The position numbers were made by a program, and so were the translations under genes. From Parcubacteria group bacterium GW2011_GWA1_56_13 (GTDB lineage: Bacteria; Patescibacteriota; Minisyncoccia; Phycocordibacterales; Phycocordibacteraceae): a DNA stretch of 64,000 nucleotides. The notes under the pieces were generated by a model. It worked only from the letters and a program-made list of their open reading frames with translations. It was not told the DNA's origin and did no database searches. Where the stretch lies: contig LCRY01000002.1 in assembly GCA_001004905.1 (NCBI GenBank), positions 1,559 to 65,558 on the forward strand, written 5' to 3'. This document shows, one piece after another, positions 1 to 64,000 of this stretch; position 1 is the first letter of the stretch; each line of letters opens with the position of its first letter.

Positions 1-516
1 GCGCTCGCAGCCGTTCTCATAGGCAGCGGACTATACTTGTATTATGCAGAAACGGGCCTCCCCAATACCGAATTGAGCATGGCGAACCCTGCCAGTTCCA
101 CCGACACGACGCCCGAACCGTCCCCTTCCGTGTCCTTCCGTGTTCTGGATTCCGGAACGCAAGCGACCAACGCTCCGGCGCGCAAAAATTATGCAGCGTA
201 CTCCAAGGACGGTTTTGAAAAGCTCTGGACTATGGCTCACGGCAGTAGCGGAGCATCCGTACCCGAGATTGATTTTTCAACAGAATACGCCATCGGCGTA
301 TTTGCTGGACAAAGGCCAACAGGCGGTTATGCGATAGAAGTCGCCTCCGTGACCGACGAGGATGTGGTGCGCACCGTGAACGTCCTGCTTACAAAGCCCG
401 GCACAAACTGTATGGTGACCGAAGCGTTTACCAGCCCTTATCAGATAATCGTCGTGCCCCTAAGCGACGCCGCGCTCGCGCACACGGACGCCGAAACGTC
501 GGCACCATGCAACTGA
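1..516 (+). CDS. 5'-truncated secreted/membrane-anchored protein with PrcB_C-like C-terminal domain
   Basis: Frame 1 is open from base 1, so the gene starts upstream of the window. N-terminal hydrophobic stretch ALAAVLIGSGLYLY. C-terminal GGYAIEVASVTDEDVVRTVNVLLTKPGTNCMVTEAFTSPYQIIVVPL resembles PrcB C-terminal domain proteins. Confidence 0.35.
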   Translation, partial: ALAAVLIGSGLYLYYAETGLPNTELSMANPASSTDTTPEPSPSVSFRVLDSGTQATNAPARKNYAAYSKDGFEKLWTMAHGSSGASVPEIDFSTEYAIGVFAGQRPTGGYAIEVASVTDEDVVRTVNVLLTKPGTNCMVTEAFTSPYQIIVVPLSDAALAHTDAETSAPCN

Positions 517-567
517 ACCACATTTGGGTAAAGCAGATAACTTTCTCCCCGCGCTCGTCTCAAACAA

Positions 568-1947
568 ATGAACGAAGACGTTCATTTGTTACTCGACTCG
601 CTTGGTAGTAGCATTCCCTGTGTGGATGCTTCGGCGCATTTCCGCGGCAAGCGGATTACGGTGATGGGTCTCGGCCTTTTGGGCCGGGGCGTTGGCGATG
701 CGCGGTATCTGGCCGAACAGGACGCGGAACTCATCGTGACCGACCTGAAATCGCGCGAGGAGCTCGCAACCTCGGTCGCACAGCTTGAGGCGTTCACGAA
801 CGTCACCTTCGTGCTCGGCGAACACCGACTCGAGGATTTCCGCGGTCGCGACCTCATCCTCAAAGCCGCGGGCGTCCCGCTTGATTCGGCGTATATCGCC
901 GAAGCGAAGAAGAACGGAATACCAGTCCGCATGAGCGCGGACCTTTTTGCCGAGATGTCCGGGGTCGCGTGCATCGGCATCACCGGCACGCGCGGCAAGT
1001 CCACCGTCGCGCACATGCTGCACACCATTTTGAAAGCAGCGGGGAAGCCGGTACTGCTCGGCGGGAACGTGCGCGGCGTCTCTACGTTGGCGCTTCTTGC
1101 CGAGGCGACACCCGCGCACATCGCAGTACTGGAGCTGGACTCGTGGCAACTACAGGGTTTCGGCGAAGCGAAGACGAGTCCGCATGTCGCCGTATTCACT
1201 ACGTTCTATCCCGACCATTTGAATTATTATCACGACGACCTGAATGTCTATCTCGCGGACAAGGCGAATATCTTTCTCTACCAAAAGCCAGAAGACATGT
1301 TGGTACTCGGTACACAATGCGCGCCGACGGTCATAGACAAATATGGCGACAAGATTGAAGCGAAAACAGTAGTCGTTGACGAGCTTAAACTGCCGGACAC
1401 ATGGACACTTAGGGTTCTCGGGGTACATAACCGGTACGATGCGGCGCTCGCGCTTGCCGCCGCTCGTATGGTGGGCATACCGGATACGACGAGCCGCGAG
1501 GCGCTACAGTCGTTTCCGGGCGTACCGGGCCGGCTCGAACTGCTACGGGAAGTGCGCGGCGTGAAAATCTATAACGATACGACTTCGACCACGCCGGAAG
1601 CGACCATTGCGGCAATCGATGCCCTTCGACAAAGCTCAGGGCAAAATCAAAATCTGATTTTGATTTTGGGCGGCTCCGACAAGAAACTCGACATGGATAA
1701 ACTTCTCGCAAAGCTTCCCGAGGTCAAAAAAGTCATCCTGCTTGCCGGAAGCGGTACGGAACGCATCCGAGAGACAGTGCTCGGCGCGCCGGTGTATGAC
1801 ACGCTCGTGGAGGCGGTAACCGACGCTTTCGATGCGGCGACGCCGGGCGACGCCGTACTGTTCTCTCCGGCGTTTACTTCGTTCGGGATGTTCAAGAACG
1901 AATTCGACCGCGGCGACCGGTTCAATGCTATCGTGCAAACACTATGA
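568..1947 (+). CDS. murD: UDP-N-acetylmuramoyl-L-alanine--D-glutamate ligase
   Basis: 459 aa. N-terminal Rossmann-like GLGLLGRGVGDARYL. Mur ligase P-loop ACIGITGTRGKSTVAHML. C-terminal Mur ligase domain. ATGA overlap with the next gene. Confidence 0.9.
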   Translation: MNEDVHLLLDSLGSSIPCVDASAHFRGKRITVMGLGLLGRGVGDARYLAEQDAELIVTDLKSREELATSVAQLEAFTNVTFVLGEHRLEDFRGRDLILKAAGVPLDSAYIAEAKKNGIPVRMSADLFAEMSGVACIGITGTRGKSTVAHMLHTILKAAGKPVLLGGNVRGVSTLALLAEATPAHIAVLELDSWQLQGFGEAKTSPHVAVFTTFYPDHLNYYHDDLNVYLADKANIFLYQKPEDMLVLGTQCAPTVIDKYGDKIEAKTVVVDELKLPDTWTLRVLGVHNRYDAALALAAARMVGIPDTTSREALQSFPGVPGRLELLREVRGVKIYNDTTSTTPEATIAAIDALRQSSGQNQNLILILGGSDKKLDMDKLLAKLPEVKKVILLAGSGTERIRETVLGAPVYDTLVEAVTDAFDAATPGDAVLFSPAFTSFGMFKNEFDRGDRFNAIVQTL

Positions 1948-3215
1948 AGAAAGTGTATTTCATCGGTATCGGCGGGATAGGAATGAGCGCGCTCGCGCAG
2001 TATTTCAAGGACCGGGGAGCGCAAGTAACTGGCTCGGATAGAGAAGCGAGCCCGGTGACCGAGCTGTTAGAGAAAAAAGGTGTCAAGGTCATGATCGGCC
2101 AGCGGGCCGAGAATGTTCTTGCGGATGTCGAGGTAATCGTCTACAGCGACGCGGTTCCGGCGGACAATCCAGAACGCGCTCGTGCCGCCGAACTCGATAT
2201 TCCGCAGAAATCATACTTTCAGATGCTCGGCGAGATATCGGCGGGAAAGCGCACAGTTGCGGTTGCCGGTACGCACGGCAAGACGACCACGACCGGCATG
2301 CTCGCGAAAATACTGAAGGACGCGGGCGCCTCGCCGACTGCGGTCGTGGGTTCCATCGTGAAGGATTTCAATTCGAATTATATTTCGGGAACGTCCGATC
2401 TGTTCGTCGTCGAGGCGTGCGAGTATCGTGACCACCTCCTCGAGCTCACCCCGCAGGTGCTCGTCATCACGAATCTCGAATGGGATCATACCGACTTCTT
2501 TCCGTCGCTTGAGGCATTACAGGCGACGTTCCGCAGAGCCATTCAGCGCGTAACGGGAGGCGGCGCCGTCGTCACCGATCCGAATAATCAGAACATTGCG
2601 CCGCTCCTGGCCGAAGCCAGCATACGCATCATCGATTACACAGCGGAACCCCCGTATGAACTCCGTTTGCTCGGCGGGTTCAATCAGATGAATGCCCGCG
2701 CGGCCGCAGCGGCCGCGCGCACTGCACATCCCGGCATCTCGAATGATGCGATCCGCGCGTCGCTAGCTTCATTCCACGGCACCTGGCGCAGATTTGAATA
2801 CAAAGGAAAAAGCTCTCGAGGCGCGGATGTGTACGATGATTATGCGCATCACCCGACCGCGATACGAGAGACGCTTCGTGCGTTGCGCGGCAAAACGGGC
2901 GGGAGGATAATCGTCGCATTTCATCCGCATCTCTACAGTCGCACGCGCGATCTTTTGGACGGATTCGCGACTGCGTTCGGCGAGGCCGACAAGGTACTTA
3001 TCGCGCCGATTTATGCCGCGCGGGAGGTGGATGACGGGAGTATTTCAAGCGAGATCCTTGCCGAGCGCATTCGACAGAATGGCACAGAGGCCGTTGCACT
3101 CGATTTCGGTGCTATTGAGCGAGCGCTCAAAGAGGTGGAAACGGATAGCACCATCCTGACTATGGGCGCCGGCGACATCTACAAGATCGCCGACGCGCTC
3201 GTGGCGGGGACATAG
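1944..3215 (+). CDS. murC: UDP-N-acetylmuramate--L-alanine ligase
   Basis: 423 aa. VYFIGIGGIGMSALAQYF. P-loop AVAGTHGKTTTTGML. DDYAHHPTAI motif typical of MurC. Confidence 0.9.
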   Translation: MKKVYFIGIGGIGMSALAQYFKDRGAQVTGSDREASPVTELLEKKGVKVMIGQRAENVLADVEVIVYSDAVPADNPERARAAELDIPQKSYFQMLGEISAGKRTVAVAGTHGKTTTTGMLAKILKDAGASPTAVVGSIVKDFNSNYISGTSDLFVVEACEYRDHLLELTPQVLVITNLEWDHTDFFPSLEALQATFRRAIQRVTGGGAVVTDPNNQNIAPLLAEASIRIIDYTAEPPYELRLLGGFNQMNARAAAAAARTAHPGISNDAIRASLASFHGTWRRFEYKGKSSRGADVYDDYAHHPTAIRETLRALRGKTGGRIIVAFHPHLYSRTRDLLDGFATAFGEADKVLIAPIYAAREVDDGSISSEILAERIRQNGTEAVALDFGAIERALKEVETDSTILTMGAGDIYKIADALVAGT

Positions 3216-3216
3216 T

Positions 3217-3939
3217 ATGGGAACGTCTCTCGACATGGCTCAAGGCAAGCTTTCCGTCGTCGCGACGCCGATAGGCAATTTGGAAGACATCACGCTGCGC
3301 GCCCTGCGGACGCTCAAGGCATGCAACGTCATTTATGCCGAAGACACGCGCGTCATTTCGAAGCTGCTCGCGCGATATGAGATCAAAAAGCCGCTGCAAC
3401 GGCTTGATGCGGCGACGGAGGTGAAAAAGGCCGACGATATACTCGCCCGGCTTGAAGCGGGGGAGCACATCGCATTGGTCACGGACGCGGGCACGCCGGG
3501 GATCTCCGACCCGGGGGCGCGGCTCGTGGCGCAAGTGCGCAAGCGCTTATCAGGAGCGACCATCGAGGCGATACCGGGACCTTCCGCACTTACCACCGCG
3601 CTTTCTATCGCCGGAGTAGACACGACCGGATTTACCTTCATGGGATTTCTGCCGCATAAGAAAGGGCGGCAGACCGCGCTCGGGAAAATCGCGGCGATGG
3701 TTCGATCGGACTCACCACAAGGCGGAATTCCCGTCGTACTGTACGAGTCGCCGCACCGGATACTGAAACTATTGCGGGAGCTCAATGCTCTCGAGATATC
3801 GCGGGTCATCGTTGCGCGCGAGCTCACGAAAATCCACGAAGAGGTCATCGCCGGTACGCCAGACGAGATGCTTGCGCACTTCAGCGCTCGCCCGGATACG
3901 GTGCGCGGGGAATTTGTGGTTATAATCGAGGCGAGGTAA
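3217..3939 (+). CDS. rsmI: 16S rRNA (cytidine1402-2'-O)-methyltransferase
   Basis: 240 aa. LSVVATPIGNLEDITLRALRTLKACNVIYAEDTR is the tetrapyrrole-methylase-fold RsmI signature. Confidence 0.85.
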   Translation: MGTSLDMAQGKLSVVATPIGNLEDITLRALRTLKACNVIYAEDTRVISKLLARYEIKKPLQRLDAATEVKKADDILARLEAGEHIALVTDAGTPGISDPGARLVAQVRKRLSGATIEAIPGPSALTTALSIAGVDTTGFTFMGFLPHKKGRQTALGKIAAMVRSDSPQGGIPVVLYESPHRILKLLRELNALEISRVIVARELTKIHEEVIAGTPDEMLAHFSARPDTVRGEFVVIIEAR

Positions 3940-3961
3940 TTCGAGACTACAGATATAGCCA

Positions 3962-3999
3962 CCCCGTGAGATGGCGGCTTCGCCTATCTCACGGGGTTT
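3962..3999 (+). terminator. Rho-independent terminator after rsmI
   Basis: Perfect 11-bp inverted repeat ccccgtgagat / atctcacgggg (3962-3972, 3986-3996) with a 13-nt loop, followed by ttt. Confidence 0.55.
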
Positions 4000-4001
4000 C
4001 G

Positions 4002-4020
4002 CGTAGTGTGATACACTACG
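4002..4020. promoter_or_regulatory. Palindromic operator-like site
   Basis: cgtagtgt-gat-acactacg: perfect 8-bp inverted repeat with 3-nt spacer, lying between the rsmI terminator and the ATG at 4024. Confidence 0.3.
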
Positions 4021-4023
4021 CTC

Positions 4024-4176
4024 ATGTCCCGCTCCAGCGTCCTTTTGCTTCTCGGCGTCCTCATCATACTTACACCGTTCTCCGGATTGCCAATCGCGGC
4101 CCGTACCCTGTTTCTCGTCGTTTTCGGCGCCTGCATTTTCGGCATCGGTCTTTCATTGCGCGTTCATAGAGAATAA
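4024..4176 (+). CDS. Hypothetical small membrane protein (50 aa, two hydrophobic segments)
   Basis: ATG-initiated ORF below the 60-aa cutoff of the track: MSRSSVLLLLGVLIILTPFSGLPIAARTLFLVVFGACIFGIGLSLRVHRE. Strongly hydrophobic and not Arg-rich, unlike the overlapping track ORF 3966..4169, which looks spurious. Confidence 0.25.
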   Translation: MSRSSVLLLLGVLIILTPFSGLPIAARTLFLVVFGACIFGIGLSLRVHRE

Positions 4177-4306
4177 GGTTTTTTTGCTATACCCGCACAC
4201 CATAACGAGCCGTTGCGTCTTAATCGGCCGTTCGTTAACTTCCCAAAGCATAGAAAGGAAGGAAATCGTACCTCCAAATTGGGAAACTTGTTGACGCAAA
4301 AGCCGA

Positions 4307-4336
4307 TTTACGGCTCGTTTGGTGTTCGGGTATACT
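4307..4336 (+). promoter_or_regulatory. Putative sigma70-like promoter giving a leaderless transcript for the VirD4-like gene
   Basis: -35 TTTACG (4307-4312), 18-nt spacer, -10 TATACT (4331-4336). ATG at 4345 lies about 8 nt after the -10. Confidence 0.3.
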
Positions 4337-4344
4337 AGAACGCA

Positions 4345-5910
4345 ATGGAGAATCCAGAGCGCGTTACCTACTTCGCGGCGACTGATGCGCGAGGGAAACA
4401 TGTTCCCTTCGGCATCAAGGCAAAAGACCGGGACCGCCACATGTACGTCATCGGCAAGACCGGCATGGGCAAGTCGACCTTGCTCGAGAACATGGCGATC
4501 CAGGATATCAGGAACGGGGAGGGATTTGCCTTTATCGATCCGCATGGGGGGACCGCCGACCGGCTCCTCGACTATATACCCGAGAATCGCATAAAGGACG
4601 TGGTGTATTTCGCGCCGTTCGACCTCGAGCACCCCATCGCGTTCAATGTGATGGAGGACGTCGGGTACGATAAGCGCCATCTCGTCGTTTCCGGCCTCAT
4701 GGCGACTTTCAAGAAGATATGGGAGGACGCATGGAGCGCGCGCATGGAGTACATTCTCACGAACACGCTTCTCGCCCTGCTCGAATATCCGGGCGCAACT
4801 CTGCTCGGCGTCAACCGCATGTATACCGACAAGGAATACAGGAAAAAAGTGGTTGAAAATGTGAAAGACCCGGTCGTGAAAGAGTTCTGGGTCAAGGAAT
4901 TTACGACGTACACCGACCGATACACGCAGGAAGCGACGCCCGCCATCCAGAACAAGGTCGGCCAATTCACCGGCAATCCGCTCATCAGGAATATCATCGG
5001 TCAGCCGAAATCTTCCTTCGACATCCGCACGATGATGGATGAGAAAAAAATCCTCATCATCAACCTTTCCAAGGGGCTCGTGGGCGAGACGAACATGCGC
5101 CTGCTCGGTTCCATGCTCACAACACGCATTTTTCTCTCCGCGATGAGCAGGGCAAACCTTTCTGCCGCAAAACTCGCCGAACTCCCACATTTCTATTTCT
5201 ATGTCGACGAATTCCAGAACTTCGCGAACCAGACGTTCGCGGAAATACTTTCCGAGTCGCGCAAATATAAATTGGACCTCGTCATTGCGCACCAGTACAT
5301 AGAACAAATGGAGGAAGAGGTGCGCGATGCCGTCTTCGGCAACGTCGGCACGACCGTCGCCTTTCGCGTCGGGCCGTTTGATGCCGAAGTGCTGGAGACC
5401 ATTTTCATGCCGCGATTCACAAAAGAGGACGTCGTCGGCCTCGACCGGCGGCAGGTCTATCTCACGCTCATGATAGATGGCGTCGGGTCGGCACCTTTTT
5501 CCGCGGTGACCATTCCGCCCATCGAACCGCCCCCGGTCTCCTATAGGGAGCAGGTCATCGCCTCGTCACGCGCCCAGTTCACCGCTCCGCGTGCCGACGT
5601 GGAGCACGTCATCATCGAAGAGCTCGCCGCAAGCGCCGCATCGGCGATGCTGCCGGACGCCAGGATGCGCAAAAAGCCCGCAGTGCGTCCGCCCGTCCCC
5701 ACAGAAGCAGCGAGGAGCGAACCGCGACAGGCCACCCAAGAGCGGACGGAATTTCATCCACGGACACCACCGGAAGCCGCAAGGCCATTCGTCCATCCTT
5801 CAGTTCCGCGCCTCCCGCGCGAGCCGGCGAAGCAATTTGCTCCAAGGCCTCTCGTGGCAAAAGACGCCGAGGACCTTCCCGCCAGAGGCGGGCTCGTCCG
5901 AGGACCTTAA
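4345..5910 (+). CDS. VirD4/TraD/TraG-like type IV coupling-protein-family AAA ATPase with low-complexity Pro/Arg/Ala-rich C-terminus
   Basis: Walker A YVIGKTGMGKSTLLENM, then FIDPHGG. Walker B HFYFYVDEFQNFA. Last ~130 aa are low complexity. Possible +1 frameshift near 5867-5910 (see findings). Confidence 0.7.
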   Translation: MENPERVTYFAATDARGKHVPFGIKAKDRDRHMYVIGKTGMGKSTLLENMAIQDIRNGEGFAFIDPHGGTADRLLDYIPENRIKDVVYFAPFDLEHPIAFNVMEDVGYDKRHLVVSGLMATFKKIWEDAWSARMEYILTNTLLALLEYPGATLLGVNRMYTDKEYRKKVVENVKDPVVKEFWVKEFTTYTDRYTQEATPAIQNKVGQFTGNPLIRNIIGQPKSSFDIRTMMDEKKILIINLSKGLVGETNMRLLGSMLTTRIFLSAMSRANLSAAKLAELPHFYFYVDEFQNFANQTFAEILSESRKYKLDLVIAHQYIEQMEEEVRDAVFGNVGTTVAFRVGPFDAEVLETIFMPRFTKEDVVGLDRRQVYLTLMIDGVGSAPFSAVTIPPIEPPPVSYREQVIASSRAQFTAPRADVEHVIIEELAASAASAMLPDARMRKKPAVRPPVPTEAARSEPRQATQERTEFHPRTPPEAARPFVHPSVPRLPREPAKQFAPRPLVAKDAEDLPARGGLVRGP

Positions 5911-6158
5911 GGCCATCCTGCGCTCCATGACGGCGAAGGACGGCGAAGAAAAAGAAAGGAAGCAGGAACAGCGCCAAGAATCACTCAAAGGCACTCTTGC
6001 CGCCGTCTTACAGAGGAACCAGTCCGCTCCGCAGAAACGCGAACGAAGTGAGGAACCGGCTCCGGCCAAGCAGCAGCCGGCCGCGCCAAAGAAAAAACCT
6101 TTCGAAGTTCCTGAAGATGCTCTCCGCAAGGTGCTCAAGGGCGAACAATAGCCCGTGT

Positions 6159-6689
6159 ATGCGCATCGCCGGACTTCTCGCACTGGCTGCTTTTCTCCCG
6201 GTGGTCGCGTACGCGGCACTTGTGAATATCAATACGGCGGATGTCGCACTTCTTGAAACGCTTAAAGGCATCGGCCCTTCAAAGGCCGCTGCCATTGTTG
6301 AATATCGCACCGAGCACGGTCCGTTCACGGCTGTCGAGGATATCCAAAAAGTAAGCGGGATTGGTCCGGTCACCTTTGCGAATTTGAAGGGCTCCATCAC
6401 CGTCGCCACGCCCGCATCGCAACCTTCCGCCGACGGAGCGGGTTATGAAACAGTGAAGGCGGTCGAGCCGCCCGGAGTCAGCAAAGGCGCACCGATTACC
6501 AGCACGGAGACGAACATTCAAACGCATGAAAAAGAAGTTCGCGCCCCCGCGGCGGCGACAGACCTCGCCGCCGCGGGGGCGGCATTGCCTCCTCAAACCA
6601 GTCGCGGTGCTGGCATCTTCCATTCGCCGTGGACACTCGGTCTCCTCGGCATCATAGTGCTCGCGGGTAGCGCATTCATATTCCTATAA
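6159..6689 (+). CDS. comEA: ComEA-like DNA-binding competence protein (signal peptide + tandem helix-hairpin-helix + C-terminal TM anchor)
   Basis: Start moved to ATG 6159 (MRIAGLLALAAFLPVVAYAALV signal-like). NINTADVALLETLKGIGPSKAAAIVEYRTEHGPFTAVEDIQKVSGIGPVTFANLK is the ComEA HhH signature. C-terminal hydrophobic WTLGLLGIIVLAGSAFIFL. Confidence 0.8.
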   Translation: MRIAGLLALAAFLPVVAYAALVNINTADVALLETLKGIGPSKAAAIVEYRTEHGPFTAVEDIQKVSGIGPVTFANLKGSITVATPASQPSADGAGYETVKAVEPPGVSKGAPITSTETNIQTHEKEVRAPAAATDLAAAGAALPPQTSRGAGIFHSPWTLGLLGIIVLAGSAFIFL

Positions 6690-6770
6690 TGAAACTTATT
6701 CTTGTAACCCCGGTACCACAACCTCGCTACGCTCAGTTGGTTACGGGGCAGGCTGGTGGCAAAATTGAAT

Positions 6771-7628
6771 ATGCGTGATAAAAAATTGATTTTAGTAACA
6801 GGCGGGGCGGGGTTCATTGGCTCGCATCTCTGCGCCCGCCTGGCAAGGGATGGTCATCGCGTCATTTCTCTCGACAATTACTTTACCGGCAGCCGTGAAA
6901 ATCACATTGCGGGCGTGGATTATCGTGAGGGTCACACGAAGGACATCGAGAAGCACGTGAACGAGACACCCGATATTATTTTTCATCTGGGCGAATACTC
7001 GCGCGTCGAAAAGAGTCTTCAGGAGCCAGCACTCGTGTGGGACTTGAATAAAGACGGAACGTTCGGCGTGCTCGAATTTTGGCGCAAGCACGGCGGCAAA
7101 CTCATCTACGCTGGCTCCTCAACGAAATTCGGCGATGGAGGCCTCGGCCGTGATCAGAGTCCATATGCCTGGACGAAGGCCAGCAACACCGAGCTGGTCA
7201 GAAATTACAGCGCCTGGTACGCCCTACCGCACGCCATCACCTATTTCTATAACGTGTACGGTCCCGGGGAACGCTCTGGCACATACGGTACCGTCATCGA
7301 GATCTTCCGGCAGAAACAGCATGCGGGCGAACCGCTCACAGTAACGGCACCGGGAACGCAAAAACGAAACTTTACTCATGTTGACGACATCATCGAGGGT
7401 CTTCTGCTCGTCAGTGCGAACGGGATGGGGGATGACTTCGGCATCGGTGATGAACACGCATACTCGATATTGGAGGTCGCACGGCTATTCGGCGGCGATA
7501 TCGTCATGAAACCCTCCGCGCCAGGCAATCGCATGACTTCCGATATCGACGTCTCGAAAACACGCGCGCTCGGCTGGGCTCCGAAAAAGAAATTGGCCGA
7601 CTACATCGCGGAAGTTCGCAAGACATGA
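6771..7628 (+). CDS. NAD-dependent sugar-nucleotide epimerase/dehydratase (short-chain, extended SDR)
   Basis: LILVTGGAGFIGSHL Rossmann motif. Catalytic YAWTK (YxxxK). Track start 6756 is a GTG; ATG 6771 preferred. Confidence 0.85.
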   Translation: MRDKKLILVTGGAGFIGSHLCARLARDGHRVISLDNYFTGSRENHIAGVDYREGHTKDIEKHVNETPDIIFHLGEYSRVEKSLQEPALVWDLNKDGTFGVLEFWRKHGGKLIYAGSSTKFGDGGLGRDQSPYAWTKASNTELVRNYSAWYALPHAITYFYNVYGPGERSGTYGTVIEIFRQKQHAGEPLTVTAPGTQKRNFTHVDDIIEGLLLVSANGMGDDFGIGDEHAYSILEVARLFGGDIVMKPSAPGNRMTSDIDVSKTRALGWAPKKKLADYIAEVRKT

Positions 7629-8764
7629 AGCGGATACTCATTTTCTCTCTTGCGTACTACCCACACGTCGGCGGCGCCGAAGTGGCCGTGAAGGAAATCT
7701 CCGATCGAATGTCCGACATCGAATTCCACATGCTCACCCTGAATTTCGGTGCCGATGTGGCACAGGAGAAAATAGGGAATATTTTCGTGCATCGGGTCGG
7801 GAACGGGCACTCCTATCTCTCAAAGATACTTTTCGTGCCGCGCGCCGCGTATGCAGCGCGCGCGATGCATGCCACACTCCATTTTGACTGCTTGTGGGCA
7901 ATGATGAGCTACATGCTTTTTCCGATTGTGCTGCTGCGTTTTATGAGACTGAAAGTGCCATATCTGCTCACGCTCCAGGAAGGCGATCCTTGGGAACACG
8001 TGTTTTCACGATGGTTTATTCTTCCGCTACGACCGCTCCTCTCGATGGGATTCAGGCACGCGTCCGCCATACAGACCATTTCAACCTACCTTGCGCGGTG
8101 GGCGCGTCACATGGGTTTCGAAAAAGAGGTGGTCGTCATTCCGAATGGCGTAGACCTTGAGCGTTTTGCAAGGACGGCGCATCCATCGGTTATGACTGCG
8201 GGCACGCTGAATCTAGTGACTGCTTCGCGCTTGGTACGCAAGAACGCCATTGATGATGTGATCCGCGCTCTTGTACTTTTGCCGGAGAATGTGCAATTCA
8301 TAGTCTATGGCACCGGCCCCGACGAGGCGAAATTAAAAAAGCTTTCTCAGGAACTCAATGTTTCTGATCGCGTATTGTTCAAAGGATATATTCCGCATGC
8401 CGAATTGGCGCGCGCATTCGGGACGGCTCATATCTTCATCCGTCCCTCGCGTTCGGAGGGCATGGGCAACTCCTTCATCGAGGCGATGGCGGCCGGGCTG
8501 CCGGTCATTGCCACGCAGGAAGGCGGCATCGCTGATTTCTTATTCGATGAAAAGCGTGATCCCGATAAGGAGGCGACGGGGTGGGCGGTAGATAAGGACT
8601 CTCCGGAGCAAATAGCGTTCGCCGTTAAAGACATTATGACGAATCCAGGGAAAGTGGCGCGCGTGACGGCGAACGCATCTCGGCTCGTGCGCGAAAGATA
8701 CGGCTGGAATCTCATCGCCCGGCAGATGAGACAGGTATTCGACCAAGCGCTCGCCAGCCGCTAA
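7625..8764 (+). CDS. Glycosyltransferase family 4 (GT-B)
   Basis: E-x7-E region RPSRSEGMGNSFIEAMAAGLPVIAT. ATGA overlap with upstream gene. Confidence 0.85.
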   Translation: MKRILIFSLAYYPHVGGAEVAVKEISDRMSDIEFHMLTLNFGADVAQEKIGNIFVHRVGNGHSYLSKILFVPRAAYAARAMHATLHFDCLWAMMSYMLFPIVLLRFMRLKVPYLLTLQEGDPWEHVFSRWFILPLRPLLSMGFRHASAIQTISTYLARWARHMGFEKEVVVIPNGVDLERFARTAHPSVMTAGTLNLVTASRLVRKNAIDDVIRALVLLPENVQFIVYGTGPDEAKLKKLSQELNVSDRVLFKGYIPHAELARAFGTAHIFIRPSRSEGMGNSFIEAMAAGLPVIATQEGGIADFLFDEKRDPDKEATGWAVDKDSPEQIAFAVKDIMTNPGKVARVTANASRLVRERYGWNLIARQMRQVFDQALASR

Positions 8765-8773
8765 ACTGCCCGT

Positions 8774-9781
8774 ATGAAGCTCGTTATCGCGACACCGCTG
8801 TATCCGCCCGACATAGGCGGGCCGGCGACGTACGTAAGGCTTCTTGAGGACGGGCTGCCCAAAAACGGCATTGAGGTTGACGTAGTGAAATTCAGCGATG
8901 TCCGGCGCCTGCCGAAACTCATCCGCCATTACGTGTATTATCGGCGCGTCCTTCGCGTAGCGCGCAGCGCCGACGCGGTGCTCGCGCTCGATCCGGTCTC
9001 GGTCGGATTGCCCGCGATGAAGGCGGCGCAGAAAGCGGGGAAGCCCTTTGTGGTGAAGATCGTCGGCGATTACGCCTGGGAGCAGGGAGTGCAGCGGTTC
9101 GGCGTCACGCAGGAGCTTGATGCATTCGTGCAGAAAAGACAATCCTCCTGGTTCGTACGCCGGCTGCAGGCGATAGAGAAAAGCGTTGCTTTCGCTGCAG
9201 ATAAGGTCATCGTACCGAGCCATTATTTGCAGCACATCGTTGCGGCGTGGGGCATCCCGGAAGAAAAAATATCCGTGATACACAACGGCATCGAACTTCC
9301 GGAGCGCATACCGGAACGCCAGAAAAAGGAGGGAAAATTCCTCATCGTGTCAGCTGGCCGGCGCGTTCCCTGGAAGGGCTTCGAAGCAATCGAGCGCGTT
9401 GCGCAGAAACACGCACACTGGCACGTCTATATCGCTTCGGGCCTGCCGCGGGACGAGGCTCTCGGCTGGATAAAAGCCGCGGATGTTTTCGTGTTAAATT
9501 CACACTACGAGGGGCTCTCGCACGTGCTCATCGAGGCAATGGTAATCGGAACGCCGGTCATCGCGACGAACGCAGGGGGCAATGCGACGCTCGTCGTAGA
9601 CGGAGAGACGGGACTTCTCATACCTCCGGCAGACGACGCTTCGCTGGAGCGGGCGCTTATCGCGGTGGAGCACGATCCCGCGGCGGCGAAGAAGCGCGCT
9701 CGCGCCGCACAAAAACAAATGAATGATTTCTCAGTCCTGCATATGCTCTGGACGACGACGGAGCTTTTAAAAAAACTATGA
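8774..9781 (+). CDS. Glycosyltransferase family 4 (GT-B)
   Basis: NSHYEGLSHVLIEAMVIGTPVIATNAGG. Confidence 0.85.
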   Translation: MKLVIATPLYPPDIGGPATYVRLLEDGLPKNGIEVDVVKFSDVRRLPKLIRHYVYYRRVLRVARSADAVLALDPVSVGLPAMKAAQKAGKPFVVKIVGDYAWEQGVQRFGVTQELDAFVQKRQSSWFVRRLQAIEKSVAFAADKVIVPSHYLQHIVAAWGIPEEKISVIHNGIELPERIPERQKKEGKFLIVSAGRRVPWKGFEAIERVAQKHAHWHVYIASGLPRDEALGWIKAADVFVLNSHYEGLSHVLIEAMVIGTPVIATNAGGNATLVVDGETGLLIPPADDASLERALIAVEHDPAAAKKRARAAQKQMNDFSVLHMLWTTTELLKKL

Positions 9782-10923
9782 AAGTCATCTTCATTTCGAA
9801 TGACCCCACGATATTCGACGCCACAAGTGCTGTCCGCGCACGTATGCGCGCGTATGCCGCCCTGATGGCAGAACTTCATATCGTTTCCGCCGCCGGCCTT
9901 TCCGCGCGTGAAGAGCACGAAGGGAACCTACATCTCTATCCGGTGCGCGGATGGAAACTCTTCCGCGTGAGCGCGCTCGCGAAGCGGGCACACGCGCTCA
10001 TACTTGAAAAAGGGATCGAAATTGTTTCTGCGCAAGACCCTTTCGAGCACGGCCTTGCGGCGCTTCGAGCCGTGCGCGGCACGAGCGCGAAACTGCATAT
10101 TCAAGTGCACACGGATTTCCTGTCCCCGTGGTTCATTCGGAGCGGCAACTGGCGTTCCCCGCGCGTGCGCATGCCGCTCTTGAATCGCTATCGTCGGGAC
10201 ATCGCTGACCGCGTTCTGCCCGCGGCACATGGCATTCGCGTCGTTTCAGAACGGGTGAAGCGGTCGCTTGCCGCGCGCTATGGCAGCCGCATTCCCGAGC
10301 CCGCCATGATACCGGTCGCGGTTGATCCGGCCGTTCCCGAAGCGGTCCGGTTGCCGGCGCATCCGGGATTTACGTTCATACTTATTGCGGTCGGCAGGCT
10401 CGAACCGGAGAAACGGGTCGAGGATATTCTGGCGGCTCTGAAACTGGTCGTGCCACATTACCCGATGGCGGGACTGTTCATCATCGGGGAAGGGCGCGAG
10501 AAGAATCGGCTCCAACGTATGGTCAACCGCCTCGATCTCTCGAACAATGTGATTTTTGTCGAAGGATGGCTCCCGCCCGCGCAGGCCTGGGGAATGATGC
10601 GGAGCGCGCATGCCTTCATCCAGGCGAGCGCCTATGAGGGCTACGGTCGCACGCTCATCGAGGCGGCGCTCGCGAGGGTCCCTATCATCACGACCGACGT
10701 CGGCATTGTGGGAGAAGTATTCAAGGGATACGAAGAAGTACTCTCGGTACCGGTTGCCGATCCGACGGCGCTGTCGCTCGCCATCGTCGGGCTCATCGAG
10801 GATAATGCGGTCCGACAGGAGCTGCCGATCCGCGCCGAAGCCGCCGCCCGCGCGCATCTCGCGACTGTCGGCAATGTACCGGCTCGCGTTGTTGCCGACC
10901 TTGCCCGCGTCCTCGCGCCATGA
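9778..10923 (+). CDS. Glycosyltransferase family 4 (GT-B)
   Basis: SAYEGYGRTLIEAALARVPIITTDVG. ATGA overlap. Confidence 0.8.
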   Translation: MKVIFISNDPTIFDATSAVRARMRAYAALMAELHIVSAAGLSAREEHEGNLHLYPVRGWKLFRVSALAKRAHALILEKGIEIVSAQDPFEHGLAALRAVRGTSAKLHIQVHTDFLSPWFIRSGNWRSPRVRMPLLNRYRRDIADRVLPAAHGIRVVSERVKRSLAARYGSRIPEPAMIPVAVDPAVPEAVRLPAHPGFTFILIAVGRLEPEKRVEDILAALKLVVPHYPMAGLFIIGEGREKNRLQRMVNRLDLSNNVIFVEGWLPPAQAWGMMRSAHAFIQASAYEGYGRTLIEAALARVPIITTDVGIVGEVFKGYEEVLSVPVADPTALSLAIVGLIEDNAVRQELPIRAEAAARAHLATVGNVPARVVADLARVLAP

Positions 10924-11843
10924 AACTACTCGTCGTCACGCAGGCGGTCGATGTAGAAGACCCCGTGCTCGGGTTTTTCGTGCGCTGGATAGAAGAGTTC
11001 GCGAAGCATGCGGAGAACATCGAAGTCATTTGCCTCCGGGAAGGAGCGCACGCGTTACCGGCCAATGTCCGCGCGCATTCGCTCGGCAAATCCTCCTTCG
11101 CCAAGGCCCAGCAGGGCATAGGAACGCGCTTACGGTATGTGTTCAGATTTCTCTCGCTTGTGTGGCGGCTTCGTCGCGACTATGACGCCGTTTTCGTGCA
11201 CATGAATCCGGAATATATCGTACTAGGCGGCCTTTTTTGGCGGCTATTGCATAAGCGCATTGCGCTCTGGTATACGCACAAGAGCGTCGATTTGAAACTG
11301 TGTGTCGCGGAACTTCTTTCAAACATTATTTTTACAGCCTCAAAAGAGAGCTTCCGGCTCAAAAGCAGGAAGGTGCGCGTGATCGGGCATGGTATCGACA
11401 CTGTCTTCTTCACCCCCGACCCGAGCGTCGCGCGCGGCGACTGGTTGCTCTCGGTTGGGCGGCTCATGCCGAGCAAGCGGCACGACCTCGCCATTCGCGC
11501 GGCAGCAGGGGATGGTAAGGAGCTACGTATCGTTGGCGATGGGCCCGAGTGGGACCATCTTGAAGCGCTTACTCAGGAACTCGGTGCGCGTGTCCAATTT
11601 CTGGGAAGCCTGGATCAATCGAAACTGCGCGACGAATATCGTAGAGCCGCTTTTCTTATTCACACGAGCGAGACGGGGAGTCTCGACAAGGTAGTCCTCG
11701 AGGCCCTCGCGTGCGGACTGCCCGTCCGTACCAACGACCCGGCGCTTAAAGCGCTTGAGAGCGAAACCTTCGCGTACGTTCGGAAGTATCACTCGCTTGG
11801 GCGCCTAATTCCCGCTATGCTTCAGATATTTCAGATGCCATGA
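10920..11843 (+). CDS. GT4-like glycosyltransferase (short)
   Basis: HTSETGSLDKVVLEALACGLPV C-terminal GT-B motif. 307 aa. Confidence 0.65.
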   Translation: MKLLVVTQAVDVEDPVLGFFVRWIEEFAKHAENIEVICLREGAHALPANVRAHSLGKSSFAKAQQGIGTRLRYVFRFLSLVWRLRRDYDAVFVHMNPEYIVLGGLFWRLLHKRIALWYTHKSVDLKLCVAELLSNIIFTASKESFRLKSRKVRVIGHGIDTVFFTPDPSVARGDWLLSVGRLMPSKRHDLAIRAAAGDGKELRIVGDGPEWDHLEALTQELGARVQFLGSLDQSKLRDEYRRAAFLIHTSETGSLDKVVLEALACGLPVRTNDPALKALESETFAYVRKYHSLGRLIPAMLQIFQMP

Positions 11844-12466
11844 CCTACCAAGCCCAAGTCGGCAAATCGCATTATTCAGGCAAAGCGTACCGCTCTCTGG
11901 AGCGCTGGACTTCCTACTGGCACCAAATGGACCTGATGCGTCGCGCGAGCCCGCAAACGCTCCTGGAGATCGGTGTTGGCGATGGTGTGGCGGCACGCGA
12001 ACTGTCCGCCGCGGGCATATCCGTGACCACGGTGGATATCGCGGAGGACCTGGGTCCGGATGTCGTTGGTTCTATCACCGCACTGCCGTTTCCCGACAAA
12101 TCATTTGATGCGATCCTCGCGGCGGAAGTATTGGAGCATATTCGTTTTCAAGACGTACCGCAGGCGCTCTCGGAGATGCGCCGCGTCGCCCGCACGCAGG
12201 TCCTCATATCCCTTCCGCATCCCGGATACGTCTTTTCGCTTATCGCGAAAGTGCCTCTTCTGCGGCGCTTCTCGCTCCTCTTCAAGGTCCCCTTTTTCTG
12301 GAAGGAGCACTGTTTTAATGGCGAACATTATTGGGAATTGGGCAAGAAAACATTCTCTCTTCGCACATTCATGCGGCACGCGGAGAAGGCAGGACTCGAA
12401 CTCCTCGTTTCCCGTTCGTATGCGGATGATCCTTCCCACCGCTTTTTCCTTTTTAAAATCATATGA
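11840..12466 (+). CDS. Class I SAM-dependent methyltransferase
   Basis: LLEIGVGDGVAARELSAAGISVTTVDI (motif I). DKSFDAILAAEVLEHI. Confidence 0.75.
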   Translation: MTYQAQVGKSHYSGKAYRSLERWTSYWHQMDLMRRASPQTLLEIGVGDGVAARELSAAGISVTTVDIAEDLGPDVVGSITALPFPDKSFDAILAAEVLEHIRFQDVPQALSEMRRVARTQVLISLPHPGYVFSLIAKVPLLRRFSLLFKVPFFWKEHCFNGEHYWELGKKTFSLRTFMRHAEKAGLELLVSRSYADDPSHRFFLFKII

Positions 12467-13107
12467 GACGCTATTCTCTTTTCCACACGCTCCGCTACCT
12501 GTACGCCGGACAATCGTTCGCTCGCATTCTAATGAATTACGAACTTGCCCGGCACACTCTCCGGGGACGGGTCCTGGATGTGGGCGGAGGCAGAAATCCG
12601 GACTACTACGCGTATCTTCGCCGCGCGGGCGATGTATCCGTGGAAGTCATCGACGGAGCCCTTACAGGGATTGATTTTGAAAAAGACCCGCTGCCATACG
12701 GGAATCGTCATTTCGACACTGTCCTTTTATGCAACGTACTTGAGCACGTCTACGACCATCAGTTTCTTTTGAAAGAAATACGGCGTGTACTCGCGTCTCA
12801 CGGCACGCTCCTAGGGTTCGTGCCATTCTGGACTGGCTACCACCCCGATCCGCACGACTATTTCCGTTATACGGCTGAGGCCCTGCGGCGCGCGCTCTTC
12901 GATGCAGGATTCACCAATGTGGATATCCGCAGCGTCGGCAGAGGTCCTCTGCTTGCGAATTTCAACACCATTGTCCTTTCACTTCCGCGCTTCGCACGGC
13001 CGCTTGCGTATTGCGTATACGCAACGTTCGATGCGCTGTTCGTGCGGCTTCGTCCGCGCAGCATGGAACGCAATCCGCTTGGCTATCAATTCAACGCGCA
13101 TGTATAA
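12463..13107 (+). CDS. Class I SAM-dependent methyltransferase
   Basis: VLDVGGGRNPDYYAYL. HFDTVLLCNVLEHV. Confidence 0.75.
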   Translation: MRRYSLFHTLRYLYAGQSFARILMNYELARHTLRGRVLDVGGGRNPDYYAYLRRAGDVSVEVIDGALTGIDFEKDPLPYGNRHFDTVLLCNVLEHVYDHQFLLKEIRRVLASHGTLLGFVPFWTGYHPDPHDYFRYTAEALRRALFDAGFTNVDIRSVGRGPLLANFNTIVLSLPRFARPLAYCVYATFDALFVRLRPRSMERNPLGYQFNAHV

Positions 13108-14107
13108 AGTATTCATTCCAGAACCTCTTCCGAACATACCGCAGGTGGCGTTCATTGCCGACCGTTCGCAGGAGGGGAACAAGCTTTTTCAGACGATACC
13201 GCCCGATGCCTATAAAAATATCTTTGCCCGCGTACTCGACGCTACGCAAGCTGACATCGTCATAGCGCCGCATGAATACGTTCAATTACGCAACCATCCT
13301 TCATATCTGGCGCGCTGCCAAGACACAGCCCGCATGGCACATATTCCGCTTCTTGTTTCCGCCTATCAGGACGATGCGCGTCCGATTGCACTGCCGGGAA
13401 CATTCGTTCTCCGCCCCTCCGCCTATCGCACCGCGCTTTCCGCGCGCGAGATACTCATGCCGGCATACGTCGAAGACGTCGGGGCAGCATGGGGGATCGA
13501 GCCATTGCCAAAAGGAGAAAAGCCGATCGTCTCGTTTGTCGGGAAGGCCGACTTTTCGAGTTTGGGCGAGCGGATACGGTACGTCATCCGCAATTATGCG
13601 GTGCGCCACGGACCGCGTAAGCAGGGCATATACTTCAGACGCCACGCCCTCTCAAGTTTGGCGGCCGACCCGCGCATCGTGCTCAACACCATCGTCCGGA
13701 AGCGCTATTCGGCGCACAGAAACACCATCGAGGTTCCGCCGGCACAGGCACGGGCGGAATACATACGCTCGATCCAGCATGCACATTTCACGCTCGCTCC
13801 GGGCGGCGACGGCAATTACTCGCTACGCTTTTACGAAACGCTTGCGCTCGGACGGATACCCATTCTCATCGACACAGACATGCCCCTCCCGCTTCAGGAC
13901 CGCATCGACTATAACGCTTGCATCGTGCGCGTTCCCTGGCGGGACATAGCGCACATTGGCGACTATGTCATTCGTTTCTTTAATGACCGGAGCGAGAATT
14001 CTTTCATCGAGGCCCAGAAAAACGCGCGCAACGTCTTTGGATCCTACTTGTACATGCCGCGCTTTCTTGAGCATCTATTCGCCGACATACTGCCCAAGCG
14101 CGGTTGA
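13100..14107 (+). CDS. Exostosin (GT47)-like glycosyltransferase
   Basis: Start moved to ATG 13100 (MYKVFIPE). FTLAPGGDGNYSLRFYETLALGRIPILIDTD matches the exostosin C-terminal motif pattern (P-x-G-D-x-x-S-x-R-x-x-E-x-L-x-x-G-x-I-P-v). Confidence 0.5.
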   Translation: MYKVFIPEPLPNIPQVAFIADRSQEGNKLFQTIPPDAYKNIFARVLDATQADIVIAPHEYVQLRNHPSYLARCQDTARMAHIPLLVSAYQDDARPIALPGTFVLRPSAYRTALSAREILMPAYVEDVGAAWGIEPLPKGEKPIVSFVGKADFSSLGERIRYVIRNYAVRHGPRKQGIYFRRHALSSLAADPRIVLNTIVRKRYSAHRNTIEVPPAQARAEYIRSIQHAHFTLAPGGDGNYSLRFYETLALGRIPILIDTDMPLPLQDRIDYNACIVRVPWRDIAHIGDYVIRFFNDRSENSFIEAQKNARNVFGSYLYMPRFLEHLFADILPKRG

Positions 14108-14162
14108 TTGCGCAAGAATTCCCTTATACTATGTCTTCGTGTCCGCACCGAAGATCTGCCGA

Positions 14163-15584
14163 ATGATTCAGTTCGTGCTGCTTTGCGCAGGTGTTACGGC
14201 AATTCTATTCTTCTCATCGTTCCATTTGTTCGACAGCCCGGAAACATGGATGGACGAAGGACTCATCATACAGTCGGCGGTCGGACTTCTTCACACTGGA
14301 GAGGCCGCATTGCCCGTGGCGCCGGGCATTTTCGAGCCGGCGTGGTACATTACCACAGGTTTTCCTCTGACGCTCCCGCTTGCGGCAGCATTCGCGTTTT
14401 TCGGCGTGTCGCTTGAAGCCGCCCGCCTGGTGATGCTGGCGTTCCTATTATGTTTTTATGCGGTTCTCTTTCTATATGCACGCAGAGCCATAGGCGGCAC
14501 TGCCGCCTGGTTTGGGTTCTTTCTCCTTGTCTTTTTCGCTCCAATTTACGGCAATGGCCGCAACGTGCTCGGCGAAATTCCCGGGCTTTTGTTCATGCTC
14601 CTTGCATTCCTGCCGCTCTTGTATGGAGGGGAACTGACACGTACGAAAGTCCTGTGCATCGGCGCGGGAGCGGGCCTTGCGGTTGCCACAAAACCGATAT
14701 TCATTCTGTTCCTGCCAGCGTTGCTCGTTACGGCCCTCCTGCACCGCCGTGAATTCTCGTTGAGGACAGCGTTTCCGTTCGGTGCGCTTGGCGTTGCCGT
14801 TCCCCTTATCGTTTGGTTCTTTCTCCAGTTTGACGGGGTGGGAATTTCGCAAGTGCTTGCCATATACGCCAATCCGCACGCCGTCGACATCAAAAGCGCT
14901 ATCGCCGCTAATGTGCACCGGCTGTTCGCAGAAGGACAGCCGCTCTATTTCTTTATGGCGCTCGTTGCCTGGTGTGCCAGTTACGCCGTGCGCCGAATAC
15001 GCAGGGAAGCCGTTTCGTTCGCCGAAGAATCGCTCCTGTTCTTTAGCGTATTCGTGGCGTTCGCGTATCTGCGCACTGCGGGGTACTACCGTTATTTCTT
15101 TCCCGCCCAGATTTTCGTGCTCTTGTATCTTCCGCAGTCGGTCCTCTACCTCGCCCGGGGCCGTGCTCGCATGGTTTCCCTCGCCGTCATCGCCTGTCTC
15201 TGCGGACTCGTTCTGTTCCAGGCGTACGAAACGGCATTCCGTTCGTGGACGGCGGTACATTATAATTCGACGCGCACTGAAACGCTCGCGCGATATGTCG
15301 CCGGGCTCCCCGCCAAAGCGAAGATCTTCGTGTATCAGGCGCCCGAGGCCGTACCGTTCCTTTCGGGGCGCGCTGTGTACCAATATGCGGAGATCACTCC
15401 GACCATTCGCTTCGGAGAAGCATACGTTCCGCTCATCCTGTCGGGGGAAGTGCCGCGCATCATCACTCGCGCGGACCTCTTTGAAGCGCATCGGACCGAC
15501 CTCTTTGCGCACTACGTACTCTCCGGGGAAGCGGACGGCTACGCTATGCTGGTCCATACGGCCCTCTCGGGGCAATCACGATGA
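14163..15584 (+). CDS. GT-C fold integral-membrane glycosyltransferase (PMT/ArnT-like, family 39/83-type)
   Basis: Start moved to ATG 14163 (MIQFVLLCAGV). Multiple TM helices. First-loop DE motif SPETWMDEGLIIQSA, typical of polyprenyl-phosphate-sugar-dependent GT-C enzymes. Confidence 0.55.
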   Translation: MIQFVLLCAGVTAILFFSSFHLFDSPETWMDEGLIIQSAVGLLHTGEAALPVAPGIFEPAWYITTGFPLTLPLAAAFAFFGVSLEAARLVMLAFLLCFYAVLFLYARRAIGGTAAWFGFFLLVFFAPIYGNGRNVLGEIPGLLFMLLAFLPLLYGGELTRTKVLCIGAGAGLAVATKPIFILFLPALLVTALLHRREFSLRTAFPFGALGVAVPLIVWFFLQFDGVGISQVLAIYANPHAVDIKSAIAANVHRLFAEGQPLYFFMALVAWCASYAVRRIRREAVSFAEESLLFFSVFVAFAYLRTAGYYRYFFPAQIFVLLYLPQSVLYLARGRARMVSLAVIACLCGLVLFQAYETAFRSWTAVHYNSTRTETLARYVAGLPAKAKIFVYQAPEAVPFLSGRAVYQYAEITPTIRFGEAYVPLILSGEVPRIITRADLFEAHRTDLFAHYVLSGEADGYAMLVHTALSGQSR

Positions 15585-16006
15585 GCACACCAACTTTTTT
15601 GCTCCTTATCCGATACGGCGTCGCCGGCATGACAGGTGCACTCATCCAGACAAGCACGCTGTACATATGGGTCGACGTATTCCACTTTGAGGATTGGTAT
15701 CTCGTCGGGGCGGTAGTCGGCTTTCACCTGGCGCTTCTTGCGACCTTTGCGCTCCAAAAATACTGGACGTTCCGTGACCGCGCGTACGCCGGGATACGAA
15801 GGCAATTCTTTTTCTACACAATCATCGCGCTCGCGAGTCTCGGGCTGAACATCCTGTTCCTGCACACGAGCAAGCTCTTTCTTGAGCGTCTCGGGTTCGA
15901 TTTCTTCCACGGCTGGTATCTGCTCGCGCAGGTTGGCAGTATCGCTATTGTCGCCGCCACGAGCTTCGTCGCGAATTATTCTCTGACGTTCCGCAGGCCT
16001 GTATGA
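15581..16006 (+). CDS. GtrA-family membrane protein (flippase accessory subunit)
   Basis: 141 aa, 4 TM. FLLLIRYGVAGMTGALIQTSTLYIW and KYWTFRD GtrA signature. Confidence 0.8.
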   Translation: MSTPTFLLLIRYGVAGMTGALIQTSTLYIWVDVFHFEDWYLVGAVVGFHLALLATFALQKYWTFRDRAYAGIRRQFFFYTIIALASLGLNILFLHTSKLFLERLGFDFFHGWYLLAQVGSIAIVAATSFVANYSLTFRRPV

Positions 16007-16713
16007 GCAAGACGGTTATATTACTGCCGACCTATAATGAGCGCGAAAATATCCGGCTCATCGTGTCGGAGATATTCGCCGTCGACCCCCATCTCGGCGT
16101 CATGGTCATTGACGATAATTCTCCCGACGGAACGGCGGAAGAAGTGCGCGCGCTCATGCGGGAGTATCCGAATCTGCGATTGCTCTTGCGGCGGAGGAAG
16201 GAAGGGCTCGGCGAGGCGTATAAAGCGGGAATGCTTCAGACACTTGCCGATCCCGCCGTTGAGAGAATATTCACCATGGACGCGGACGGTTCGCATGCGA
16301 CGGAATATCTGCCTGACATGCTCCGCGCCGGCGAAACGCACGACCTTGTCATCGGGTCCCGATACGTACCGGGAGGAGGGATAGAAAACTGGGAGCCATG
16401 GCGATACCTACTCTCAGAATGGGGAAATTTTTACGCACGCACTATCACGGGGCTTGCTGTCCGGGACCTGACCGCCGGGTATATGTGCTTCCGAGCCGAC
16501 CTTTTACGCAAGATCGACCTGTCGCGTCTGCAGGCGTCCGGCTACGCTTTTCTCATGGAACTGAAATTTTGCGCCACTCGCTCGTTCAGGTGTAGCTTTA
16601 AAGAGGTTCCTATCCACTTCAAGGCCCGGAGGGGGGGAGAGTCGAAAATCTCCGGGCACATAATACGCGAGGGGCTTTCAACGCCATGGAAGCTTCGGTT
16701 TAAGAAAAAATGA
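16003..16713 (+). CDS. GT2 polyprenyl-phosphate sugar synthase (dolichyl-phosphate mannose synthase-like)
   Basis: VILLPTYNERENI. VIDDNSPDGT. MDADGSH (DXD). DLTAGYMCFR. Confidence 0.85.
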   Translation: MSKTVILLPTYNERENIRLIVSEIFAVDPHLGVMVIDDNSPDGTAEEVRALMREYPNLRLLLRRRKEGLGEAYKAGMLQTLADPAVERIFTMDADGSHATEYLPDMLRAGETHDLVIGSRYVPGGGIENWEPWRYLLSEWGNFYARTITGLAVRDLTAGYMCFRADLLRKIDLSRLQASGYAFLMELKFCATRSFRCSFKEVPIHFKARRGGESKISGHIIREGLSTPWKLRFKKK

Positions 16714-17582
16714 ACTGTCCGGTCTGCCGCGGTCCCGCACGTCCCCTGTATAAAAAAGGTAGATTTGATGTTGCTAGATGCACCCAGTGCAGGACTCTCT
16801 TTATAGAGAACCCGCCTCCCGACACCTCTGCCATATATGACGAAACATATTTTTTTGGAGGCGGCGGAAGCGGAGGATATGGCTCCTATGATACGGAAAA
16901 GGAGATGATGCGAGGCACCTTCGAGCGCTGCCTCGACCTTATTTCGCGTTACCAAGCAAAAGGAAATCTTTTTGATGTGGGGGCTGCCACCGGCTATTTC
17001 TTGACGCTCGCGAAAAGGCGCGGCTTTGGCGTTTCCGGCGTTGATGTCTCTTCTACCGCCGCACAGGAGGCAAGGAGAAAGGGAATTGACGTGCGGGTGG
17101 GAACACTCGAAACGATTGATTATCCGTCCGCCTCGTTCGAGGTGGTAACTTTGTTTGATGTGCTCGAACATGTGCCGCACCCAGATTCATTCATTAGGCA
17201 TGCTGCAGACCTGCTCGCTCCGGGAGGGATTCTTATGGGAAGCACTCCGGACAGTGGAAGCGCATACGCGCGTATCATGGGCAGACGCTGGCATCTGCTC
17301 TTCCCCCCGGAACATTTGGTGCTGCTCAACGACTATAGTCTGCGCCTGCTGCTTTCCAAGCATGGACTGGAGACAGTATGGACTGGCCGCATCACGAAGC
17401 GCTTCAGTTTACCCTACATTTTTCAAACGACGGCCCGCTGGCTCGGCGTCCCATTGCTGAATCGGATAGGGAACATGCTCCGCGGCACGCGGCTTGGGGC
17501 ACTCGCTATACCGCTTGATTTGCACGACAATATATTTTTTGTGGCGCGCAAAAAGACACCACCGGCACCGGCTCCTTGTTAG
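16710..17582 (+). CDS. SAM-dependent methyltransferase with N-terminal zinc ribbon
   Basis: CPVCRGPA...CTQCRTLF zinc ribbon. LFDVGAATGYFLTLA motif I. Confidence 0.75.
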   Translation: MNCPVCRGPARPLYKKGRFDVARCTQCRTLFIENPPPDTSAIYDETYFFGGGGSGGYGSYDTEKEMMRGTFERCLDLISRYQAKGNLFDVGAATGYFLTLAKRRGFGVSGVDVSSTAAQEARRKGIDVRVGTLETIDYPSASFEVVTLFDVLEHVPHPDSFIRHAADLLAPGGILMGSTPDSGSAYARIMGRRWHLLFPPEHLVLLNDYSLRLLLSKHGLETVWTGRITKRFSLPYIFQTTARWLGVPLLNRIGNMLRGTRLGALAIPLDLHDNIFFVARKKTPPAPAPC

Positions 17583-18424
17583 CGCCACGCGAAGATCATG
17601 TAGGCATGCGCAACATCGCGGTTGATTATTTGATGCGGCTGGGAGGTGGATTTCACAAAAGTGCGGAATCCCGCTGATTCGAGTAGCGCAAGCATTTCCG
17701 AGAGCGGCCGCGTGAAGGAACCGGGAATATAGTGGTATTCAAGCTGTATCGTCTCCACCTGAGAGAGCTTCTTTCCCGTCCGCAGTTCTTCAAGAACGTC
17801 GAATTCCGGCCCTTCAATATCAAGTTTAAGCAGGTGTACCGTGCTGACGATGTATCGCGAGAGGGTATCGACTTCTATCTGATAGGAATGCTGTGGGCGG
17901 TTTTTCTTCCCCGCGTGGTTCGCTATGCTCCCGCTACTGCTTGTCTCTTCCGTATCATCAACAAACAGATTTGCCGTGCCCCTGCTCGCGCCGAGGGCAT
18001 AGGGGAATACTCGCACATCCTTTTCCCATCCGTTCGCCTGAATATTCTTCTCGAGGACTGTCCGGGCCGCAGGATTTGGCTCGAAACACTGAACGTGGGC
18101 GCACGGAGCGCGAAGTTTGATATAGAGAAGCGAAACGCCTATATTGGCTCCGCAGTCGATGACCTCTATCGGTGCATCCGTCGGGCCGATGAAATAAGTC
18201 TCCTTGAAAAATATCTCGGTAAAAAGTCCGACAAACGAGTCAAGAGAAGGAAAGTAAAAAACATGTGGTCCGACGGGGACGCGCGCAAGCAAACCCTTTT
18301 TCGGCGGCCGAAGCTTGTTCCGCAGATGCGCGAGCGCGAACGCAACCGTTGCTTGAGAGCCGAGAAGCGTGCGGAGCTTTAAGAAATAGTCTATATGGCG
18401 GGAGAATTTCACTTTGGTGGTCAT
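17579..18424 (-). CDS. FkbM-family methyltransferase
   Basis: Only convincing minus-strand gene inside the locus. IDCGANIGVSLLY and LKLDIEGPEFDVL FkbM motifs. Overlapping plus ORF 17732..18382 is Arg-rich and judged spurious. Confidence 0.8.
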   Translation of the reverse strand: MTTKVKFSRHIDYFLKLRTLLGSQATVAFALAHLRNKLRPPKKGLLARVPVGPHVFYFPSLDSFVGLFTEIFFKETYFIGPTDAPIEVIDCGANIGVSLLYIKLRAPCAHVQCFEPNPAARTVLEKNIQANGWEKDVRVFPYALGASRGTANLFVDDTEETSSSGSIANHAGKKNRPQHSYQIEVDTLSRYIVSTVHLLKLDIEGPEFDVLEELRTGKKLSQVETIQLEYHYIPGSFTRPLSEMLALLESAGFRTFVKSTSQPHQIINRDVAHAYMIFAWR

Positions 18425-18443
18425 TTTAACGCATTTCGTCGAA

Positions 18444-18452
18444 TGCTACTAT
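18444..18452 (+). promoter_or_regulatory. Extended -10 element for leaderless GtrA transcript
   Basis: TGcTACTAT, 6 nt upstream of ATG 18459, in the 34-nt divergent gap. Confidence 0.3.
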
Positions 18453-18458
18453 GGCGGC

Positions 18459-18857
18459 ATGCGTGTTCTGAAATTCCTTGTCGCCGGCGCAACGGGCGTC
18501 AGCGTGAACCTCGGTATCTTTCATGTGTTGTATGTGGCCGGCATTCCATATCTGGGAGGCTCTGCCATCGCCGTCCTTCTTTCCATGACAGTCGGCTTCC
18601 TACTACAGAAATACTGGACGTTCGAGGATCGGACGCCGGAGCGCATGCCCGTGCAATTTTTCCAGTACGCAATGCTCGCACTCGGCAATGTGGCGTTCAA
18701 TACCGCCGTCATATATATTCTCATCGGCAAGCTTGGTGTTTTTTATCTATTTGCGCAGGCGATCGCCGCGGCGATCGTCGCGACGTACAGTTTTTTCGTC
18801 TATCGCCTATTCATTTTTAGGTCGCGGGTGGACAGTGGAAAAGTAGCGGGATTGTGA
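18459..18857 (+). CDS. GtrA-family membrane protein
   Basis: Start moved to ATG 18459 (MRVLKFLVAGATGV); the track start 18414 is a TTG. KYWTFEDR GtrA signature. Confidence 0.8.
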   Translation: MRVLKFLVAGATGVSVNLGIFHVLYVAGIPYLGGSAIAVLLSMTVGFLLQKYWTFEDRTPERMPVQFFQYAMLALGNVAFNTAVIYILIGKLGVFYLFAQAIAAAIVATYSFFVYRLFIFRSRVDSGKVAGL

Positions 18858-18876
18858 TTATACTGAACACCATATC

Positions 18877-19893
18877 GTGAAAGATATCCATACTTATTTC
18901 ATCACCGGCGTTGCCGGTTTTCTTGGAAGCCACCTCGCGGAGAGCTTGCTGAAGGACGGGCATCGCGTCATCGGTTGCGACAATCTCGTCGGCGGCTATC
19001 TCGACAACGTGCCGGCGGGAGTAGAACTGCACGCGATCGATTGCAGCGACCGCGCCAAGATGGCCGAACTCTTGCGTGGAGTTGAAGTGGTGTATCACAC
19101 TGCGGCATACGCCTACGAGGGACTTTCCGTTTTTTCACCATATCTCGTGTCTGAAAACATTTTCGGTGGAACGGTTTCGGTTGTCTCGGCTGCAATCGCG
19201 AACAAAGTGAAACGGTTCGTACAGTGTTCTTCGATGGCGCGGTATGGCACGCAGCCAATAATCCCGTTTACCGAAGATATGGACTGTCGGCCGCAGGACC
19301 CGTACGGCATCGCGAAGTATGCGGCGGAACTTACGGTGCGCAATCTCTGTGAGGTCCACGGCATGGAGTACGTTATTGCCGTGCCGCATAACATCATCGG
19401 CCCTCGTCAGAAATATGATGACCCTTTCCGCAATGTTGCGTCAATCATGATAAACCTCATGCTACAGGGGCGGCAGCCCATCATCTATGGCGACGGAGAA
19501 CAAAAACGCGGCTTTTCCTTCGTGGATGACGTGGTCGCGCCGCTGAAGCGCATGGGCACCGACGCCGCACCTGTCGGAGAAGTCATCAATATTGGTCCTG
19601 ATGACCAGTTTATCACTATCAACGAGCTTGCCGCGACTATCGCCAGACTGCTCGATTTCAAATTGGCGCCGGTCTACATGCCGGGTCGGCCCCAAGAGGT
19701 GCGATATGCGACTTGCAGTGCTGACAAAGCACGCAAGCTTCTTGATTACAAAACCACCATGTCGCTTGAGGACGGTCTCACCAGCATGATCCGGTATATC
19801 CGCACTCGCGGTCCAAAGTCGTTCCTCTATCACCTTGACCTTGAGATCGTGAACGACAAGACACCGCGGACCTGGAAGGACCGCCTCTTCTGA
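18877..19893 (+). CDS. NAD-dependent sugar-nucleotide epimerase/dehydratase
   Basis: FITGVAGFLGSHLAESL. YGIAKYAAE (YxxxK). Confidence 0.85.
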   Translation: MKDIHTYFITGVAGFLGSHLAESLLKDGHRVIGCDNLVGGYLDNVPAGVELHAIDCSDRAKMAELLRGVEVVYHTAAYAYEGLSVFSPYLVSENIFGGTVSVVSAAIANKVKRFVQCSSMARYGTQPIIPFTEDMDCRPQDPYGIAKYAAELTVRNLCEVHGMEYVIAVPHNIIGPRQKYDDPFRNVASIMINLMLQGRQPIIYGDGEQKRGFSFVDDVVAPLKRMGTDAAPVGEVINIGPDDQFITINELAATIARLLDFKLAPVYMPGRPQEVRYATCSADKARKLLDYKTTMSLEDGLTSMIRYIRTRGPKSFLYHLDLEIVNDKTPRTWKDRLF

Positions 19894-19897
19894 TGCC

Positions 19898-20623
19898 ATG
19901 TACCGTGGTAAAAAAGTAAGCATTGTTCTCCCGGTATATAACGAGCGGGAGAATATACGCACGGCGATAGAGGAATTCCTCCAGCATCCAGCCGTGGATG
20001 AAGTGGTCGCCGTGGACAACAACTCCAAAGACGGCAGTGACACCGAGATTAAACTCACCTCGGCGAAGTATGTGAAGGAAACGGTGCAGGGATACGGAGC
20101 GGCGCTGCGGCGCGGCATGCGCGAGGCAACGGGCGATCTTATCGTAACGTGCGAGCCGGACGGCACGTTCCGCGCGGCCGATCTGGACCGGTTCCTGGTC
20201 TACAGTCAAGAGTACGATACGGTATTCGGCACGCGCACGTCGCGGAATCCTGTTTGGTCCGGCGGCGGCTCTGGTGCGAACATGGATTTCTTCTTGCGTA
20301 TGGGGAACTGGGCGGTCGCGAAGTTTCTCGAATATCTCTTCAATGGTCCGTCCTTTACGGATATCGGCTGCACCTACAAACTTATTCATCGTCTCGCCTA
20401 TGAGCGGATTAAACATTCACTCACGGTCGACGGTAGCTGGTTTTCTCCGGAGTATATGATTCGCGTGCTTCAGCATCGGCTATCCGTCGTCGAGATTCCC
20501 GTACGGTACGGCGCGCGCATCGGGACTTCGAAGATAACTGGCAGACGGTCCAAGGCAATCGCGCTCGGGTTCAGGATGATTTGGCTTATCGTTGTCGAAC
20601 GATTCAGGTCATGGCTGTCGTAA
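19898..20623 (+). CDS. GT2 polyprenyl-phosphate sugar synthase (DPM1-like)
   Basis: VSIVLPVYNERENI. VDNNSKDGS. EPDGTF. Confidence 0.85.
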   Translation: MYRGKKVSIVLPVYNERENIRTAIEEFLQHPAVDEVVAVDNNSKDGSDTEIKLTSAKYVKETVQGYGAALRRGMREATGDLIVTCEPDGTFRAADLDRFLVYSQEYDTVFGTRTSRNPVWSGGGSGANMDFFLRMGNWAVAKFLEYLFNGPSFTDIGCTYKLIHRLAYERIKHSLTVDGSWFSPEYMIRVLQHRLSVVEIPVRYGARIGTSKITGRRSKAIALGFRMIWLIVVERFRSWLS

Positions 20624-20630
20624 TCAGCGC

Positions 20631-22433
20631 ATGAACAGGTCCACCCTTATGACGTACGCGGCCGCGATAAGAGATTTCCTGAGGGCCCGTCGTCCAATCG
20701 TGATGCTCATGGGGATCGTGCTCGCGCTTACCCTAGTCCCCATTCTCGACACCTACCTGATAGTCGGGGACGCATGGCGGGGCATCCTGCCCACGTTCAC
20801 CGACGAAACCATCTACCTCGCGCACGTGCAAACGGTAGGGGAGGGGTATCTGAGCGACGGCAACCCATACTTCCTCGAGCATCGCAATGACCCACCACTC
20901 GTCATCTTCGGCGGCGCGTGGCTGAACGCAGTTCCTCTTTTGGCGGGCATGCCGCTCAATGTGGCACTGATGCTTAATTTCATTTTGTGGAGTTTGCTGT
21001 TCGCCGTTTCCCTGTATTGGCTACTTCGGGAGTTCCGCATTCCATCGTGGCTCGCCGTGTTCACTACGGTACTCGTCTACTTGCAGTCATACGCCCATGT
21101 CTGGCGGCCGGCCAACCTGCAGCCAGTGTATCCCTTCTACTTTTTGTTCTATATCGCGCTTGCGCGCCTTATTCGCGAACAAAGCCGCAGAAATATCACG
21201 CTGCTCGCCCTTGCGACCGGCGCGCTCTTTTATCTTTTTGCGTATCTCTGGCAGATCGCCATTATCACGCTCGGTCTCCTTCTTTTGTATGCACTCGTCC
21301 GGAAGGACTGGCCATTAGCGAAAGCAACATTCATTTCGTCGCTTATCGGTGGCCTCATCGGACTCCCGGTGCCGCTTTACATGCTCTGGATCTCCCATGC
21401 CTCACCGTATTTTTGGGAAAGCATCAGCCGTTTCGGGCTTGTGAGTACGCACCTGCCCATGGCAGAAATCATCTACTCGGGCGGGTGGATCGGGTTGCTA
21501 CTCGTCTTCCTCGCGGTACTCTACTGGCGCTCGCGCCCGCTGCGCGGGGATGAAGAGTTCATCCTGCTCGGCTCGTTCATCGCCATAGGCGGTCTCGGCC
21601 TATGGGTCATGCAAGGGAGTAATCTTATAACCGGCAAGTTGCTTGAGACCGGTGAGCATGTTCGTATTTTGATGCTACCCTGGCTCGCCTTCTCCACGGT
21701 CATTGTCGGCATGTATGTATGGAGGCATCGCGTGCAGCTGTCGGGACCACTGCGATTACTCTCAGCCGGTATGTTCGCAGCTCTGTTGGCGGTGAATTTG
21801 TACTATACGTACTATTACTTCGCGCCTTTTTTCAAGGTAGAGGCGAATCGTGAATTCTGGCAGACCGAACAGTCATATGCCGCGCCATTCGCGTGGCTGC
21901 AACATGGTGAGAAGGCACCCGTCGTCGTGTGGAGCGATCCCAGCAATTACGCTACGCCGAGCCTGCCGGTCTTTACCAGGCATTTCACGCTTTTCACGGA
22001 GTTCAGTATGTGGCAACTGGTGTCTAATAGCGAATTTCGCGAACGGTACCTCGTCTCCCAATATTTTAACGACCCGACCGTAGAGGACTTGAAACGAGAA
22101 CTCCCAAGATACATGGGGCGTCAGGATGCCTTCCATAACGCCAAGACCATCGAGCGCGGGATAAAAATCTGCCGAATATTCTTTTTCTGGGACGCAGATA
22201 AAGACTGTGGCACGCCGCCGACCTCCATTGGTCTATTGGGAGAGGAATTCTTTACGAATATGGAGCGGAGATTTCGGACCGATATCAAGCCGAACATTAA
22301 AACGTATCTGGAGAAATATCACGTCTCTTACATACTGAAGGATGTTGCCCGCGACGCACAGTATCATCCCGAAGCGTTGGGCGCGGTGCGTGTGTACGCC
22401 GACGGCCATTTCGAGATTTATCGCCTGCCATGA
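20631..22433 (+). CDS. Polytopic membrane protein, candidate GT-C glycosyltransferase with C-terminal soluble domain
   Basis: Start moved to ATG 20631 (MNRSTLMTY). More than 10 predicted TM helices. DE motif in first loop: TFTDETIYLAHV. ~200-aa non-membrane C-terminus. Confidence 0.4.
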   Translation: MNRSTLMTYAAAIRDFLRARRPIVMLMGIVLALTLVPILDTYLIVGDAWRGILPTFTDETIYLAHVQTVGEGYLSDGNPYFLEHRNDPPLVIFGGAWLNAVPLLAGMPLNVALMLNFILWSLLFAVSLYWLLREFRIPSWLAVFTTVLVYLQSYAHVWRPANLQPVYPFYFLFYIALARLIREQSRRNITLLALATGALFYLFAYLWQIAIITLGLLLLYALVRKDWPLAKATFISSLIGGLIGLPVPLYMLWISHASPYFWESISRFGLVSTHLPMAEIIYSGGWIGLLLVFLAVLYWRSRPLRGDEEFILLGSFIAIGGLGLWVMQGSNLITGKLLETGEHVRILMLPWLAFSTVIVGMYVWRHRVQLSGPLRLLSAGMFAALLAVNLYYTYYYFAPFFKVEANREFWQTEQSYAAPFAWLQHGEKAPVVVWSDPSNYATPSLPVFTRHFTLFTEFSMWQLVSNSEFRERYLVSQYFNDPTVEDLKRELPRYMGRQDAFHNAKTIERGIKICRIFFFWDADKDCGTPPTSIGLLGEEFFTNMERRFRTDIKPNIKTYLEKYHVSYILKDVARDAQYHPEALGAVRVYADGHFEIYRLP

Positions 22434-23590
22434 TAAAGAAGATGTACTACATTGCGAATGCACGCATGCCGAACGAGAAAGCGCACGGCATTCAGATCGC
22501 AAAGATGTGCGAAGCGTTTGCAGAAGCTGGCGAGAATGTAGTCCTTGTCGTGCCTGGGAGAGGATCTCCGTCGGCGGACCTGCGCTCTTTTTACCAGCTT
22601 CGCGTCGATATTTCCCTGGTGCGCCTTCAGGTTCCGGATCTGTATACGTGCGGGAGGACGGGTTTCCTGGTGAGCTCCGTGCTCTTTATGATGCGGTGCG
22701 TTTTTTTCCTGTTCGAAAAACGCATTCGCGGCGAGCGGTTTCTCATATATACGATCGATATGGATACATTCTCAACGATGGTCCTGCCACTTTTGGGGAT
22801 GTGCGTCACCGAAATACACGCGCCAAAGAAGGCAACGGCGGTCCAGCGTTTCTTCTTTAAGCATGTGCGGGGAGTCGTCGCAACAAATGCGCTGACCAAG
22901 GCATCGCTCGCGAAGACATTCTCATTCCCGCTACCTCGCATGATCGTAGAACCGAACGGGGTGGACGCTCAGATGTTCGCATCTTTCATGCCCAAGGACG
23001 AAGCGCGTCGGCGTCTTTCATTGCCGCCGGCGGAGAAGATCGCACTGTACGTGGGGCGATTGTATCCTTGGAAAGGTCTTGAAATCCTTCCCGTTGTCTG
23101 CGAGAAACTCGTTAAGAACGGAATATCCTGTTACGTGGTCGGAGGCACGGCCGAAGAGCTCGAACGTCTTTCAGGAAACGACCTCCCGCCGAACCTACAC
23201 TGCGTGGGAGCCAAGGCAGCGCGCGACATACCGGCGTGGATTGCCGCTTCCGATGTGGCATTGGTATTGGGTACAGCGCATAATGAGGAATCATACCGCT
23301 TCACATCTCCGATGAAATTATTCGAATACATGGCATCTCGAATCCCGATGGTGGCAAGCGGGACCCCTGCGCTCAAGGACGTGCTTACGGACCGGGATGC
23401 GTTGTTTTACGAACCGGACAATCCCGCCTCACTCGCCCAGAGGATTACCGAGGCGGTAACTCACTCAAAAGAAAACGCCGTTCGCGTGAATCGCGCCTAT
23501 GAGAAAGCGCAGGAACACACCTGGGGCGAGCGCGCGCAGCGTATCCTCGCTTTCTGCGCTTTCGTGGCAGGGCGTGCAAAAACCGTATGA
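22430..23590 (+). CDS. Glycosyltransferase family 4
   Basis: N-terminal ARMPNEKAHGIQI. PMKLFEYMASRIPMVASG. Confidence 0.75.
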   Translation: MIKKMYYIANARMPNEKAHGIQIAKMCEAFAEAGENVVLVVPGRGSPSADLRSFYQLRVDISLVRLQVPDLYTCGRTGFLVSSVLFMMRCVFFLFEKRIRGERFLIYTIDMDTFSTMVLPLLGMCVTEIHAPKKATAVQRFFFKHVRGVVATNALTKASLAKTFSFPLPRMIVEPNGVDAQMFASFMPKDEARRRLSLPPAEKIALYVGRLYPWKGLEILPVVCEKLVKNGISCYVVGGTAEELERLSGNDLPPNLHCVGAKAARDIPAWIAASDVALVLGTAHNEESYRFTSPMKLFEYMASRIPMVASGTPALKDVLTDRDALFYEPDNPASLAQRITEAVTHSKENAVRVNRAYEKAQEHTWGERAQRILAFCAFVAGRAKTV

Positions 23591-24663
23591 CGATAGGCAT
23601 TGTCACCGGCTTCTCCGCAGCGCACGCCGCCGGTCTTGAAGAGTTTTTCCTCAGCCTCCTTGCCGGCCTGGATAAGATACGGGCATCCGGAATCGAATGC
23701 CGCATCTATACGAAAGCAGGAAACGGCCTTCGGGAAGAACTGCATAGACGCGGTCTCGCTCATTTTCCGACCATCGCAGTGCCACTCGGCCCGTTATGGA
23801 AATCGGTTGGTTTACTCCTTGTCCCTCGGTCGGACGTATATCTCTGGAACGGGCCGCTCATGCCGCTATGGATTTCTCGCAGGTCTGCGATTTTGGTATA
23901 CGATTTTGCCTATAGGCACTTCGGGTCCCCGTCAATGTGGACATGGTTCCTGGACTTTTTCTCACGACTGTCATTTCGCATGGCGCGGAAAATCATAACC
24001 ATTTCGCACGCGACGCGGCAGGACCTGATTCAGCAATACGGTGTTCCGGCCGGGAAGATAGAAGTCATTTATCCTGGACGGAAAGAATTCTCACTGATCG
24101 CCGAGAAACCGATCGATGTGCCGCCGCGTGGGTATTTCTTGTTTGTCGGCACGACAAAGGAACGTAAAAACGTCCTGAATCTGATACGGGGGTTCGCGAA
24201 TATCTCCGCCAGAGTGCCGCAAGACCTCGTTGTGGCGGGACGGTGCGACTTCTCTTCGCTGTACGGGAGGAATGTTGCCGCCTTCGTGGCCGAAAAGAAT
24301 TTAAAGAACCGCATCCATTTTCTAGGTCCCATAAGCGACGAAGTGCTCGCATTCCTGTATCGAAACGCCATAGCGTTCGCGTTTCCTTCCGCGTTCGAAG
24401 GATTCGGCATGCCGGTCGTGGAAGCGATGAGTGAAGGCACGCCGGTCTTGACATCGAACGTGAGTTCGCTTCCGGAAGCAGCCGGAGATGCCGCACTGCT
24501 GGTGGACCCGTTCGACCCGCAAGCCATCGGAAATGCTCTCCTCCGGCTCGCGCGTGACCCCGGCCTTCGGCAAGCGATGATCGAGGGAGGAAGGAAACAT
24601 GCCGCCAGATTTTCCTGGGAAACGAGCGCGAAACGATTCCTTGATGTATTATCGGCCCTATGA
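23587..24663 (+). CDS. Glycosyltransferase family 4
   Basis: FEGFGMPVVEAMSEGTPVLTSNVSSLPE. Confidence 0.8.
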   Translation: MTIGIVTGFSAAHAAGLEEFFLSLLAGLDKIRASGIECRIYTKAGNGLREELHRRGLAHFPTIAVPLGPLWKSVGLLLVPRSDVYLWNGPLMPLWISRRSAILVYDFAYRHFGSPSMWTWFLDFFSRLSFRMARKIITISHATRQDLIQQYGVPAGKIEVIYPGRKEFSLIAEKPIDVPPRGYFLFVGTTKERKNVLNLIRGFANISARVPQDLVVAGRCDFSSLYGRNVAAFVAEKNLKNRIHFLGPISDEVLAFLYRNAIAFAFPSAFEGFGMPVVEAMSEGTPVLTSNVSSLPEAAGDAALLVDPFDPQAIGNALLRLARDPGLRQAMIEGGRKHAARFSWETSAKRFLDVLSAL

Positions 24664-25688
24664 AGAAACGGCGCGCCCTCATAACCGGCATTACGGGCCA
24701 GGACGGATCCTACTTGGCAGAGCTGCTGCTTGAGAAAGGGTACGACGTGCACGGCCTTATCCGGCGCTCGAGCCGCGACCCTCTCGTCCGCCTTTCATCC
24801 CTCAAGGATCAAGTGGTGTTCCATTACGGCGATCTGCGCGATCTCGCGGCGCTCGAACGCGCCATCGCGCAGTCGGACCCGCACGAGATCTACAACCTCG
24901 CGGCGCAATCCGACGTCGGCATCTCTTTTAAGGTGCCGGAAGAAACATATGAAATCAACTATGCGGGCGTCGGCCGCCTGGTCGACGCCGCGATGCGGCA
25001 CAATCCGGACGTGAGGATTTACCAGGCATCAACATCGGAAATGTTCGGTGCGACTCCGCCGCCCCAGCACGACGAATCCCCCATGTTGCCCGTCTCGCCG
25101 TACGGCATAGCAAAACACAAGGCGCATGAGGATTATGTAAAAGGGTATCGCGAGCGACACGGCCTTTTCATCTGCTCGGGCATTCTTTTCAACCACGAAA
25201 GCCCGCGCCGCGGCGAGCATTTCGTCACGCGGAAGATTACCATCTCCTTGGCGAAAATACAGGCAGGTCAGCAGGAACGATTGATGCTCGGCAATCTGAA
25301 CGCGAAACGGGACTGGGGGTACGCGCCCGATTATGTGCATGCCATGTGGCTCATGCTGCAGCAGGATCGCCCGCAGGATTTCGTCATAGCGACCGGAAAA
25401 CAGCGATCGGTGCGCGAATTTCTGGCGCTTGCCGCTGCGGCGATCGGCATGCCGCTCACATTCGAAGGTTCGGGAGAAAAGGAGGTCGGCCGCGACGCGT
25501 CGGGGACCGTCCGGGTCGCGGTCGATCCGCGGCACTATCGTCCATCGGAGGTGCATTCATTGCTCGGTAACGCGAAAAAGGCGATGCGGGTTCTCAAATG
25601 GAAACCGAAGGTTTCGTTTGCCGAACTCGTCCGCATCATGGCTGAAGCCGACCTGAAGGCCGTGCGCGATGGGCTCAAGGTCTCGTAA
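24660..25688 (+). CDS. gmd: GDP-mannose 4,6-dehydratase
   Basis: LITGITGQDGSYLAELLLEKGYDVHGLIRRSS. YGIAKHKAHE. FNHESPRRG are Gmd signatures. Confidence 0.9.
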   Translation: MKKRRALITGITGQDGSYLAELLLEKGYDVHGLIRRSSRDPLVRLSSLKDQVVFHYGDLRDLAALERAIAQSDPHEIYNLAAQSDVGISFKVPEETYEINYAGVGRLVDAAMRHNPDVRIYQASTSEMFGATPPPQHDESPMLPVSPYGIAKHKAHEDYVKGYRERHGLFICSGILFNHESPRRGEHFVTRKITISLAKIQAGQQERLMLGNLNAKRDWGYAPDYVHAMWLMLQQDRPQDFVIATGKQRSVREFLALAAAAIGMPLTFEGSGEKEVGRDASGTVRVAVDPRHYRPSEVHSLLGNAKKAMRVLKWKPKVSFAELVRIMAEADLKAVRDGLKVS

Positions 25689-25722
25689 CCATTCGACGCG
25701 CGCACAGCGTTATAAAAAATAC

Positions 25723-27591
25723 ATGAGCAAAGAACAGGACGCTCTGCTCGTCTTGTATGAGCAATCTCATGCGGACCTAGCGACGTCGGGAACGCGCGTC
25801 GCGTGCCTCAACTTCTGGCTTGAACAAGAACTCAAGTCACGCGGCATCGCCTGCCTCTCGCTGGGTGACTGTCCATCAGATGGCGTACGTACGGCGGAAC
25901 TGGTGAATGCAACACGGGCCGCCGCACGAGAATGGTACCGACTGCCTGCGATGAATTTTTTTATGCACAAAGGGATACCTATTGGCGAGGCATTCGAGCC
26001 AATGGTCGATACGTATCTTGGACGTCTTGCGTACTGGCGTTACTCCTCAACGAGGATACTCGATGCTGTACCTGAGACCACAGAGCTCATCATCCCGCAT
26101 AGTACTGTGGAAATATCGGCGACGGCAGGCCCGCTCGCTCATTTTGAAGTGCGGGCCGCAGTGGATGCGGCGCGCTCGCTCGCGACGGAACGCGGTCTCG
26201 CATTCCGTACGCTCGGGGATGCATCCCGACCTCCGGCGCGGCATGTGTATCCGCGCTCGCGCCTCCAAGAGACAATCGTCGCGTTCTACAACTTTTGTAT
26301 CGGTTTCGCACCTCGTCGGCCGCTGAAAATCTTCGCGAGCGAGTATTGGCGCAACATAGCTCCGTTCATCACGCGGATGGATGACGCGGAGCTTGTGCTC
26401 ATGGAACGCGGCGAGTTCAAAAACATTCCCTGGCGGCAATTGTGGGGGCATCGGATACGCTTCATGCATCCGCGCGCCGTTGCGCGCGGCACGTGCCGCG
26501 CCGCGGCTCGTAGCGCCACAGAGGGATTTCGCGCTGCGTGGCCGGCCGCGCGGCTGGCACTTAAAGATTGGGAGGGATGGAAGCGTGCCGATATCCCATG
26601 GGCGGTCGTGGAACCGGCCCTGGAGTATCTCGTCGGGACGTACGCCGAGCGCATCGTTGCAGATATGGAAGGGCTCGAACGAATCGTGGTGCGTGAGAGG
26701 CCCGATAAGGTGCTATTGCGTGCTTCAGTTGGCGGTCGGCAGCCGCATTTCTTTCTTGCCGCGAGGGTCGCTCGGCGACTCGGTATCCCCTCGATAGAAC
26801 TCCAACACGCGGGTGCGTACGTGGACCCGCGTTCGGTGCTCTCGCGGCTTGAGACGGACTACCTCGCCGCGTACGGCTCGCATGAGCGCGAATTTTATGA
26901 GCAGAATGGCTATGCGCCGGAGCGCATCATCCTCGTCGGGTCTCCGCGCTTCGACCGTTGTATTGCCGAGCGTTTGCAGGCACAGGCGCACGGCACACGT
27001 CTGCTACAAGAAGCCGGACTTGACCCCGCGCGGCCAGTGCTCCTGGCGGCGGTGCCCGACGAGGGGGTCGGCTTCGGCATCGACTCGTTCATGCTCGCCG
27101 ACTTTTTCCGCGCCGTAGCGAGCATACCGGCCCGCACGCCGGGATTGCAGGTCGTCTTCAAGTTCCGTCCCGGCAATCGAGAGCAGGCGTCACGTGACTT
27201 TGCGCGCAGTCTTGTTCCTGATGCCGTGTGCATGGCAACCGAAGATCTCTTTTCTCTCATCTGCGCATCGGATATAGCGATATGTGGCAACTCTACCGTC
27301 ATCTATGAGGTGCTCATCGCCGGTAAACCGCTTTTGCTCCACCCTTGGCGCAAGGACGACACGTATCATGCGCGGATGTACGCCCCTGCGGCCCCGATCC
27401 TATACGCCGCCGCGGAACTCGCAGAAGCAGTCGCGCGAGCGCTCTCCGACGACGCATATCGGCGAGAACTCATTGCCCGTGGCCGGGATTTTCTACAGGG
27501 GTATTCTTTTGACGGAAAATCGGCGCAGCGTATGGCGTCGCTATTGCATAACAATTTAGCCTGCGTACCCTCTGGTATAGTCGCTCTATGA
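25723..27591 (+). CDS. Large hypothetical polysaccharide-biosynthesis protein with C-terminal GT-B-like (TagB/TagF- or KpsC/S-like) region
   Basis: Start moved to ATG 25723 (MSKEQDALL), directly after TTATAAAAAAT. C-terminus ICGNSTVIYEVLIAGKPLLLH resembles glycerophosphotransferase/capsule-synthesis GT-B enzymes. Function uncertain. Confidence 0.3.
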   Translation: MSKEQDALLVLYEQSHADLATSGTRVACLNFWLEQELKSRGIACLSLGDCPSDGVRTAELVNATRAAAREWYRLPAMNFFMHKGIPIGEAFEPMVDTYLGRLAYWRYSSTRILDAVPETTELIIPHSTVEISATAGPLAHFEVRAAVDAARSLATERGLAFRTLGDASRPPARHVYPRSRLQETIVAFYNFCIGFAPRRPLKIFASEYWRNIAPFITRMDDAELVLMERGEFKNIPWRQLWGHRIRFMHPRAVARGTCRAAARSATEGFRAAWPAARLALKDWEGWKRADIPWAVVEPALEYLVGTYAERIVADMEGLERIVVRERPDKVLLRASVGGRQPHFFLAARVARRLGIPSIELQHAGAYVDPRSVLSRLETDYLAAYGSHEREFYEQNGYAPERIILVGSPRFDRCIAERLQAQAHGTRLLQEAGLDPARPVLLAAVPDEGVGFGIDSFMLADFFRAVASIPARTPGLQVVFKFRPGNREQASRDFARSLVPDAVCMATEDLFSLICASDIAICGNSTVIYEVLIAGKPLLLHPWRKDDTYHARMYAPAAPILYAAAELAEAVARALSDDAYRRELIARGRDFLQGYSFDGKSAQRMASLLHNNLACVPSGIVAL

Positions 27592-28238
27592 GAACATTAC
27601 TAAAACGACTCGCGCACGGGACGGTCAGAATACTTGAACACATTCAAGTGTTCTATATTCCGAGCGAGCTTCCCTTGAAGACGAAGTTGTCATTTCTTTT
27701 CGGACGGTACGAAATTGAAACGTCAAAATATATCCGGAAGAATGTCCGCGGGGGTGTGGCATTTGATATCGGTGCGCATATAGGGTATTACAGTCGCCTC
27801 CTTGCTCCACTCGTTGATACGGTATATGCGTTTGAACCTGAACCGCGCAATTTCGCCCTTCTTGTTAAGAATACTAAGAAGTACCGAAACATTGTGCCAG
27901 TTAATGCGGCGGTTTCTGATATAGTTGGCCGGCAGGATTTTTTCATTGTGAAAAATTCAACGTTTAGACATTCTTTGATAAATGAAGGAGATTGCGAGAG
28001 TGTGACTGTGGACACGACAACGCTTGATGCTTTTGTGAACAAAAAAGGAATAAGAAATGTTTCGTTCGCAAAAATAGACGTCGAGGGGCATGAAAAGGAC
28101 GTACTAGTTGGAATGAAAGAGGTCATAAAGAACTGTCATCCGCTTGTCATTGCTGAAATGCCGATGAATGATACCTATACTCCTGTGTCCGCAGTAATCG
28201 GACGGCAAGGCATACTGAGGAATTATATTATTGTATGA
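27588..28238 (+). CDS. FkbM-family methyltransferase
   Basis: FDIGAHIGYYSRLLAP. FAKIDVEGHEKDVL. Confidence 0.8.
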   Translation: MRTLLKRLAHGTVRILEHIQVFYIPSELPLKTKLSFLFGRYEIETSKYIRKNVRGGVAFDIGAHIGYYSRLLAPLVDTVYAFEPEPRNFALLVKNTKKYRNIVPVNAAVSDIVGRQDFFIVKNSTFRHSLINEGDCESVTVDTTTLDAFVNKKGIRNVSFAKIDVEGHEKDVLVGMKEVIKNCHPLVIAEMPMNDTYTPVSAVIGRQGILRNYIIV

Positions 28239-28954
28239 AGGACCCTTTTGAAGCTTTCGGTGCACTCGCCCGTTCGGACGCCTCGGTTACGCTTAAGGCG
28301 GGCCGTCGCAACATGCAAGCCGAAGCCGAAAGTTTCATACCTGAAGACATTGTTCAAAAGCTCTCGCTTACATCAGGCCAGTCATTGCTTGAAATCGGCT
28401 GCGGCCCCGCTACGATACTGAAAGAGCTTGCGCCGTATGTCTTTCGGACTGTCGGTATCGACCATACAGACGTGATTGCGGTTGCGAAAGAACAATGCAA
28501 AAGCACCGGCATAGTATTTATCGCCGGCGCGTTTCCAGAAACTCGTTTGAACGAGACTTTTGACCGGATTCTTATGTACTCCGTGATTCAGTATCAAGCA
28601 AATCTAGCTGGAGCTTTTCGTTTTGTTGATGCGGCGCTCGCATTGCTAAATCCAATGGGAAAGCTCTTGATTGGGGATATTCCAAACGCTGACAGGACCC
28701 GCCGCTTTAGGGAAAGCGAGGAAGGAAAGAAATTTGAAATGGAATGGGCCGCGCGAAAAGGAATAGAGCTTGCGACCTACGAAGACCCATTCACGCTCTT
28801 TGCAGATGCCGTTACGCTCGGATTCGACGATGCGCGAATAGACGAGTTTATCTCGCATTATCGCAAACGCGGTTACCAAGTATCGACTCTCCCGCAATCA
28901 CACAAGCTTCCTTACGGATATACCCGAGAGGATATGCTCATCCAATCACTATGA
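28235..28954 (+). CDS. Class I SAM methyltransferase-like protein
   Basis: LLEIGCGPATILKELAP motif I. Acidic residue after beta-2 (VGIDHTD). Confidence 0.55.
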   Translation: MKDPFEAFGALARSDASVTLKAGRRNMQAEAESFIPEDIVQKLSLTSGQSLLEIGCGPATILKELAPYVFRTVGIDHTDVIAVAKEQCKSTGIVFIAGAFPETRLNETFDRILMYSVIQYQANLAGAFRFVDAALALLNPMGKLLIGDIPNADRTRRFRESEEGKKFEMEWAARKGIELATYEDPFTLFADAVTLGFDDARIDEFISHYRKRGYQVSTLPQSHKLPYGYTREDMLIQSL

Positions 28955-29934
28955 CGTTGCGCATTCCAAAATCTCCGCCGTCAGTCGATGTAGCATCCTC
29001 CGTATCCGTGGAGGAGATGGAAGCACTGCTTTCTGAATGGTTCGACGGGCAGGTCGTCCTCACGAGTTCCGGCAGGTCCGCGCTCCTCATAACCCTGCAG
29101 GAACTCGGGTTCGACAGATACACGCATCGCGTCGCGGTACCGCAGATGATAAGCAAATGCGTACTCGATGCCGTCACCTGTTGCGCATTCCCGGTCGACG
29201 CCGCCGGGCGGTCTGCCGCCGATGCGACGATTCAATACCCTCAGTACGGATTCATACAGCTCACACGACCATCCGGAGTCGTCGTAGAGGATATCGCACA
29301 CGCATTTTTCTCTGTTCCCCAAAAGGATGCGCCGCGCACCATCGCAACTTTCAGCCTGCCGAAGTTCTTTTCGACCACCACGATGGTTGGCGGCGTCATA
29401 GTGGCCGACCCGTCGCTCGCGCGTCGTTTGCGCGAACGGCGCAAGAGCGCTCCCGTTAAAAGCGCGGAAACGCTTGCAAAGGAGGCCTCAATATTCCGCA
29501 CCTTTTCCGGAGGCGGAAGCGGGGAATTGAGCCTGCTGTATACCGCCAGATTGCTCAACCCGCGTATCGAGAGCGTCGAGCTCGGCGGTCTGCCGACGAA
29601 GCGCTCCGAGATTGAGGAGATTCGGCGTAAGCGTCGGGACATCATGGAGACATTGCTTGTGGCGGCTAGACACCTCGTACCCCGTGGTTGGGGAGATATG
29701 CTTCGCGACCATCTTCCCTATGCTTTCCCGGTATTCGCTTCGGGAGATGTTCTCGAGCGGCTGAATCGCGAACTGCGTGAAGCGGGTATCGAATCCGACC
29801 TCTATCGGATAGATGCCGACCGGGACATGATGCATCCTCGCTATGAACCTATGCTTCTTATCCCGTACTCCCATCTCGTCTCCGAGGAGGTACTGAAGGA
29901 TACGGGGTCCATACTGCGCTCACGGTCTGTATGA
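28951..29934 (+). CDS. Divergent DegT/DnrJ/EryC1-like PLP-fold protein
   Basis: Start moved to ATG 28951 (MTLRIPK). LTSSGRSALLITLQELG. VVVEDIAHAF. Candidate PLP lysine in FSLPKFF. Shorter (327 aa) than canonical DegT. Confidence 0.4.
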   Translation: MTLRIPKSPPSVDVASSVSVEEMEALLSEWFDGQVVLTSSGRSALLITLQELGFDRYTHRVAVPQMISKCVLDAVTCCAFPVDAAGRSAADATIQYPQYGFIQLTRPSGVVVEDIAHAFFSVPQKDAPRTIATFSLPKFFSTTTMVGGVIVADPSLARRLRERRKSAPVKSAETLAKEASIFRTFSGGGSGELSLLYTARLLNPRIESVELGGLPTKRSEIEEIRRKRRDIMETLLVAARHLVPRGWGDMLRDHLPYAFPVFASGDVLERLNRELREAGIESDLYRIDADRDMMHPRYEPMLLIPYSHLVSEEVLKDTGSILRSRSV

Positions 29935-30947
29935 AGATACTATCCTGGCAACAGATAAGCGATGAACAGTGGGATGCTTTTTGTGATGCGTCCCCAGAAA
30001 CATGGGGGCGACACCGTAGCATGAGTCGTCACGGCATGCTTGCAGACCCAAATAATTCAGATCACTCATTTGGTATTATGCAAAACGGCGTACTTATGGC
30101 CATTGCGCCACTTATATTGCGGGCTATACCTGACACGCATGAACGGGAATTCGCGTATAGTCGTAACATGGCGACGCCTGCGCCGGCATTAGCACAAGGA
30201 TTGTTTCTCGAAAAGCACGAAGAACTTCTCCAAGAATGTATGAGAGAAACAGACCAACGAGCAATACGTCTTGATGCTGTTCGTGCAAGAATATTCATCG
30301 ATCCACTCACTCGTCCTATGCAAGTGGAAATATCTACACAGAACCCGCTTGCTCAATTCGGCTATACTGACGCGAGCACTATCGCGTATGTAATTGATTT
30401 ATCTAAAAATGAGCAGGAACTACTTGTGCGAATGTCAAAGGGGCATCGTTCTGATATTACATTTGCACAAAAGAAGGACTACACTGTAGAGTTTTTTGAC
30501 TGTACCAATATCACAGAAGACGTGTGGCGCGTATTTATTGATTTGTACCATGCGGCCGCGGGGCGCATTGTTAACTCACCTGAACAGTGGGCAGAGACAT
30601 TTAATCGCCTGTGCGGAGGATTCGCGTCACTTGCTCTTGCGCGAGGGGAAGATGGTGGTCCGTATCTCTCTGGTGTGCTTATAAGTACGTATAAGCGCCG
30701 AGCCTATTACAGTATGGCGGCGACCAATCCACAGTACCGTAGTCTGCGTGGAGTAGGAGCATTTTTACAATGGCATATCATCGGAGAACTCAAGCGTCGA
30801 GGATTCGAATACTATGACATGGGTTGGTATGATGGTACGCAGCGAATAGAAATGAGTAAAAAGGAAATAGACATCATGAACTTTAAGCGTCACTTCGGTG
30901 GCGACCCTGTACCACTTTGGGCGGGGATAAAAGAGTATAAAAGTTGA
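29931..30947 (+). CDS. FemXAB-family aminoacyl-tRNA-dependent aminoacyltransferase
   Basis: 338 aa. EREFAYSRN, AYYSMAATNPQY...LQWHIIGELKRRGFEYYDMGW and NFKRHFGG align with FemX landmarks (KKFAYASKG; YMYAGS...IQWAL...YDLGG; VFKHVF). Confidence 0.65.
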   Translation: MKILSWQQISDEQWDAFCDASPETWGRHRSMSRHGMLADPNNSDHSFGIMQNGVLMAIAPLILRAIPDTHEREFAYSRNMATPAPALAQGLFLEKHEELLQECMRETDQRAIRLDAVRARIFIDPLTRPMQVEISTQNPLAQFGYTDASTIAYVIDLSKNEQELLVRMSKGHRSDITFAQKKDYTVEFFDCTNITEDVWRVFIDLYHAAAGRIVNSPEQWAETFNRLCGGFASLALARGEDGGPYLSGVLISTYKRRAYYSMAATNPQYRSLRGVGAFLQWHIIGELKRRGFEYYDMGWYDGTQRIEMSKKEIDIMNFKRHFGGDPVPLWAGIKEYKS

Positions 30948-30979
30948 ATATTACAGTGGAAGCATTTACTATGGTATCC

Positions 30980-31330
30980 ATGAATGTGTTAGGCATAGGG
31001 GTAGACGTAACCGATATTAAGAGATTTAGAGACCAAAAGATGCGACGTAACGCGCGATTCATCGTTAATACATTTACCGAAATCGAGAGAGAATACTGTT
31101 ATGCGTATAAGGATTATGCGCCTCATCTCGCGGGTGCCTATGCAGCAAAAGAAGCCGTACGAAAAGTGTACGGTGATACACCGATTCTGTTCTTAGAGAT
31201 TGAAGTTCGCCATCATGCATCGGGCAAACCAGAAATATGGATTAAAGGTAAGCGCTCGAGAACGTTTCTTATTTCAATCTCACATAGTGCAACGGTGGCG
31301 ATTGCTGTAGCATTCAACCAACTATCATGA
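30980..31330 (+). CDS. acpS: Holo-[acyl-carrier-protein] synthase (AcpS-type 4'-phosphopantetheinyl transferase)
   Basis: MNVLGIGVDVTDIKRF. EREYC. AAKEAVRK. In-frame alternative start ATG 30971; the track start 30944 is a TTG. Confidence 0.75.
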   Translation: MNVLGIGVDVTDIKRFRDQKMRRNARFIVNTFTEIEREYCYAYKDYAPHLAGAYAAKEAVRKVYGDTPILFLEIEVRHHASGKPEIWIKGKRSRTFLISISHSATVAIAVAFNQLS

Positions 31331-32364
31331 AAAAATGTATTGTACTCGATTTAGATAATACGCTCTGGGGGGGAGTCATTGGCGAGGAAGGTTTTGACAA
31401 TATAGAATTATCTCTAAAACCTCCAGGAGCAGGTTTTATGGCGTTCCAGCAGGCATTACTGGATTTATATGACCGTGGCGTCATTCTTGCAATTAACAGC
31501 AGCAACAATCTCGAGGACGCTTTACAGGTCATACGAACACACCCCAATATGATCTTAAAAGAAAGGCATTTTGCGGCACATCGCATCAATTGGCAGGATA
31601 AGGTTGAGAATATGCGAGCGTTAGCCAAGGAGCTCAATATATGTCTTGATTCGATGGTGTTTCTTGACGACAGTCCTCTTAATCGTGAGTCGATGCGAAC
31701 ATTCCTTCCTGAAGTCGAGACGCCAGACTTACCTACGGATACGTCTCAGTATTCGAAGTTTCTCCATGCCCTGCCACATTTTGAGCATAAAACAATCACC
31801 GACGAAGACAAGATGAGAGGGAATTTGTACGTAACCGAGCGATTGCGCAAGGAGACAGAAAAGAAATTTGAAAATCGCGAAGAATTTTTGAAAAGTCTTG
31901 GTATTGAACTTGCGGTTCGCGAGAATGATCAATCAGCGATTTCTCGCGTTACTCAACTTACTGAGAAAACGAACCAGTTCAACATCAAAAAAAGACCATA
32001 TACCGAGGATGAAATAAAAATGTTTATGCAAGATGATACATATGCAATATTTCACGGGCGCGCCATAGACCAATTTGGTGATCAGGGTGTCATCGCATTT
32101 GCTCTCGTACGTAAAGCTCAAGAAATATGGCATATTGAGTCGCTCCTGATGAGTTGTAGAGTAGTCGGTCGTGGCATTGAAGACGCTTTTCTCGCCGCAA
32201 TTGCGAAGCGCGCGAAGGACGAGGGCGCACAGACTCTCGGTATAACGTTCGAGGCGTCAGAAAAGAATGAGCTTGCCCGTGCATTTGTAGAACGTTTGTT
32301 TAAAAACGCGCAGAATGTTCCTGTGATACAATTCCAAACACCGAGCTGGATAACTCTTGCATGA
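31327..32364 (+). CDS. FkbH-like HAD-IIIC domain protein
   Basis: KCIVLDLDNTLWGGVIGEEG is the FkbH/HAD-IIIC signature. 345 aa. Confidence 0.8.
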   Translation: MKKCIVLDLDNTLWGGVIGEEGFDNIELSLKPPGAGFMAFQQALLDLYDRGVILAINSSNNLEDALQVIRTHPNMILKERHFAAHRINWQDKVENMRALAKELNICLDSMVFLDDSPLNRESMRTFLPEVETPDLPTDTSQYSKFLHALPHFEHKTITDEDKMRGNLYVTERLRKETEKKFENREEFLKSLGIELAVRENDQSAISRVTQLTEKTNQFNIKKRPYTEDEIKMFMQDDTYAIFHGRAIDQFGDQGVIAFALVRKAQEIWHIESLLMSCRVVGRGIEDAFLAAIAKRAKDEGAQTLGITFEASEKNELARAFVERLFKNAQNVPVIQFQTPSWITLA

Positions 32365-32591
32365 AAGATTTTAACACACTCGTGACAGAGCATTTTAAAA
32401 TTAATTCCGCGAATATTACGGATATGCTTACCGCGCAGGACGTCCCAGAATGGGATTCGATGAATTATCTTCTCTTTATCGCGGACGTTGAAAAGGAGTA
32501 TGATGTCTCGTTCACTATGGATGAAGTACTCGGAGTACAGACTCTGGGAGATATTAAAAAGATACTGCGAGACAAATCGGTCAACGTATGA
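32361..32591 (+). CDS. Acyl carrier protein
   Basis: 76 aa. Phosphopantetheine-attachment context WDSMNYLLFIADVEKEY (DSM in place of DSL). Confidence 0.7.
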   Translation: MKDFNTLVTEHFKINSANITDMLTAQDVPEWDSMNYLLFIADVEKEYDVSFTMDEVLGVQTLGDIKKILRDKSVNV

Positions 32592-33013
32592 TCCAAGCAG
32601 AAGATAGGAAATTTGTCTCTCTTCGGATCGGCGAAATAGCGTCTTTTGAGCGTACGATTCGTGCTGACGATGTGCGCGCTTTTGCCGATCTGAGCGGCGA
32701 TTACAGCCCGCTTCATATGGACGACGACTATGCTCGTTCTACGCAATTCGGCGACAGACTGGTGCACGGCATGTTCCTCGGCAGCTTAGTCTCACGCCTT
32801 GTCGGGATGCATATGCCGGGCAAGCACGCTCTTTTGATGAAAGAATCACTTGAATTCAAGAAGCCGGTTCGTATCGGAGACACCGTAAGGATCGAAGGAG
32901 AGATCATGATCGCGAGTCCGTCCACACATATTATTGAACTCGACATTCGTCTCTATGCGGAGAACATGCTGGTTGCTACCGGAAGGGTACACGTGCAGGT
33001 ACGTGATGAATGA
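32588..33013 (+). CDS. MaoC-like (hotdog) dehydratase
   Basis: FADLSGDYSPLHMDDDYARSTQFGDRLVHGM. Confidence 0.8.
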   Translation: MIQAEDRKFVSLRIGEIASFERTIRADDVRAFADLSGDYSPLHMDDDYARSTQFGDRLVHGMFLGSLVSRLVGMHMPGKHALLMKESLEFKKPVRIGDTVRIEGEIMIASPSTHIIELDIRLYAENMLVATGRVHVQVRDE

Positions 33014-33719
33014 TATGAACGCCGATCCCCTTGCGATCATTTCAGGCGGTACAGGCTATCTCGGTACGACCATCGTTGCGGAGCTTAAAGAGGCTGGCTG
33101 GAGCGTCGTATCACTTTCAAAAAATACGTCCGAATCAAGCGCCGAAGTGTACACCTGTGATGTCACTGATGAAAAGGACGTACAGGCCGTGATCGCAAAA
33201 ATTGTTGCGGCTCACGGTCCGATATCCGCCTGCATCCATGCGGCCTCGCCGTCTTTAGAACGTTTGCCGGTGCTCTCAATTTCTGCAGAATCTTTTGATG
33301 TCACGATGCATACGAATGTGAGGGCGGCGTTTCTCCTGGCGAAAGAGACCGTAAAGCACATGCCGGAAGGTTCCGCATATATTGGTGTAACCACACAAGC
33401 CATAGAGCCAGGCATGCTGCAGCCATCGGGAGCTTATATACCTGCGAAGTATGCACTCAGGGGTTTCTTGCGCGTATTATCGGCGGAGACGAAACAGCTA
33501 GGGATCCGCGTTTTCGCCGTTTCCCCCAGCTTTCTTCCGGGCGGTCTGAACGATGATTTGCCGCAAAATGTTCAGGATTTTCTCGCGAACAAAAGCGGGA
33601 CCGATAAACAATCAACAAGAGAAATCGCGACATTGATAAAGAAACTTTGCCTCCATGAGGGCGGGTTTCTCTCAGGCTCATCGATAGCTTTCCCATCTCT
33701 TGCGAGCAGTCCTCTCTAG
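33006..33719 (+). CDS. SDR-family oxidoreductase (3-oxoacyl-ACP reductase-like)
   Basis: Start moved to ATG 33006 (MNDMNADPLAIISGGTGYLGTTIVAEL). YIPAKYALRGF (YxxxK). Confidence 0.8.
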   Translation: MNDMNADPLAIISGGTGYLGTTIVAELKEAGWSVVSLSKNTSESSAEVYTCDVTDEKDVQAVIAKIVAAHGPISACIHAASPSLERLPVLSISAESFDVTMHTNVRAAFLLAKETVKHMPEGSAYIGVTTQAIEPGMLQPSGAYIPAKYALRGFLRVLSAETKQLGIRVFAVSPSFLPGGLNDDLPQNVQDFLANKSGTDKQSTREIATLIKKLCLHEGGFLSGSSIAFPSLASSPL

Positions 33720-33720
33720 T

Positions 33721-34506
33721 ATGGAGCTCTTCAGAACCGACAACGGCGCTTCGGTAAAGGATACAGATGTTCTCGCGGCTTTTAGACAAGTTGGTATAAA
33801 ACAAGGAGACCTTCTGTTTGTGCACTCATCACTCAAGGCGTTCGGCATGCTTGCGCAACCGGATACTCAGGCACTGATGGCGGCACTCGTTACGGCGTTT
33901 ACTGAGATTATTGGAGAGAAAGGGACCCTAATTATGCCGACTTTCACAGACAATTTTCTCAAGGGGAAACCGTACCACACAGACGATCGTTCAACGGTCG
34001 GTGCGCTGACTGAGTTCTATCGAGGGCAACCAGGCGTTTCGCGTACACTCCACCCATTCTTTTCTGTTGCAACACGAGGCCCACGGTCTGCCGAGCTTGC
34101 AGACATAAGTCACGACTCGTTCGACGCGCATTCAATATTTGGCAATGTGCATCGACTGGATGGCCTACTGGTTTTTTTTGGTGCGCGTTTTCAGTCATGT
34201 ACCTTTGTTCATTACGTCGAACAGATCCACGGTGTGCCGTACCGCTTTATGAAGACGTTCGAAGGCGTTATAGTGGACGGTGAGCGCTCGTATCGCGATT
34301 CCTATACGTATTTCGTGCGACCGCTCGACGGCAATGTTGATCCTGAATTTTCAAGGTTAGGCAAACGCCTTTTAGATTCCGGTATGATGCGCGAAGCGCC
34401 GCTCGGGCATGGCAGGGTGTTCGCCGTGCGGGCGCGAGACCTGTTTGACGAAGGCAGTAAGCTGCTCGATGCGGATATATATTCTCTTCTCAAGCAAAAA
34501 CCATGA
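33721..34506 (+). CDS. AAC(3)-family (aminoglycoside 3-N-acetyltransferase-like) N-acyltransferase
   Basis: GDLLFVHSSLKAFGML...GTLIMPTFT matches the Antibiotic_NAT/AAC(3) N-terminal signature. Confidence 0.7.
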   Translation: MELFRTDNGASVKDTDVLAAFRQVGIKQGDLLFVHSSLKAFGMLAQPDTQALMAALVTAFTEIIGEKGTLIMPTFTDNFLKGKPYHTDDRSTVGALTEFYRGQPGVSRTLHPFFSVATRGPRSAELADISHDSFDAHSIFGNVHRLDGLLVFFGARFQSCTFVHYVEQIHGVPYRFMKTFEGVIVDGERSYRDSYTYFVRPLDGNVDPEFSRLGKRLLDSGMMREAPLGHGRVFAVRARDLFDEGSKLLDADIYSLLKQKP

Positions 34507-35804
34507 CCCATTCTTCTCAGGAACACTTCACCGATGCCGGAGCGGGTGAGGCAATGCATGCACTCGCGACTGAGCTTTTTCCAATTTGCCGTAGCCTTAC
34601 GGGAGCTGGCGTTCGCGAGACACTACGCATTCTGCAGAAAATTATCCCACTCACGATACATGAAGTACCGAGTGGCACAAAAGTCTTCGATTGGACGATA
34701 CCGAAAGAATGGGTGATTCGCGATGCATACATACTTGACCCAACAGGAAACAAAATAATAGATTTTAAGAAGAGCAATCTACATGTAGTGCACTACTCGG
34801 TGCCGGTCGACACTGACATAACGCTCTCGGAGTTACAAGAACATCTCTACTCACGACCCAATCAACCGGATGCTATTCCATACATCACTTCATTTTACGA
34901 AGAACGCTGGGGCTTTTGTTTGGCACATCGAGAGCGAGAGAAGCTTGCTGAGGGTACTTACCATGTGCATATAGATAGCGACCTCAAGAATGGCTCGCTC
35001 ACGTATGGTGAACTTGTTGTGCCAGGCGAACACAAGGAGGAGATATTTATCTCGACTTATGTTTGTCATCCGTCGCTTGCCAACAATGAACTCTCCGGTC
35101 CTGTCGTCACAACATTTCTCGCGCGATGGATTATGAGTCAGCCGCGACGTTACACCTACCGTATCATTTTTATCCCCGAAACTATCGGTTCTATTATGTA
35201 TTTGTGCCACAATGTTGAAGCAATGAAAAAGCATGTTATTGCTGGATTCAATATGACCTGCGTTGGAGATGAGCGGGCCTATTCGTACCTTCCTTCACGC
35301 CTCGGTGGCACGTTACCAGATCGTGTAGTACATCTTGTGCTCTCGCACAGACATCCTGAATTTATAACGTATTCATTTTTAGATCGTGGTAGTGACGAAC
35401 GCCAATATTGCGCGCCTGGTATTGATTTGCCTGTGGTTTCTGTTATGCGAACCAAATATGGCAGATATCCAGAGTATCACTCTTCTCTCGACAATCTTTC
35501 CCTTATTACTCCAAACGGTCTTGAAGGTACCTATGGTGTGATGAAGGATTGTTTGGAATTGATCGAACGCAATCACCGATACAGTACCACAGTACTTGGT
35601 GAACCACAGATGGGTCGTCGGGGTCTTTATCCGACGCTTGGCAACCAGTATGACTTACACACTCATCGAATGATGGATGTACTTGCATATGCTGACGGGA
35701 AGCACGATCTTGTTGATCTATGCACAGTTCTTGGGATTACACCTTGGGATCTTTATCCAATTATCGAGACGTTACGAGATGCCGGTCTTATAGAGTTGTG
35801 TTAG
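34503..35804 (+). CDS. Hypothetical protein, possibly aminopeptidase-like-domain polysaccharide-biosynthesis protein (COG4310/DUF4910-like)
   Basis: 433 aa, no signature motif identified. Assignment rests only on the recalled co-occurrence of such proteins next to AAC(3)-like genes in glycan loci. Confidence 0.25.
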   Translation: MTHSSQEHFTDAGAGEAMHALATELFPICRSLTGAGVRETLRILQKIIPLTIHEVPSGTKVFDWTIPKEWVIRDAYILDPTGNKIIDFKKSNLHVVHYSVPVDTDITLSELQEHLYSRPNQPDAIPYITSFYEERWGFCLAHREREKLAEGTYHVHIDSDLKNGSLTYGELVVPGEHKEEIFISTYVCHPSLANNELSGPVVTTFLARWIMSQPRRYTYRIIFIPETIGSIMYLCHNVEAMKKHVIAGFNMTCVGDERAYSYLPSRLGGTLPDRVVHLVLSHRHPEFITYSFLDRGSDERQYCAPGIDLPVVSVMRTKYGRYPEYHSSLDNLSLITPNGLEGTYGVMKDCLELIERNHRYSTTVLGEPQMGRRGLYPTLGNQYDLHTHRMMDVLAYADGKHDLVDLCTVLGITPWDLYPIIETLRDAGLIELC

Positions 35805-35825
35805 TGGATCTTTCAGTGGCATGCC

Positions 35826-35854
35826 TTGAAATTTGTAGATATATGTATTAGAAT
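35826..35854 (+). promoter_or_regulatory. Sigma70-like promoter, near-leaderless transcript for the pseB-like gene
   Basis: -35 TTGAAA (35826-35831), 17-nt spacer, -10 TAGAAT (35849-35854). ATG 35864 is ~9 nt downstream. Lies in the only ~60-nt gap of this part of the locus. Confidence 0.45.
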
Positions 35855-35863
35855 GCGAAGATT

Positions 35864-36880
35864 ATGGCAAGTAAAAAGCCGGCTAAGAAACAGGCGTGGA
35901 GCGCTCCAACGAGTTTTCTTAAAAGCAAGACAGTCCTCATAACCGGTGGCACGGGCACCTTCGGCCGCGCGTTTATTCAGCGCCTGTTCAAGGTTCCGGG
36001 GCTGGCAAAACTCATCGTTTTTAGCCGCGACGAACTCAAACAGAGCGAGCTCGCGGCCGACTATCGCGACGAACCGCGATTACGCTTTTTCATCGGCGAT
36101 ATCCGCGACCCGGAGCGACTCAAGCGCGCGTTGGAAGGCGTGGATATCGTAGTGCATGCGGCGGCGCTCAAGCGCGTCGAAGCGATAGAGTACAACCCGT
36201 TCGAGGCGATACAGACCAACGTCGTAGGCAGCAAGAACGTTATCGACGCAGCCATCGACCGGAAGGTCGGCAAAGTACTCCTCGTCTCCTCGGACAAGGC
36301 GGTCGAGCCCATCAATCTCTATGGCGCGACGAAGATGTCTGCGGAAAAACTCTTCGTTGCGGCAAACGTGTATGCCGGAATGGGCACCACGGCACTCAGC
36401 GTTGTGCGGTACGGCAACGTTATCGGCAGTCGAGGTTCGTTCGTAGAGCTCGTCGAGCGGCAGCGCGAAAACGGCAGTATCACGGTCACCGATCGTCACA
36501 TGACGCGGTTTTGGATACGCATCGAGCAGGTTATCGACATCGTCCTTGAGACGCTCGCTCTCATGCAGGGCGGTGAGATTTTCATCCCGAAGATGAAGAA
36601 CATGCCCATTACCGATGTCGTGAAGCTCCTCGCGCCCTCGTGCAAGGTAGAGGTTATCGGCGCGCGTCCCGGCGAGAAGCTGCATGAGACGCTGATGACC
36701 AAGTACGAGGTCAAATACGCGCGCGAATTGCCCCGCTTGTTCGTCATTACACCGCGTGCGGGCGGCGGCCCCGTGTGGCTCAAGCGCTCCCGCATGGTCC
36801 CTGACAACTTCCTCTACACGAGCGACAATAAGAAGTTTCTCCTCTCGCGGAAGGAAGCGGCGGAACTGTTCGCGAAATAG
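35864..36880 (+). CDS. pseB: UDP-N-acetylglucosamine 4,6-dehydratase (PseB/FlaA1/CapD short form)
   Basis: VLITGGTGTFGRAFIQRL. IVFSRDELKQSEL. YGATKMSAEKLFVAAN. 338 aa, characteristic of PseB-type enzymes. Confidence 0.8.
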   Translation: MASKKPAKKQAWSAPTSFLKSKTVLITGGTGTFGRAFIQRLFKVPGLAKLIVFSRDELKQSELAADYRDEPRLRFFIGDIRDPERLKRALEGVDIVVHAAALKRVEAIEYNPFEAIQTNVVGSKNVIDAAIDRKVGKVLLVSSDKAVEPINLYGATKMSAEKLFVAANVYAGMGTTALSVVRYGNVIGSRGSFVELVERQRENGSITVTDRHMTRFWIRIEQVIDIVLETLALMQGGEIFIPKMKNMPITDVVKLLAPSCKVEVIGARPGEKLHETLMTKYEVKYARELPRLFVITPRAGGGPVWLKRSRMVPDNFLYTSDNKKFLLSRKEAAELFAK

Positions 36881-36882
36881 CC

Positions 36883-37851
36883 ATGACGCGCTATCGCGTC
36901 GCGGTGATCGGCTGTGGCAAGGTGGGTGCCCTTTACGAGCGCGAGGCGGGTCGCCCGAAACCCGCGAGCCACGCCGGCGCCGCAGTACGTGATCCGCGCA
37001 CGGAGCTCGTCGCGCTCGCCGATACGTCGCCCACGGCGCTCGCGAGAGCGAAGAAGCTGTTCCCACGTGCACGCGCTTATTCTTCGGCATCGGAATGCCT
37101 GCAGACGGAGCGTCCCGACATCGCCGTCATCGCCACACCCGTTTCGGCCCGCCTCTCTCTCGTGCGGCTCTGCCTGCGCTACGGTGTCCGAGCCATCATC
37201 TGCGAGAAGCCGCTCGCATCCTCGGCGGTTGAGGCGGCGAAGATCACCCGCGCGGTCGAACGTTCCGACGCCGCGTTCGTCCTGAACTATCCGCGACGGT
37301 TCGCGCCGCTCTTCTCGCGCGTTCGCCGCGCTATAACTTCGGGTGCGCTCGGCGCGGTACAGCAGGTGACCTGTTACTACAGCAACGGGTTATACAATAA
37401 TGGCGGTCACGCCATCGATTCGCTACTTTACCTGCTCGGAGAGGACATGAAAGTGCGCTGGGCCGCCGTCAATAAAAGAGCGGCGCACCCCCCTGGGGAT
37501 CCGTGCATGGATGCGACACTCGAGACGAAAAAGGGGGCGCGGGTGATGTTGCAGAGTGTGGATCAAAAAGCGTACGGGATATTCGACATCCGCCTATTCG
37601 GCACGAAGGGCGAGCGCTCGTTCATTGACTACGGCACCACTCTCATCGAAGCGGCGCCGCGAAGATCCTTCTTTAAAGAGGTGCGCCAGCTCGACCGGGC
37701 GCGCGCGCGCGTGCACACAAGTCCGGAGGGAAACGTACTCGCGGAAACACTCAAGGCGCTCGCGAAGAAAGAGCGTCCGAACGGTGCGAAGCAGGGATTC
37801 ACGGTCCTGCGGACGCTCGATGCAATACGCCATGCGGCAAAAAAGAAATAA
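36883..37851 (+). CDS. Gfo/Idh/MocA-family NAD(P)-dependent sugar oxidoreductase
   Basis: YRVAVIGCGKVGALYE N-terminal Rossmann fold. May act like WbpB-type sugar-nucleotide 3-dehydrogenases. Confidence 0.8.
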   Translation: MTRYRVAVIGCGKVGALYEREAGRPKPASHAGAAVRDPRTELVALADTSPTALARAKKLFPRARAYSSASECLQTERPDIAVIATPVSARLSLVRLCLRYGVRAIICEKPLASSAVEAAKITRAVERSDAAFVLNYPRRFAPLFSRVRRAITSGALGAVQQVTCYYSNGLYNNGGHAIDSLLYLLGEDMKVRWAAVNKRAAHPPGDPCMDATLETKKGARVMLQSVDQKAYGIFDIRLFGTKGERSFIDYGTTLIEAAPRRSFFKEVRQLDRARARVHTSPEGNVLAETLKALAKKERPNGAKQGFTVLRTLDAIRHAAKKK

Positions 37852-37870
37852 CAACATAACCTTTCCACCC

Positions 37871-39076
37871 GTGTACCACATAGACCGTCGCGAGATAGCG
37901 GCGGTGACCGCCGTCATGAAAAAAGGCCCGTTGTCGGGGTTCGTTGGGGAGCCCGGTCCGGAATTTTTCGGTGGCTGTGCCGTGCGGCGGTTCGAGCGGG
38001 CATTCGCGCGGAAATTCGGAGTGAAGCACGCGACCTCCTTCAATTCAGCGACGACGGCGCTTCATGGCGCGATAGTGGCGCTCGGTATCGGTCCGGGAGA
38101 CGAGGTCATCGTCCCGCCGTACACGATGTCGGCGAGCGCGACTTGCGTGCTGATGAACGGCGCGGTGCCGATCTTCGCCGATATCGAGCCGGACACCTTC
38201 TGTATCGACCCGAGAGACGTCGCACGCAAGATAACCAGGCGGACCAAGGCGGTCATGATGGTGAATCTGTTCGGGCGGACGGGCGACATGAAGGCGCTCC
38301 TCTCGCTTGCGCGCAGACACCGGCTCGCGATTATCGAGGATAACGCGCAGTCAGCGGGTGCCCGCTTCCATGGCCGCTATACGGGAACGATCGGCGATAT
38401 TGGCGTTTTCAGCTTCAATGTTCATAAGCAGATACAATCCGGCGAGGGTGGGGTACTCGTTACTAACAACCGGAAGTTCGCGGACCGCGCACTGCTTGCA
38501 CGCAACCATGGCGAGAACCTCTCCGGCGAGTACTCCGGCGCCGGTCCCATCTTCGGCACGAACTACCGCATGACGGAGGTGACAGCCGCCATCGCCGAAG
38601 TGCAGCTCGAAAAGCTCGACTTTCTGAACCGGAAGCGCGTCGCACTCGCGCGTCGCCTCTCGAAGCGGCTCGCCGGCACCCCGGGGCTTACTCTGCCGCG
38701 CCCGCCCGAGGGCGGAAGCCACGTGTATTACGCTTATCCGCTGCGTTTCGATGAGAAGGCGGCCGGCCTCTCGCGGGCGGAATTCGTCAGGAAACTGCAA
38801 AAGCGCGGCTTCCCGATCGGCGCGGGATATGTAGAGCCGCTGTATCTCCTTCCTCTTTTCCAGAAGAAGCAGGCATTCAATGGGACGCACTTTCCCTTTG
38901 ACTACAACGGCAGGGCGGAGCCCGATTACCGCAAAGGCCTGTGCCCAGTGACCGAGCGCATGCATTACCGGGAATTCGTGGGGACCGACGTCTGCCAGCA
39001 TCCCTACACCGCGGCGCACATCGACGCCTTCGCCGTCGCGGTGAAGGAAGTTCTCGCGCAAGCGAAGAAGCGATGA
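37871..39076 (+). CDS. DegT/DnrJ/EryC1/StrS-family sugar aminotransferase
   Basis: Start moved to GTG 37871 (..YHIDRREIAAVTAVMKKGPLSGFVGEP). PLP lysine in FSFNVHKQIQSGEGGVLVTNN. Confidence 0.8.
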   Translation: MYHIDRREIAAVTAVMKKGPLSGFVGEPGPEFFGGCAVRRFERAFARKFGVKHATSFNSATTALHGAIVALGIGPGDEVIVPPYTMSASATCVLMNGAVPIFADIEPDTFCIDPRDVARKITRRTKAVMMVNLFGRTGDMKALLSLARRHRLAIIEDNAQSAGARFHGRYTGTIGDIGVFSFNVHKQIQSGEGGVLVTNNRKFADRALLARNHGENLSGEYSGAGPIFGTNYRMTEVTAAIAEVQLEKLDFLNRKRVALARRLSKRLAGTPGLTLPRPPEGGSHVYYAYPLRFDEKAAGLSRAEFVRKLQKRGFPIGAGYVEPLYLLPLFQKKQAFNGTHFPFDYNGRAEPDYRKGLCPVTERMHYREFVGTDVCQHPYTAAHIDAFAVAVKEVLAQAKKR

Positions 39077-40050
39077 AAGCGCTTTTCGCCGCACAGGACC
39101 CGGGCGGAGCGAACGCGATTCTGCCGGTAGCTGCCGCGCTCATGGCGCACGGCGATACGGTCGTAGCGCGGGTCGAGGGCGCCGCCCAACACATGTTTGC
39201 GGCGCGCGGCTTTCCGCTCGGCGCGATCAAGCCCGACGTGGTCGTCCTCGGCACGAGCGGAGGGGAGAGCGTCGAGAAGCGGGTTACCGATGAGTTTCGC
39301 CATGCGGTGCCGATTGTTGCGGTCTTGGATTTCTGGTCCAATTATTGGCAGCGCTTTTCCACGCTCGGTGCCAAGGATTTCGCGTACCTGCCGGACCGTA
39401 TCTGCGTGATGGACGAAGTCGCGCGGGACGAAATGCTCGCGGAGGGCTTCCCGCCGGAGCGCATCGCGGTGACCGGCAATCCGCATTTCGACCATTTTGC
39501 GGATGGCATCACGCGCGACCGCGAAGACCCAAAGCGCGTCCTGTTCGTATCGCAGCCAATCCGAGCCGATGCTCGCCTTCCGGGTTTCGCGCCGGCGGCG
39601 GCCGACGAATTCAGTTTGCTTGCGGACGTAACGGCGGCCCTGCCTCCCGGCCATACGCTCTCCGTCCGGCTCCATCCGCGCGACGAGCGGAGCAAATACG
39701 ACGCATATCTTGATGGGCGGGTAACGCTCGCGCCAGAAAAAACGCTCGAAGAAGCTCTTTCGGCAAGCGGCCTCATCATCGGTCCCGCGACGCCCGTCCT
39801 CATGCAGGCCGCCGCGGCGGGGAAAAAGGCGCTCTGCTATGAACCCGGGCTCTCGGCCCCGGACACGCTCGTCAGCAACCGCGTCGGCGTGACGACACGC
39901 GTTTCCTTGCCGGAGGAACTCAGGAGCGCGCTCGCGGCGTATGTGCGGCGAGACTGGCCATACGCTACGCGACCGTTGCGGGACGTATGGCCGCTCGGCG
40001 CGACCGAACGCGTTGTCGCCGTTGTCCGTTCGCTTGCGGAAAGAAAATGA
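39073..40050 (+). CDS. GT-B-fold protein, possible PseG-like UDP-sugar hydrolase or NeuC-like enzyme
   Basis: Start ATG 39073, ATGA overlap. MKALFAAQDPGGANAILPVAAAL N-terminus typical of MurG/PseG-like GT-B proteins. Function uncertain. Confidence 0.35.
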   Translation: MKALFAAQDPGGANAILPVAAALMAHGDTVVARVEGAAQHMFAARGFPLGAIKPDVVVLGTSGGESVEKRVTDEFRHAVPIVAVLDFWSNYWQRFSTLGAKDFAYLPDRICVMDEVARDEMLAEGFPPERIAVTGNPHFDHFADGITRDREDPKRVLFVSQPIRADARLPGFAPAAADEFSLLADVTAALPPGHTLSVRLHPRDERSKYDAYLDGRVTLAPEKTLEEALSASGLIIGPATPVLMQAAAAGKKALCYEPGLSAPDTLVSNRVGVTTRVSLPEELRSALAAYVRRDWPYATRPLRDVWPLGATERVVAVVRSLAERK

Positions 40051-40063
40051 TGCAAAATAGGCC

Positions 40064-41212
40064 ATGAAGATGATTCCTTATTCAACGCAAGACATCAATG
40101 AGGCCGATATACGGGCGGTCGCGGCTGTCCTGCGTTCGGGATGGCTCACGCAGGGCCCCGCACTTGAGCGATTCGAGAAAGCTATCGCAAAGAAAGTCGG
40201 CGCGAAATTCGCCGCCTCCTTCAACTCCGGCACTGCCGCCCTCCATGCCGCCTACTTCGCCGCTGGGGTGGGGAAAGGAGATGAGGTCATCGTGCCCGCG
40301 CTCACGTTCGCCGCGACCGCGAACGCCGCACTCTATCTCGGCGCGAAGCCGGTATTTGCCGACTCGGATATGCACACCGGCACTATGAGCGTATCTGACG
40401 CGCGTAGGAAGATAACCAAGCGGACGAAAGCGATCGTGCCGGTGGATTACGCCGGTTGCCCGGCCGCTCTTTCGGAATTCCACACCCTCGCCAAGAAGCG
40501 CCGCCTCGTTTTCATAGAGGATGCCGCGCAGGCGCTCGGCGCGACATATCGCGGCCGTCCGGTCGGCACGCAGGCGGATATGACAATGTTCAGTTTTCAT
40601 CCGGTGAAGTCCATCACGACCGGCGAGGGAGGCGTCATTGTTACCGATAACGAGGACTACGCTCGTGCCATGCGCCTCTTCCGTAGCCACGGCATCAGCA
40701 AAGATGCGACGACATTTGCGCGCAAAAATCACGGCGCATGGTATCAGGAGATGCAGGCGCTCGGCTTCAACTATCGCATGCCGGAAATGTCCGCCGCGCT
40801 CGGAGAAAGCCAGCTGAAACGGCTCGATACGTTCATAACGAAGCGGCGCGCGGCCGCAAAGCGGTACGACAGATTGTTCAAGAATGTTCCCGGTCTCATC
40901 CTGCCGCCTCCAGAACGTATCCACGAAAAGTCGGCGTGGCATCTCTACCCGGTGCGGCTTGCGCCCCGTATCGCGCACAAACGCGACGAAGTTTTCGCGA
41001 AACTGCGCGAAGCGGGCATCGGCGTGCAGGTTCACCACGTACCCGTACATCTCCATGTTTTTTACGAAAAACTCGGATACAAGAAAGGTCTTTGTCCGAA
41101 TGCCGAAGCATTTGTTGCTTCCGAGATTTCCATTCCATTATTTCCAAACATCACGCTAAAACAACAGCAGTTTATTGCTAATACACTGAAGCGCATCCTC
41201 GCACCGACATGA
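40064..41212 (+). CDS. pseC: PseC-like UDP-4-amino-4,6-dideoxy-sugar aminotransferase (DegT family)
   Basis: MIPYSTQDINEADIRAVAAVLRSGWLTQGP and FSFHPVKSITTGEGGVIVTDNEDYARAMRLFRSHG closely follow PseC landmarks (WLTQG; SFH.IKPITT.EGG.VVTND; LFRSHG). Confidence 0.8.
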   Translation: MKMIPYSTQDINEADIRAVAAVLRSGWLTQGPALERFEKAIAKKVGAKFAASFNSGTAALHAAYFAAGVGKGDEVIVPALTFAATANAALYLGAKPVFADSDMHTGTMSVSDARRKITKRTKAIVPVDYAGCPAALSEFHTLAKKRRLVFIEDAAQALGATYRGRPVGTQADMTMFSFHPVKSITTGEGGVIVTDNEDYARAMRLFRSHGISKDATTFARKNHGAWYQEMQALGFNYRMPEMSAALGESQLKRLDTFITKRRAAAKRYDRLFKNVPGLILPPPERIHEKSAWHLYPVRLAPRIAHKRDEVFAKLREAGIGVQVHHVPVHLHVFYEKLGYKKGLCPNAEAFVASEISIPLFPNITLKQQQFIANTLKRILAPT

Positions 41213-42540
41213 CCAACTCTCTTAGGAACAGGACGGGCCAGAAACTATGGCGAAAGGCAAAGAAACTGATACCCGGAGGGAACCAGCTCCTTTCCAAGCG
41301 TGCGGAAATGTTCCTGCCGGAGGAATGGCCCGCGTATTATTCAAAGGCAAAAGGATGCGAGGTGTGGGATTTGGATGGGAAGAAATACATCGACATGTCC
41401 ATTATGGGCGTCGGTAGCTGCATTCTCGGCTATGCTGACCCGGAAGTGAACGCGGCGGTAAAGAAAGCCGTTGATAACGGTTCCATGTCTACCTTAAATG
41501 CGCCGGAAGAGGTGGAACTCGCCGAACTCTTATGCAAGGTCCATCCGTGGGCGCAGATGGTCCGATACGCCCGTACCGGCGGGGAGGCGATGGCCATCGC
41601 GGAGCGCATCGCGCGCGCCCACACTGGCAAAGATGTCATCGCGTTTTGCGGCTATCACGGCTGGCACGACTGGTACCTTGCGACGAACCTTGCGCGCAAA
41701 GACGGGCTCAAAGAATACCTGCTCGCGGGGCTTCTGCCCGCCGGGGTGCCGAAAGGCCTACGCGGGACCATCCTGCCGTTCCACTACAACAATATAGAAG
41801 ATCTCGAAGCTATCGTTCGGAAGACGGGCAAGCATCTGGCCGCCATCGTAATGGAGCCGATACATGGCGTCGAACCGCGGAATAATTTCCTGAAAAAAGT
41901 CCGCCGCATCGCCGATAAAACCGGTGCCGTCCTGATTTTTGATGAGATAACCGTCGGATGGAAGCTCACGTACGGCGGCATGCATTTGAAATACAAGGTC
42001 AATCCGGACATCGCCGTTTTTAGCAAGGCGATGAGTAATGGCTACCCGATGGCAGCCATCATCGGAACGCGCAAGGTAATGGAGGCGGCGCAGAGTTCTT
42101 TTATATCCAGTACCTACTGGACCGAACGCATCGGGCCCGTTGCCGCGCTCGCGGCGCTTAAGAAAATGAAGCGGATAAACGCCCCGAAACGCATAGAAAA
42201 AGCGGGCAGGGCAGTACGCGCCGGCTGGACGAATCTCGCGCGCAAACACGGCCTCCTCATCACTCTCGGTGGAGTTATCCCTATCAGCAGTTTTACGTTC
42301 CAATACGGCAAGGACAGCCAGGCGCTCAAGACGCTCTTCGTGCAGGAAATGTTGGACCGAGGATTCCTCGCGACAAATATGTTCTTCGCTTCTTGCGCAC
42401 ACACAGATGCGCGTATCAGGAACTATCTCCGTGCCGCGGATGAGGCGTTCGGCGTCATCGCCGAAGCGATAAAAAAGGGTGATGTGCGCAAACGGCTTCG
42501 CGGTCCCGAAGCACACACGGGTTTTGAACGCCTGAACTGA
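41209..42540 (+). CDS. Class III aminotransferase (glutamate-1-semialdehyde aminomutase-like)
   Basis: PLP lysine AVFSKAMSNGYPMAAIIG. IFDEITVGWKLTYGG. 443 aa. Confidence 0.8.
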   Translation: MTNSLRNRTGQKLWRKAKKLIPGGNQLLSKRAEMFLPEEWPAYYSKAKGCEVWDLDGKKYIDMSIMGVGSCILGYADPEVNAAVKKAVDNGSMSTLNAPEEVELAELLCKVHPWAQMVRYARTGGEAMAIAERIARAHTGKDVIAFCGYHGWHDWYLATNLARKDGLKEYLLAGLLPAGVPKGLRGTILPFHYNNIEDLEAIVRKTGKHLAAIVMEPIHGVEPRNNFLKKVRRIADKTGAVLIFDEITVGWKLTYGGMHLKYKVNPDIAVFSKAMSNGYPMAAIIGTRKVMEAAQSSFISSTYWTERIGPVAALAALKKMKRINAPKRIEKAGRAVRAGWTNLARKHGLLITLGGVIPISSFTFQYGKDSQALKTLFVQEMLDRGFLATNMFFASCAHTDARIRNYLRAADEAFGVIAEAIKKGDVRKRLRGPEAHTGFERLN

Positions 42541-42542
42541 CT

Positions 42543-43319
42543 ATGGCAAAGGTCGTTGCAATCATCCAAGCACGTATCGGTTCCACCCGCCTGCCGGGGA
42601 AGGTGTTAAAACCCATTTTGAGAGAGCCGATGCTTGCGCGCATGCTTGAGCGCGTGAAGCGCGCAAAAGAAATTGAACGTGTCATCGTGGCGACATCCGA
42701 AAAATCGAGAGACGATGCCGTCGCCGAGCTCGCCAAGCGTGCCGGTGTCAGTGTCTTCCGCGGAAGCGAAGATGACGTGCTTGACCGCATGTATCGGGCG
42801 GCGAAGGATGCGAGCGCCGACGTGATCGTCGGCCTCACGGGCGACTGCCCGCTCCACGACCCGGGAGTTATTGATGAGGCCGTGCGGCATTTTATCGCCG
42901 CGAACAATCCCTTCGCCTATGCAGGCACCCCGGCGAATTATCCGGAAGGTCTTGATACCGACATATGCACCTTCACCGCATTTGCGGAAGCGGCGGAACA
43001 GGCGCGGCTCCATTCCGAGCGCGAGCATATCGCCCAGTACTTCAAGAATCATCCGGAACGCTTCCATGGATTACCATGGACAGTGGGCGAGGGCGACTAT
43101 TCATCAATGCATTGGTCGGTTGACACTGCGCAGGACTTTGAATTCGTGACGAAAGTATTCGAGAAACTCCACCCCGCCAATCCGAGTTTCAATAAAGACG
43201 ATGTTCTTGCGCTACTCGCGCGACAGCCGGAACTTCTGGAGATAAACAAAGGCGGCACCGGATACGAAGGACTCGCGAAGTCTTTGAACATGGACGAAGA
43301 GATGAAAAAAACGCCATGA
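42543..43319 (+). CDS. CMP-nonulosonic-acid synthetase-family cytidylyltransferase (SpsF/PseF-like)
   Basis: VVAIIQARIGSTRLPGKVLKPI is the SpsF-type CTP_transf_3 signature. Confidence 0.8.
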   Translation: MAKVVAIIQARIGSTRLPGKVLKPILREPMLARMLERVKRAKEIERVIVATSEKSRDDAVAELAKRAGVSVFRGSEDDVLDRMYRAAKDASADVIVGLTGDCPLHDPGVIDEAVRHFIAANNPFAYAGTPANYPEGLDTDICTFTAFAEAAEQARLHSEREHIAQYFKNHPERFHGLPWTVGEGDYSSMHWSVDTAQDFEFVTKVFEKLHPANPSFNKDDVLALLARQPELLEINKGGTGYEGLAKSLNMDEEMKKTP

Positions 43320-44236
43320 CGGACAAAAAAACAAAACTTGTACTTGGTACCGTACAGCTCGGCATGAAATACGGCCTCAATAACACGCACGGCCAGCCGA
43401 CGCGCGAGGAGTCGTTCTCCATCCTGGACGCGGCGCTTGCCGTCGGCATTGATACGTTTGATACCGCCTATGCCTATGGCGGGGCGGAAGACGTGCTCGG
43501 CTCATGGATACGCGAGCGCTCGCTGGCAGGCAAAGTTCGCATCATTTCCAAGATGAGGCCGCACGCGCTCAACGACTATCCGGATGGCACAAGAGCGTCC
43601 GACGTAGTCATGAGGGAATTAGAAAAATCACTCAAGCGCCTCAATTTGGAATCCCTGGACGGCTATTTGTTCCATTCGCCCCACTACATATATCTGCGCC
43701 ACATGGTGGAAGGCATGCGAGAGGCACAAGCGGCCGGCCTCGTGAAGAACATCGGCGTCTCCATTTATGACGAGCCGGAGGCCCTGCAGGCCGCCGAGCT
43801 TGGCGTTGATTACGTGCAGGTGCCCTACAACGCGTTTGACCAGCGCTTGGACGCGACTGATTTTTTTGAGCTGGCGAAGAAGAATAACGTAACCGTATTT
43901 GCCCGCAGTCCGTTCCTGCAGGGCCTCTTGGTCATGCCGCCCGAACGAGTGCCGGAGCACCTCTCGTACGTTCGCCCGTACCTGCTCCAGTTCGCGGAAA
44001 TCGCACAGCGGCACAATCTGTCGCCCGCGTGGGCTGCTCTTCTGTTCGTAAAAGAGCATTGCCGCGCTCAACAGGTCGTTTTTGGCGTCGAGACGCTTCC
44101 CCAGCTCGAAGAAGACAAGGCCATCATGAACGAGCTCGCATCCGGTGCGAAATGGGCGTCCGAGATAGAGACCGCCTTCAGACAGATGAATCGCGGCGCC
44201 ATTAATCCGAGCTTATGGAGCAGGATAAAGAAATGA
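43316..44236 (+). CDS. Aldo/keto reductase
   Basis: LVLGTVQLGMKYGLNN. AKR TIM barrel. Confidence 0.85.
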   Translation: MTDKKTKLVLGTVQLGMKYGLNNTHGQPTREESFSILDAALAVGIDTFDTAYAYGGAEDVLGSWIRERSLAGKVRIISKMRPHALNDYPDGTRASDVVMRELEKSLKRLNLESLDGYLFHSPHYIYLRHMVEGMREAQAAGLVKNIGVSIYDEPEALQAAELGVDYVQVPYNAFDQRLDATDFFELAKKNNVTVFARSPFLQGLLVMPPERVPEHLSYVRPYLLQFAEIAQRHNLSPAWAALLFVKEHCRAQQVVFGVETLPQLEEDKAIMNELASGAKWASEIETAFRQMNRGAINPSLWSRIKK

Positions 44237-44847
44237 GCCCGGACGCCATCATTGTCTTTCCGGCAGGCATTGTCCCGCTCAACGACGTGAAAACCGAGTG
44301 GCGTAGCACCACATATGACGAGAATGACGCATTCGGCACACTCGGCGGCCACGATCGTGTGAGAGCTGCCGCACTTCTGGCACGGCGATATCCAACTGCG
44401 GCGGTTGTCACGACCTCTCACACGCTCGGGCGTCCTGCCCCAACGCTGGCTGACGTATACGAAAACGAGCTCATCGGACTCGGTGTAGCGCGTGAGCGCA
44501 TACTGAAAGAGGAGAGTTCTAACACAACGCGGGCAGGCCTCGTAGCCTCTCTCGAACTTGCAAGACGAAAGAGGTGGAAGCGCCTCTTGTTCGTTTCAAG
44601 CGGTTTCCATGTCCCACGCATCCGCGCGTTTCTGGAGCAAGAACACAACGACATTGACGTGAAATGCGCCGCTTCCGAACCGTTACTCTCGGCGGCAGAC
44701 CCCTCTTTTGCCGCGCAGTTCGCCGCGGTGCAGGACACACCCGCTTACAAAAAACGCCTGGTCTCCGAGGAGCGCGGCATTCAGGCGATCAAATCCGGGG
44801 ACTATCGTTCGGCGTCGGCAGAGGACAAACTGGAGCGCGAGGCGTAA
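44233..44847 (+). CDS. DUF218/YdcF-like protein
   Basis: Start ATG 44233 (ATGA overlap). IIVFPAGI. LLFVSSGFHVPR. Confidence 0.6.
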   Translation: MSPDAIIVFPAGIVPLNDVKTEWRSTTYDENDAFGTLGGHDRVRAAALLARRYPTAAVVTTSHTLGRPAPTLADVYENELIGLGVARERILKEESSNTTRAGLVASLELARRKRWKRLLFVSSGFHVPRIRAFLEQEHNDIDVKCAASEPLLSAADPSFAAQFAAVQDTPAYKKRLVSEERGIQAIKSGDYRSASAEDKLEREA

Positions 44848-44858
44848 CATCTTTGCAT

Positions 44859-46079
44859 ATGCGGATAGGAATGAAAGAGGTAGGCCCGGGGAACCCAACC
44901 TATGTCATTTTTGAAGTTGCGAGCACGCACGGCAATGACTGGGAAACGGCAAAAGCGTACATCGCGCAAGCGGCAGACGCCGGCGCCAACGCGGTGAAGT
45001 TCCAGCTTTTCACGGCCGATACGCTCATTAACCCGCTTACGCCTGGGCTCAAGGGCACCTACGACTACTTTAAAACTGCCGAGACGCCGCGTGAATGGTT
45101 CCCTAAGTTGAAAGTGCTCTGTGATGAGAAGGGAATTGACCTCTTATGCACGCCCTTCGATATCGACTCCGCGCGATTCCTCGACGAGGTCGGCGTCCCG
45201 GCGGTCAAAATCGCTTCCGGCGAATTGACGAATCTGCAACTGCTCGAGAGTGTCGCCACTTTTGGCAAGCCGATTATTGTCTCAACCGGTATGGCGACGA
45301 TGCAGGAGGTCGAGCGAGCCGTGCACATTCTCCGCACGAACGGCGCAAAAGAAATCGCGCTTCTCCAGTGCGTCTCGGTCTATCCGACGAGTTTTGAAGA
45401 CGCGAACGTTTCGGCGATGAACACGCTCGGAGACGCCCTCGATACCATTATCGGTTATTCAGATAACGGTTCTGTAGGCGCATTGGTGCCATTGATGGCT
45501 GTCGCGATGGGTGCATCCATCATCGAGAAGCATGTGACTTCTAAGAAGGAACGCGGCTCGCTTGATGATGTGTTCTCGATGTCGGTTGAAGAGTTTGCGC
45601 AGATGGTGATGAAGATTCGCGCTATTGACGCTCGTGCAGATAAAAAAGAAGTTCTTAAAGAGCTTCGTGAAGAATTCGGTGCGGACTTTGACAAAGCGCT
45701 TGGCGATGGTATCAAGCGTCCGGCACCACATGGTACGCTCGTTACCCACCCGGGTGTTGAAGGCGAGTTCCGTATGAAGGAGGCCGATGAACGGCAATGG
45801 GCTCGCCGCGGAGTGTATCTCAATCAAGCGGTCGCGAAGGGTACGACAATAACAAAAGAAATGCTCACCCTGCTCCGGCCCGATATCGGCATCTCGAGCG
45901 TCGACTATGAACGTGTCATCGGCACGGTTGCCGGAGAGGACTTACCGCCGATGCTGCCGCTCAAGATGCAGGGAGAAGCGGTGGTCCTCTTCCATAAAGC
46001 GGACATCGCGCCGACCTATGCCGACCCGAGCGAAGCGGGCTTCGTGAAGATGCTCGGAGAGACAGCGCTCTTCGCCTAG
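44859..46079 (+). CDS. N-acetylneuraminate/pseudaminate-type nonulosonic acid synthase (NeuB/PseI/SpsE family) with C-terminal SAF domain
   Basis: Start ATG 44859 or 44871. NPTYVIFEVASTHGNDWETAKAYIAQAADAGANAVKFQLF. PAVKIASGELTNLQLLESVATFGKPIIVSTGMATMQEVERAV. Confidence 0.85.
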   Translation: MRIGMKEVGPGNPTYVIFEVASTHGNDWETAKAYIAQAADAGANAVKFQLFTADTLINPLTPGLKGTYDYFKTAETPREWFPKLKVLCDEKGIDLLCTPFDIDSARFLDEVGVPAVKIASGELTNLQLLESVATFGKPIIVSTGMATMQEVERAVHILRTNGAKEIALLQCVSVYPTSFEDANVSAMNTLGDALDTIIGYSDNGSVGALVPLMAVAMGASIIEKHVTSKKERGSLDDVFSMSVEEFAQMVMKIRAIDARADKKEVLKELREEFGADFDKALGDGIKRPAPHGTLVTHPGVEGEFRMKEADERQWARRGVYLNQAVAKGTTITKEMLTLLRPDIGISSVDYERVIGTVAGEDLPPMLPLKMQGEAVVLFHKADIAPTYADPSEAGFVKMLGETALFA

Positions 46080-46083
46080 TGCT

Positions 46084-46977
46084 ATGCATACTCCCGAACA
46101 TTCCGGTACGCGAGTGGTGACGGTTGACGGTTCAGACGTCATTGAGTGTACGGGGTGTGGTTTTAAACATGTGATGCCGCTTCCGACGCCTGAGGTACTT
46201 AAGACGTTTTATGAAGATGAATTTTATCAAGAAGAGCGAAAGGACTATTTTAAAGAAGTCGAGGAGGACAAAGACTGGTGGATGCTCACCTACAATCACT
46301 ATTATGATCTGCTTGAAAAGCATACGAAGGGCAGAAAACTACTTGATATAGGGTCAGGCCCAGGGCTGTTTTTGGAATGTGGTAATGCACGCGGGTGGCA
46401 GACACTCGGCTTTGAGCCGTCACCGCGAGCGGGTGAGTACGCGCGAAGTCTCGGTTGCGAAGTGGTGACGGACTTTTTTACCGCTGAACAGGCAAAGCGC
46501 TACGGCCCGTTCGACGCGATTACGCTCAACTTCGTTCTCGAGCATGTACCGAACCCGACAGAACTTATTGCGCAGGCGCGAAGCCTGCTCGCGCCGGGCG
46601 GCGTGCTCTTGGTCGTCTCACCGAACGATTTCAACCCGCTCCAGAAACTTCTGGTCGAGCATCATGGTTATACATCGTGGTGGGTTGTGCCGAAGCACCA
46701 CCTCAATTATTTCGATATCGAGTCGGCTTCCCGCCTTCTCGTATCCCGCGATATGGCGGTGATCGAGCGGGAAGCGACGTATCCCCTGGAGCTCTTTTTG
46801 CTCTCCGGCCGCAATTATGTGGAGCATCCAGAGCTTGGCAGAGTCTGCCACAGTGAACGCAAGGCGTTCGAGTCCGCTTTGTATCGCCATAAGAGCGACT
46901 TAATTCAGAAAATGTTTATTGATTGGGCGAAGCAAGGTATCGGGCGTGAAGTGGTCTCTATTAGCAAAAAAGGATGA
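46084..46977 (+). CDS. SAM-dependent methyltransferase with N-terminal zinc ribbon
   Basis: CTGCGFKHVMP. LLDIGSGPGLFLECG. Confidence 0.75.
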   Translation: MHTPEHSGTRVVTVDGSDVIECTGCGFKHVMPLPTPEVLKTFYEDEFYQEERKDYFKEVEEDKDWWMLTYNHYYDLLEKHTKGRKLLDIGSGPGLFLECGNARGWQTLGFEPSPRAGEYARSLGCEVVTDFFTAEQAKRYGPFDAITLNFVLEHVPNPTELIAQARSLLAPGGVLLVVSPNDFNPLQKLLVEHHGYTSWWVVPKHHLNYFDIESASRLLVSRDMAVIEREATYPLELFLLSGRNYVEHPELGRVCHSERKAFESALYRHKSDLIQKMFIDWAKQGIGREVVSISKKG

Positions 46978-48164
46978 GAAAGAATAAATCTACAATGGAT
47001 TCAAAAAAATGGGTCGTGTGTCTTGGAGGAAGTGATTCAAAGATACCTATCATACAAGCTGTGCAAGACCGCGGTATGCGATGTGCAGTAGTGGATCATG
47101 ATTCAGACAGTCCGGCTAAGCGATACGCCGATTTATTTTTAAACATAAGTATTTTTGATTCGGTAGCCATCATAGATGCGTTGAAGCAAGCTAATATACT
47201 TCATGCAACCGCCTTTGTATTTGCGTACACGTCGTTACAAGAAGGTCAATTATCAGCAAGCCGATTGACTAAGGGACTTAATATTCCTATTAACTTAAAA
47301 GAATCATGGTTGGAGAATTCTTGGAATAAAATAGCATTCAAAAGATTTTGTAGTGCAACGGGCATCACGACTCCAGCGTTTACAGAATCTCTCCAAGGTG
47401 GTGGCACACACATGTTTTTGGAAAGATATGGTAAAGCGGTGTGCAAGCCAATAGAGGGAGGTGTCGGATCAAAGTCTGTTTTTTTTGTTGATATGTTGAA
47501 CGATGAGCAGGTTATTGATAATTCGTGTTTTCTAGAGCAATATATAGACGGTGATCTTTATTCGTATAACGGCATTGCAATAAAAGAGGAAGTGCCGTTT
47601 TCTCTAGTATTGCGTAAATATACACGCACAGACGGTAAAAATATCGCTGGATTTTCTTCGCGCGTGGACAGAAAGCTAGGAGCGCGTATCATTAATCAAT
47701 GTAAAGTCGCCGCTTTATCTATGCATCTACGTGATACGTTTTTCCATTTTGATATTCTCGTACGAGATGGTGTCAGCTATTTCATTGATTTTGGTCTTCT
47801 TTTGGATTGCCGAGTTAACGAGTTGTTGCTATATGGCGGTTTTAATGCGTATGGGTATATTTTGGATGAAGTATTAAACCTTCCTACCATAGAACACGTA
47901 AGATATACTAAAAACGAAACTGAAACAGCCATAGCTTTCGTGTATCCGATTCAAGAAGGTCGTCTGCGCAGTCTACCAACTTCTCTCTCCACCGTACTTC
48001 CTGGGTGCTCTGCATACATCTGGAAAAAAGAAGGAGACTTTGTCAAAGTTGAAGGAACAGTGGAAGATGAAATTGGGTATGTTGTGGGCCGTGATGTCGA
48101 TTGGTCTAAGGTAAAAAATGTGGCGGGCATGCTCGAAGAAGAGATTATTATTGAACCGGTATGA
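46974..48164 (+). CDS. ATP-grasp-fold ligase
   Basis: VCKPIEGGVGSKSVFFV ATP-grasp glycine-rich loop. Rossmann-like N-terminus VVCLGGSDSKIPIIQA. In a low-GC island. Confidence 0.55.
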   Translation: MRKNKSTMDSKKWVVCLGGSDSKIPIIQAVQDRGMRCAVVDHDSDSPAKRYADLFLNISIFDSVAIIDALKQANILHATAFVFAYTSLQEGQLSASRLTKGLNIPINLKESWLENSWNKIAFKRFCSATGITTPAFTESLQGGGTHMFLERYGKAVCKPIEGGVGSKSVFFVDMLNDEQVIDNSCFLEQYIDGDLYSYNGIAIKEEVPFSLVLRKYTRTDGKNIAGFSSRVDRKLGARIINQCKVAALSMHLRDTFFHFDILVRDGVSYFIDFGLLLDCRVNELLLYGGFNAYGYILDEVLNLPTIEHVRYTKNETETAIAFVYPIQEGRLRSLPTSLSTVLPGCSAYIWKKEGDFVKVEGTVEDEIGYVVGRDVDWSKVKNVAGMLEEEIIIEPV

Positions 48165-49390
48165 ATGGTAAGAAACATATATTAATGATTGGCGGAGGCC
48201 TCCAGGAGGTCGAGGCAGTTCGACAGCTTAAGGCCGCTGGATGGACTGTCGGCGTCTCGGATCGGGATTCTGATTGCCCGTGCGCAAACATTGCTGATTA
48301 TGTATTAGAGGCAGACGGTCGCGATCCAGAACGAATATTGCAAGAATTGTTGATTAGAACACCTGACAATCTCCCACGGGTAGTATTTACACTGACAGAA
48401 CTGACCACAACGGTGGCGATATTATTACACGCACTAAAACTGCCAGCTCCATCGATCCTATCGGTAGTGGTGAGTCAATCGAAAGCATTATCGAAAGATT
48501 GTTGGCTACGTAAGGGAGTACGGACGCCGAACGGGGTTGTTGTTTCTGATGCCCAGGGATTGGCATCTATCCCCACACGAAGCGCACCGCCCTATGTTAT
48601 AAAACCAGATGTTTCTTCTGGCGGTAGAGGGGTTGTTTTAGTAAAGTCTGCAGACAAATTATCCGAAGCCGTACGTAATGCTATTGACTGTTCAGCAAAT
48701 AGCCGATGTGTAGTTGAAGAATACATACACGGGACTATTCACGATGGTAATGCATATTTTTCCAATGGCATATTTGTTCCTCTAAGTATTTCTGATCGGT
48801 TCACCGGTGATTCAATTGCGGTCGAATCTGGTGCAATTTGCCCCTCATGTTTGCCACCGAACAAGCAAAAAGATTTTTTCTTTCTTTTTGAAGAATCTTG
48901 TCGGGCATTGGGAATTGAACAGGGTCCCGTTAAAATTGACGCGTTATACGATGGAAAAAATTTTTACGTATTAGAGGTCGCAGCACGTTTGCACGGTCCA
49001 CGCGGTAGTTTGTATTTGATCCCCGCCAGTTTTGGTATATCACTATGTGTACCGGTATTTGATGCGATTCAGAGCAATAGCATGGATATAGAATGGGATG
49101 CGACACGCGTAAAGCAGTTTTGTGTATACGAGGATATCCGAATTGCCGAGCGAGGTGTAATAATAAGTATTGAAGGTATTGAGATTGCTAAACATGAAGA
49201 GGGTATTGTAGATATTCAACTATTAAAAAATATAGGCGATGAGATACGCACACCACACGATTCAAACGAAGTTACTGGGTTTATTTTTGCCGTTGGAAGT
49301 AACGAAATAGAATGTAGAAAACGGATAAAGACCGCTCATGATGTGTTGCACATACGTCTCGTGAATAGGCCGCATACTGAGCTTAATTAA
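48161..49390 (+). CDS. ATP-grasp-fold ligase
   Basis: HILMIGGGLQEVEAV. YVIKPDVSSGGRGVVLVKS. Low-GC island. Confidence 0.6.
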   Translation: MNGKKHILMIGGGLQEVEAVRQLKAAGWTVGVSDRDSDCPCANIADYVLEADGRDPERILQELLIRTPDNLPRVVFTLTELTTTVAILLHALKLPAPSILSVVVSQSKALSKDCWLRKGVRTPNGVVVSDAQGLASIPTRSAPPYVIKPDVSSGGRGVVLVKSADKLSEAVRNAIDCSANSRCVVEEYIHGTIHDGNAYFSNGIFVPLSISDRFTGDSIAVESGAICPSCLPPNKQKDFFFLFEESCRALGIEQGPVKIDALYDGKNFYVLEVAARLHGPRGSLYLIPASFGISLCVPVFDAIQSNSMDIEWDATRVKQFCVYEDIRIAERGVIISIEGIEIAKHEEGIVDIQLLKNIGDEIRTPHDSNEVTGFIFAVGSNEIECRKRIKTAHDVLHIRLVNRPHTELN

Positions 49391-49400
49391 ACATAAATCC

Positions 49401-50567
49401 ATGAAACGTATCGCAATTGTACAAATCGCCCCTTCCGATGTTAAGGGAAGATTAAGGGACTACAATGTAATTCGTCCACTGCAGGAAAGCGGTTTATTTG
49501 ACCATATCGTGTTGGCATATCCTGACCTTCCTGGGGCGGAAATTATCGATGATTTGGCCAAGGAATGGGGAATCGAGTCATTTCGAGGCGATGTAATGAA
49601 TGTGACCCGACGCATTTTGAACTGTGCAAAAAAATACGATGCGCATACTGTGGTGCGAGTGTTGTCGTGGTATTTTTTTATTGATATTGATCTTGTCAAA
49701 CGAATGGTTCGATTTCTCGAAGAAAGCGATTCTGACTACGTGCCTCTCCCTCGTGATTTTGACATCCGGTTTGGCGCTGATGTTACACAAACTCGATTTT
49801 ACGAAAAAATGGATTCTTATTTTAATAAGGACTCGACTCTATTAAAACTATATGCATTTAATCCGTGGGGATTCTGCGAGCTGCACCAGGAATTATTCAA
49901 AGTCAAGGAATTCAAAGATGTTCCAACATATACCGCAAATTATTTTAAACAATTGAGACAGACTATGGATCTAGTCTGGCCAGAACAATGGGATTCACAA
50001 GACACGCCCATAGATCCATACAGAATGGTAATAAAATATAAAAAAGGAAGCGGGAAGCATGCGTTAGATCTTGCTTGCGGTTATGGAATGGGGAGTAATC
50101 TATTGCACGAGAATGGTTTTTGCGTATTGGGTGTAGATATAGATCCTGCTGTTATTACTACGTGCAAAAAGAGATATGAAGAAAACAGCAAGCTTTCATT
50201 TTTATGTGAAGATTATCGCAATCTCTCTTTTCAGAAGGAATTTGACATCGTAACTTCAATCCATACTATGGAGCATGTTCCCGATGATTCCGATTTTCTC
50301 AGTCATTGTCATTTATGGTTGAGAAAAGGCGGCACGCTATTTTTAGAAGTACCTCTTCTGATGAAGAGACCATTTTATGGAATTGGCGAGCCAATTAACC
50401 CAAAGCACGTGAAGGAATACGATCTGAAGGCTTTAAAGACTCTAGTGTCAAAGTATTTCCATATTATCAAAGTATTCGGAGTTACTCGCGGGTATTATGT
50501 TGAGGAGTGCAAAGCGAGAAACGCGGCATTAATTATAGCCACAAAGACAAGAACGGACGGACTGTGA
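49401..50567 (+). CDS. Fusion protein: N-terminal cytidylyltransferase-like domain + C-terminal class I SAM methyltransferase
   Basis: N-terminus MKRIAIVQIAP..VIRPL resembles SpsF-type cytidylyltransferases. C-terminus LDLACGYGMGSNLL...FDIVTSIHTMEHVPDD is a methyltransferase. Low-GC island. Confidence 0.5.
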   Translation: MKRIAIVQIAPSDVKGRLRDYNVIRPLQESGLFDHIVLAYPDLPGAEIIDDLAKEWGIESFRGDVMNVTRRILNCAKKYDAHTVVRVLSWYFFIDIDLVKRMVRFLEESDSDYVPLPRDFDIRFGADVTQTRFYEKMDSYFNKDSTLLKLYAFNPWGFCELHQELFKVKEFKDVPTYTANYFKQLRQTMDLVWPEQWDSQDTPIDPYRMVIKYKKGSGKHALDLACGYGMGSNLLHENGFCVLGVDIDPAVITTCKKRYEENSKLSFLCEDYRNLSFQKEFDIVTSIHTMEHVPDDSDFLSHCHLWLRKGGTLFLEVPLLMKRPFYGIGEPINPKHVKEYDLKALKTLVSKYFHIIKVFGVTRGYYVEECKARNAALIIATKTRTDGL

Positions 50568-50579
50568 TATAACAAACCT

Positions 50580-51386
50580 ATGACTGATCTTGCCCGTAAA
50601 GCCCAAGAGATACGAAGTCATGCGCTGTGCATGATTCATGCAGCGCGTTCTGGACATCCGGGAGGTTCACTTTCTGTCGCGGATATGCTCGCTGTACTCT
50701 ATTTCGATGAACTCAATCTGCGTCCACGATCTCCGCGCTGGAACAACCGGGATAGATTTATTCTTTCCAAGGGGCATTCGTGTCCGGCGCTCTATGCCGC
50801 GCTTGCGATGCGCGGCTATTTCCCGAAGAAGGAGCTCCTCGGCCTGCGCAAAATCGACCATTTCCTCGAAGGGCATCCCGATGTAAAGATTCCCGGCGTT
50901 GATGCGCCCTCCGGCTCGTTAGGCATGGGGCTTTCGCAGGGCCTCGGCATGGCGCTCGGCGGACGGTATCTAAAAAAGAAATTCCGCACGTATGTCCTCC
51001 TCGGCGATGGCGATATGCAAGAGGGAAACACCTGGGAAGCGTTCATGGCCGCGGGATTCCATAAGGTCGATACACTCGTCGCTTTACTGGATGCAAATGG
51101 CATTCAGGGTGACGCACGCGTTGAAACTCAGATGGACTACGAGCCAGTTCTAGAGAAAGTGCGTGCGTTCCGTTGGCATGTTGAGGAGATTGATGGTCAC
51201 GACGTACGGCAGATACGGCGCGCGCTCAAGAATGCACGTGCCCAAAAAGGGAAGCCCTCGTTCATCCTCGCGCGTACAGTGAAAGGCAAGGGAGTGTCTT
51301 TTATAGAAGACCAACTCGCTTGGCATGGGAGTGTGACGATGAAGGACGAAGAACTCGCGCAGTCGCTTGCAGAATTACGCGTATGA
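50580..51386 (+). CDS. Transketolase, N-terminal (ThDP-binding) subunit
   Basis: HPGGSLSVADMLAVLYF. SKGHSCPALYAALA. GDGDMQEGNTWEA. Confidence 0.9.
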   Translation: MTDLARKAQEIRSHALCMIHAARSGHPGGSLSVADMLAVLYFDELNLRPRSPRWNNRDRFILSKGHSCPALYAALAMRGYFPKKELLGLRKIDHFLEGHPDVKIPGVDAPSGSLGMGLSQGLGMALGGRYLKKKFRTYVLLGDGDMQEGNTWEAFMAAGFHKVDTLVALLDANGIQGDARVETQMDYEPVLEKVRAFRWHVEEIDGHDVRQIRRALKNARAQKGKPSFILARTVKGKGVSFIEDQLAWHGSVTMKDEELAQSLAELRV

Positions 51387-52357
51387 AAAAAACCAAACTC
51401 CAATTCTGGAAGAAGGGTGAGAATGTTTCGTTACGCGAAGCTTTCGGGCGTATATTGGTACATCTCGGTAAAATGCGCGATGATTTCGTGCTCTTTGATG
51501 CGGACATCGCCGGCGGTACGGGAGCGAAGCCGTTCGTGACGGCGTTCCCCAAGCGAGTGATGCAATTTGGCATTGCAGAGCAGAATATGATGGCGGCCGC
51601 AGGCGGTTGTGCGGACATTGGCATCATCCCGGTCGTGAGCACCTTTGCCGCGTTCGGCGCAATGCGCGCGCACGAACAATTCCGCACCGCTATTGCGTAT
51701 CCGAACCGCAACGTGAAGCTCTGTTGCTCGCATCTGGGCGTTGATACGGGACCTGACGGCGCGACCGCGCAAATGCTCGAGGACCTTGCGGTGATGCGCT
51801 CGATTCCGGGCGTTACCGTCGTCGTGCCGGCCGATGCCAATGAGCTTATGCTCGCTTTCGACGCTGTGCTCAACCATACCGGCCCAGTATATATGCGCAT
51901 CGGACGCAGTCCCACTCCGGTTATTTCTGATGCGAAGCAGCCGTTTGTCATCGGTAAGGCGACGCGCATGTGTGAGGGCACTGATGCTACTATCGTCGCA
52001 TGTGGCGTTATGGTGGCACGTGCGTTTGTCGCGGCCGACGTGCTCAAAAAACAGGGCATTCATGTCCGTGTCGTGAATCTCTCGACCGTCAAACCGCTCG
52101 ACGAGCGGGAGCTCCGCGCGGCGGCGCGAGAGACGGGAGCAATTCTTACTGCCGAAGACCATAATGTTCGCGGCGGCATGGGAAGCGCGGTTGCCGAGTT
52201 TTTCGCCGAGCATCACCCGGTGCCGATGAAACTGCTCGGCGTTCAGGACCGCTTCGGCAAGTCGGGCGAGGCGGCGGAACTTGCGGAGAAATACGGACTG
52301 ACCGCGCGGCACATCATACAAGAGATTAAAAAACTTATCCGCCGGAAGCATTCCTAA
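51383..52357 (+). CDS. Transketolase, C-terminal (pyrimidine-binding) subunit
   Basis: Start ATG 51383, ATGA overlap. MQFGIAEQNMMAAAGG. 324 aa. Confidence 0.9.
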   Translation: MKKTKLQFWKKGENVSLREAFGRILVHLGKMRDDFVLFDADIAGGTGAKPFVTAFPKRVMQFGIAEQNMMAAAGGCADIGIIPVVSTFAAFGAMRAHEQFRTAIAYPNRNVKLCCSHLGVDTGPDGATAQMLEDLAVMRSIPGVTVVVPADANELMLAFDAVLNHTGPVYMRIGRSPTPVISDAKQPFVIGKATRMCEGTDATIVACGVMVARAFVAADVLKKQGIHVRVVNLSTVKPLDERELRAAARETGAILTAEDHNVRGGMGSAVAEFFAEHHPVPMKLLGVQDRFGKSGEAAELAEKYGLTARHIIQEIKKLIRRKHS

Positions 52358-52361
52358 ATAT

Positions 52362-53105
52362 ATGCATACTCAAAAATCACGGGTTGTCTTCGTTACTGGC
52401 GCGAGCCGCGGCATCGGGCAGAAGGTCGCCAAGATGCTCCTTGTGGCGGGGTATCGCGTCGCCTGCGGATATCGTACTCATAAAGACGGTGCACTTGCAC
52501 TTGCGCGCACATACCCCGAGGCATTCCCGGTACGCTCGGATGTAAAGAGCCGCGCATCAATAAAGAAAGCGCTTACTGCGACAAAACGCCGCTTTGGGAA
52601 GAGTCCTGATATCCTCGTCAACAACGCCGGCATTGCCGATGAACGTCCGCTCGAGTCCATCACGGACGCGCAATGGGACCATCTGCTCGCAGTAAATTTG
52701 CGCGGTCCGTTCATTGTCGTGCAGGAGGCATTGCCCGCCATGCGCGCGCAGAAGTGGGGAAGGATAGTGAACATCGTTTCCATAGGAGGGCAGTGGGGCG
52801 GTATGCGACAGGTGCATTACGCCGCGGCAAAGGCGGGGCTCATCAATTTCACCCGCTCCCTGGCGAAGTTGTACTCGCGCGAAGGTATCACCAGCAATGC
52901 GGTTTCTCCCGGGCTGGTAGAAACGGATATGAGTAAAAAGGAAATGCGCTCAAAGGCGGGGAAACAAAAAGCCGCACAGATTCCGATCGGCCGACTTACC
53001 AAACCGGAAGAAATTGCCGCAGCGGTTATGTTTCTCATATCAGACGACGCCGCCTCCATTACCGGCCAGACGCTGAATGTGAACGGCGGAATGCTGTTCT
53101 CCTAG
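52362..53105 (+). CDS. SDR-family oxidoreductase (FabG-like)
   Basis: VFVTGASRGIGQKVAKML. YAAAKAGL. Confidence 0.85.
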   Translation: MHTQKSRVVFVTGASRGIGQKVAKMLLVAGYRVACGYRTHKDGALALARTYPEAFPVRSDVKSRASIKKALTATKRRFGKSPDILVNNAGIADERPLESITDAQWDHLLAVNLRGPFIVVQEALPAMRAQKWGRIVNIVSIGGQWGGMRQVHYAAAKAGLINFTRSLAKLYSREGITSNAVSPGLVETDMSKKEMRSKAGKQKAAQIPIGRLTKPEEIAAAVMFLISDDAASITGQTLNVNGGMLFS

Positions 53106-53110
53106 CATAT

Positions 53111-54319
53111 ATGAAGACCATTCTTATCCTCGGGGCCGGCAAGGAGCAGGTAAATGCCATCGCCCGCGCAAAGGAAAAGGGTATACGCACCGTTGTTCTT
53201 GACATGAACAAAGAGGCGGAAGGGGCTTTGTACGCGGATGAGTTTTACGCTATCAGCACGCGGGACATCCCCGCGATACTCGCGTTTCTTAAAACGTACA
53301 ACAAAAAGATAGACGGTGTCATGACCATAGCGAGCGATATTCCGCATTGTGTGTCGGCTGCCGCGGAGTTCTTGGGCGTACCGCATATTTCGCTTTCTGT
53401 TGCGCAGGTATGCGTGCAGAAGTTTCGTATGAAAGAAACGCTTCAGGAGGGGGGCGTCCGCGTACCCGCGTTTGCTCCGGTCGATTCAGTCGAATCGCTC
53501 ATGGCCTTCATCAAGACGGTAGGGTATCCGGTCGTCATAAAGCCGGTGGACAATTCGGGCGCCCGGGGGGTTTTGCGGCTTAGTGAAGATATAGATGTGC
53601 CGTGGGCGTTCGAATACGCAAAAAAATATTCTTTTTCCGGCAACCTTATTGTGGAACAGTATATCGAAGGGCAGCAGATAAGCACCGAGGGCATCATGCA
53701 CGAAGGCATCTTTTATTGCACCGGCTTCTCCGACCGCAATTATGAGCGGATCGAAAAAACAGCGCCCTATCTCGTGGAAGACGGCGGAGATATCCCGTCT
53801 GCGTTAGATCCAGGCGAACAAGCGCTCGTCAAGGCAGAATTTGAGAAAGCGGTACGGGCGCTTGGTATAGACTGGGGCCCCGCTAAAGGAGACATGGTAC
53901 TCGGTAGGGACGGGAAAGCGTATGTGATAGAGGTGGCGGCAAGGCTTAGCGGCGGCAATTTTTGCTACGACAAGGTGCCGTGGTCGACCGGCGTTGACAT
54001 CGTCGACATACTTATTGACATGGCGGTCGGAAATTCCGTCGATGCAAAACGTTTTGTGCCGACCAAGGATATGGCGACTTCGCAGCGGTATTTTTTTCCT
54101 TTGCCCGGCACGATTAAAGAGATACGGGGGTTAGAGAAGGCCGAGCGCATGCCTCACGTCAAAAAAGTAGACCCGTGGGTGCAGGCGGGGGATGAAATCT
54201 CCGCCATCGTGAACCATCCATCTCGAGTCGGGTATGTCATTACCTGCGCGCCAACGCTCGCGGAGGCGGTGCAAGCGGCCGAAAGAGCAGTGCAATCCGT
54301 GGAATTTATCATGGAGTAG
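53111..54319 (+). CDS. ATP-grasp-fold ligase
   Basis: ILILGAGKEQVNAIARAKEKGIRTVVLD. VVIKPVDNSGARGVLRL. Confidence 0.65.
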   Translation: MKTILILGAGKEQVNAIARAKEKGIRTVVLDMNKEAEGALYADEFYAISTRDIPAILAFLKTYNKKIDGVMTIASDIPHCVSAAAEFLGVPHISLSVAQVCVQKFRMKETLQEGGVRVPAFAPVDSVESLMAFIKTVGYPVVIKPVDNSGARGVLRLSEDIDVPWAFEYAKKYSFSGNLIVEQYIEGQQISTEGIMHEGIFYCTGFSDRNYERIEKTAPYLVEDGGDIPSALDPGEQALVKAEFEKAVRALGIDWGPAKGDMVLGRDGKAYVIEVAARLSGGNFCYDKVPWSTGVDIVDILIDMAVGNSVDAKRFVPTKDMATSQRYFFPLPGTIKEIRGLEKAERMPHVKKVDPWVQAGDEISAIVNHPSRVGYVITCAPTLAEAVQAAERAVQSVEFIME

Positions 54320-54325
54320 AAATAT

Positions 54326-55102
54326 ATGCATAAGAAACTTGGCGTCGCAACGCGCTTTTACGGGCTCACCGAGGGGGATGTACAGCGCCTCGCGGCGTGG
54401 GTGGATGCGGCTCGTGCGGTTGTTCCCGCATCAAGCATATTTGTGGCCATTAACAGTGAAGCCGACCGTTCAGGGAGTCAGGATTTCATGCGCGAACACT
54501 ATCCGGACGTTGTGACGTTTCCGGTCACACCGTGGGGAAGGGTGGTGCAGGCGCCAAATGCTCTTCTTCTGAAGTGTGCGGAACGGCAAGTGAGCCACCT
54601 GCTGTTCGCGAGCACCGAATACCCGGTGACCCAGTCGCTCCTGTCACTGCTCCAGTCCCACTCCGATGATCAAACGCTCGTGGTCGGCGCACGTCTCGCG
54701 GGCCATGATTTTAAGACGCCGCCGGGCGGGCGTGTGCTCGTATCAGGCGCAAGCGGCCTCCAGATTCCCTGGAACACGTGCGCTTTGTGGTCAACTGGGC
54801 ACCTCATCCACACCGGCTTCGTGTTAACCGCTGACGCGGTGCATGATCCCGATAATGCGGGAATGGAAGAGATGGGGACCATCGCCGCGCAGCAGATATT
54901 ATGGCCGGGCAGGGCGGCGGCCAAGCTCGTCGCTCCGCGCGCGGGCGACTTAGTCCCGAATACCCACGGGTGGACTATCCAGCGCCGTGAACGGCATGCG
55001 CGCATTCTGGAGTCAAAAAACTCCCGTTCCGTGACGCAACTGGAGCGTCTCTCGTTATCTGCTCCCGAGGTCTGCCATATCGACGATGCCTTAACTAGTT
55101 AG
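54326..55102 (+). CDS. Hypothetical protein
   Basis: 258 aa. Codon usage consistent with neighbours. No recognisable motif. Confidence 0.3.
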   Translation: MHKKLGVATRFYGLTEGDVQRLAAWVDAARAVVPASSIFVAINSEADRSGSQDFMREHYPDVVTFPVTPWGRVVQAPNALLLKCAERQVSHLLFASTEYPVTQSLLSLLQSHSDDQTLVVGARLAGHDFKTPPGGRVLVSGASGLQIPWNTCALWSTGHLIHTGFVLTADAVHDPDNAGMEEMGTIAAQQILWPGRAAAKLVAPRAGDLVPNTHGWTIQRRERHARILESKNSRSVTQLERLSLSAPEVCHIDDALTS

Positions 55103-55187
55103 CGCAATGGCGTAGGAAAATTCAAATGATATGGTATTATTTTTCCGGAACGCGCCATAACCGGCACTACCCTTACAGGAGGGCATC

Positions 55188-55397
55188 GTGGAAGATAGGC
55201 GTAAGATCGAAATCCTGCGATTGATTGACCAATACAATCGCGACGACAGCGCGGGTGTTCCCGTATCTCCATTCATCGCGCGGTACGAGGGGACGCTTGC
55301 CAGCGTGAGTGAGAAAGTCGGGGTTCACGTCGAGGAGCTGGACGAGTTCCTGACCATCATGGATAGCGAGTTGCCGAACGATTATCTCACGGGGTAA
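55188..55397 (+). CDS. Hypothetical small protein (69 aa)
   Basis: GTG start preceded by a perfect Shine-Dalgarno AGGAGG at -12..-7 and followed by a terminator hairpin. Acidic, no TM. Confidence 0.35.
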   Translation: MEDRRKIEILRLIDQYNRDDSAGVPVSPFIARYEGTLASVSEKVGVHVEELDEFLTIMDSELPNDYLTG

Positions 55398-55426
55398 AAC
55401 CCGGCAGACATACTGCGGGCACAACC

Positions 55427-55457
55427 GGCTCCTCTCGCGAGGAGCCAAGTTTCTTTT
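55427..55457 (+). terminator. Rho-independent terminator
   Basis: GGCTCCTC-tcgc-GAGGAGCC perfect 8-bp GC-rich stem followed by aagtttcttttg. Confidence 0.45.
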
Positions 55458-55491
55458 GCCCGTCCACGCGGGTTATAGTTATGACGACGAT

Positions 55492-57258
55492 ATGAAAGGC
55501 ACGATACAGGCGCTCCGACAGGCGTTCGGCAGGTACCGCTGGCACATTGGAGCGCTGGTGGTGTTCGGTATACTGAGCCCCCTCCTTGAAGGAATCGGCA
55601 TCAATGCGGTCATTCCGCTCATGTCATTTTTCATGGGCGGCGGCGACGGCGCGACGGATTTCATCACGAATGCGATACGGGGCACGTTCGGTTTCTTCGG
55701 GATACCGTTCAGCTTCCGGTATCTGCTCGCCTTCATCCTCTGCTTGTTCATAGTGCGAGCGATTTCCGTCGTTGTGTTCGGCTATCTTCGCGGCTGGATA
55801 GGCGCGGACTTTCTCGGGAAAGAAAGCGAGGAAGTACTGCGCCGGGCGCTGTTTGCCTCATGGCCGTTCTCGCTGAAGCAGAAGATAGGAACGATGCATA
55901 ACACGCTCGTGCGCGACGTCCAGCAAACGGGAGTTCTCCTGGGCGCGATGGTTCAGGTCATACAATCCTTCAGCGGCTTTCTCATGTACCTCCTCGTGGC
56001 GGTCAATATCTCGCCGGTAATGACATTCTATGCGATAGGTGGCGGAGCCGTTCTGCTGTTCCTTTTGCGGCCGCTCCTTCGCCGTACGGAGCGCATCGGG
56101 CAGCAAACCGCGAGAGTCGAGAAGCAGTTTGCGCAATTCCTGAGCGAGCACATCATCGGAATGAAATCGATCAAAGCCGCGGGAATGGAGCGCGCCGCCA
56201 TCAAAAATGGTACGGCGCACATCCGCCTCTTGCGTCATCTCTCGATACGCCAATCACTCGTCGGCTCGGTGAGCTCAAGTTTTTTCCAGCCGTTCTCCAT
56301 TGTCCTCGTGGTGCTACTGTTCCTCTTGACGTACCACACGCCGACATTCAGCATCATTTCCTTCGCCGCTTCCCTCTATCTGATACAGAAAATATTCGCC
56401 TACCTTGAGTCCGGACAGAACGCCATGCAATCCGTAAGCGGGCTGCTGCCGTATGCCAAGAACATCGCGGAATTCAAACACAATCTGGACCAGCATCGCG
56501 AATCATTCGAAGGAACAAAGCCATTCGTGCTTAACAAGGAACTCGCTTTCCAGAGAGTTTCATTCGCGTATGGCGAGGACAAGCCGATCCTGAGCGGCCT
56601 TACGTTTTCCATACGCGCAGGGGAGACCGTCGGGCTCATCGGGCCTTCGGGCGCCGGAAAGACGTCGGTCGCCGACCTGCTGCTACGGCTCTTCAAGCCG
56701 ACCGAGGGCTCGCTCACGCTCGATGGCGTGCCGAGCGAATCAATATCCCTCGAAGCGTGGCGCAAGAATATCGGTTACGTATCGCAGGACGTATTCCTAT
56801 TGAACGCCACCATCGAAGAAAATATCCGATTTTACAACCAGGACTTGACCATAAAAGACATCGAGAGCGCCGCGAAGCAGGCGAATATATATGACTTTAT
56901 CAAAGAGCTGCCCGAAGGATTCGGCACGAGGACCGGAGACCGCGGCGTCATGCTTTCAGGCGGCCAGCGCCAGCGCGTGGCGCTCGCCCGCGCGCTCGCC
57001 GGCCGTCCCAAGCTTCTCATATTGGATGAAGCGACAAGCGCGCTCGACTCGGCTTCGGAGAAACTCATACAAGAAGCCATCGGCGCCTTGCACGGCAGCG
57101 TAACCGTGTTCATTATCGCGCACCGGCTAAGCACCATCGAACGCTCGGACCGCCTGTTGGTGCTTGAGCAAGGAAAGATCACGGAAGAAGGCGCCCCGCA
57201 GGAGCTTCTCGGGCGCCCGGATTCCTATTTTTACAAATACCACGACCGCCGCGGATGA
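55492..57258 (+). CDS. ABC exporter, fused permease/ATPase (MsbA/PglK-like)
   Basis: Start ATG 55492 (MKGTIQALRQ); the track start 55456 is a TTG. Six TM. Walker A GPSGAGKTSVADLL. ABC signature LSGGQRQRVALARALAGRPKLLILDEATSALD. Confidence 0.9.
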   Translation: MKGTIQALRQAFGRYRWHIGALVVFGILSPLLEGIGINAVIPLMSFFMGGGDGATDFITNAIRGTFGFFGIPFSFRYLLAFILCLFIVRAISVVVFGYLRGWIGADFLGKESEEVLRRALFASWPFSLKQKIGTMHNTLVRDVQQTGVLLGAMVQVIQSFSGFLMYLLVAVNISPVMTFYAIGGGAVLLFLLRPLLRRTERIGQQTARVEKQFAQFLSEHIIGMKSIKAAGMERAAIKNGTAHIRLLRHLSIRQSLVGSVSSSFFQPFSIVLVVLLFLLTYHTPTFSIISFAASLYLIQKIFAYLESGQNAMQSVSGLLPYAKNIAEFKHNLDQHRESFEGTKPFVLNKELAFQRVSFAYGEDKPILSGLTFSIRAGETVGLIGPSGAGKTSVADLLLRLFKPTEGSLTLDGVPSESISLEAWRKNIGYVSQDVFLLNATIEENIRFYNQDLTIKDIESAAKQANIYDFIKELPEGFGTRTGDRGVMLSGGQRQRVALARALAGRPKLLILDEATSALDSASEKLIQEAIGALHGSVTVFIIAHRLSTIERSDRLLVLEQGKITEEGAPQELLGRPDSYFYKYHDRRG

Positions 57259-57290
57259 GGCAGGGCATGCGCAAAAACCGGACGTGGCTG

Positions 57291-57299
57291 TGGTATCAT
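57291..57299 (+). promoter_or_regulatory. Extended -10 element
   Basis: TGgTATCAT, 10 nt upstream of ATG 57310. Confidence 0.25.
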
Positions 57300-57309
57300 T
57301 TCGTCCATC

Positions 57310-59469
57310 ATGGAGGGTAACGGTACGGCTCGCCAGATAGCACGGTGGGTGGCGCTCAGTGCGCTTTTCTTGCTTCCGCTCACGCCGCTTGTCGTCGTGA
57401 ACGGTTTTTTCTTTCCTTTCATTACCGGCAAGGCGTTTTATTTGCGTTCACTAATAGAGATAGCGGTTGCCGCATGGGCGGTCCTTGCGTTCCTTGACAG
57501 GGCATATCGGCCGCGCTTTTCCTGGATCGGTGCGGCGGTCGTCGGCTTCGTTCTCTGGATGTTCGTGGCCGACGCGTTCGCGCTGAATGCGATGAAGGCC
57601 TTCTGGAGCAACTTTGAACGCATGGAGGGATGGGTGCTCCTCATCCACTTGCTCGGATTCTTTTTCGCGGCGAGCGCGGTACTGCGGGTCGAGCGCAAGT
57701 GGCGCGCCTGGTTCCTGACATCGCTCGGCGTTTCGCTTCTCATTTCCGTCTATGCGTTGTTGCAGCTTGCGGGCGTCCTCGCGATACACCAGGGTTCGAC
57801 GCGCATAGACGCATCCCTCGGCAATTCCGCCTATCTCGCCATCTACTTCCTGTTCAGCATTTTCGTCGCCCTCTGGCTCGCGCTCACGGAACAGCGCGCA
57901 TGGCTTAAGTGGTCGCTCATCGCGCTTGCGGTCCTGGAAGGCGTCCTCATCTTCTTTACCGAGACGCGCGGTACGATCATAGGGCTCGTACTCGCGCTCG
58001 CACTCGCGGCGCTTCTCACTGCGGTCACTGCGAGCAGACACATCCGCAGCTATGCCATAGGTGCGCTCGCTCTCATTCTCGTTCTCACCGGCGGTTTTTA
58101 TCTTGCGCGCCATTCATCGTTCGTGCAGAACAACCATGTGTTACAACGAGTTGCTTCCATCTCACTGTCCGACGGCCAAACTCGCTTCACGCTTTGGCGC
58201 ATGGCTTTCGAAGGGGTCAAGGAGCGTCCGCTCCTCGGCTGGGGACAGGAGGGATTCAATCATGTGTTCAACAAATACTACGACCCCTCCCTCTATCAGC
58301 AGGAGCAGTGGTTCGATCGGGCGCACAACACGTTCATCGACTGGCTTTCCGCCGGCGGCGTCCCGGCATTCTTGTTGTATCTTTCGCTCTTCGGTACGGC
58401 CGTCCTGTTGCTCTGGAGAAGCACCGAACTGTCGCGTCCTGAACGCATCGCGCTCACTGCCGCGTTCCTTGGCTACGCCGTTCATAATTTTTTCGTCTTC
58501 GACAACCTTTCCTCGTACCTTTATTTCTTCGCCCTCCTCGCGCTCGTGGATTCGCAGGTCGCGCGGCCCATCACACGACTTGAAACGGCACCCGAAGTTC
58601 CTGCCGCCGACGGCATGGCATATCTGCTGCCCATCGGCGCCGTCGCCGCGCTCACGCTCGTGTGGACCGTAAATATTACCGGTATGCAGACGGCATCCCG
58701 GCTCATTACCGCGCTCTCGTCCTCGAATCTTTCGGATAGCACCGCGATTTTTCAGGATTTCGCCGCGCATCCGACCTTTGCCTCGCAGGAAATCCGCGAA
58801 CAGCTCATCGCGTACGCGGCCGCGGTTGCACAAAGCGCATCGCTGCCGGACGATGCGAAACAGCAAATACTCGCGCTCGCTATACACGAGATGCAAAGAC
58901 AAGTCGTCGCATACCCAATGGATGCGCGTGGGCGTTCCCAACTCGCCTATATCTACCGCGTCGCTGGCGATACCGAGAGCGCTCTAAAGGAGCTCGACGC
59001 CGCCCTCGCTCTTTCTCCAAAAAAGGAACAGTTTCTCGTGGATAAGGGTGTCATTGAGTGGAATACGGGCGACATGCAGGGGGCGCAACGGGATTTCAAT
59101 GCCGCATACGAGCTTGGGCCGCAGTTCTCCGCCCTCGCGGCTTATGCTGCGGCCGGCAACATCGCCGTTGGTGACGTTGCGGTGGGCGATAAGATACTTC
59201 TTGCCGCCTTCGGCACGACGAACCCGACGAACGACATTCTCTCGCTTGCGTATTACCTGAGCAAGAACTGGCCGCGGCTTATCGCGTTCTGGAAGGCGCG
59301 CGCCGCTTCCGCAACGGGTCCCGAACCATGGTTCTCGCTCGCCGCCAGTTACTATGCCGCCGGTGACGCGGCCGGTGCCATAGCAACCTTGAATGCCGCG
59401 GTCGCAAAATACCCAGAGGCCTCTTCCTCCGCAGCAGCCGCGCTCAAACAGATACGAGAAGGAAAATGA
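57310..59469 (+). CDS. Wzy_C (O-antigen ligase / O-oligosaccharyltransferase-like) membrane protein fused to C-terminal TPR repeats
   Basis: ~12 TM N-terminal domain with FFTETRGTIIGL (Wzy_C R-x-G region). C-terminal ~250 aa of TPR-like repeats (ALKELDAALALSPKKEQFLVDKGVIEWNTGDMQGAQRDFNAAYELGP). Confidence 0.7.
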   Translation: MEGNGTARQIARWVALSALFLLPLTPLVVVNGFFFPFITGKAFYLRSLIEIAVAAWAVLAFLDRAYRPRFSWIGAAVVGFVLWMFVADAFALNAMKAFWSNFERMEGWVLLIHLLGFFFAASAVLRVERKWRAWFLTSLGVSLLISVYALLQLAGVLAIHQGSTRIDASLGNSAYLAIYFLFSIFVALWLALTEQRAWLKWSLIALAVLEGVLIFFTETRGTIIGLVLALALAALLTAVTASRHIRSYAIGALALILVLTGGFYLARHSSFVQNNHVLQRVASISLSDGQTRFTLWRMAFEGVKERPLLGWGQEGFNHVFNKYYDPSLYQQEQWFDRAHNTFIDWLSAGGVPAFLLYLSLFGTAVLLLWRSTELSRPERIALTAAFLGYAVHNFFVFDNLSSYLYFFALLALVDSQVARPITRLETAPEVPAADGMAYLLPIGAVAALTLVWTVNITGMQTASRLITALSSSNLSDSTAIFQDFAAHPTFASQEIREQLIAYAAAVAQSASLPDDAKQQILALAIHEMQRQVVAYPMDARGRSQLAYIYRVAGDTESALKELDAALALSPKKEQFLVDKGVIEWNTGDMQGAQRDFNAAYELGPQFSALAAYAAAGNIAVGDVAVGDKILLAAFGTTNPTNDILSLAYYLSKNWPRLIAFWKARAASATGPEPWFSLAASYYAAGDAAGAIATLNAAVAKYPEASSSAAAALKQIREGK

Positions 59470-60479
59470 TCCTACAGGAAAATGTGCTGCTCGCCCCTCT
59501 CACGACATTTCATATCGGCGGGTCGGCGCGCATTTTCATAGCGGCGCGGAGCGAGAAGGATATTGAAGACGCAATAGTGCTCGCTCGCACGCGCGGCCTC
59601 CCGCTCCATGTTCTGGGCGGAGGTAGCAACATACTCGTGCCGGACGCTGGCGTTGACGGCGTCGTTCTTCGCATCCAGCTCGCCGGCGTCGCGTTCCAGA
59701 ATGATGGCGCCGACACACTCCTTGTCGCAGGCGCGGGCGAATTGTGGGATACGGTCGTCGACGCGGTCGGCACACGCGGCATGTTCGGCATCGAGAACCT
59801 CGCCGGTATCCCGGGCACGGTCGGCGGAGCGACCGTGCAGAACATCGGCGCCTACGGCGCGGAGCTTGCCGATGTATTCGAATATGCCGACACGATCGAT
59901 CGTACGACCGGCGTTCATGCGCGTATCGGGAAAAAAGACGCGGCGCTCGCGTACCGCACCAGTTTTTTCAAAAATAATCGGAATTGCATCATCACCGCGG
60001 TCGCGTTGCGTTTTTCGTCGGCCGGCGCGCCGAATATTTCTTACCCCGATCTCGCCCGCGCGCGCTCCGCGGGCGAACCGCTCGCGGCGCCCGCCGATAT
60101 CGCACGCGCGGTGCGCGCTATCCGCGCGAAAAAATTTCCCCGCAATGACGCGGAGGGAACCGCAGGGTCATTTTTCAAGAATCCGGTCGTCTCGCGCGAG
60201 CTCGCGGACTCGCTCCGCGCTCGTTTTCCCGACCTCCCGACTTTTCCGCAGGAGGACGGAAGAGTTAAACTGGCGCTTGCATGGCTTTTGGACCACGCGT
60301 TGTCGCTCAAAGGGTACGCGGGGGGACCAGTGCGCCTCTACGAGAAGCAACCACTCGTCGTTGTTGCGCGCGCGGGCGCGCGTGCGCACGATGTCGAGGC
60401 GCTTGCGCGCCATATTGCGGAGCGCGTGCAGAAAGAACTCGGTATCGGCATCGAGCGTGAAGTGGAACTATTTGGATAA
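59466..60479 (+). CDS. murB: UDP-N-acetylenolpyruvoylglucosamine reductase
   Basis: TTFHIGGSARIFIAARSEKDIEDAIVLARTRGLPLHVLGGGSNILV FAD-binding signature. 337 aa. Confidence 0.9.
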   Translation: MILQENVLLAPLTTFHIGGSARIFIAARSEKDIEDAIVLARTRGLPLHVLGGGSNILVPDAGVDGVVLRIQLAGVAFQNDGADTLLVAGAGELWDTVVDAVGTRGMFGIENLAGIPGTVGGATVQNIGAYGAELADVFEYADTIDRTTGVHARIGKKDAALAYRTSFFKNNRNCIITAVALRFSSAGAPNISYPDLARARSAGEPLAAPADIARAVRAIRAKKFPRNDAEGTAGSFFKNPVVSRELADSLRARFPDLPTFPQEDGRVKLALAWLLDHALSLKGYAGGPVRLYEKQPLVVVARAGARAHDVEALARHIAERVQKELGIGIEREVELFG

Positions 60480-60778
60480 ATTATTTTTCGTACGCTTATC
60501 CCCGACACGCTGAAATGGCATCGCGTATTGTCCCACCATTCACATTTTTAAGCCACATCTCGCCTCTCAGAGCGTCTTGTGCAGATGGAAAAACGTTCGC
60601 GCGCGATGGGCGCAGGACGATGCCATTCAGTATGACGGGGTTATCCACATGTGGCGCGTCTAAGCGCACAAAAAATTTTCTGACGCGGGATAATGAAATG
60701 CAGAAACGTTTGCGCATGGAACCATTCCGCGCACAGACGGGTCGACATATCAGCCGTAAACCTAATTTCGCAACCACC

Positions 60779-60844
60779 ATGGCAAAAAAGCGTAAGGCCG
60801 CGAAGCGAACGAAGAAGCGCAAGGCTGCAAAGCGACGCCGCTAG
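60779..60844 (+). CDS. Putative 21-aa poly-basic peptide
   Basis: MAKKRKAAKRTKKRKAAKRRR, encoded by a ~21-nt tandem DNA repeat and followed 12 nt later by a strong terminator. The upstream in-frame extension (track ORF 60515..60844) looks non-coding. Confidence 0.25.
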   Translation: MAKKRKAAKRTKKRKAAKRRR

Positions 60845-60855
60845 TTTCGTGAAAG

Positions 60856-60890
60856 AAAAAATCCCGTCTTAACGCGGGATTTTTTTCTTT
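60856..60890 (+). terminator. Rho-independent (bidirectional-type) terminator
   Basis: aaaaaaTCCCG-tcttaacg-CGGGAtttttttcttt: stem flanked by an A-tract upstream and a T-tract downstream. Confidence 0.6.
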
Positions 60891-60919
60891 TAGACGACAC
60901 GTAGGCGCAGTGGTATAAT
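60891..60919 (+). promoter_or_regulatory. Sigma70-like promoter for leaderless secA
   Basis: -35 TAGACG (60891-60896), 17-nt spacer, extended -10 TGgTATAAT (60911-60919). secA ATG at 60928 is 8 nt after the -10. Confidence 0.5.
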
Positions 60920-60927
60920 CTTTTTCG

Positions 60928-63462
60928 ATGTTGGGACTGTCCAATTTGTTCTCAAAAAATCAATCCGCGGCCTTTTTAAAGGCCGCGGCGCCTATCGTCG
61001 CGGCAACGAACGGGCTTTCCGAGGAGCTCGCCGGGCTTCCGGACGAATCGGTGCGCGCGCGGCTCTCCGAGGTGCGTGTACGTGCGAGAGAAACCGGAGC
61101 AACGCTTGAAACCGATATTCCGCTCGTGTTCGCACTCGTGCGCGAAGCATCCCGCCGGACGTTGCGCCAGCCGCATTTCGACGTCCAGCTCATCGGCGGC
61201 CTCGCTCTGCTTCGCGGAAGGATCGCGGAGATGCGCACCGGTGAAGGCAAGACGCTCGTCGCGACGCTTCCTGCGGTTTTCCACGCGCTTGCCGGCAAAG
61301 GAGTGCAGGTTGTTACGGTGAACGATTATCTCGCGCGCCGCGACGGCGCGTGGATGGGACAGGTCTACAATTTTTGCGGCCTCACGGTCGGGGTCATTAC
61401 GAGCGCGGGTGCCTATCAATACGACGCATCGCACGTGCCGCAAAAGGAAGATACGGAACGCGATGCGGAGGGTTCCTTCAAAGTATTTTATGATTACCTG
61501 CGTCCCGTGACGAAAAAAGAAGCGTACGCTTGCGACGTCACATACGTGACCAACAATGAACTCGGCTTCGATTACCTGCGCGACAACACGGCCTACGACG
61601 CATCGCAGATCGTGCAGCGCGCATATCATTACGCGATCGTGGACGAGGTGGACTCCATTCTGATCGACGAGGCGCGCACGCCGCTCATCATCAGCGGCCC
61701 CTCGGGAGATTCGCAGGATCTCTACGGACGCTTCGCCGATATCGTGCGCAGTTTTGAAGCGGAGAACGATTATACGGTCGACGAGAAGCAGAAGGCGGTC
61801 CAGATAACCGACGCGGGCATGCGCAAAGCGGAGCAGGCGCTCGGCCTGGAGAATCTCTATGCCGAAGGAGGAGTAAAATACGCGCACCACCTGGAAACGG
61901 CGGTACGCGCCAAGGCACTGTTCCATAAAGATAAGGAATATGTGGTGTCCGCCGGAGGCGGGGGCGAAATCGTCATCGTGGACGAGTTCACGGGACGGCT
62001 CCAGCCCGGCCGCCGCTGGTCGGAGGGTCTCCACCAGGCCATCGAGGCCAAAGAAGGGGTAAAAGTGCAGGCGGAAACGCGCACCTACGCGACCGTGACT
62101 TTCCAAAACCTCTTCCGGATGTACGAGCGGCTCGCCGGCATGACAGGTACGGCGCTTTCTTCCGAAGAGGAGTTCTATACCGTGTACGGGCTCGATGTCG
62201 TGGTCGTGCCCACGAACAAACCCTCACAGCGCAAGGACCACGATGACCTCATTTTCCAGACAAGCGTGGGAAAATACCGGGCGGTCGCGCGCGAGGTCAA
62301 AGAGCGGCATCAAAAAGGACAGCCGGTCCTCGTGGGAACCGTCTCCATCGAGGACAACGAGACCGTGAGCTCGTATCTCAAGGATGCGGGCGTACCGCAC
62401 GAAGTGCTGAACGCGAAGAATCACGAACGCGAAGGAGAGATCATCGCCGAGGCGGGCACGGAGGGGCGCGTCACGGTCGCGACGAACCTCGCCGGCCGCG
62501 GCGTTGACATCAAATTGGGCGGCGCACTCGCCACGCCCGACGCGCGCGCCTCGGTCATCGCCAAGGGCGGTCTCATGGTCGTCGGCACCGAGCGGCATGA
62601 CGCGCGCCGCATCGACAACCAGCTGCGCGGCCGCGCCGGCCGCCAGGGCGATCCGGGAGAGACCAGATTTTATGTTTCGCTCGAGGACAAGCTCATGCGC
62701 GTTTTCGCGTCCGAGACGCTGAAGAAGGTGATGGGGCGCTTCGGCATTCCCGAGGACGAGCCGATAGAAAGCGCGATGATAACCAAATCGCTCGAGACCG
62801 CGCAGGGACGCATCGAGGGATTCAATTTCGATTCCCGCAAACAGGTGCTCGCCTACGACGACGTGATGAATACCCAACGCCTCGCAATCTACGCGCGCCG
62901 CCGCGCCGCGCTTACGGGAAGCGACGCGGAAGTGGAGGGGTTGGTGCAAGCGCTTCTCGGCAACGACGAGGCGGCGCGCGCCGCATTTGCAAATAAGAAG
63001 ACCGAATTCGGCGACGCGTTCGTCCCGCATTTGCGACGGCTCGTTCTGCAGGTCACCGACACGTTCTGGCTCGAGCACCTGGAAACCATGGATTACCTGC
63101 GCCGCTCGGTGTCGCTGCGCGCCTACGGCCAACGGGACCCCTTGATAGAGTACCGTCGCGAAGGGCTCGCTCGCTTCCGTCAGCTTGAGGAGAATATCCG
63201 CTCTACGGTCGCCGAGGCCCTGCCGCGCATGATGAACATGGACGATGCGCGCGTCCGGGCGGAAGAGGCGAAAATACGTGCCTCGCTCACCGAAGCGGGT
63301 AAGGAAGAGCAGGGCGCGCAGGCACCGCTCGTGAAAGCGGCCGGGTACGGCAGAAATGATTTCGTTACCATCAAAAAGGGCGGGGAAACCAAAAAACTCA
63401 AGTATAAAAAGGCCGAACCCCTCCTCGCCGAGGGCTGGACCATCGTCCCCGATGCCCCTTAA
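60928..63462 (+). CDS. secA: Preprotein translocase ATPase SecA (short form, no C-terminal Zn-finger)
   Basis: 844 aa. AEMRTGEGKTLVATLPAVFHALAGKGVQVVTVNDYLARRD. DEVDSILIDEARTPLIISG. TNLAGRGVDIKLGG. Confidence 0.95.
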   Translation: MLGLSNLFSKNQSAAFLKAAAPIVAATNGLSEELAGLPDESVRARLSEVRVRARETGATLETDIPLVFALVREASRRTLRQPHFDVQLIGGLALLRGRIAEMRTGEGKTLVATLPAVFHALAGKGVQVVTVNDYLARRDGAWMGQVYNFCGLTVGVITSAGAYQYDASHVPQKEDTERDAEGSFKVFYDYLRPVTKKEAYACDVTYVTNNELGFDYLRDNTAYDASQIVQRAYHYAIVDEVDSILIDEARTPLIISGPSGDSQDLYGRFADIVRSFEAENDYTVDEKQKAVQITDAGMRKAEQALGLENLYAEGGVKYAHHLETAVRAKALFHKDKEYVVSAGGGGEIVIVDEFTGRLQPGRRWSEGLHQAIEAKEGVKVQAETRTYATVTFQNLFRMYERLAGMTGTALSSEEEFYTVYGLDVVVVPTNKPSQRKDHDDLIFQTSVGKYRAVAREVKERHQKGQPVLVGTVSIEDNETVSSYLKDAGVPHEVLNAKNHEREGEIIAEAGTEGRVTVATNLAGRGVDIKLGGALATPDARASVIAKGGLMVVGTERHDARRIDNQLRGRAGRQGDPGETRFYVSLEDKLMRVFASETLKKVMGRFGIPEDEPIESAMITKSLETAQGRIEGFNFDSRKQVLAYDDVMNTQRLAIYARRRAALTGSDAEVEGLVQALLGNDEAARAAFANKKTEFGDAFVPHLRRLVLQVTDTFWLEHLETMDYLRRSVSLRAYGQRDPLIEYRREGLARFRQLEENIRSTVAEALPRMMNMDDARVRAEEAKIRASLTEAGKEEQGAQAPLVKAAGYGRNDFVTIKKGGETKKLKYKKAEPLLAEGWTIVPDAP

Positions 63463-63483
63463 TTGTGCATTTGGGGCATGCCG

Positions 63484-63514
63484 TTCATTTAGGACACGCC
63501 GTGTCCTAAATGAA
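63484..63514. repeat. Perfect palindromic hairpin (REP / IS200-end-like)
   Basis: ttcatttaggacacg-c-cgtgtcctaaatgaa: 15-nt arms, exact reverse complements. Located between the convergent secA stop and the transposase stop. Confidence 0.5.
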
Positions 63515-63520
63515 TATAAC

Positions 63521-63976
63521 CTAGAGGACTTCAAGATTACTACTCGCCTGTGCGAGCTCTGGTGCTGAGATAATTGACCTTATTTCCGCGTCTTGTTCCT
63601 TATTCGTACCAAGCATATGGCGCAGGTCGGAAGTGTGAAGGATGGAAGGAAAATTTCGTATTCCGTTGTAGTCAAGATAACTACTCCAACGATATTTATG
63701 CAGATATTCGAGAGCATTTTTGTGATCGTGTAGGGTGCCCAAGCGCCATTGTGTATGTGTCAGATCCAAAGGATTGAGATGAATGTAGTAGGGGATATAT
63801 CTGAAATGAGAATCTCGCTCTATCAAGACCTTTCTAAATGTTCCTTGCCACAATACGCCCGTACGTCCGTATTTTTCATTGAAATATTTTGCATAGCCCA
63901 TATTGAGTTTTCGCATAAAAAGAGACAAGGACCCATCCCGTACTGGGGAGGCAAGAATGTGGTAGTGATTTGGCAT
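63521..63976 (-). CDS. IS200/IS605-family or REP-associated (RAYT) HUH tyrosine transposase
   Basis: 151 aa. N-terminal MPNHYHILASP (HuH motif). Size and composition typical of TnpA(IS200)/RAYT. Lower GC than the flanking DNA. Confidence 0.7.
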   Translation of the reverse strand: MPNHYHILASPVRDGSLSLFMRKLNMGYAKYFNEKYGRTGVLWQGTFRKVLIERDSHFRYIPYYIHLNPLDLTHTQWRLGTLHDHKNALEYLHKYRWSSYLDYNGIRNFPSILHTSDLRHMLGTNKEQDAEIRSIISAPELAQASSNLEVL

Positions 63977-64000
63977 AAGACAGAACGCGTGTATGCGGAC

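Follow-up and report, generated by a model that had tools for sequence, protein, structure and literature searches.

A region of the Parcubacteria bacterium GW2011_GWA1_56_13 genome (positions 14163-22433 of the window, i.e., of the 64,000-nucleotide stretch of contig LCRY01000002.1 analyzed here) likely carries two "three-component" modules for extracytoplasmic glycosylation, independent of each other, within a large surface-glycan island of this member of the candidate phyla radiation (CPR). A preliminary description of this DNA had proposed two gene sets, each combining a GT2 enzyme with a GtrA protein and a GT-C glycosyltransferase. All seven open reading frames (ORFs) were found there on the + strand, and every element of the proposed logic was recovered: six of the seven genes carry an identifiable Pfam domain, the GT2s are nearest to dolichyl-phosphate mannose synthase (DPMS) and ArnC, the small proteins belong to the GtrA family, and both large proteins display a GT-C fold.

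The first set opens with GT-C1 (14163..15584, +; 473 aa), a polytopic PMT_2/ArnT-like GT-C glycosyltransferase matching Pfam PMT_2 above the gathering score (E 6.9e-9, 36.6 bits vs a cutoff of 26.1). Its AlphaFold2 model (pLDDT 94.6, pTM 0.93) is closest to ArnT in Foldseek comparisons (5f15, E 3.4e-9, TMq 0.62), and all of its top 28 matches are GT-C structures. It is followed by GtrA1 (15581..16006, +; 141 aa; Pfam GtrA_DPMS_TM, E 1.3e-14) and by GT2_1 (16003..16713, +; 236 aa; Pfam Glycos_transf_2, E 3.2e-22), a soluble DPMS-like GT2 predicted to be the polyprenyl-phosphate sugar synthase of this set. The best PDB match of GT2_1 is the Pyrococcus DPMS 5mlz, to whose catalytic domain (residues 24-244) it aligns over its full length (residues 3-229; E 5.5e-28), and GT2_1 orthologues (46-52% identity) adjoin GT-C genes in three other loci (L022, L023, and L026). 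These three genes are as initially described, but a fourth also belongs with them: MT23 (16710..17582, +; 290 aa; Pfam Methyltransf_23, E 2.6e-28), a Zn-ribbon and class-I SAM methyltransferase whose orthologues come after GT2_1 orthologues in L014, L016, L022, and L026. Start/stop overlaps of 4 bp chain GT-C1, GtrA1, GT2_1, and MT23, and these four genes, with the conserved methyltransferase among them, make up set 1 as a translationally coupled unit.

The second set is preceded by the sole minus-strand gene of the cluster, encoding an FkbM-family methyltransferase (17579..18424, −; Pfam Methyltransf_21, E 2.4e-17), which lies just upstream of GtrA2 and keeps this position and orientation in six other loci (L005, L007, L009, L016, L018, and L020). 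The set itself has the gene order originally proposed, i.e., GtrA, epimerase, GT2, and GT-C candidate, with Pfam domains for the first three. GtrA2 (18459..18857, +; 132 aa from the ATG; Pfam GtrA_DPMS_TM, E 5.9e-22) is a small GtrA-family membrane protein; its ORF opens at 18414, ahead of the ATG at 18459. Next is an SDR nucleotide-sugar 4-epimerase-like enzyme (18877..19893, +; 338 aa; Pfam Epimerase, E 7.8e-50), whose best PDB relatives include a UDP-Glc 4-epimerase (4zrm, 2.8e-40) and the UDP-GlcNAc/GalNAc 4-epimerases 6wjb, 6dnt, WbgU, and WbpP. This enzyme, found at 77-90% identity and in an unchanged position in L010, L013, L014, L016, L018, and L020, is the predicted source of the set-2 sugar nucleotide. 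GT2_2 (19898..20623, +; 241 aa; Pfam Glycos_transf_2, E 2e-18) is likewise soluble and is predicted to act as the polyprenyl-phosphate sugar synthase of set 2, with DPMS (4.4e-8) and ArnC (1.2e-6) as best PDB matches and AglJ (3e-19) and a dolichyl-P-hexose transferase (5.8e-16) as best NCBIfam matches, the latter two both under equivalog cutoffs.

GT-C2, the last gene of set 2, encodes a polytopic membrane protein (20649..22433, +; 594 aa from the NCBI start, with an alternative start at 20631) for which we found no match in Pfam, NCBIfam, or PDB sequences. Judging from its homologues (252 in one search, 460 clusters at 50% identity in another), the ORF is a real, conserved gene. The lack of database matches could point to a transporter or another non-glycosyltransferase membrane protein, and a transporter fold was the result that the preliminary description had set as a refutation. 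The AlphaFold2 model (pLDDT 80, pTM 0.80) instead has GT-C structures as its top 26 Foldseek matches in the PDB, all with probability 1.0 (STT3, AftA, DPY19, PglB, ArnT, and similar), followed by MFS and MATE transporters (probability ≤0.15, TM-score ≤0.16). Because the model matches GT-C structures first, that refutation fails; profile-profile similarity to the PMT_2-type family (hhalign on N-terminal modules, probability 83%, E 9e-6) and natural fusions with GT2 and GtrA domains further argue against a transporter, which we consider extremely improbable. Although it aligns to solved GT-Cs with modest TM-scores (0.45-0.50), GT-C2 most likely represents, on the basis of this model, a GT-C glycosyltransferase family not covered by Pfam or NCBIfam.

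Both GT-Cs had been described as carrying a DE motif in the first loop. The dipeptides are indeed present: D31-E32 of GT-C1 (codons 14253-14258) sits in the first outer loop directly past TM1 and is invariant in 46/46 homologues, and D52-E53 of GT-C2 (codons 20802-20807) also directly follows TM1. Across the GT-C2 family, however, Asp alone is conserved, with D52 kept in 50 of 66 diverse members and missing in 16, while position 53 varies between S, D, and E. The same hhalign comparison pairs D52 of GT-C2 with D31 of GT-C1. When the modelled helices are oriented by the positive-inside rule, D52 would lie on the outer face along with E77, H78, R153, Q158, R261, E333, and H337, as would a C-terminal domain of ~175 residues bearing a conserved Cys pair (Cys508 and Cys520).

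This outer domain is reminiscent of oligosaccharyltransferases, and the best structural match of GT-C2 is STT3 (E 2.6e-6), then PglB and AglB. GT-C2 might accordingly be an STT3-, PglB-, or AglB-like oligosaccharyltransferase or glycan polymerase acting on a polyprenyl-diphosphate-linked oligosaccharide, possibly supplied by the ABC exporter of the cluster, rather than a single-sugar side-branch transferase. The domain also includes a stretch, FFWDADKDCG, in the window sequence, but no WWDYG-type motif was found family-wide, and a diverse GT-C2 alignment retains only C508, C520, and G521 here. Users of lipid-phosphate monosaccharides (AftA, DPY19, and ArnT) score nearly as well, a separate Wzy_C-type ligase is available for en-bloc transfer, and the proteins to which the GT-C2 family is tightly linked and has repeatedly been fused (DPMS-like GT2s and GtrAs) make and handle lipid-phosphate monosaccharides. 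We therefore regard an oligosaccharyltransferase role as unlikely.

The preliminary description had also pointed to gene neighborhoods in related genomes, and these were found to be conserved. In 17 of 18 long related loci, a DPMS-like GT2 gene precedes the GT-C2 homologue by no more than 3 kb, and a GtrA was detected in 12 of these 18. For distant GT-C2-family members (24-28% identity), a GT2_1 orthologue is adjacent in three of four informative contexts; no GtrA was found within 6 kb of the GT-C2-family gene in four distant contexts, and no GT2 near it in L025. Natural fusions display the same associations: GT2_2 with GT-C2 (P0049, in which the GT2_2 part is a 79.5%-identical orthologue), GtrA2 with GT-C2 (P0124, with a 66%-identical GtrA part, and four others), a GT2_1-type enzyme with GT-C2 (P0177), and an MT23 methyltransferase with a GT-C2-family protein (P0170). 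GT2+GT-C1 and GtrA+GT-C1 fusions exist as well. Since these linkages are seen again in both related and distant loci, and in fusions, the gene grouping is not due to chance, and comparative genomics supports a functional coupling of GT2 and GtrA with GT-C.

The window is nevertheless packed with glycosyltransferases, including six GT4 genes (at 7625, 8774, 9778, 10920, 22430, and 23587), and neither GT2 comes close to the NCBIfam equivalog cutoffs, which counts against assigning their sugar and lipid specificity. Both enzymes could thus be ordinary cytoplasmic elongators of the main lipid-linked glycan, placed beside the GT-Cs by mere crowding of the island, with GT-C donors made elsewhere. 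Yet the closest solved relatives of both are specifically polyprenyl-phosphate sugar synthases, namely Pyrococcus DPMS and ArnC, and among NCBIfam models they score best with AglJ and DPhHxTase, both dolichyl-P-hexose synthases, and with PpgS, which makes polyprenyl-P-GalNAc. Together with a linkage that survives where the GT-Cs are only 24-28% identical and the clusters otherwise differ, and with GT2–GT-C single-polypeptide fusions in both GT-C families, this makes crowding a very unlikely explanation.

In the mechanism we propose, a soluble DPMS/GtrB/ArnC-type GT2 would, at the cytoplasmic face, load polyprenyl phosphate with a single sugar taken from a nucleotide sugar, partnered by the four-helix GtrA-family protein as membrane module. 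GtrA would then probably move, or help move, the lipid-phosphate sugar to the outer face, where the GT-C would transfer the sugar to an acceptor using the Asp of its first outer loop. That GtrA acts as a flippase is assumed here, and this function is contested for the family (PMC12992685). GT2_1 and GtrA2 match, respectively, residues 24-244 and the C-terminal transmembrane domain (255-372, E 1e-6) of a single chain, the type-III DPMS of Pyrococcus furiosus (PDB 5mlz; PMC5526996, PMC12992685). The GT2–GtrA pair thus resembles a split archaeal type-III DPMS, and GtrA may be a membrane subunit of the synthase, besides or instead of a flippase. If it were a membrane subunit only, each triad would be a two-subunit synthase plus a GT-C, in which GtrA anchors the GT2 and presents polyprenyl phosphate, while translocation is spontaneous, scramblase-like, or otherwise achieved by something else. 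Consistent with this, neither GT2 has a TM segment, so that each needs a partner in the membrane; the Pfam name of the family is "GtrA/DPMS transmembrane domain"; the view of Rv3789 as a flippase has met with challenge (PMC12992685); and GtrA is absent nearby in distant GT2–GT-C2 contexts. However, GtrA is also fused directly to GT-C rather than GT2, which fits a hand-over from synthase to transferase, and the transmembrane domain of PfDPMS may itself flip Dol-P-Man, as argued in 2026 (PMC12992685), so that anchor and flippase roles are not exclusive. We view a non-flippase GtrA as a serious possibility, if somewhat short of an even one.

For the two-module reading, the earlier suggestion of two different sugars would be consistent with the sequences: GT2_1 and GT2_2 share 29% identity, set 2 includes a 4-epimerase-like gene, and set 1 a methyltransferase. 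Module 1 (GT-C1–GtrA1–GT2_1–methyltransferase) would probably add a hexose from a GDP-sugar, possibly methylated, and module 2 (GtrA2–4-epimerase-like SDR–GT2_2–GT-C2) probably the 4-epimer of a UDP-hexose or UDP-HexNAc, i.e., Gal or GalNAc.

Several known systems come close to this architecture. In mycobacteria, PpgS (Rv3631), Rv3632, and Rv3779, with the 4-epimerase Rv3634c, decorate arabinogalactan with GalN, and Rhizobium RgtE and RgtA-D add GalA. In the former, too, a dedicated 4-epimerase (Rv3634c, characterized in PMC5389812) accompanies a GT-C, a GT2 synthase of polyprenyl-P-sugar, and a small partner protein in the membrane, and NCBIfam PpgS is among the top matches of both GT2s, while a distant GT-C2-family member carries the UniRef label "RgtA/B/C/D-like". 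Organism, envelope, and acceptor differ, however, and the similarity is at the family level only, below all curated cutoffs. The prototype three-component system is the GtrA/GtrB/Gtr* set by which Shigella and Salmonella phages glucosylate O-antigen (Mann & Whitfield 2016, reviewed in PMC11127046). Its clustered genes similarly encode a GT2 that makes the polyprenyl-P-sugar, a GtrA-family protein of small size, and a GT-C transferase bearing an acidic residue in an outer loop. Unlike GtrB, which has two TM helices of its own, the GT2s described here are soluble; the Parcubacteria host lacks an outer membrane and LPS, both GT-Cs fall outside the Gtr* family, and a methyltransferase (module 1) and an epimerase (module 2) are added. 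Whereas PfDPMS is a single chain, its two domains have their counterparts here in separate products of neighboring genes, and the downstream user is an adjacent bacterial GT-C. In the ArnC/ArnE-ArnF/ArnT system, which includes the structural best match of GT-C1 and one of the best PDB matches of both GT2s, an SDR enzyme also readies the sugar nucleotide, but ArnE/F resemble SMR proteins instead of belonging to the GtrA family PF04138, and lipid A synthesis is not expected in this host. Among the genes identified beside the two triads, none belongs to the Ara4N pathway (equivalents of ArnA, ArnB, or ArnD). Finally, CsbB/GtcA/YfhO (and GtlA/GtlB), which glycosylate teichoic acids in Bacillus, Staphylococcus, and Listeria (PMC7389260), operate in a single-membrane envelope, where the GT2 is cytoplasmic, GtcA is the GtrA-family member, and the GT-C is extracellular, although neither GT-C1 nor GT-C2 matches the YfhO family.

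The acceptor would probably be a protein or a glycan made by the neighboring GT4, TagF-like, and Wzy_C genes. The GT4 gene at 22430..23590 (+; Pfam Glyco_trans_1_4, E 1.9e-19) overlaps the GT-C2 stop by 4 bp and lies downstream of GT-C2 in almost every related locus. The island also contains a gene for a TagF-like glycerophosphotransferase (25669-27591), which recurs in related loci and makes a teichoic-acid-like acceptor conceivable. Further along, a fused TMD and NBD ABC exporter (55456..57258, +; Pfam ABC_tran, E 5.2e-34, and ABC_membrane) may export or flip the main lipid-linked glycan, and a Wzy_C protein of the O-antigen-ligase/O-oligosaccharyltransferase type with TPR repeats (57310..59469, +; Pfam Wzy_C, E 4.3e-19, and TPR), syntenic beside GT-C2-family genes in L022, L023, and L025, is a candidate for joining this glycan to the final acceptor. 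No priming phosphoglycosyltransferase was found in the window, which leaves the acceptor pathway incomplete there. The lipid-sugar mechanism proposed for both modules is already well known, and the GT-C2 family is one that no curated database model recognizes.

All seven open reading frames of the two glycosylation triads proposed in the preliminary description were recovered at the positions it had assigned, all on the plus strand. The first set contains GT-C1 (14163-15584; Pfam PMT_2, E 6.9e-9, 36.6 bits against a cutoff of 26.1), GtrA1 (15581-16006; GtrA_DPMS_TM, E 1.3e-14, above the gathering score) and GT2_1 (16003-16713; Glycos_transf_2, PF00535, E 3.2e-22, above threshold). These are followed by MT23 (16710-17582), a protein with a Zn-ribbon and a Methyltransf_23 domain whose gene is translationally coupled to that of GT2_1. 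The second set contains GtrA2 (18459-18857; GtrA_DPMS_TM, E 5.9e-22, above the gathering score), an SDR 4-epimerase-like protein (18877-19893; Pfam Epimerase, E 7.8e-50), GT2_2 (19898-20623; PF00535, E 2e-18, above threshold) and GT-C2 (frame 20631-22433). The 594-aa product of GT-C2, read from 20649 to 22433, matches the hypothetical protein UY93_C0002G0024 of "Parcubacteria group bacterium GW2011_GWA1_56_13" at 100% identity, which places the window in a CPR/Patescibacteria genome of Kaiserbacteria type. Start/stop overlaps of 4 bp link GT-C1, GtrA1, GT2_1 and MT23 in a chain and also join GT-C2 to the next GT4 gene. Promoter and terminator consensus scans between 12.5 and 23 kb returned nothing over shuffled expectation, and operon structure is thus read solely from these codon overlaps. 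The window as a whole encodes only six polytopic membrane proteins, namely the two GT-Cs, the two GtrAs, an ABC exporter and a Wzy_C protein.

GT-C1 could be assigned as a PMT_2/ArnT-like (GT83/GT39-type) enzyme, combining a PF13231 match above the gathering score with a loop-1 DE pair and an ArnT-like fold. A single-protein search of PDB sequences gave no match; in Foldseek, the GT-C1 model (pLDDT 94.6, pTM 0.93) had ArnT on top (5f15, E 3.4e-9, TMq 0.62), and its first 28 matches were all GT-C. PF13231 and PF02366 are found in the homologues of GT-C1, which their sources label GT39 or ArnT-like. The D31-E32 pair lies right behind TM1 (WMDEGLII) and is invariant in 46/46 homologues.

GT-C2 belongs to a large family that falls outside the curated GT-C families (PMT_2, PMT, STT3, YfhO, GT87/DUF2029 and similar), with no Pfam or NCBIfam match to the protein itself. 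One search returned 252 homologues, the closest at 60-68% identity, all from Parcubacteria, Kaiserbacteria, Paceibacteria or Minisyncoccia; an exhaustive search gave 460 clusters at 50% identity, and all members bearing a taxon name are Patescibacteria/CPR. Against PDB sequences, nothing relevant was found with the single protein and nothing at all with a 66-member family profile (22-57% identity). Among these 66 diverse members, one had a weak PMT_2 match (E 0.0046) and six had weak matches to DUF7654 (best E 0.0027). Alignment of the GT-C2 family with the PMT_2-type family of GT-C1 in hhalign (83% probability, E 9e-6, 202 columns of the N-terminal module) pairs D52 of GT-C2 with D31 of GT-C1, which, as far as sequence comparison goes, indicates remote homology rather than membership. 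Automated labels match the GT-C assignment, one member being called "DUF2029 domain-containing" by NCBI and a Falkowbacteria member "RgtA/B/C/D-like" in UniRef.

The fold of GT-C2 was assessed with an AlphaFold2 model built from 33 homologues (pLDDT 80.0, pTM 0.80). Its first 26 Foldseek matches in the PDB were all GT-C glycosyltransferases at probability 1.00, comprising yeast and human STT3, AftA, DPY19, PglB, ArnT, AglB, EmbA/B/C, ALG12 and ALG6, with a best E of 2.6e-6 and TM-scores of 0.45-0.50. Beyond these, the ranking fell abruptly to MFS, MATE and Nramp transporters (probability ≤0.15, TM-score ≤0.16). A transporter or other non-GT-C fold was the outcome that the preliminary description had named as fatal to its assignment. 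Because GT-Cs fill the top ranks and transporters drop so sharply, the assignment holds, and we reject a transporter on the basis of fold.

We examined the topology of GT-C2 by reading the modelled helices with the positive-inside rule, taking the R/K-rich loops 8-16, 173-182, 218-220, 295-301 and 359-362 as cytoplasmic. This predicts about 11 transmembrane helices, an N-terminus inside and a 175-residue C-terminal α/β domain outside. GT-C2 thereby presents the polytopic N-terminal module and conserved loop-1 acidic residue of the GT-C superfamily. The DE motif ascribed to the first loop of both GT-Cs is indeed present directly after TM1 in each, in GT-C2 as D52-E53 (FTDETIY), but its glutamate is not a family feature: D52 is retained in 50/66 members, and position 53 is S, D or E. 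In this model and topology, all strongly conserved polar residues of GT-C2 lie on outer loops. The first outer loop carries D52, Y56, G71-N72-P73 and E77-H78, with Y56, G71, N72, P73 and E77 retained in >90% of the 66-member alignment, and the second carries R153 and Q158. R261 and G263 fall in a long low-confidence loop (257-277), and E333 and the invariant H337 in another (324-336). Conserved flexible outer loops are typical of GT-Cs, e.g., ArnT and PglB. The C-terminal domain holds a conserved pair, Cys508/Cys520, which fits an extracytoplasmic location. As STT3, PglB and AglB are oligosaccharyltransferases, their place among the Foldseek leaders raises the question of whether GT-C2 is one too. 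The window protein does contain an FFWDADKDCG stretch in this domain; however, only C508, C520 and G521 of that stretch are conserved in the 66-member alignment, where no conserved WWDYG motif of the oligosaccharyltransferase type was found. Since the linkage of GT-C2 is moreover to GT2 and GtrA, we set this reading aside.

The GT-C fold of a GtrABC-type three-component system is thus represented by GT-C1 (from Pfam and ArnT) and GT-C2 (from its model), and the remaining partners are consistent with such a system. GtrA1 and GtrA2 each have three to four hydrophobic segments and pair a PF04138 domain with a neighboring GT2. Neither GT2_1 nor GT2_2 has a transmembrane segment. GT2_1 spans the catalytic domain of PfDPMS, the type-III dolichyl-phosphate mannose synthase of Pyrococcus furiosus, from end to end (5mlz residues 24-244, E 5.5e-28), with ArnC second, and the best solved relatives of GT2_2 are also 5mlz and ArnC. 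In NCBIfam, both GT2s were led by the archaeal dolichyl-P-hexose synthases AglJ and DPhHxTase and the mycobacterial polyprenyl-P-GalNAc synthase PpgS at scores well under the equivalog cutoffs, every one of which was missed, placing them with DPMS/GtrB/ArnC-like enzymes at clade level only. GtrA2 in turn matches the C-terminal transmembrane domain of PfDPMS (residues 255-372, E 1e-6). A type-III DPMS is defined by a GT2 and a GtrA-like transmembrane domain in one polypeptide, whereas here both halves are matched by separate genes; since GT2_1 and GtrA2 match the two halves of PfDPMS, each GT2–GtrA pair can be viewed as a split type-III DPMS. A 2026 crystallographic study proposed that the PfDPMS transmembrane domain may itself flip Dol-P-Man, and noted challenges to a flippase role for some GtrA proteins (PMC12992685), which leaves a "flip" step plausible but unproven. 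GtrA may act as a membrane subunit of the synthase, additionally or exclusively.

Next, we evaluated whether these genes are linked in other genomes, mapping neighbors by tblastn and phmmer in 21 genome loci that hold GT-C2 homologues, found with an alignment of closer homologues (A1); 18 of these had enough flank. The GT2 linkage implied by the proposed triads recurs: a DPMS-like GT2 lies upstream of GT-C2 within 3 kb in 17/18 loci and within 5.5 kb in the eighteenth, and GtrA was detected in 12/18. The window architecture, GtrA–epimerase–GT2–GT-C2, is found in loci L010, L013, L014, L016, L018 and L020, although in L013, L014 and L020 no GtrA was seen immediately before the epimerase. In these six loci (about 6200-8000 in each), the epimerase and GT2_2 are 77-90% and 79-83% identical to those of the window, versus 54-62% for GT-C2. 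A second architecture, GtrA(+)–GT2(−)–GT-C2(+), lacks the epimerase, and its GT2 is about 48% identical; two loci of this kind, L008 and L015, yielded no GtrA. The epimerase–GT2_2 pair thus behaves as a swappable donor-synthesis cassette, replaced elsewhere by a GT2 in divergent orientation without an epimerase. The block GT-C1–GtrA1–(GMD)–GT2_1–MT23 is conserved in L014 and L016, with a GDP-mannose dehydratase inserted in L014. Distant GT-C2-family members (24-28% identity) adjoin a GT2_1 orthologue (46-52% identity) in L022, L023 and L026 and no GT2 in L025. The number of GT-C enzymes per island varies, as L013 holds two GT-C2-family paralogues (2071-3858 and 7992-9764), and in L023 (1849-4577) two tandem PMT_2 genes and a sulfotransferase lie beside a GT-C2-family gene.

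Natural fusions connect the same partners within single homologous proteins. GT-C2 is fused to a GT2_2-type domain in P0049 (whose GT2 and GT-C parts are 79.5% and 64.6% identical to their window counterparts), to a GT2_1-type domain in P0177, to a GtrA2-type domain in P0124 and four others, and to an MT23-type domain in P0170. GT-C1 homologues are fused to GT2 in P0288, P0302 and P0368 and to GtrA in P0333, P0341, P0343 and P0344. In all fusions of both families, the partner is N-terminal, which fits the predicted cytoplasmic N-terminus of the GT-C.

MT23 orthologues travel with GT2_1 beside GT-C genes (L014 13388-14263; L016 13537-14409; L022 5136-6011; L026 3510-4379), and follow the GT2_1 orthologue in L022 and L026 at 39-43% identity. 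Among solved structures, MT23 comes nearest to UbiG-type enzymes and to TcaB9, a Zn-domain NDP-sugar C-methyltransferase, though the matches are weak. The GT2_1–MT23 coupling and the P0170 fusion suggest that the donor sugar may be methylated before export. Our literature search for methyltransferase-coupled three-component systems found nothing relevant. Between the two sets, an FkbM-family methyltransferase (17579-18424) is the cluster's sole minus-strand gene, with a 4-bp overlap into the end of the convergent MT23 gene and a start 34 bp from that of GtrA2, a place and orientation kept in six related loci. The epimerase-like SDR (18877-19893) is closest, among PDB entries, to UDP-Glc and UDP-GlcNAc/GalNAc 4-epimerases (2.8e-40 to 1e-30); in NCBIfam, galE fell short of its cutoff (89.9 of 262 bits), and a LegB-type dehydratase model scored higher, at 133 bits against a cutoff of 475.

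Family and fold identities, conserved linkage and fusions are established here, and from them we infer the lipid-sugar steps. A GT2 docked on its GtrA partner would form a polyprenyl-P-monosaccharide on the inner face, the lipid-sugar would reach the outer face through GtrA or with its help, and the cognate GT-C would move the sugar to an outside acceptor via its loop-1 Asp. The sugars of the two modules probably differ, as their GT2s are 29% and their GtrAs 30% identical, their GT-C families differ, and module 2 includes an SDR where module 1 includes a methyltransferase. For module 2, the solved 4-epimerase relatives of the SDR suggest Gal or GalNAc. For module 1, the DPMS-like GT2, the coupled methyltransferase and the dehydratase insert in L014 suggest a GDP-hexose-derived, possibly methylated sugar. 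Candidate acceptors are a surface protein or the glycan produced by the GT4, TagF-like, ABC-exporter and Wzy_C genes around the modules.

These surroundings belong to a single large surface-glycan island (about 6.7 kb to 60 kb), whose genes are almost all on the plus strand. MurD/MurC-like ligase genes flank it at one end, and MurB and SecA at the other. The island encodes GT4 glycosyltransferases, methyltransferases, a GT47-like protein, a GDP-mannose dehydratase, a TagF-like glycerophosphotransferase, a nonulosonic-acid pathway, ATP-grasp ligases, an ABC exporter and a Wzy_C+TPR ligase-type protein. The nonulosonic-acid pathway (35864-46079; pseudaminic or legionaminic type) looks complete, with a PseB-like dehydratase, two DegT aminotransferases, a GFO/IDH oxidoreductase, a CMP-sugar cytidylyltransferase and NeuB+SAF. 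One frame within it (37556-39076) overlaps the upstream 36883-37851 by about 300 bp and matches DegT only from residue 140 onward; translation probably begins further in. Two stretches of low GC (0.39-0.52, versus 0.55-0.66 elsewhere in the island) look like laterally acquired cassettes: 29800-35800, with FemAB/GNAT-like, NIF-phosphatase+GNAT, MaoC, SDR, aminoglycoside-N-acetyltransferase-like and DUF4910 genes, and 46600-50800, with two ATP-grasp ligases and a methyltransferase. The Wzy_C protein (O-antigen-ligase/O-oligosaccharyltransferase type, 57310-59469) ends in TPR repeats and lies just upstream of MurB (59466-60479) and SecA (60928-63462). Wzy_C+TPR followed by MurB or SecA was found again near GT-C2-family genes in the distant CPR contigs L022, L023 and L025, and this arrangement marks a conserved boundary of the variable island. 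Between the Mur ligase genes and the island lie a TrwB/TraG/HerA-like P-loop ATPase (4345-5910) and a ComEA-like helix-hairpin-helix protein (5997-6689), which may be DNA-uptake components.

A set similar to module 2 is known from mycobacteria, where PpgS and a small membrane partner go together with Rv3779 and the 4-epimerase Rv3634c, and Rhizobium RgtE/RgtA-D offers a further parallel; the roles of these proteins are part of the general background to such systems. Rv3634c has been characterised (PMC5389812). The region as a whole agrees with the reviewed "three-component" glycosylation paradigm (PMC11127046), of which CsbB/GtcA/YfhO is the Gram-positive form (PMC7389260). The mechanism itself is well established and widespread in bacteria, and would be expected rather than surprising to a specialist. 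What differs here from known systems is the use of soluble GT2s with free GtrA modules, the conserved methyltransferase partner, the CPR host and the uncurated GT-C family, and our literature search turned up no paper on GT-C or three-component systems in CPR. Overall, the reading of the region in the preliminary description is supported with refinements, and its most distinctive elements are the GT-C2 family and the GT2–methyltransferase coupling. That GT-C2 founds an unclassified GT-C family, that its donor synthase is a split type-III-DPMS-like pair and that GT2 and methyltransferase define a "four-component" variant is, as a joint proposition, tentative and rather doubtful. If it were true, a soluble GT2 and a free GtrA module would supply the GT-C2 donor. 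The four-component variant would further entail methylation of the nucleotide sugar or polyprenyl-P-sugar on the cytoplasmic side, ahead of export, so that sugars already methylated would be attached, outside the membrane, to the surface of the cell.

CPR/Patescibacteria live as ultra-small episymbionts, most of them uncultured, and their surface chemistry probably governs host attachment and is, to our knowledge, almost entirely undescribed. A Kaiserbacteria-type genome is found here to encode two complete predicted modules for decoration from lipid-P-sugars, and a widespread "hypothetical" family, that of GT-C2, is now recognisable as GT-C. The split GT2/GtrA arrangement and the fusions bear on the debate over GtrA-family proteins as flippases, as synthase subunits or as both, and the GT2, GtrA and GT-C sets, together with their natural fusions, provide clonable targets for rebuilding CPR surface glycosylation in a heterologous host.

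Follow-up and report, generated by a model that had tools for sequence, protein, structure and literature searches.

A carrier-protein cassette that may N-acylate a pseudaminic-type sugar in a Parcubacteria genome

In the genome of an uncultured Parcubacteria/Kaiserbacteria bacterium, why does a locus for a pseudaminic-type sugar carry, between a FemX-like gene and pseB, an acyl carrier protein (ACP) with its own set of enzymes? In the window (the whole 64 kb stretch of DNA analysed), an initial annotation had named seven genes here, the FemX-like one included. These genes are real, and their family assignments, including FkbH/HAD-IIIC, Antibiotic_NAT and FemAB, hold in profile searches; all seven lie on the + strand, with neighbours overlapping by 4-8 bp or separated by gaps of at most 23 nt (table 1). 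The range given for them (29931-35804) holds eight genes, the one left unnamed encoding a DUF4910 protein. The lower GC content noted for this block is also real: GC, calculated in windows, is 0.43-0.51 at 30-36 kb versus 0.55-0.65 on both sides, and at third codon positions it is 0.39-0.55 within the block versus 0.62-0.77 in the conserved genes that flank it from PseB on.

The borders of the unit emerge from comparison with related Parcubacteria. Three of their loci (L166-L168) share the same backbone, with flanking genes 41-81% identical, and in these loci the FemAB-like gene is followed after approximately 65 nt by PseB; within ±10 kb, tblastn (E < 1e-5) matched none of the seven genes from AcpS to DUF4910. 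On this presence here and absence there, we take the unit to be a seven-gene accessory cassette, AcpS-FkbH-ACP-MaoC-SDR-AAC(3)-fold-DUF4910 (30971-35804), and the whole cassette recurs in other genomes of the candidate phyla radiation (CPR; L088, L126, L169, L170, L171). The FemX-like gene, previously counted as a member, immediately precedes PseB in L166, L167, L168 and L171; in L125 it sits between PseB and PseC. Because it keeps the former place in the cassette-less relatives, it is a backbone gene outside the carrier cassette. At the right-hand end, the promoter-like element upstream of PseB is only a hint of the junction of the insert, since such sites were no commoner in the promoter scan than in shuffled sequence.

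Table 1. Features of the cassette and of its surroundings (positions in the 64 kb window; scores from profile searches).
Feature	Position	Strand	Scores and remarks
PLP_IMCC1989-type protein	28951-29934		upstream gene
FemAB-like, FemX-fold tandem-GNAT transferase	29931-30947	+	Acetyltransf_6 37 bits, FemAB 26.7 bits, both above cut-offs
AcpS-type 4'-phosphopantetheinyl transferase	30971-31330	+	PF01648 43 bits; TIGR00556 55.7 bits (cut-off 45.35); first cassette gene; alternative TTG start at 30944
FkbH-type glyceryl loader, 345 aa	31327-32364	+	TIGR01686 302.9 bits (cut-off 146.65); HAD-IIIC phosphatase domain and GNAT-fold transferase domain
Stand-alone ACP, 76 aa	32361-32591	+	PP-binding 20.9 bits (cut-off 20.8); presumed phosphopantetheine Ser in WDSM motif
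MaoC-type (R-specific) hot-dog dehydratase	32588-33013	+	PF01575 74.6 bits
SDR (short-chain dehydrogenase/ketoreductase)	33006-33719	+	adh_short_C2 99.7 bits; KR 35.6 bits
AAC(3)-fold (Antibiotic_NAT) N-acyltransferase	33721-34506	+	PF02522 130 bits; alternative TTG start at 33700
DUF4910/DUF2172/HTH_47 M28-like one-zinc protein	34503-35804	+	359, 129, 79 bits; last cassette gene
Promoter-like element TTGAAA-17-TAGAAT	35826-35854	+	10/12 consensus matches; upstream of PseB; by eye, TTGAGT, ~17-18 nt spacer, TACAAT at matching place in FemAB-PseB spacer of L166-L168
Pseudaminic-type nonulosonic-acid module	35864-46079	+	context genes
PseB	35864-36880	+	397 bits (cut-off 407.75)
GFO/IDH/MocA	36883-37851	+	
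DegT	37871-39076	+	
Polysialyltransferase-like	39073-40050	+	some homologues carry PF07388
PseC	40064-41212	+	479 bits (cut-off 423.5)
Class-III aminotransferase	41209-42540	+	
CMP-transferase	42543-43319	+	
AKR	43316-44236	+	
NeuB	44664-46079	+	NeuB family 248 bits; under both PseI and NeuB cut-offs

What could such a cassette make? The initial annotation had proposed a dedicated AcpS/ACP/FkbH system for a C3 acyl-ACP, and this proposal is supported. A small reading frame homologous to the ACP occurs in 55-57 of 80 FkbH loci, usually directly adjoining FkbH where gene order was mapped, and an AcpS homologue is found in the FkbH locus of 8/8 CPR genomes and 6/6 archaeal genomes outside Nitrososphaeria/Thermoproteota, versus 4/61 other bacteria. 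Profile searches detected neither a ketosynthase nor an acyl-CoA ligase in the cassette, so that FkbH is the sole possible loader of the ACP. This protein, which with its two domains matches OzmB (366 aa) in size, has all the catalytic residues to which attention had been drawn: D8, D10, T12, S58, K92, D114 and D115 are kept in 78/79 homologues, and Cys277-Arg278 in 79/79. In its structure model (pLDDT 87.8), the N-terminal half resembles 3SLR (rmsd 1.5 Å), the C-terminal half adopts a GNAT fold, and Cys277 stands at the end of the strand preceding the R-x-x-G-x-G loop. OzmB makes a (phospho)glyceryl-S-enzyme, then glyceryl-ACP (PMC9057759).

The MaoC and SDR genes bear on the fate of a glyceryl unit. 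The MaoC protein keeps the Asp and His of a hydratase-2-like motif (F-A-D-L-S-G-D-Y-S-P-L-H), with Ser in place of the consensus Asn, and both the G-x-x-G-x-x-G and Y-x-x-x-K motifs are present in the SDR. The lactate-loading module of polyketide synthases (PKS) is composed of DH-KR-FkbH-ACP. The same four activities are lined up in the gene order MaoC-SDR-FkbH-ACP of L030, L065 and L069 (MaoC-SDR-FkbH in L054), and DH-KR proteins turn glyceryl-S-ACP into lactyl-S-ACP (PMC4765723). By analogy, the pair fits a lactoyl option for the C3 product; however, MaoC is here a single hot-dog protein, unlike the PKS-type DH. MaoC is found in 22-26 of the 80 FkbH loci, and in many related loci (L097, L117, L121, L123, L125, L127) it has no adjoining SDR; reduction of the dehydrated product inside the cassette is thus not universal, and the role of MaoC is less certain than this analogy implies.

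The AAC(3)-fold protein, which keeps the T-x-x-H-x-x-E motif, is the candidate for transferring the acyl group. An aminoglycoside-resistance function can be rejected, as its scores against the NCBIfam models of AAC(3) resistance proteins fall far short of the cut-offs (81.5 versus 420; 72.7 versus 270) and the relatives are tied to nonulosonic-acid genes. Among 80 metagenomic loci of its clade, found with alignment A2, DUF4910 is present in 44, ACP in 41 and FkbH in 33. In the 21 of these loci that extend 2.5 kb or more in both directions, the neighbours are ACP (18/21), FkbH and AcpS (17/21 each), DUF4910 (15/21), PseB (13/21), PseC-like (11/21), MaoC and NeuB (9/21 each). Moreover, MaoC-AAC3 fusions were detected in six metagenomic loci and AAC3-DUF4910 fusions in three, and two more are encoded on plasmid pHL2708Y3 of Maritalea myrionectae: AAC3-FkbH (819 aa) and MaoC-SDR-ACP (489 aa), the latter ending in a GWDSL domain related to the WDSM ACP. 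DUF4910 and NeuB come after them, and pseB lies upstream. Cultured organisms with the cassette are M. myrionectae HL2708#5 and, for the glyceroyl type, Sporomusa aerivorans DSM 13326. These neighbourhoods and fusions support the predicted role, already put forward in the initial annotation, of a sugar N-acyltransferase tied to nonulosonic-acid genes.

DUF4910 is the only cassette family for which published genetic evidence was found. The protein matches PDB 3K9T (E = 1.9e-114) and keeps His189 and His324, the zinc ligand Asp195 being replaced by Asn, followed by Glu; it belongs to the same family as CA_C2195 and Campylobacter Cj1295, the latter being needed for the di-O-methylglyceroyl pseudaminic acid (DMGA-Pse) of C. 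jejuni (PMC3068675). We propose that it acts as a de-N-acetylase or as an acyl-exchange partner of the AAC(3)-like enzyme. In C. jejuni, that enzyme may be dispensable, as DMGA-Pse is made when Cj1295 is on despite Cj1296/7 being off: the AAC(3)-like Cj1296/7 of strain 11168 is out of frame in both sequenced flagellin mobility variants (PMC3068675, Table 1), and cj1296 is among the genes consistently OFF in a later study (PMC13130089). On an Agrobacterium plasmid, AAC3 and DUF4910 adjoin a canonical pse cluster with no FkbH/ACP within 9 kb; the pair can therefore work with donors other than FkbH/ACP.

The acceptor sugar is probably supplied by the adjacent nonulosonic-acid module. This sugar may be other than pseudaminic acid proper, since no PseG is recognizable and NeuB falls under both the PseI and NeuB cut-offs. 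In agreement with the initial annotation, which had seen no canonical PseH/LegH, no GNAT, hexapeptide acetyltransferase, PseH or PseG homologue was found among the long reading frames scanned across the 64 kb. The PseH-type N-acylation for which no enzyme was thus seen may fall to the FemX-fold protein, possibly via aminoacyl-tRNA: its structure model (pLDDT 86.6) confirms the FemX-like fold, with FemX (6SNR/1NE9, TM 0.70) and the aminoacyl-tRNA-dependent enzymes Sba18/Sbb17 as best matches. Its gene pairs with the upstream PLP_IMCC1989-type gene. A different amino sugar could also be the acceptor, as the AAC3-DUF4910 pair adjoins, in L087, L088, L126 and L170, a GFO-DegT-(GNAT)-polysialyltransferase-like unit that could supply one.

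The statement that this combination is not a described pathway was too strong. The core gene set had already been noted in Campylobacter and Clostridium: a DUF4910/aminosugar-NAT/ACP/NAT+HAD/NeuB neighbourhood around CA_C2195 was published in 2014 (Das 2014; PMC4000134), and the flagellin glycosylation locus of C. jejuni is known to contain an FkbH-domain gene, cj1302 (PMC7099621). Pseudaminic acids bearing an N-glyceroyl or N-(R)-lactoyl group are likewise known structures (PMC5378307, PMC7281560), Pse5(R-Lac)7Ac occurring in nature (PMC7281560). No enzymology of the cassette was found in the literature searched.

Overall, we give a probability slightly above one half (about 0.55) to a cassette that, from AcpS to DUF4910, builds a C3 acyl group on its own ACP and N-acylates a pseudaminic-type sugar by the steps below, of which we infer donor, acceptor and position alike. 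The acid would most likely be lactoyl, or else glyceroyl, and would go onto an amino group of this sugar. AcpS would prime the small ACP; the CPR lineage of the host is usually said to have no fatty-acid synthesis, hence a cassette bringing its own priming enzyme. As family membership and conserved residues suggest, FkbH would take 1,3-bisphosphoglycerate to form a glyceryl thioester on Cys277, the HAD domain would remove the phosphate, and glyceryl would pass to the ACP. MaoC would eliminate the 3-hydroxyl of glyceryl-ACP, giving pyruvoyl-ACP, which the SDR would reduce to lactoyl-ACP; the model for these two steps is the DH-KR proteins that act in FR901464 and lankacidin synthesis. With the ACP-bound unit, the AAC(3)-fold enzyme would then acylate an amino group of the pseudaminic-acid precursor or of its CMP derivative, as its neighbourhoods and fusions suggest. 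In the weakest step, DUF4910 would remove the N-acetyl being replaced, N5 being the most likely position, as in Pse5(di-O-methylglyceroyl)7Ac of C. jejuni and Pse5(R-lactoyl)7Ac of Psychrobacter marincola KMM 277T; the FemX-like backbone enzyme would probably handle the other amine. If the cassette does work in this way, the relatives that lack it would produce this sugar with no C3 acyl group on it.

The interval 29931-35804, initially annotated as seven contiguous genes, does contain the seven genes that were named, but eight co-directional genes lie in this range, the DUF4910 gene having been left unnamed (see table). Spacing between neighbours is tight, with overlaps of 4-8 bp or gaps that never exceed 23 nt. 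In particular, the ACP gene overlaps the FkbH stop codon by 4 nt, the MaoC and SDR genes, lying between the ACP and AAC(3)-fold genes, are translationally coupled, and the AAC(3)-fold gene starts 1 nt past the SDR stop and overlaps the DUF4910 gene by 4 nt. Every family named in the initial annotation (FemAB, AcpS, FkbH, ACP, MaoC, SDR and Antibiotic_NAT) was borne out by profile searches. For AcpS, the score remains below the cut-off of a housekeeping equivalog (TIGR00516: 47.2 versus 59.8), and since the housekeeping equivalog models are not reached, this protein is best described as a divergent AcpS-type enzyme. MaoC carries the motif F-x-x-L-S-G-D-x-S-P-L-H, with the catalytic Asp and His present and a Ser in place of Asn, the usual residue of the hydratase-2 consensus. 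The lower-GC block described initially is also real (GC: 0.43-0.51 versus 0.55-0.65 in the flanks), with GC3 at 0.39-0.55 versus 0.62-0.77 for PseB and the conserved genes that follow it.

Position of the features discussed in the text, with profile scores and other attributes
Feature	Position	Strand	Attributes
Mur ligases	568-3215		flank of the glycan locus
TrwB/TraG-like coupling-protein ATPase	4345-5910		weak Pfam matches; just upstream of the glycan locus
Glycan genes	6756-59469		~53 kb
Methyltransferases	27588-28954		FkbM-type and class-I
PLP_IMCC1989-like and FemAB-like pair	28951-30947		
FemAB-like (FemX-like)	29931-30947	+	Acetyltransf_6 37 bits; FemAB 26.7 bits (cut-off 24)
AcpS	30971-31330	+	PF01648 43.2 bits (cut-off 25); TIGR00556 55.7 (cut-off 45.35)
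FkbH	31327-32364	+	TIGR01686 302.9 bits (cut-off 146.65), residues 2-327 on profile positions 3-320 of 323; HAD-IIIC
ACP	32361-32591	+	76 aa; PP-binding score at threshold; motif WDSM
MaoC	32588-33013	+	PF01575 74.6 bits (cut-off 27)
SDR	33006-33719	+	SDR/ketoreductase 100 bits
AAC(3)-fold	33721-34506	+	PF02522 Antibiotic_NAT 130.3 bits, profile positions 1-231 of 232
DUF4910	34503-35804	+	DUF4910, DUF2172 and HTH_47: 359, 129 and 79 bits; E = 1.9e-114 to PDB 3K9T, residues 14-411
PseB	35864-36880		
GFO/IDH/MocA	36883-37851		
Divergent DegT	37871-39076		
Polysialyltransferase-like	39073-40050		
NeuB	44664-46079		
Second low-GC block	46974-50567		two ATP-grasp ligases and a 388-aa methyltransferase
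Split transketolase region	50580-54319		transketolase N- and C-terminal halves, SDR, L-amino-acid-ligase-type ATP-grasp enzyme
ABC transporter	55456-57258		end of the glycan locus
Wzy_C and TPR protein	57310-59469		end of the glycan locus; O-antigen-ligase or PglL-like
MurB/SecA	59466-63462		flank of the glycan locus

The limits of the cassette can be drawn from three related Parcubacteria loci (L166-L168) sharing its backbone at 41-81% protein identity. In these loci, the order is Epimerase_2-like, methyltransferases, PLP_IMCC1989-like, FemAB-like, PseB, GFO, DegT, polysialyltransferase-like, PseC, class-III aminotransferase, CMP-transferase/AKR and NeuB, the FemAB-like stop being ~65 nt from the PseB start, and none of AcpS, FkbH, ACP, MaoC, SDR, AAC(3)-fold or DUF4910 is detectable within ±10 kb (tblastn E < 1e-5). 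As the same seven genes are missing from all three, the cassette is delimited as 30971-35804, between the FemAB-like gene and the promoter-like site of PseB. The lower GC3 favours a gain of the cassette here rather than a loss in the relatives, a question that synteny alone does not decide. Searches for insertion scars at the junctions returned short chance-level repeats only, and the sites retrieved by a promoter/terminator scan were no more frequent than in shuffled sequence, apart from the one proximal to pseB.

The FemX-like gene, for its part, had been counted as a member of the carrier cassette, and has to be withdrawn from it: synteny in L166-L168 and in L171, a cassette-bearing locus of the Candidate Phyla Radiation (CPR), makes it a backbone gene. 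In L171, too, it immediately precedes PseB; in L125, another of the related loci, it separates PseB from PseC. The assignment itself stands, as the best fold matches of the model (pLDDT 86.6) are FemX structures (6SNR, 1NE9 and 7Z5Y; E = 1e-15, TM 0.68-0.70), together with Sba18/Sbb17. The model thereby resembles aa-tRNA-dependent enzymes that aminoacylate streptothrisamine, an aminosugar-containing compound, and its next-best matches are acetyl-CoA-using tandem GNATs. The FemAB-like gene and the PLP_IMCC1989-like gene preceding it form a conserved pair, also found in L166 and L168, with scores far under the TIGR04422/TIGR04421 cut-offs (38 versus 250 for the FemAB-like protein with TIGR04421, FemAB_IMCC1989). 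A search of 5.8 billion proteins yielded just 12 homologues of the FemAB-like protein, of which the few with a named source come from Parcubacteria.

Downstream of the cassette, the sugar module comprises PseB, GFO/IDH/MocA, a divergent DegT, a polysialyltransferase-like protein, PseC, a class-III aminotransferase, a CMP-type cytidylyltransferase, an aldo-keto reductase and NeuB. When scored against the canonical pse pathway, PseC is above its cut-off (479 versus 423.5), PseB just below (397 versus 407.75) and NeuB/PseI-like below (249 versus 340), while the cytidylyltransferase is generic. The lack of a canonical PseH, previously pointed out, was confirmed: PseH, PseG, GNAT and hexapeptide acetyltransferases were not found among the long ORFs scanned over the 64 kb. 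The nonulosonic-acid pathway of the window is thus not canonical. A GNAT hidden between DegT and the polysialyltransferase-like gene, as in the relative loci L087 and L088, was sought and not found. The 39073-40050 gene was considered as a hidden PseG or PseH and rejected: sequence searches of Pfam, NCBIfam and PDB gave no match, and because some of its homologues belong to the polysialyltransferase family, it is more likely a transferase for the finished sugar. Judging from its modelled fold, the FemAB-like protein could plausibly take over the missing PseH-type step.

Several other features of this locus are worth recording. The unit formed by GFO/IDH/MocA, DegT, an optional GNAT and the polysialyltransferase-like protein (36883-40050 in the window) recurs in whole or in part in L087, L088, L126, L142, L145 and L170, often beside AAC(3)-fold and DUF4910 genes. 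After NeuB and a methyltransferase, a second low-GC block is found (GC3: 0.34-0.38 versus 0.62-0.77 in the conserved nonulosonic-acid genes upstream). It has the appearance of a further acquired module for tailoring, which might attach an amino acid to the sugar. A split transketolase region, transport and ligase-type genes complete the locus, and a coupling-protein ATPase gene precedes it (see table). The protein sequences of the window recur in assembly GCA_003531405.1 and in Parcubacteria group bacterium GW2011_GWA1_56_13, called Candidatus Kaiserbacteria in other records, which places the window in a CPR bacterium. CPR genomes measure ~1 Mb or less, so that ~53 kb would represent several percent of such a genome; these genes are carried on contigs of up to 456 kb.

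To place the cassette in a wider context, an FkbH alignment was searched against one genome per species, and the best 80 loci (38-63% identity), spread over numerous phyla of Bacteria and Archaea, were inspected. Within ~6-10 kb of FkbH, these best 80 loci contained ACP (55-57 loci), MaoC (22-26), AcpS (14-18) and SDR (at least 13), along with PseB-like (18), NeuB (8), AAC(3)-fold (6-7) and DUF4910 (3-4) genes; other partners were glyoxalase (21), hexapeptide acyltransferases (19), Acetyltransf_6 (9), MBOAT (7) and FabH (6). Campylobacter jejuni was not among them. Based on these partner counts, FkbH-ACP is a common, variably wired acyl-donor module of glycan loci. One of its recurrent forms is FkbH-ACP-MaoC-SDR, optionally preceded by AcpS, or MaoC-SDR-FkbH-ACP, followed by an AAC(3)-fold or an MBOAT gene. 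An MBOAT gene takes the place of the AAC(3)-fold gene beside or near part or all of FkbH-ACP-MaoC-SDR in five loci (L007, L009, L029, L054 and L072), which suggests that the same C3 acid is used there to O-acylate a surface polymer in a Dlt-like manner. Another wiring, mostly from Bacteroidales (L056, L058, L080 and L084), associates in variable order a hexapeptide acyltransferase, ACP, SDR, FabH, glyoxalase, FkbH and usually a second ACP.

The distribution of AcpS among FkbH loci differs between lineages, the gene being present in 8/8 CPR loci and 6/6 archaeal loci outside Nitrososphaeria/Thermoproteota (Promethearchaeota, Thorarchaeota, Nanoarchaeota, Woesearchaeota and Micrarchaeota), versus 0/5 in Nitrososphaeria/Thermoproteota and 4/61 in other bacteria. 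The lineages with a locus-borne AcpS (CPR and these archaea) are commonly said to have no type II fatty-acid synthesis, and a private priming enzyme therefore makes sense.

A second search, in which an alignment of AAC(3)-like proteins was compared with metagenomes, yielded 80 loci, many of them on short contigs, with DUF4910 in 44, ACP in 41, FkbH in 33, AcpS in 28, and MaoC and PseB in 24 each. When only the 21 loci covered over at least 2.5 kb on each side are considered, ACP was found in 18, FkbH and AcpS in 17 each, DUF4910 in 15, PseB in 13 and NeuB in 9. Fusions were also retrieved, between MaoC and the AAC(3)-fold protein (six loci) and between the latter and DUF4910 (three loci). All seven cassette genes are present in four CPR loci (L088, L126, L170 and L171), and six, without DUF4910, in a fifth (L169); the donor and transfer halves occur in either order among them.

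Relatives also exist in cultured organisms. On plasmid pHL2708Y3 of Maritalea myrionectae (L172, 4952-10272), pseB, an AAC(3)-FkbH fusion (819 aa), a MaoC-SDR-ACP fusion (489 aa) with a GWDSL motif at its C-terminus, DUF4910 and NeuB are found together, the two fusions being merely labelled 'HAD-IIIC family phosphatase' and 'SDR family oxidoreductase' in the record. In Sporomusa aerivorans DSM 13326, pseB-C-F-G-H-I are followed by ACP, FkbH, glyoxalase, AAC(3)-fold, DUF4910 and methyltransferase genes. Unlike the window, neither cassette includes AcpS, and that of Sporomusa also lacks MaoC and SDR. The genes bear generic annotations only in both records. Finally, the conjugative plasmid pDG3-1a of Agrobacterium salinitolerans (L173) carries a canonical pseB-C-F-G-I set with pseH, an AAC(3)-fold gene, an IS3 transposase and DUF4910, with no FkbH or ACP within 9 kb. 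There, the AAC(3)-fold protein is annotated as 'AAC(3) family N-acetyltransferase' with the GO term 'response to antibiotic'.

Two published loci resemble that of the window. In C. jejuni NCTC 11168, Cj1295 (DUF2172/M28-like), the N-acetyltransferase Cj1296/7 and the FkbH-domain gene cj1302 lie just after pseB/pseC (PMC3068675, PMC6321876, PMC7099621), and pseudaminic acid bears a C3 acid in amide linkage, as Pse5(2,3-di-O-methylglyceroyl)7Ac; in contrast with the window, no MaoC or SDR is mentioned in the cited papers, the product keeps both hydroxyls, which are O-methylated, and the genes are phase-variable. This orthology follows published annotations rather than alignment. The C. jejuni locus presumably also includes extra ACP and FabH genes. 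In Clostridium acetobutylicum, CA_C2186-CA_C2199 encode DUF4910, an aminosugar N-acetyltransferase, ACP, a 'NAT + HAD phosphatase', a PseB-like epimerase, a CMP-type nucleotidyltransferase, an ATP-grasp ligase and NeuB (PMC4000134). However, the corresponding gene table includes no MaoC, SDR or AcpS, and a general role in a modified surface carbohydrate was proposed, without glycerate or lactate chemistry.

The reading that we favour, with a probability of about 0.55, is that FkbH loads glycerate, MaoC and SDR convert it to lactoyl-ACP, and the AAC(3)-fold enzyme N-acylates a pseudaminic-type sugar de-N-acetylated by DUF4910. A first alternative concerns the acceptor, which might be a different amino sugar within this glycan, for instance a 3-amino sugar made by the GFO protein and the second DegT. 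The AAC(3)-fold and DUF4910 genes directly follow the unit ending with the polysialyltransferase-like gene in L087, L088, L126 and L170; the GFO protein is weakly similar to a UDP-GlcNAc 3-dehydrogenase (36.8 bits), and N-(R)-2-hydroxypropionyl-perosamine occurs in Vibrio cholerae O144 (cited in PMC7281560). Nevertheless, the pair tracks PseB/PseC/NeuB more closely (PseB in 13/21 loci versus polysialyltransferase-like in 6/21), and its immediate neighbour in those same CPR loci resembles a nonulosonic-acid transferase. Moreover, it stands beside pse or neuB genes in C. jejuni, C. acetobutylicum, Sporomusa, Agrobacterium and Maritalea (PMC3068675, PMC4000134), and the published C. jejuni product is a Pse derivative. 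A different amino sugar is thus an unlikely acceptor.

On the donor side, a loss of catalytic residues in FkbH had been named as a refutation of the initial proposal; the HAD motifs are all present, together with a candidate catalytic Cys. Indeed, D8-L-D10-N-T12, S58, K92 and D114-D115 are kept in 78/79 homologues from Bacteria and Archaea, and Cys277-Arg278 (motif S-C-R), whose Cys is the putative carrier of the glyceryl thioester, is invariant in 79/79. In the FkbH model, which is of good confidence, Cys277 belongs to the GNAT-fold half, where it ends the strand leading into the R-x-x-G-x-G loop, and the N-terminal half superimposes on 3SLR (Bacteroides fragilis BF1531, an FkbH-family protein) with an rmsd of 1.5 Å. 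The protein has the same two-domain size as OzmB (345 versus 366 aa). Most FkbH homologues of glycan loci are longer (~550-670 aa), with an extra ~220-aa N-terminal domain as in BF1531, whereas several CPR homologues consist of the core only (345-355 aa), like OzmB, these lengths coming from longest-ORF calls that may overestimate.

OzmB converts 1,3-bisphosphoglycerate to a (phospho)glyceryl-S-enzyme and then to glyceryl-ACP (PMC9057759), and the DH-KR proteins of FR901464 and lankacidin synthesis turn glyceryl-ACP into lactyl-ACP (PMC4765723). By likeness to OzmB, FkbH would place a glyceryl unit from 1,3-bisphosphoglycerate on the ACP; MaoC would then remove the 3-hydroxyl of glyceryl-ACP to give pyruvoyl-ACP, which the SDR, by analogy with DH-KR, would reduce to lactoyl-ACP. 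Many relative loci, however, have MaoC without an adjacent SDR. As the cassette contains neither a ketosynthase nor an acyl-CoA ligase, FkbH is the only possible loader of the ACP. For the same reason, we rejected a 3-hydroxybutyryl-type fatty-acyl route for MaoC and SDR, FabH-containing variants existing in other phyla. The four activities (FkbH, ACP, dehydratase and ketoreductase) are those of lactate loading in polyketide synthesis, and the order MaoC-SDR-FkbH-ACP of some relatives is also shared. Yet the window differs in having no ketosynthase or PKS (KS, AT and PKS domains were absent from the ORFs scanned across it), in using a MaoC hot-dog protein instead of a PKS DH, and in that the acyl group would be directed to a sugar amine rather than to a polyketide chain. 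The likeness is therefore one of 'works like', not of membership.

A second alternative is that the group delivered is glyceroyl, possibly O-methylated by the methyltransferases encoded 2-3 kb upstream, with MaoC and SDR doing other work, such as proofreading or handling another ACP adduct. This would be consistent with the 2,3-di-O-methylglyceroyl-Pse produced from the related C. jejuni locus (PMC3068675), with the N-glyceroyl Pse of Tannerella forsythia and Vibrio vulnificus (PMC5378307) and with methyltransferase-bearing cassettes devoid of MaoC and SDR (L016 and L085, probably also L139, L140 and L148). However, in many phyla the coupled MaoC and SDR genes accompany FkbH-ACP (order MaoC-SDR-FkbH), and they are fused to ACP in Maritalea, whereas the two upstream methyltransferase genes also occur in the cassette-less L166 and L168. 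We therefore regard a glyceroyl product as quite improbable here, and retain lactoyl-ACP as the putative donor.

The AAC(3)-fold enzyme would move the acyl group from the ACP to the sugar amine, and its gene context points to acyl-ACP rather than acetyl-CoA as its donor. It shares with aminoglycoside 3-N-acetyltransferases the Antibiotic_NAT fold and the T-x-x-H-x-x-E motif, retained in the window protein. FrbF, which acetylates a CMP-linked amine, would suggest by analogy that this fold can act on nucleotide-activated substrates. As for DUF4910, the CA_C2195 structure has a single zinc site (His189, Asp195 and His324), and Ser191 and Pro225 stand where M28 enzymes have their catalytic residues (PMC4000134). 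In the window protein, His189, His324 and Ser191 are kept, Asp195 is replaced by Asn, followed by Glu, and the Pro225 position (FIPETIGS) is conserved, as read by eye from the alignment; the HPSxANNE variant also occurs in Sporomusa (L085). Hitchen et al. proposed that Cj1295 strips the 5-N-acetyl of pseudaminic acid for its replacement (PMC3068675), and the fusions between the AAC(3)-fold protein and DUF4910 fit two consecutive steps. Such an acetyl swap would yield an N5 product, matching the published Pse5(di-O-methylglyceroyl)7Ac of C. jejuni and Pse5(R-lactoyl)7Ac of Psychrobacter marincola (PMC7281560). In six loci where the AAC(3)-fold gene accompanies FkbH-ACP-MaoC (L097, L117, L121, L123, L127 and L169), DUF4910 is not on the sequence covered; one may speculate that the enzyme acylates there a free 4-amino group, which becomes N7, the position of the glyceroyl group in T. 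forsythia and V. vulnificus.

The roles of these two proteins could conceivably be reversed, DUF4910 being the acyl-exchange enzyme (taking the acyl group from ACP, or swapping amides) and the AAC(3)-fold protein an ordinary acetyl-CoA N-acetyltransferase replacing PseH. A transacylation role was suggested by Das et al. (PMC4000134), the window has no PseH, and the Agrobacterium pair stands without FkbH or ACP. In addition, Cj1296/7, usually off, is out of frame in both sequenced 11168 flagellin variants, and DMGA-Pse is still made when Cj1295 is on, the sole gene with which it correlates (PMC3068675 Table 1; PMC13130089). Against this, the AAC(3)-fold protein is fused to MaoC in six loci and to FkbH in Maritalea, and accompanies FkbH-ACP-MaoC in the six loci without DUF4910, which ties it, and not DUF4910, to acyl-ACP; moreover, pseH coexists with it in both Agrobacterium and Sporomusa. 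Such a reversal is consequently very unlikely. Last, a true aminoglycoside-resistance gene placed here by accident on a mobile element, as might be imagined from the 130-bit Antibiotic_NAT match, the best PDB matches being named aminoglycoside N3-acetyltransferases and the lower GC of the block, can practically be discarded, since all curated models are far under their cut-offs (AAC_3_IV: 81.5 versus 420; AAC_3: 72.7 versus 270; AAC_3_II: 53.1 versus 480; AAC_3_VIII: 48.6 versus 560), the gene is coupled to SDR and DUF4910, no transposase or integrase genes or boundary repeats were found flanking the block, and its synteny with ACP, FkbH, DUF4910 and pse genes holds across phyla, with fusions of its relatives to MaoC, FkbH or DUF4910.

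The initial description of this combination as 'not a described pathway' cannot be maintained as such. The neighbourhood of DUF4910, aminosugar NAT, ACP, 'NAT+HAD' and NeuB (PMC4000134), the Cj1295 phenotype (PMC3068675) and the FkbH-domain gene cj1302 (PMC7099621) are already published, as are FkbH chemistry, DH-KR chemistry, and N-glyceroyl and N-lactoyl sugars. With the core gene association and the Cj1295 genetics thus on record, the finding matters less than first held. In the literature searched, we found no report joining these elements into one pathway, assigning the MaoC-SDR extension or noting an acyl-ACP-linked AAC(3) branch, no gene assignment for the lactoyl group of nonulosonic acids, and no gene-cluster paper for the Pse5(R-Lac)7Ac of Psychrobacter marincola. 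A paper of 2026 still footnotes Cj1296-Cj1310 as uninvolved in flagellar glycosylation (PMC13317340). What is new is a testable model, together with cultured organisms, which could settle by which route C3 acyl groups reach nonulosonic acids.

More generally, FkbH-ACP-MaoC-SDR may constitute a free-standing, carrier-bound pathway from glycerate to lactate, belonging to the primary glycan metabolism of Bacteria and Archaea and served by interchangeable transferases: the AAC(3)-fold protein and DUF4910 would swap an N-acetyl of pseudaminic-type sugars for lactoyl or glyceroyl, and MBOAT would O-acylate surface polymers. CPR bacteria and DPANN/Asgard archaea, which are generally held to be devoid of fatty-acid synthesis, would keep ACP and AcpS solely for the decoration of surface sugars. 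We propose this generalization tentatively, its odds being somewhat short of even. If true, it would provide a genetic basis for N-lactoyl and N-glyceroyl nonulosonic acids, whose N-acyl groups vary widely and shape recognition by phages, antibodies and hosts, and the cassette and its fused relatives offer a concrete set of enzymes in which such modifications can be assayed. Within the AAC(3) fold, the data point to a branch that uses acyl-ACP and is automatically annotated as antibiotic resistance, as with the GO term of the Agrobacterium protein. For the CPR organism itself, that a very small genome sets aside ~53 kb for a single surface glycan, with a private carrier-protein system, is a clue to how an epibiont presents itself to its hosts and phages.

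Follow-up and report, generated by a model that had tools for sequence, protein, structure and literature searches.

A pseudaminic/legionaminic-type nonulosonic acid gene module with a conserved three-gene accessory unit in an uncultured groundwater bacterium

The window (the whole 64-kb stretch of DNA that was analysed) carries a sialic-acid-like nine-carbon surface-sugar gene cluster of an uncultured groundwater CPR bacterium (Candidatus Kaiserbacteria). Within a surface-glycan locus of about 50 kb with a single direction of transcription, ten tightly packed genes lie contiguously on the + strand (35864-46079, Table 1), and neighbouring genes either overlap, by up to 32 nt, or are separated by no more than 13 nt. 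The gene families named in the first-pass annotation were all recovered there, and the family assignments support its reading of a pseudaminic (Pse)/legionaminic (Leg)-type nonulosonic acid (NulO) module. The enzymes belong to known families; the synthase subfamily is unusual. GC content is 0.587 in the module, 0.435 in the tailoring block behind it (46084-50567) and 0.471 in the upstream insert (30944-35804). The promoter-like site ahead of the module was found exactly as described before, and it is the best match across 28-47 kb (10 of 12), with a -10 element that ends 9 nt upstream of the PseB-like ATG. Other 10/12 matches fall inside genes, and the 12 promoter-type matches in the region are at chance level (11.9 expected by shuffling). 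Judged by its sequence, a promoter function of this site is plausible.

Table 1. Features of the NulO module and its flanks, in order along the window
Feature	Coordinates	Strand	Basis or remark
PLP_IMCC1989-like enzyme	28744-29934	+	Pfam
FemAB/Acetyltransf_6 GNAT-fold protein, candidate PseH replacement	29931-30947	+	Pfam
Low-GC insert: phosphopantetheinyl transferase, FkbH-domain protein, ACP, MaoC dehydratase, ketoreductase, AAC(3)-like N-acyltransferase, DUF4910/DUF2172 protein	30944-35804	+	
Sigma-70-like promoter match, TTGAAA-17-TAGAAT	35826-35854	+	10/12 consensus positions; 59-bp gap before PseB-like gene
PseB-like UDP-GlcNAc 4,6-dehydratase, 338 aa	35864-36880	+	PF02719, 296 bits
Gfo/Idh/MocA oxidoreductase, 322 aa (triad member 1)	36883-37851	+	PF01408, 55 bits
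DegT-family aminotransferase #1, 418 aa (triad member 2)	37820-39076	+	PF01041, 306 bits
GT-B fold protein, 325 aa (triad member 3)	39073-40050	+	Related to UDP-GlcNAc 2-epimerases
PseC (UDP-4-amino-4,6-dideoxy-beta-L-AltNAc aminotransferase), 382 aa	40064-41212	+	TIGR03588, 479 bits
Class III aminotransferase, GSA-aminomutase-like, 443 aa	41209-42540	+	PF00202, 154 bits
SpsF-type cytidylyltransferase (CTP_transf_3), 258 aa, candidate CMP-NulO synthetase	42543-43319	+	PF02348, 110 bits
Aldo/keto reductase (AKR), 306 aa	43316-44236	+	PF00248, 139 bits
DUF218/YdcF-like protein, 210 aa	44215-44847	+	DUF218, 53 bits
'Long NeuB' nonulosonic acid synthase + SAF, 406 aa	44859-46079	+	PF03102, 249 bits; SAF, 28 bits
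Methyltransferase (tailoring block)	46084-46977	+	Pfam/NCBIfam
ATP-grasp (tailoring block)	46974-48164	+	Pfam/NCBIfam
ATP-grasp (tailoring block)	48161-49390	+	Pfam/NCBIfam
Methyltransferase (tailoring block)	49401-50567	+	Pfam/NCBIfam
Split transketolase	50580-51386, 51383-52357	+	Family hits
FabG-like SDR	52362-53105	+	Family hits
ATP-grasp	53111-54319	+	Family hits

The PseB-like protein scored 397 bits against the PseB model TIGR03589, missing the cut-off of 407.75 by 10 bits, and 212 and 50 bits against FnlA and LegB. The second DegT-family protein, previously called PseC-like, is a bona fide PseC equivalog with a full-length match to TIGR03588 above the cut-off of 423.5 bits. Because the dehydratase and this aminotransferase are both of the Pse type, L-altro rather than D-gluco stereochemistry is predicted.

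The SAF-bearing synthase belongs to the NeuB family, as proposed earlier. It is not a KDO8PS, and among solved structures NeuB, SpsE and PseI come closest to it. Its scores with the NeuB_NnaB (268 bits) and PseI (249 bits) models were both below cut-off, and neither the synthase nor the cytidylyltransferase reached any curated equivalog cut-off. The long-NeuB clade is sharply separate (86 clusters at 391 bits or more; next-best protein, 244 bits). All 86 long NeuB carry the motif G-Y-S-D-N, whereas S-D-H was found in 34/34 of the canonical relatives that this search listed. Long NeuB, the candidate synthase, has Asn in the place of the first metal-ligand His of canonical relatives; it is also longer, by an insertion (about 39 aa) and by an extended C terminus (about 30 aa), and some members are fused to DUF218 or to a cytidylyltransferase.

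The conserved gene order around long NeuB is PseB, PseC, NeuB, SpsF (+DUF218), two methyltransferases, two ATP-grasp genes, SDR, transaldolase or transketolase, and ATP-grasp. The tailoring block in the window is syntenic with the long-NeuB loci L091 and L094 (23-38% identity, same order class), which at the place equivalent to the genes beyond it carry an SDR (40-41% identical), a transaldolase and an ATP-grasp (39-40%). Position 46079, where the module had been closed, is not a functional 3' end: the synteny with the long-NeuB clade of other genomes takes in the methyltransferase, ATP-grasp, SDR and ATP-grasp genes behind it, up to about 54319.

For the class III aminotransferase the best NCBIfam model was NF004856 (265 bits, cut-off 486), and its solved relatives include GSAM, an aminopentol aminotransferase and aminoglycoside C-6' aminotransferases. 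This gene type is also present in the NulO clusters of Aeromonas group I and Legionella Sg6 (PMC7874193, PMC3694923). The SpsF-type protein reached only 36 bits with the PseF model and 134 bits with its best solved relative, the cytidylyltransferase 6OEW; SpsF of B. subtilis has been genetically linked to the CMP-legionaminic acid step (PMC7439481). Pse clusters described from Vibrionaceae and Aeromonas contain AKR genes and SpsF-AKR fusions (PMC7371886, PMC7874193).

Pfam hits of all called genes included no PseH, LegH, Hexapep or PF00583 match in the module or the 64-kb window, and tblastn of the window with PseG, PseH and GNAT proteins of relatives found none of these, which confirms the reported absence of PseH/LegH across the whole window. 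A non-acylated sugar is not implied by this, because a FemAB/GNAT-like gene, an AAC(3)-like gene with FkbH-ACP genes, and three ATP-grasp genes flank the module; the 'non-acetylated' product suggested earlier does not follow. The FemAB-like gene and its 5' neighbour (28744-30947) matched TIGR04422 and TIGR04421 weakly. In the closest relatives (L009-L012) FemAB-like homologues directly adjoin the 5' side of pseB, and the low-GC insert is absent. Within this insert the FkbH protein scored 303 bits with TIGR01686 (cut-off 147), and scores of 82 and 56 bits were obtained for AAC(3)-IV and ACPS. Adjacency suggests that the FemAB/GNAT-like or the AAC(3)-like enzyme may act on the NulO precursor.

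Three genes lie between pseB and pseC. Matches of the Gfo protein were all weak (37-69 bits: inositol 2-dehydrogenase, PDB 3Q2K, UDP-GlcNAc 3-dehydrogenase), and those to NCBIfam models were far under the curated cut-offs. PDB 3Q2K, which we take to be WlbA although the record itself says only 'oxidoreductase', is among its top three solved relatives (41 bits). DegT#1 retains the Schiff-base Lys motif (NVHKQIQSGEGG) and lies far under the cut-offs of the PseC (225 bits) and LegC (177 bits) models. Among solved structures it comes closest to perosamine synthetase (205 bits), inosose aminotransferases (190) and KdnA (182), as against 122 bits for WbpE. The earlier label 'WbpB/WbpE-like' is reasonable as enzyme logic, but these scores do not establish membership by sequence. 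The GT-B protein had been listed as a hydrolase/epimerase candidate. Its predicted structure is of high confidence, the nearest folds are 2-epimerases, hydrolysing ones included (one of these is the top Foldseek match), and 2-epimerase motifs are retained in the sequence. By modelled fold and motifs it resembles 2-epimerases of the NeuC/LegG/WbpI type, and the PseG-like assignment was rejected.

We surveyed 80 loci from many phyla that carry a GT-B homologue. A DegT#1-type gene was present in 73 of them (within 1.5 kb of GT-B in 70) and a Gfo homologue in 69 (60 within 1.5 kb); NeuB was found in 62, PseB in 52, PseC in 38 and AKR in just 4. A second SpsF-type cytidylyltransferase lay within 1.5 kb of GT-B in 20/80. 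The triad nearly always adjoins NeuB/Pse genes, and most of the loci that lack NeuB are truncated. Outside the Patescibacteria it stands beside a full canonical PseB/C/G/H/I set (PseI, 509 bits, and PseG, 324 bits, in the Sulfuricella locus), and in most cases a GNAT of its own comes next. In 16 loci the gene directly 3' of the triad is a GNAT with 49% or more identity to that of Chitinimonas; elsewhere WbuX and HisH follow. Some loci have two NeuB genes; in most non-CPR loci the single nearby NeuB is a true PseI. PseG and PseH were undetectable in nearly all patescibacterial loci surveyed, the exceptions being L019, where a weak PseH-like match lies far 3' of the triad, and L093 from Giovannonibacteria. 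Patescibacteria also have compact operons, L020 among them, that comprise PseB-like, NeuB, Gfo, DegT#1, GT-B and SpsF genes and have none of PseC, PseG and PseH on the contig.

Because the triad lies beside complete canonical Pse sets outside the Patescibacteria, it is an add-on unit and not a one-off. The extra oxidoreductase-aminotransferase pair of the first-pass annotation is indeed present, but it is no idiosyncratic extra: gene neighbourhoods indicate that Gfo, DegT#1 and GT-B form a conserved accessory unit, widespread beside NulO genes and here inserted between pseB and pseC. Its coexistence with PseG in non-CPR genomes argues that the triad has its own function. This uncharacterised three-gene add-on recurs in many phyla.

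The ten genes are probably the core of a CMP-NulO pathway plus the conserved triad, with an N-acylated, methylated Pse-like NulO as the product. Family membership shows the entry steps, in which the PseB-like dehydratase and PseC convert UDP-GlcNAc to UDP-4-amino-4,6-dideoxy-beta-L-AltNAc. N-acylation of the 4-amino group would then fall to neighbouring non-canonical enzymes instead of PseH, with the FemAB/GNAT-like protein, the ATP-grasp ligases and the AAC(3)-like enzyme, supplied by a glyceryl/lactyl system of the FkbH-ACP kind, as candidates. For nucleotide release the sole GT-B candidate is the 2-epimerase-like protein, with DUF218 as a weaker alternative. The core long-NeuB systems L089-L091 and L094 have neither GT-B nor PseG, and the nucleotidase role in the pathway may therefore not belong to GT-B. 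Long NeuB would join the hexose and PEP, the SpsF-type enzyme would form the CMP-sugar, and tailoring would fall to the methyltransferases and ATP-grasp ligases encoded as far as about 54319. The triad may work in the order dehydrogenase, aminotransferase, and 2-epimerase or NDP release, with a GNAT added in most relatives, as in diamino-sugar branches of Leg or WbpB/E/D/I character. The prediction is of a heavily N-acylated and methylated sugar, possibly with an additional or different amino function, and not of a bare sugar free of acyl groups.

The triad, with the GNAT or WbuX amidotransferase of its relatives, could instead convert UDP-GlcNAc to a UDP-2,3-diamino-2,3-dideoxy-hexose (ManNAc3N type) outside NulO synthesis, a reading that we consider rather unlikely; in it this hexose would supply the same glycan with another building unit. 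The enzyme set follows WbpB/WbpE/WbpD/WbpI logic. The retained 2-epimerase motifs, the presumed WlbA entry 3Q2K among the solved relatives of Gfo, and the GNAT, or WbuX and HisH, genes that follow the triad also speak for it. The Sulfuricella Gfo homologue scored 80 bits with an archaeal UDP-GlcNAc 3-dehydrogenase. Most Gfo/Idh/MocA enzymes characterised on sugars act specifically at C3, which would speak for a 2,3-diamino sugar made separately. By the established carbon mapping, a 3-amino group on the hexose would sit where a nonulosonic acid has its ring oxygen. Coexistence with complete canonical Pse sets, and core long-NeuB systems elsewhere that have no triad, also favour the separate sugar. 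However, contigs of sufficient length almost always combine triad and NeuB, which is unexpected for an independent pathway, and the second cytidylyltransferase near GT-B would be without a role in a UDP-sugar route. The closer relatives of DegT#1 than WbpE, and Gfo matches all far under curated cut-offs, also speak against it.

The tight linkage to NeuB and a second cytidylyltransferase would suit a second NulO branch made up of the triad, an acyltransferase, NeuB and an SpsF-type enzyme, as in the earlier 'unusually aminated' reading. Either Pse or its precursor would be aminated further to a triamino sugar, or a dehydrogenase would initiate a Leg-like route that continues through the aminotransferase, N-acylation and hydrolysing 2-epimerisation by GT-B. 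Compact operons of the L020 kind, paired NeuB genes and the top Foldseek match are consistent with such a branch, which we nevertheless consider doubtful: a triamino NulO was not found in the literature searched, hexose C3 amination would prevent NulO pyranose ring closure, regiochemistry is unreadable from these sequences, and the one nearby NeuB of most non-CPR loci is a true PseI. A NulO with a free, non-acylated amine, as PseH and LegH are not encoded, is improbable. All four acetyltransferase families sought are missing from the window, and a report on Ca. Kuenenia describes free-amine NulOs (bioRxiv 10.64898/2026.04.20.719630), but the Kuenenia route uses a deacetylase and a formyltransferase, both absent here. 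The co-directional array holds two further genes of N-acyltransferase type and three for ATP-grasp ligases that form amides, and the FemAB-like gene abuts pseB in the closest relatives.

With the Campylobacter/Helicobacter Pse pathway (PseB, PseC, PseH, PseG, PseI, PseF) the module shares entry through a PseB-like dehydratase and an equivalog-level PseC, then a NeuB-family synthase with SAF and a cytidylyltransferase. It differs in having no PseH or PseG, in a synthase and cytidylyltransferase below the PseI and PseF cut-offs, in the Asn for the metal-ligand His, insertion and extension of the synthase, and in the added triad, class III aminotransferase, AKR and DUF218. Other clusters were compared by description, not sequence: Aeromonas group I flagellin glycosylation islands, with pseB, pseC, AKR, pseF, class III aminotransferase, pseG and pseI (PMC7874193), the Legionella pneumophila Sg6/12 O-antigen cluster, and the Vibrionaceae/Moritella nab clusters, which carry an SpsF-AKR fusion (PMC7371886). 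A class III (GSA-like) aminotransferase, SpsF-type cytidylyltransferase and AKR set in a Pse-type cluster is common to these and the module (PMC7874193, PMC3694923, PMC7371886), whereas they keep PseG, often PseH, and canonical-length synthases, and are without the triad. The legionaminic pathway (LegB/C/H/G/I/F; B. subtilis Sps variant) likewise has a 2-epimerase-fold GT-B (LegG/NeuC type) for NDP release and an SpsF-type cytidylyltransferase, and Leg clusters also carry an oxidoreductase (PtmF); in the window LegB, LegC and NeuB_NnaB matches are below cut-offs (50, 242/177 and 268 bits). With the WbpB/WbpE/WbpD/WbpI (WlbA/WlbC) route to UDP-2,3-diacetamido-2,3-dideoxy-mannuronic acid, the triad shares the order of chemistry, from Gfo/Idh/MocA through DegT aminotransferase and N-acetyltransferase (GNAT in relatives) to a 2-epimerase fold. 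Similarity is weak (Gfo, 41 bits to 3Q2K; DegT#1, 122 bits to WbpE versus 205 to perosamine synthetase), there is no WbpA-type 6-dehydrogenase, and linkage of the triad to NeuB is almost constant, that to a cytidylyltransferase frequent.

The window matches a groundwater-metagenome contig assigned to Candidatus Kaiserbacteria (Parcubacteria group, Patescibacteria or Candidate Phyla Radiation, CPR), copies of which are public as GCA_003531405.1 (DQGO01000013.1) and ENA ERZ28564264 scaffold_245. From approximately 6.7 to 59.5 kb every gene lies on the + strand except 17579-18424 (- strand). The products are glycosyltransferases, methyltransferases, PMT_2/GtrA proteins, an ABC exporter and a Wzy_C-TPR protein, with MurD-like Mur ligase genes at one end of the locus and MurB and SecA at the other. 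Because these glycan genes are co-directional, we place the nonulosonic acid (NulO) module within one very large surface-glycan locus. The module consists of ten contiguous genes (35864-46079), and neighbouring genes overlap by up to 32 nt or are separated by up to 13 nt. Each gene family named in the first-pass annotation was confirmed by Pfam and NCBIfam, and the translations carry intact Schiff-base lysine motifs in both DegT proteins and in the class III enzyme.

Features of the NulO module and its surroundings (window coordinates; module, within 35864-46079)
Feature	Coordinates	Evidence
640-aa protein, candidate transferase	25669-27591	weak model matches
PLP enzyme and FemAB/Acetyltransf_6 protein	28744-30947	
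Low-GC insert, PPTase to N-acyltransferase	30944-34506	
Promoter-like site	35826-35854	TTGAAA-17-TAGAAT
PseB-like dehydratase	module	397 bits, cut-off 407.75 (TIGR03589)
Gfo/Idh/MocA oxidoreductase	36883-37851	Pfam/NCBIfam family match
DegT#1 aminotransferase	37820-39076	Pfam/NCBIfam family match
325-aa GT-B protein	39073-40050	no family match
PseC	40064-41212	479.4 bits, cut-off 423.5 (TIGR03588)
Class III aminotransferase	module	Pfam/NCBIfam family match
SpsF-type CTP_transf_3	module	Pfam/NCBIfam family match
Aldo/keto reductase (AKR)	module	Pfam/NCBIfam family match
DUF218	module	Pfam/NCBIfam family match
NeuB + SAF synthase	44859-46079	PF03102 248.6 bits, PF08666 28.2 bits
Split transketolase, FabG-like SDR, ATP-grasp	50580-54319	
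719-aa Wzy_C + TPR protein	57310-59469	weak model match

The module had been proposed to begin at the only clear internal promoter. The promoter-like site exists and is the best match between 28 and 47 kb (10 of 12 positions), but such matches are as numerous as expected from shuffled sequence, and others that also agree at 10 of 12 positions fall within genes. The site is statistically indistinguishable from chance matches. Its predicted -10 element ends 9 nt upstream of the pseB ATG, which would yield a near-leaderless transcript. Gene starts throughout 28744-55102 are without recognisable Shine-Dalgarno sequences, and 4-nt overlaps (ATGA) are frequent. An Rfam scan of the window returned nothing at gathering thresholds.

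The PseB-like protein aligned over its full length with the model for the inverting UDP-GlcNAc 4,6-dehydratase of the pseudaminic acid (Pse) pathway but scored just below the cut-off, with FnlA as the next-best model (212 bits); PseC exceeded its cut-off. PseG (UDP-sugar hydrolase, TIGR03590, GT28-like) was not found in the module. The synthase scored 248.8 bits against the PseI model TIGR03586 (cut-off 340.25), whereas the true PseI of comparison locus L044 reached 509 bits, and the SpsF-type cytidylyltransferase scored 35.9 bits against the PseF model TIGR03584 (cut-off 205.7). Scores for the legionaminic acid (Leg) enzymes also fell below their cut-offs: 50 bits vs 475 for LegB, 242 bits (PseC gene) and 177 bits (DegT#1) vs 420 for LegC, and 267.8 bits vs 399.65 for NeuB_NnaB (LegI-type). 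The ten genes are a real module for NulO biosynthesis whose entry chemistry is of the Pse type.

The assignment of the last gene to the NeuB family was upheld. Both the NeuB TIM-barrel and the SAF domain score above their gathering thresholds and the solved structures that match best are NeuB, SpsE and PseI, which rules out a KDO8PS identity; the clustering with KDO8P synthases that would have spoken against the assignment was not borne out. The homologues form two blocks. The first comprises 86 clusters of approximately 400-416 aa, apart from some longer fusion proteins and a few truncated ones; they share at least 51% identity with the window protein and score at least 391 bits. Below this block the scores drop to 244 bits, where canonical proteins of 335-350 aa begin. 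The long NeuB clade has an insertion of approximately 39 residues ahead of the SAF domain and a C-terminal extension of approximately 30 residues. All 86 long proteins (P0121-P0206) carry G-Y-S-D-N-G (window residues 199-205) instead of G-x-S-D-H; S-D-H is present in all 34 canonical NeuB/PseI relatives among the listed matches of that search. The first of the two metal-ligand histidines is thus Asn, while that of E-K-H is retained, as are the counterparts of E25, K53, Q55, Y186, E234 and the SAF arginine. We take these histidines to be H215 (S-D-H, also by a constant numbering offset in the alignment) and H236 (E-K-H) of Neisseria meningitidis NeuB. The change parallels the Cys-to-Asn switch of metal-independent KDO8P synthases. 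In NeuB two His side chains bind the metal (PMC12531865), and a large NeuB phylogeny (PMC8208679) describes neither the long clade nor the His-to-Asn change.

The neighbourhoods of five distant long-NeuB members all contain PseB-like, PseC-like, long NeuB and SpsF genes. In most of them DUF218, an MT1-like methyltransferase, ATP-grasp ligases and an SDR are present as well; a class III aminotransferase, a formyltransferase, a PIG-L deacetylase and a transaldolase occur in single loci. Neither the GT-B protein nor PseG was detectable in any of the five. Clade members fused to DUF218 or to CTP_transf_3 were found, and CTP_transf_3-DUF218 fusions also occur. The triad (Gfo/Idh/MocA, DegT#1 and GT-B genes), the class III aminotransferase and the AKR are variable inserts of this conserved system. 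The first-pass annotation had closed the module at 46079. However, the gene order of L094 (PseB, PseC, NeuB, SpsF+DUF218, MT1, MT2, ATP-grasp, ATP-grasp, SDR, transaldolase, ATP-grasp) parallels window 35864-54319, so that boundary bisects a conserved system. In the place equivalent to the split transketolase, FabG-like SDR and ATP-grasp genes of the window, two of the five loci hold an SDR, a transaldolase (TAL_FSA) and an ATP-grasp gene (L091 18259-19670, L094 17066-19697). This recurrence points to a conserved pathway whose product, an unusual carboxylate, would be ligated onto the sugar. As a separate observation, four of the five loci have a GH57 glycoside hydrolase gene at or close to their end (L090 19603-, L091 21036-, L093 13696-15726, L094 19707-), a position at which the window has none.

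The product had been suggested to be non-acetylated. The absence of canonical PseH/LegH on which this rested holds for the whole window: PseH (TIGR03585) was not found among the module or upstream proteins, no called gene matched PF00583, PF13302 or Hexapep, and tblastn with PseH and the GNAT of related loci found nothing. Other acylation candidates flank the module, however, and a non-acetylated product, although possible, is not the best-supported reading. A FemAB-like gene lies upstream with a PLP enzyme, and in the closest relatives (L009-L012) FemAB-like homologues directly adjoin pseB. In the window a low-GC (0.47) insert, missing from these relatives, separates the two. Its products are a PPTase, an FkbH-domain protein that passes its model cut-off at 303 bits, a 76-aa ACP, a MaoC dehydratase, a ketoreductase, an AAC(3)-like N-acyltransferase and a DUF4910 protein. 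If it works like other FkbH systems, the set could supply glyceryl- or lactyl-ACP as a donor, and the stretch from the PPTase to the N-acyltransferase resembles a cassette for N-acylation of an amino sugar from glyceryl/lactyl-ACP. Downstream of the module are three ATP-grasp ligases. Since FemAB-like, AAC(3)/FkbH-ACP and ATP-grasp candidates flank the module, this adjacency makes non-canonical N-acylation more likely than a free amine.

The class III aminotransferase/SpsF/AKR accessory cassette is already known from other clusters. Aeromonas group I islands are arranged in the order pseB, pseC, AKR, pseF, class III aminotransferase, pseG, pseI (PMC7874193), in Legionella Sg6/12 clusters PseG occurs with a GSA-like aminotransferase, a cytidylyltransferase and an aryl-alcohol dehydrogenase (PMC3694923), an SpsF-AKR fusion occurs in Vibrionaceae and Moritella (PMC7371886), and Bacillus subtilis SpsF has been linked to the CMP-Leg step (PMC7439481). 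The DUF218 model (pLDDT 91) resembles Escherichia coli YdcF and nucleotide-binding USP folds and would be compatible with a nucleotide-handling role, although the fold is not diagnostic. Because the fold search matched only YdcF and generic nucleotide-binding USP/HUP folds, it neither supports nor excludes DUF218 as a replacement for PseG.

The public assemblies differ at the DUF218 gene and near secA. The NCBI copy departs from the window solely by a two-N gap in place of 44616-44782; the 165-bp length difference is therefore this gap and an indel was ruled out. In the public copy L001, 'nn' at 14553-14554 replaces 167 bases of the DUF218 gene, which explains the truncated 155-aa product without a Pfam match in the NCBI record; the gene is complete (210 aa) in the ENA assembly and in the window. 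Downstream of secA (approximately 63.5-64.0 kb), two copies are annotated differently (L005 20377-21042 vs L006 20411-21058): the ENA copy has a Y1 transposase (PF01797) on the opposite strand and the NCBI copy an unannotated + strand ORF. Two further proteins of the locus may act on its glycan. The C-terminal part of the 640-aa protein weakly matches BFO_1060-family glycosyltransferase and 'surface carbohydrate biosynthesis protein' models (Pfam Epimerase_2 faint, Glyphos_transf weak), and it is a candidate transferase for CMP-NulO. The 719-aa protein weakly matches a putative O-glycosylation ligase model and could be the ligase or oligosaccharyltransferase delivering the locus glycan.

For the GT-B protein, 41 homologues were aligned and a model was built with AlphaFold2 (pLDDT 96). 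A direct PDB sequence search gave no match, and a profile search gave marginal 2-epimerase matches (E = 0.01) of use for motif alignment alone. In the profile alignment the invariant VTGNP..D and R-x-H-P motifs line up with those of solved 2-epimerases, and 32 of the 41 family members have weak Pfam Epimerase_2 matches. The protein is predicted to be a 2-epimerase-like GT-B. Its family comprises 1,626 clusters (50% identity) at E <= 1e-30. A tblastn search of plasmids gave one weak match, on a Sinorhizobium fredii megaplasmid and without related neighbours.

A GT-B profile scan of species-representative genomes gave 80 loci, in which neighbours were counted by tblastn with the window proteins. 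These come from Patescibacteria, cultured Chitinimonas species, Sulfuricella, Gemmatimonadota, Chloroflexota, Verrucomicrobiota, Planctomycetota, Acidobacteriota, Methanoregula and a Woesearchaeote. DegT#1-type genes were present in 73 loci (within 1.5 kb of GT-B in 70), Gfo in 69 (60), NeuB in 62 (16), PseB in 52 (1), PseC in 38 (9) and SpsF-type genes in 35 (20); the loci without NeuB are mostly truncated contigs. The triad, conserved beside NulO genes across this survey, is therefore a recurrent add-on unit. Most non-CPR triad loci also hold canonical PseG, PseH and PseI. Sulfuricella denitrificans, for example, has the order PseB, PseC, cytidylyltransferase, Pse-associated methylase, PseG-PseH fusion (PseG 324 bits), PseI (509 bits), small ORF, second cytidylyltransferase, Gfo, GT-B, DegT, WbuX, HisH. 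In the patescibacterial loci canonical PseG, PseH and PseI were not detected; the exceptions are a weak PseH-like match in L019 and the Giovannonibacteria locus L093, which has a second NeuB and a PseH-like GNAT. Compact patescibacterial operons (e.g. L020) consist only of PseB-like, NeuB, Gfo, DegT, GT-B and SpsF genes. A GNAT at least 49% identical to that of Chitinimonas directly follows the triad in 16 loci; tblastn found no homologue in the window.

NulOs are key surface determinants, and genome-based prediction of glycan chemistry makes use of the known bacterial pathways, namely Pse, Leg, the neuraminic acid (Neu) type and a few epimers. Three features are noteworthy here. The large, cleanly separate long-NeuB subfamily combines a metal-ligand His-to-Asn change with DUF218 and ATP-grasp ligases instead of PseG/PseH. 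The uncharacterised dehydrogenase/aminotransferase/2-epimerase-like unit recurs beside Pse genes in at least 10 phyla, including cultured Chitinimonas. Lastly, CPR bacteria, minimal in metabolism, invest in an elaborate NulO system; our literature search found no paper joining 'nonulosonic acid' with 'Candidate Phyla Radiation'. All three are gaps in the present rules for predicting NulO structure from sequence, and any new chemistry is a prediction. Tentatively, and as a combination that we consider rather unlikely to hold in full, the long-NeuB clade and its conserved partners might be a previously undescribed route to a new NulO class. The synthase would have an altered active site, possibly metal-independent by analogy with Asn-type KDO8P synthases, and would work with an SpsF-type cytidylyltransferase, DUF218, methyltransferases and ATP-grasp ligases, PseG and PseH being absent. 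N-acylation would proceed via ATP-grasp or FemAB-type enzymes. The triad would add a further amino function in this genome and would itself be a widespread, uncharacterised NulO-modifying unit.

The dehydrogenase-aminotransferase pair had led to the proposal of an unusually aminated product, which is possible but is not the best-supported reading. Hexose C3 becomes NulO C6, the carbon that supplies the NulO ring oxygen, so a simple 3-aminated NulO is chemically awkward. We found no paper joining 'triamino' with 'nonulosonic'. The window Gfo protein has only weak matches, to inositol 2-dehydrogenase, WlbA (PDB 3Q2K, presumably this enzyme; 41 bits) and UDP-GlcNAc 3-dehydrogenase, and scored 37 bits against NF040723 (cut-off 450). 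Perosamine synthetase (205 bits, vs 122 bits for WbpE), inosose aminotransferases and KdnA are all closer to DegT#1 than WbpE and PseC are. Of the three enzyme types of the WbpB/WbpE/WbpI-type 2,3-diamino sugar route, only the 2-epimerase is established in the triad, and this at the level of its fold. The logic of the triad, with a dehydrogenase, an aminotransferase, an N-acetyltransferase in most relatives, and 2-epimerisation or NDP release, matches the WbpB/E/D/I and Leg schemes alike.
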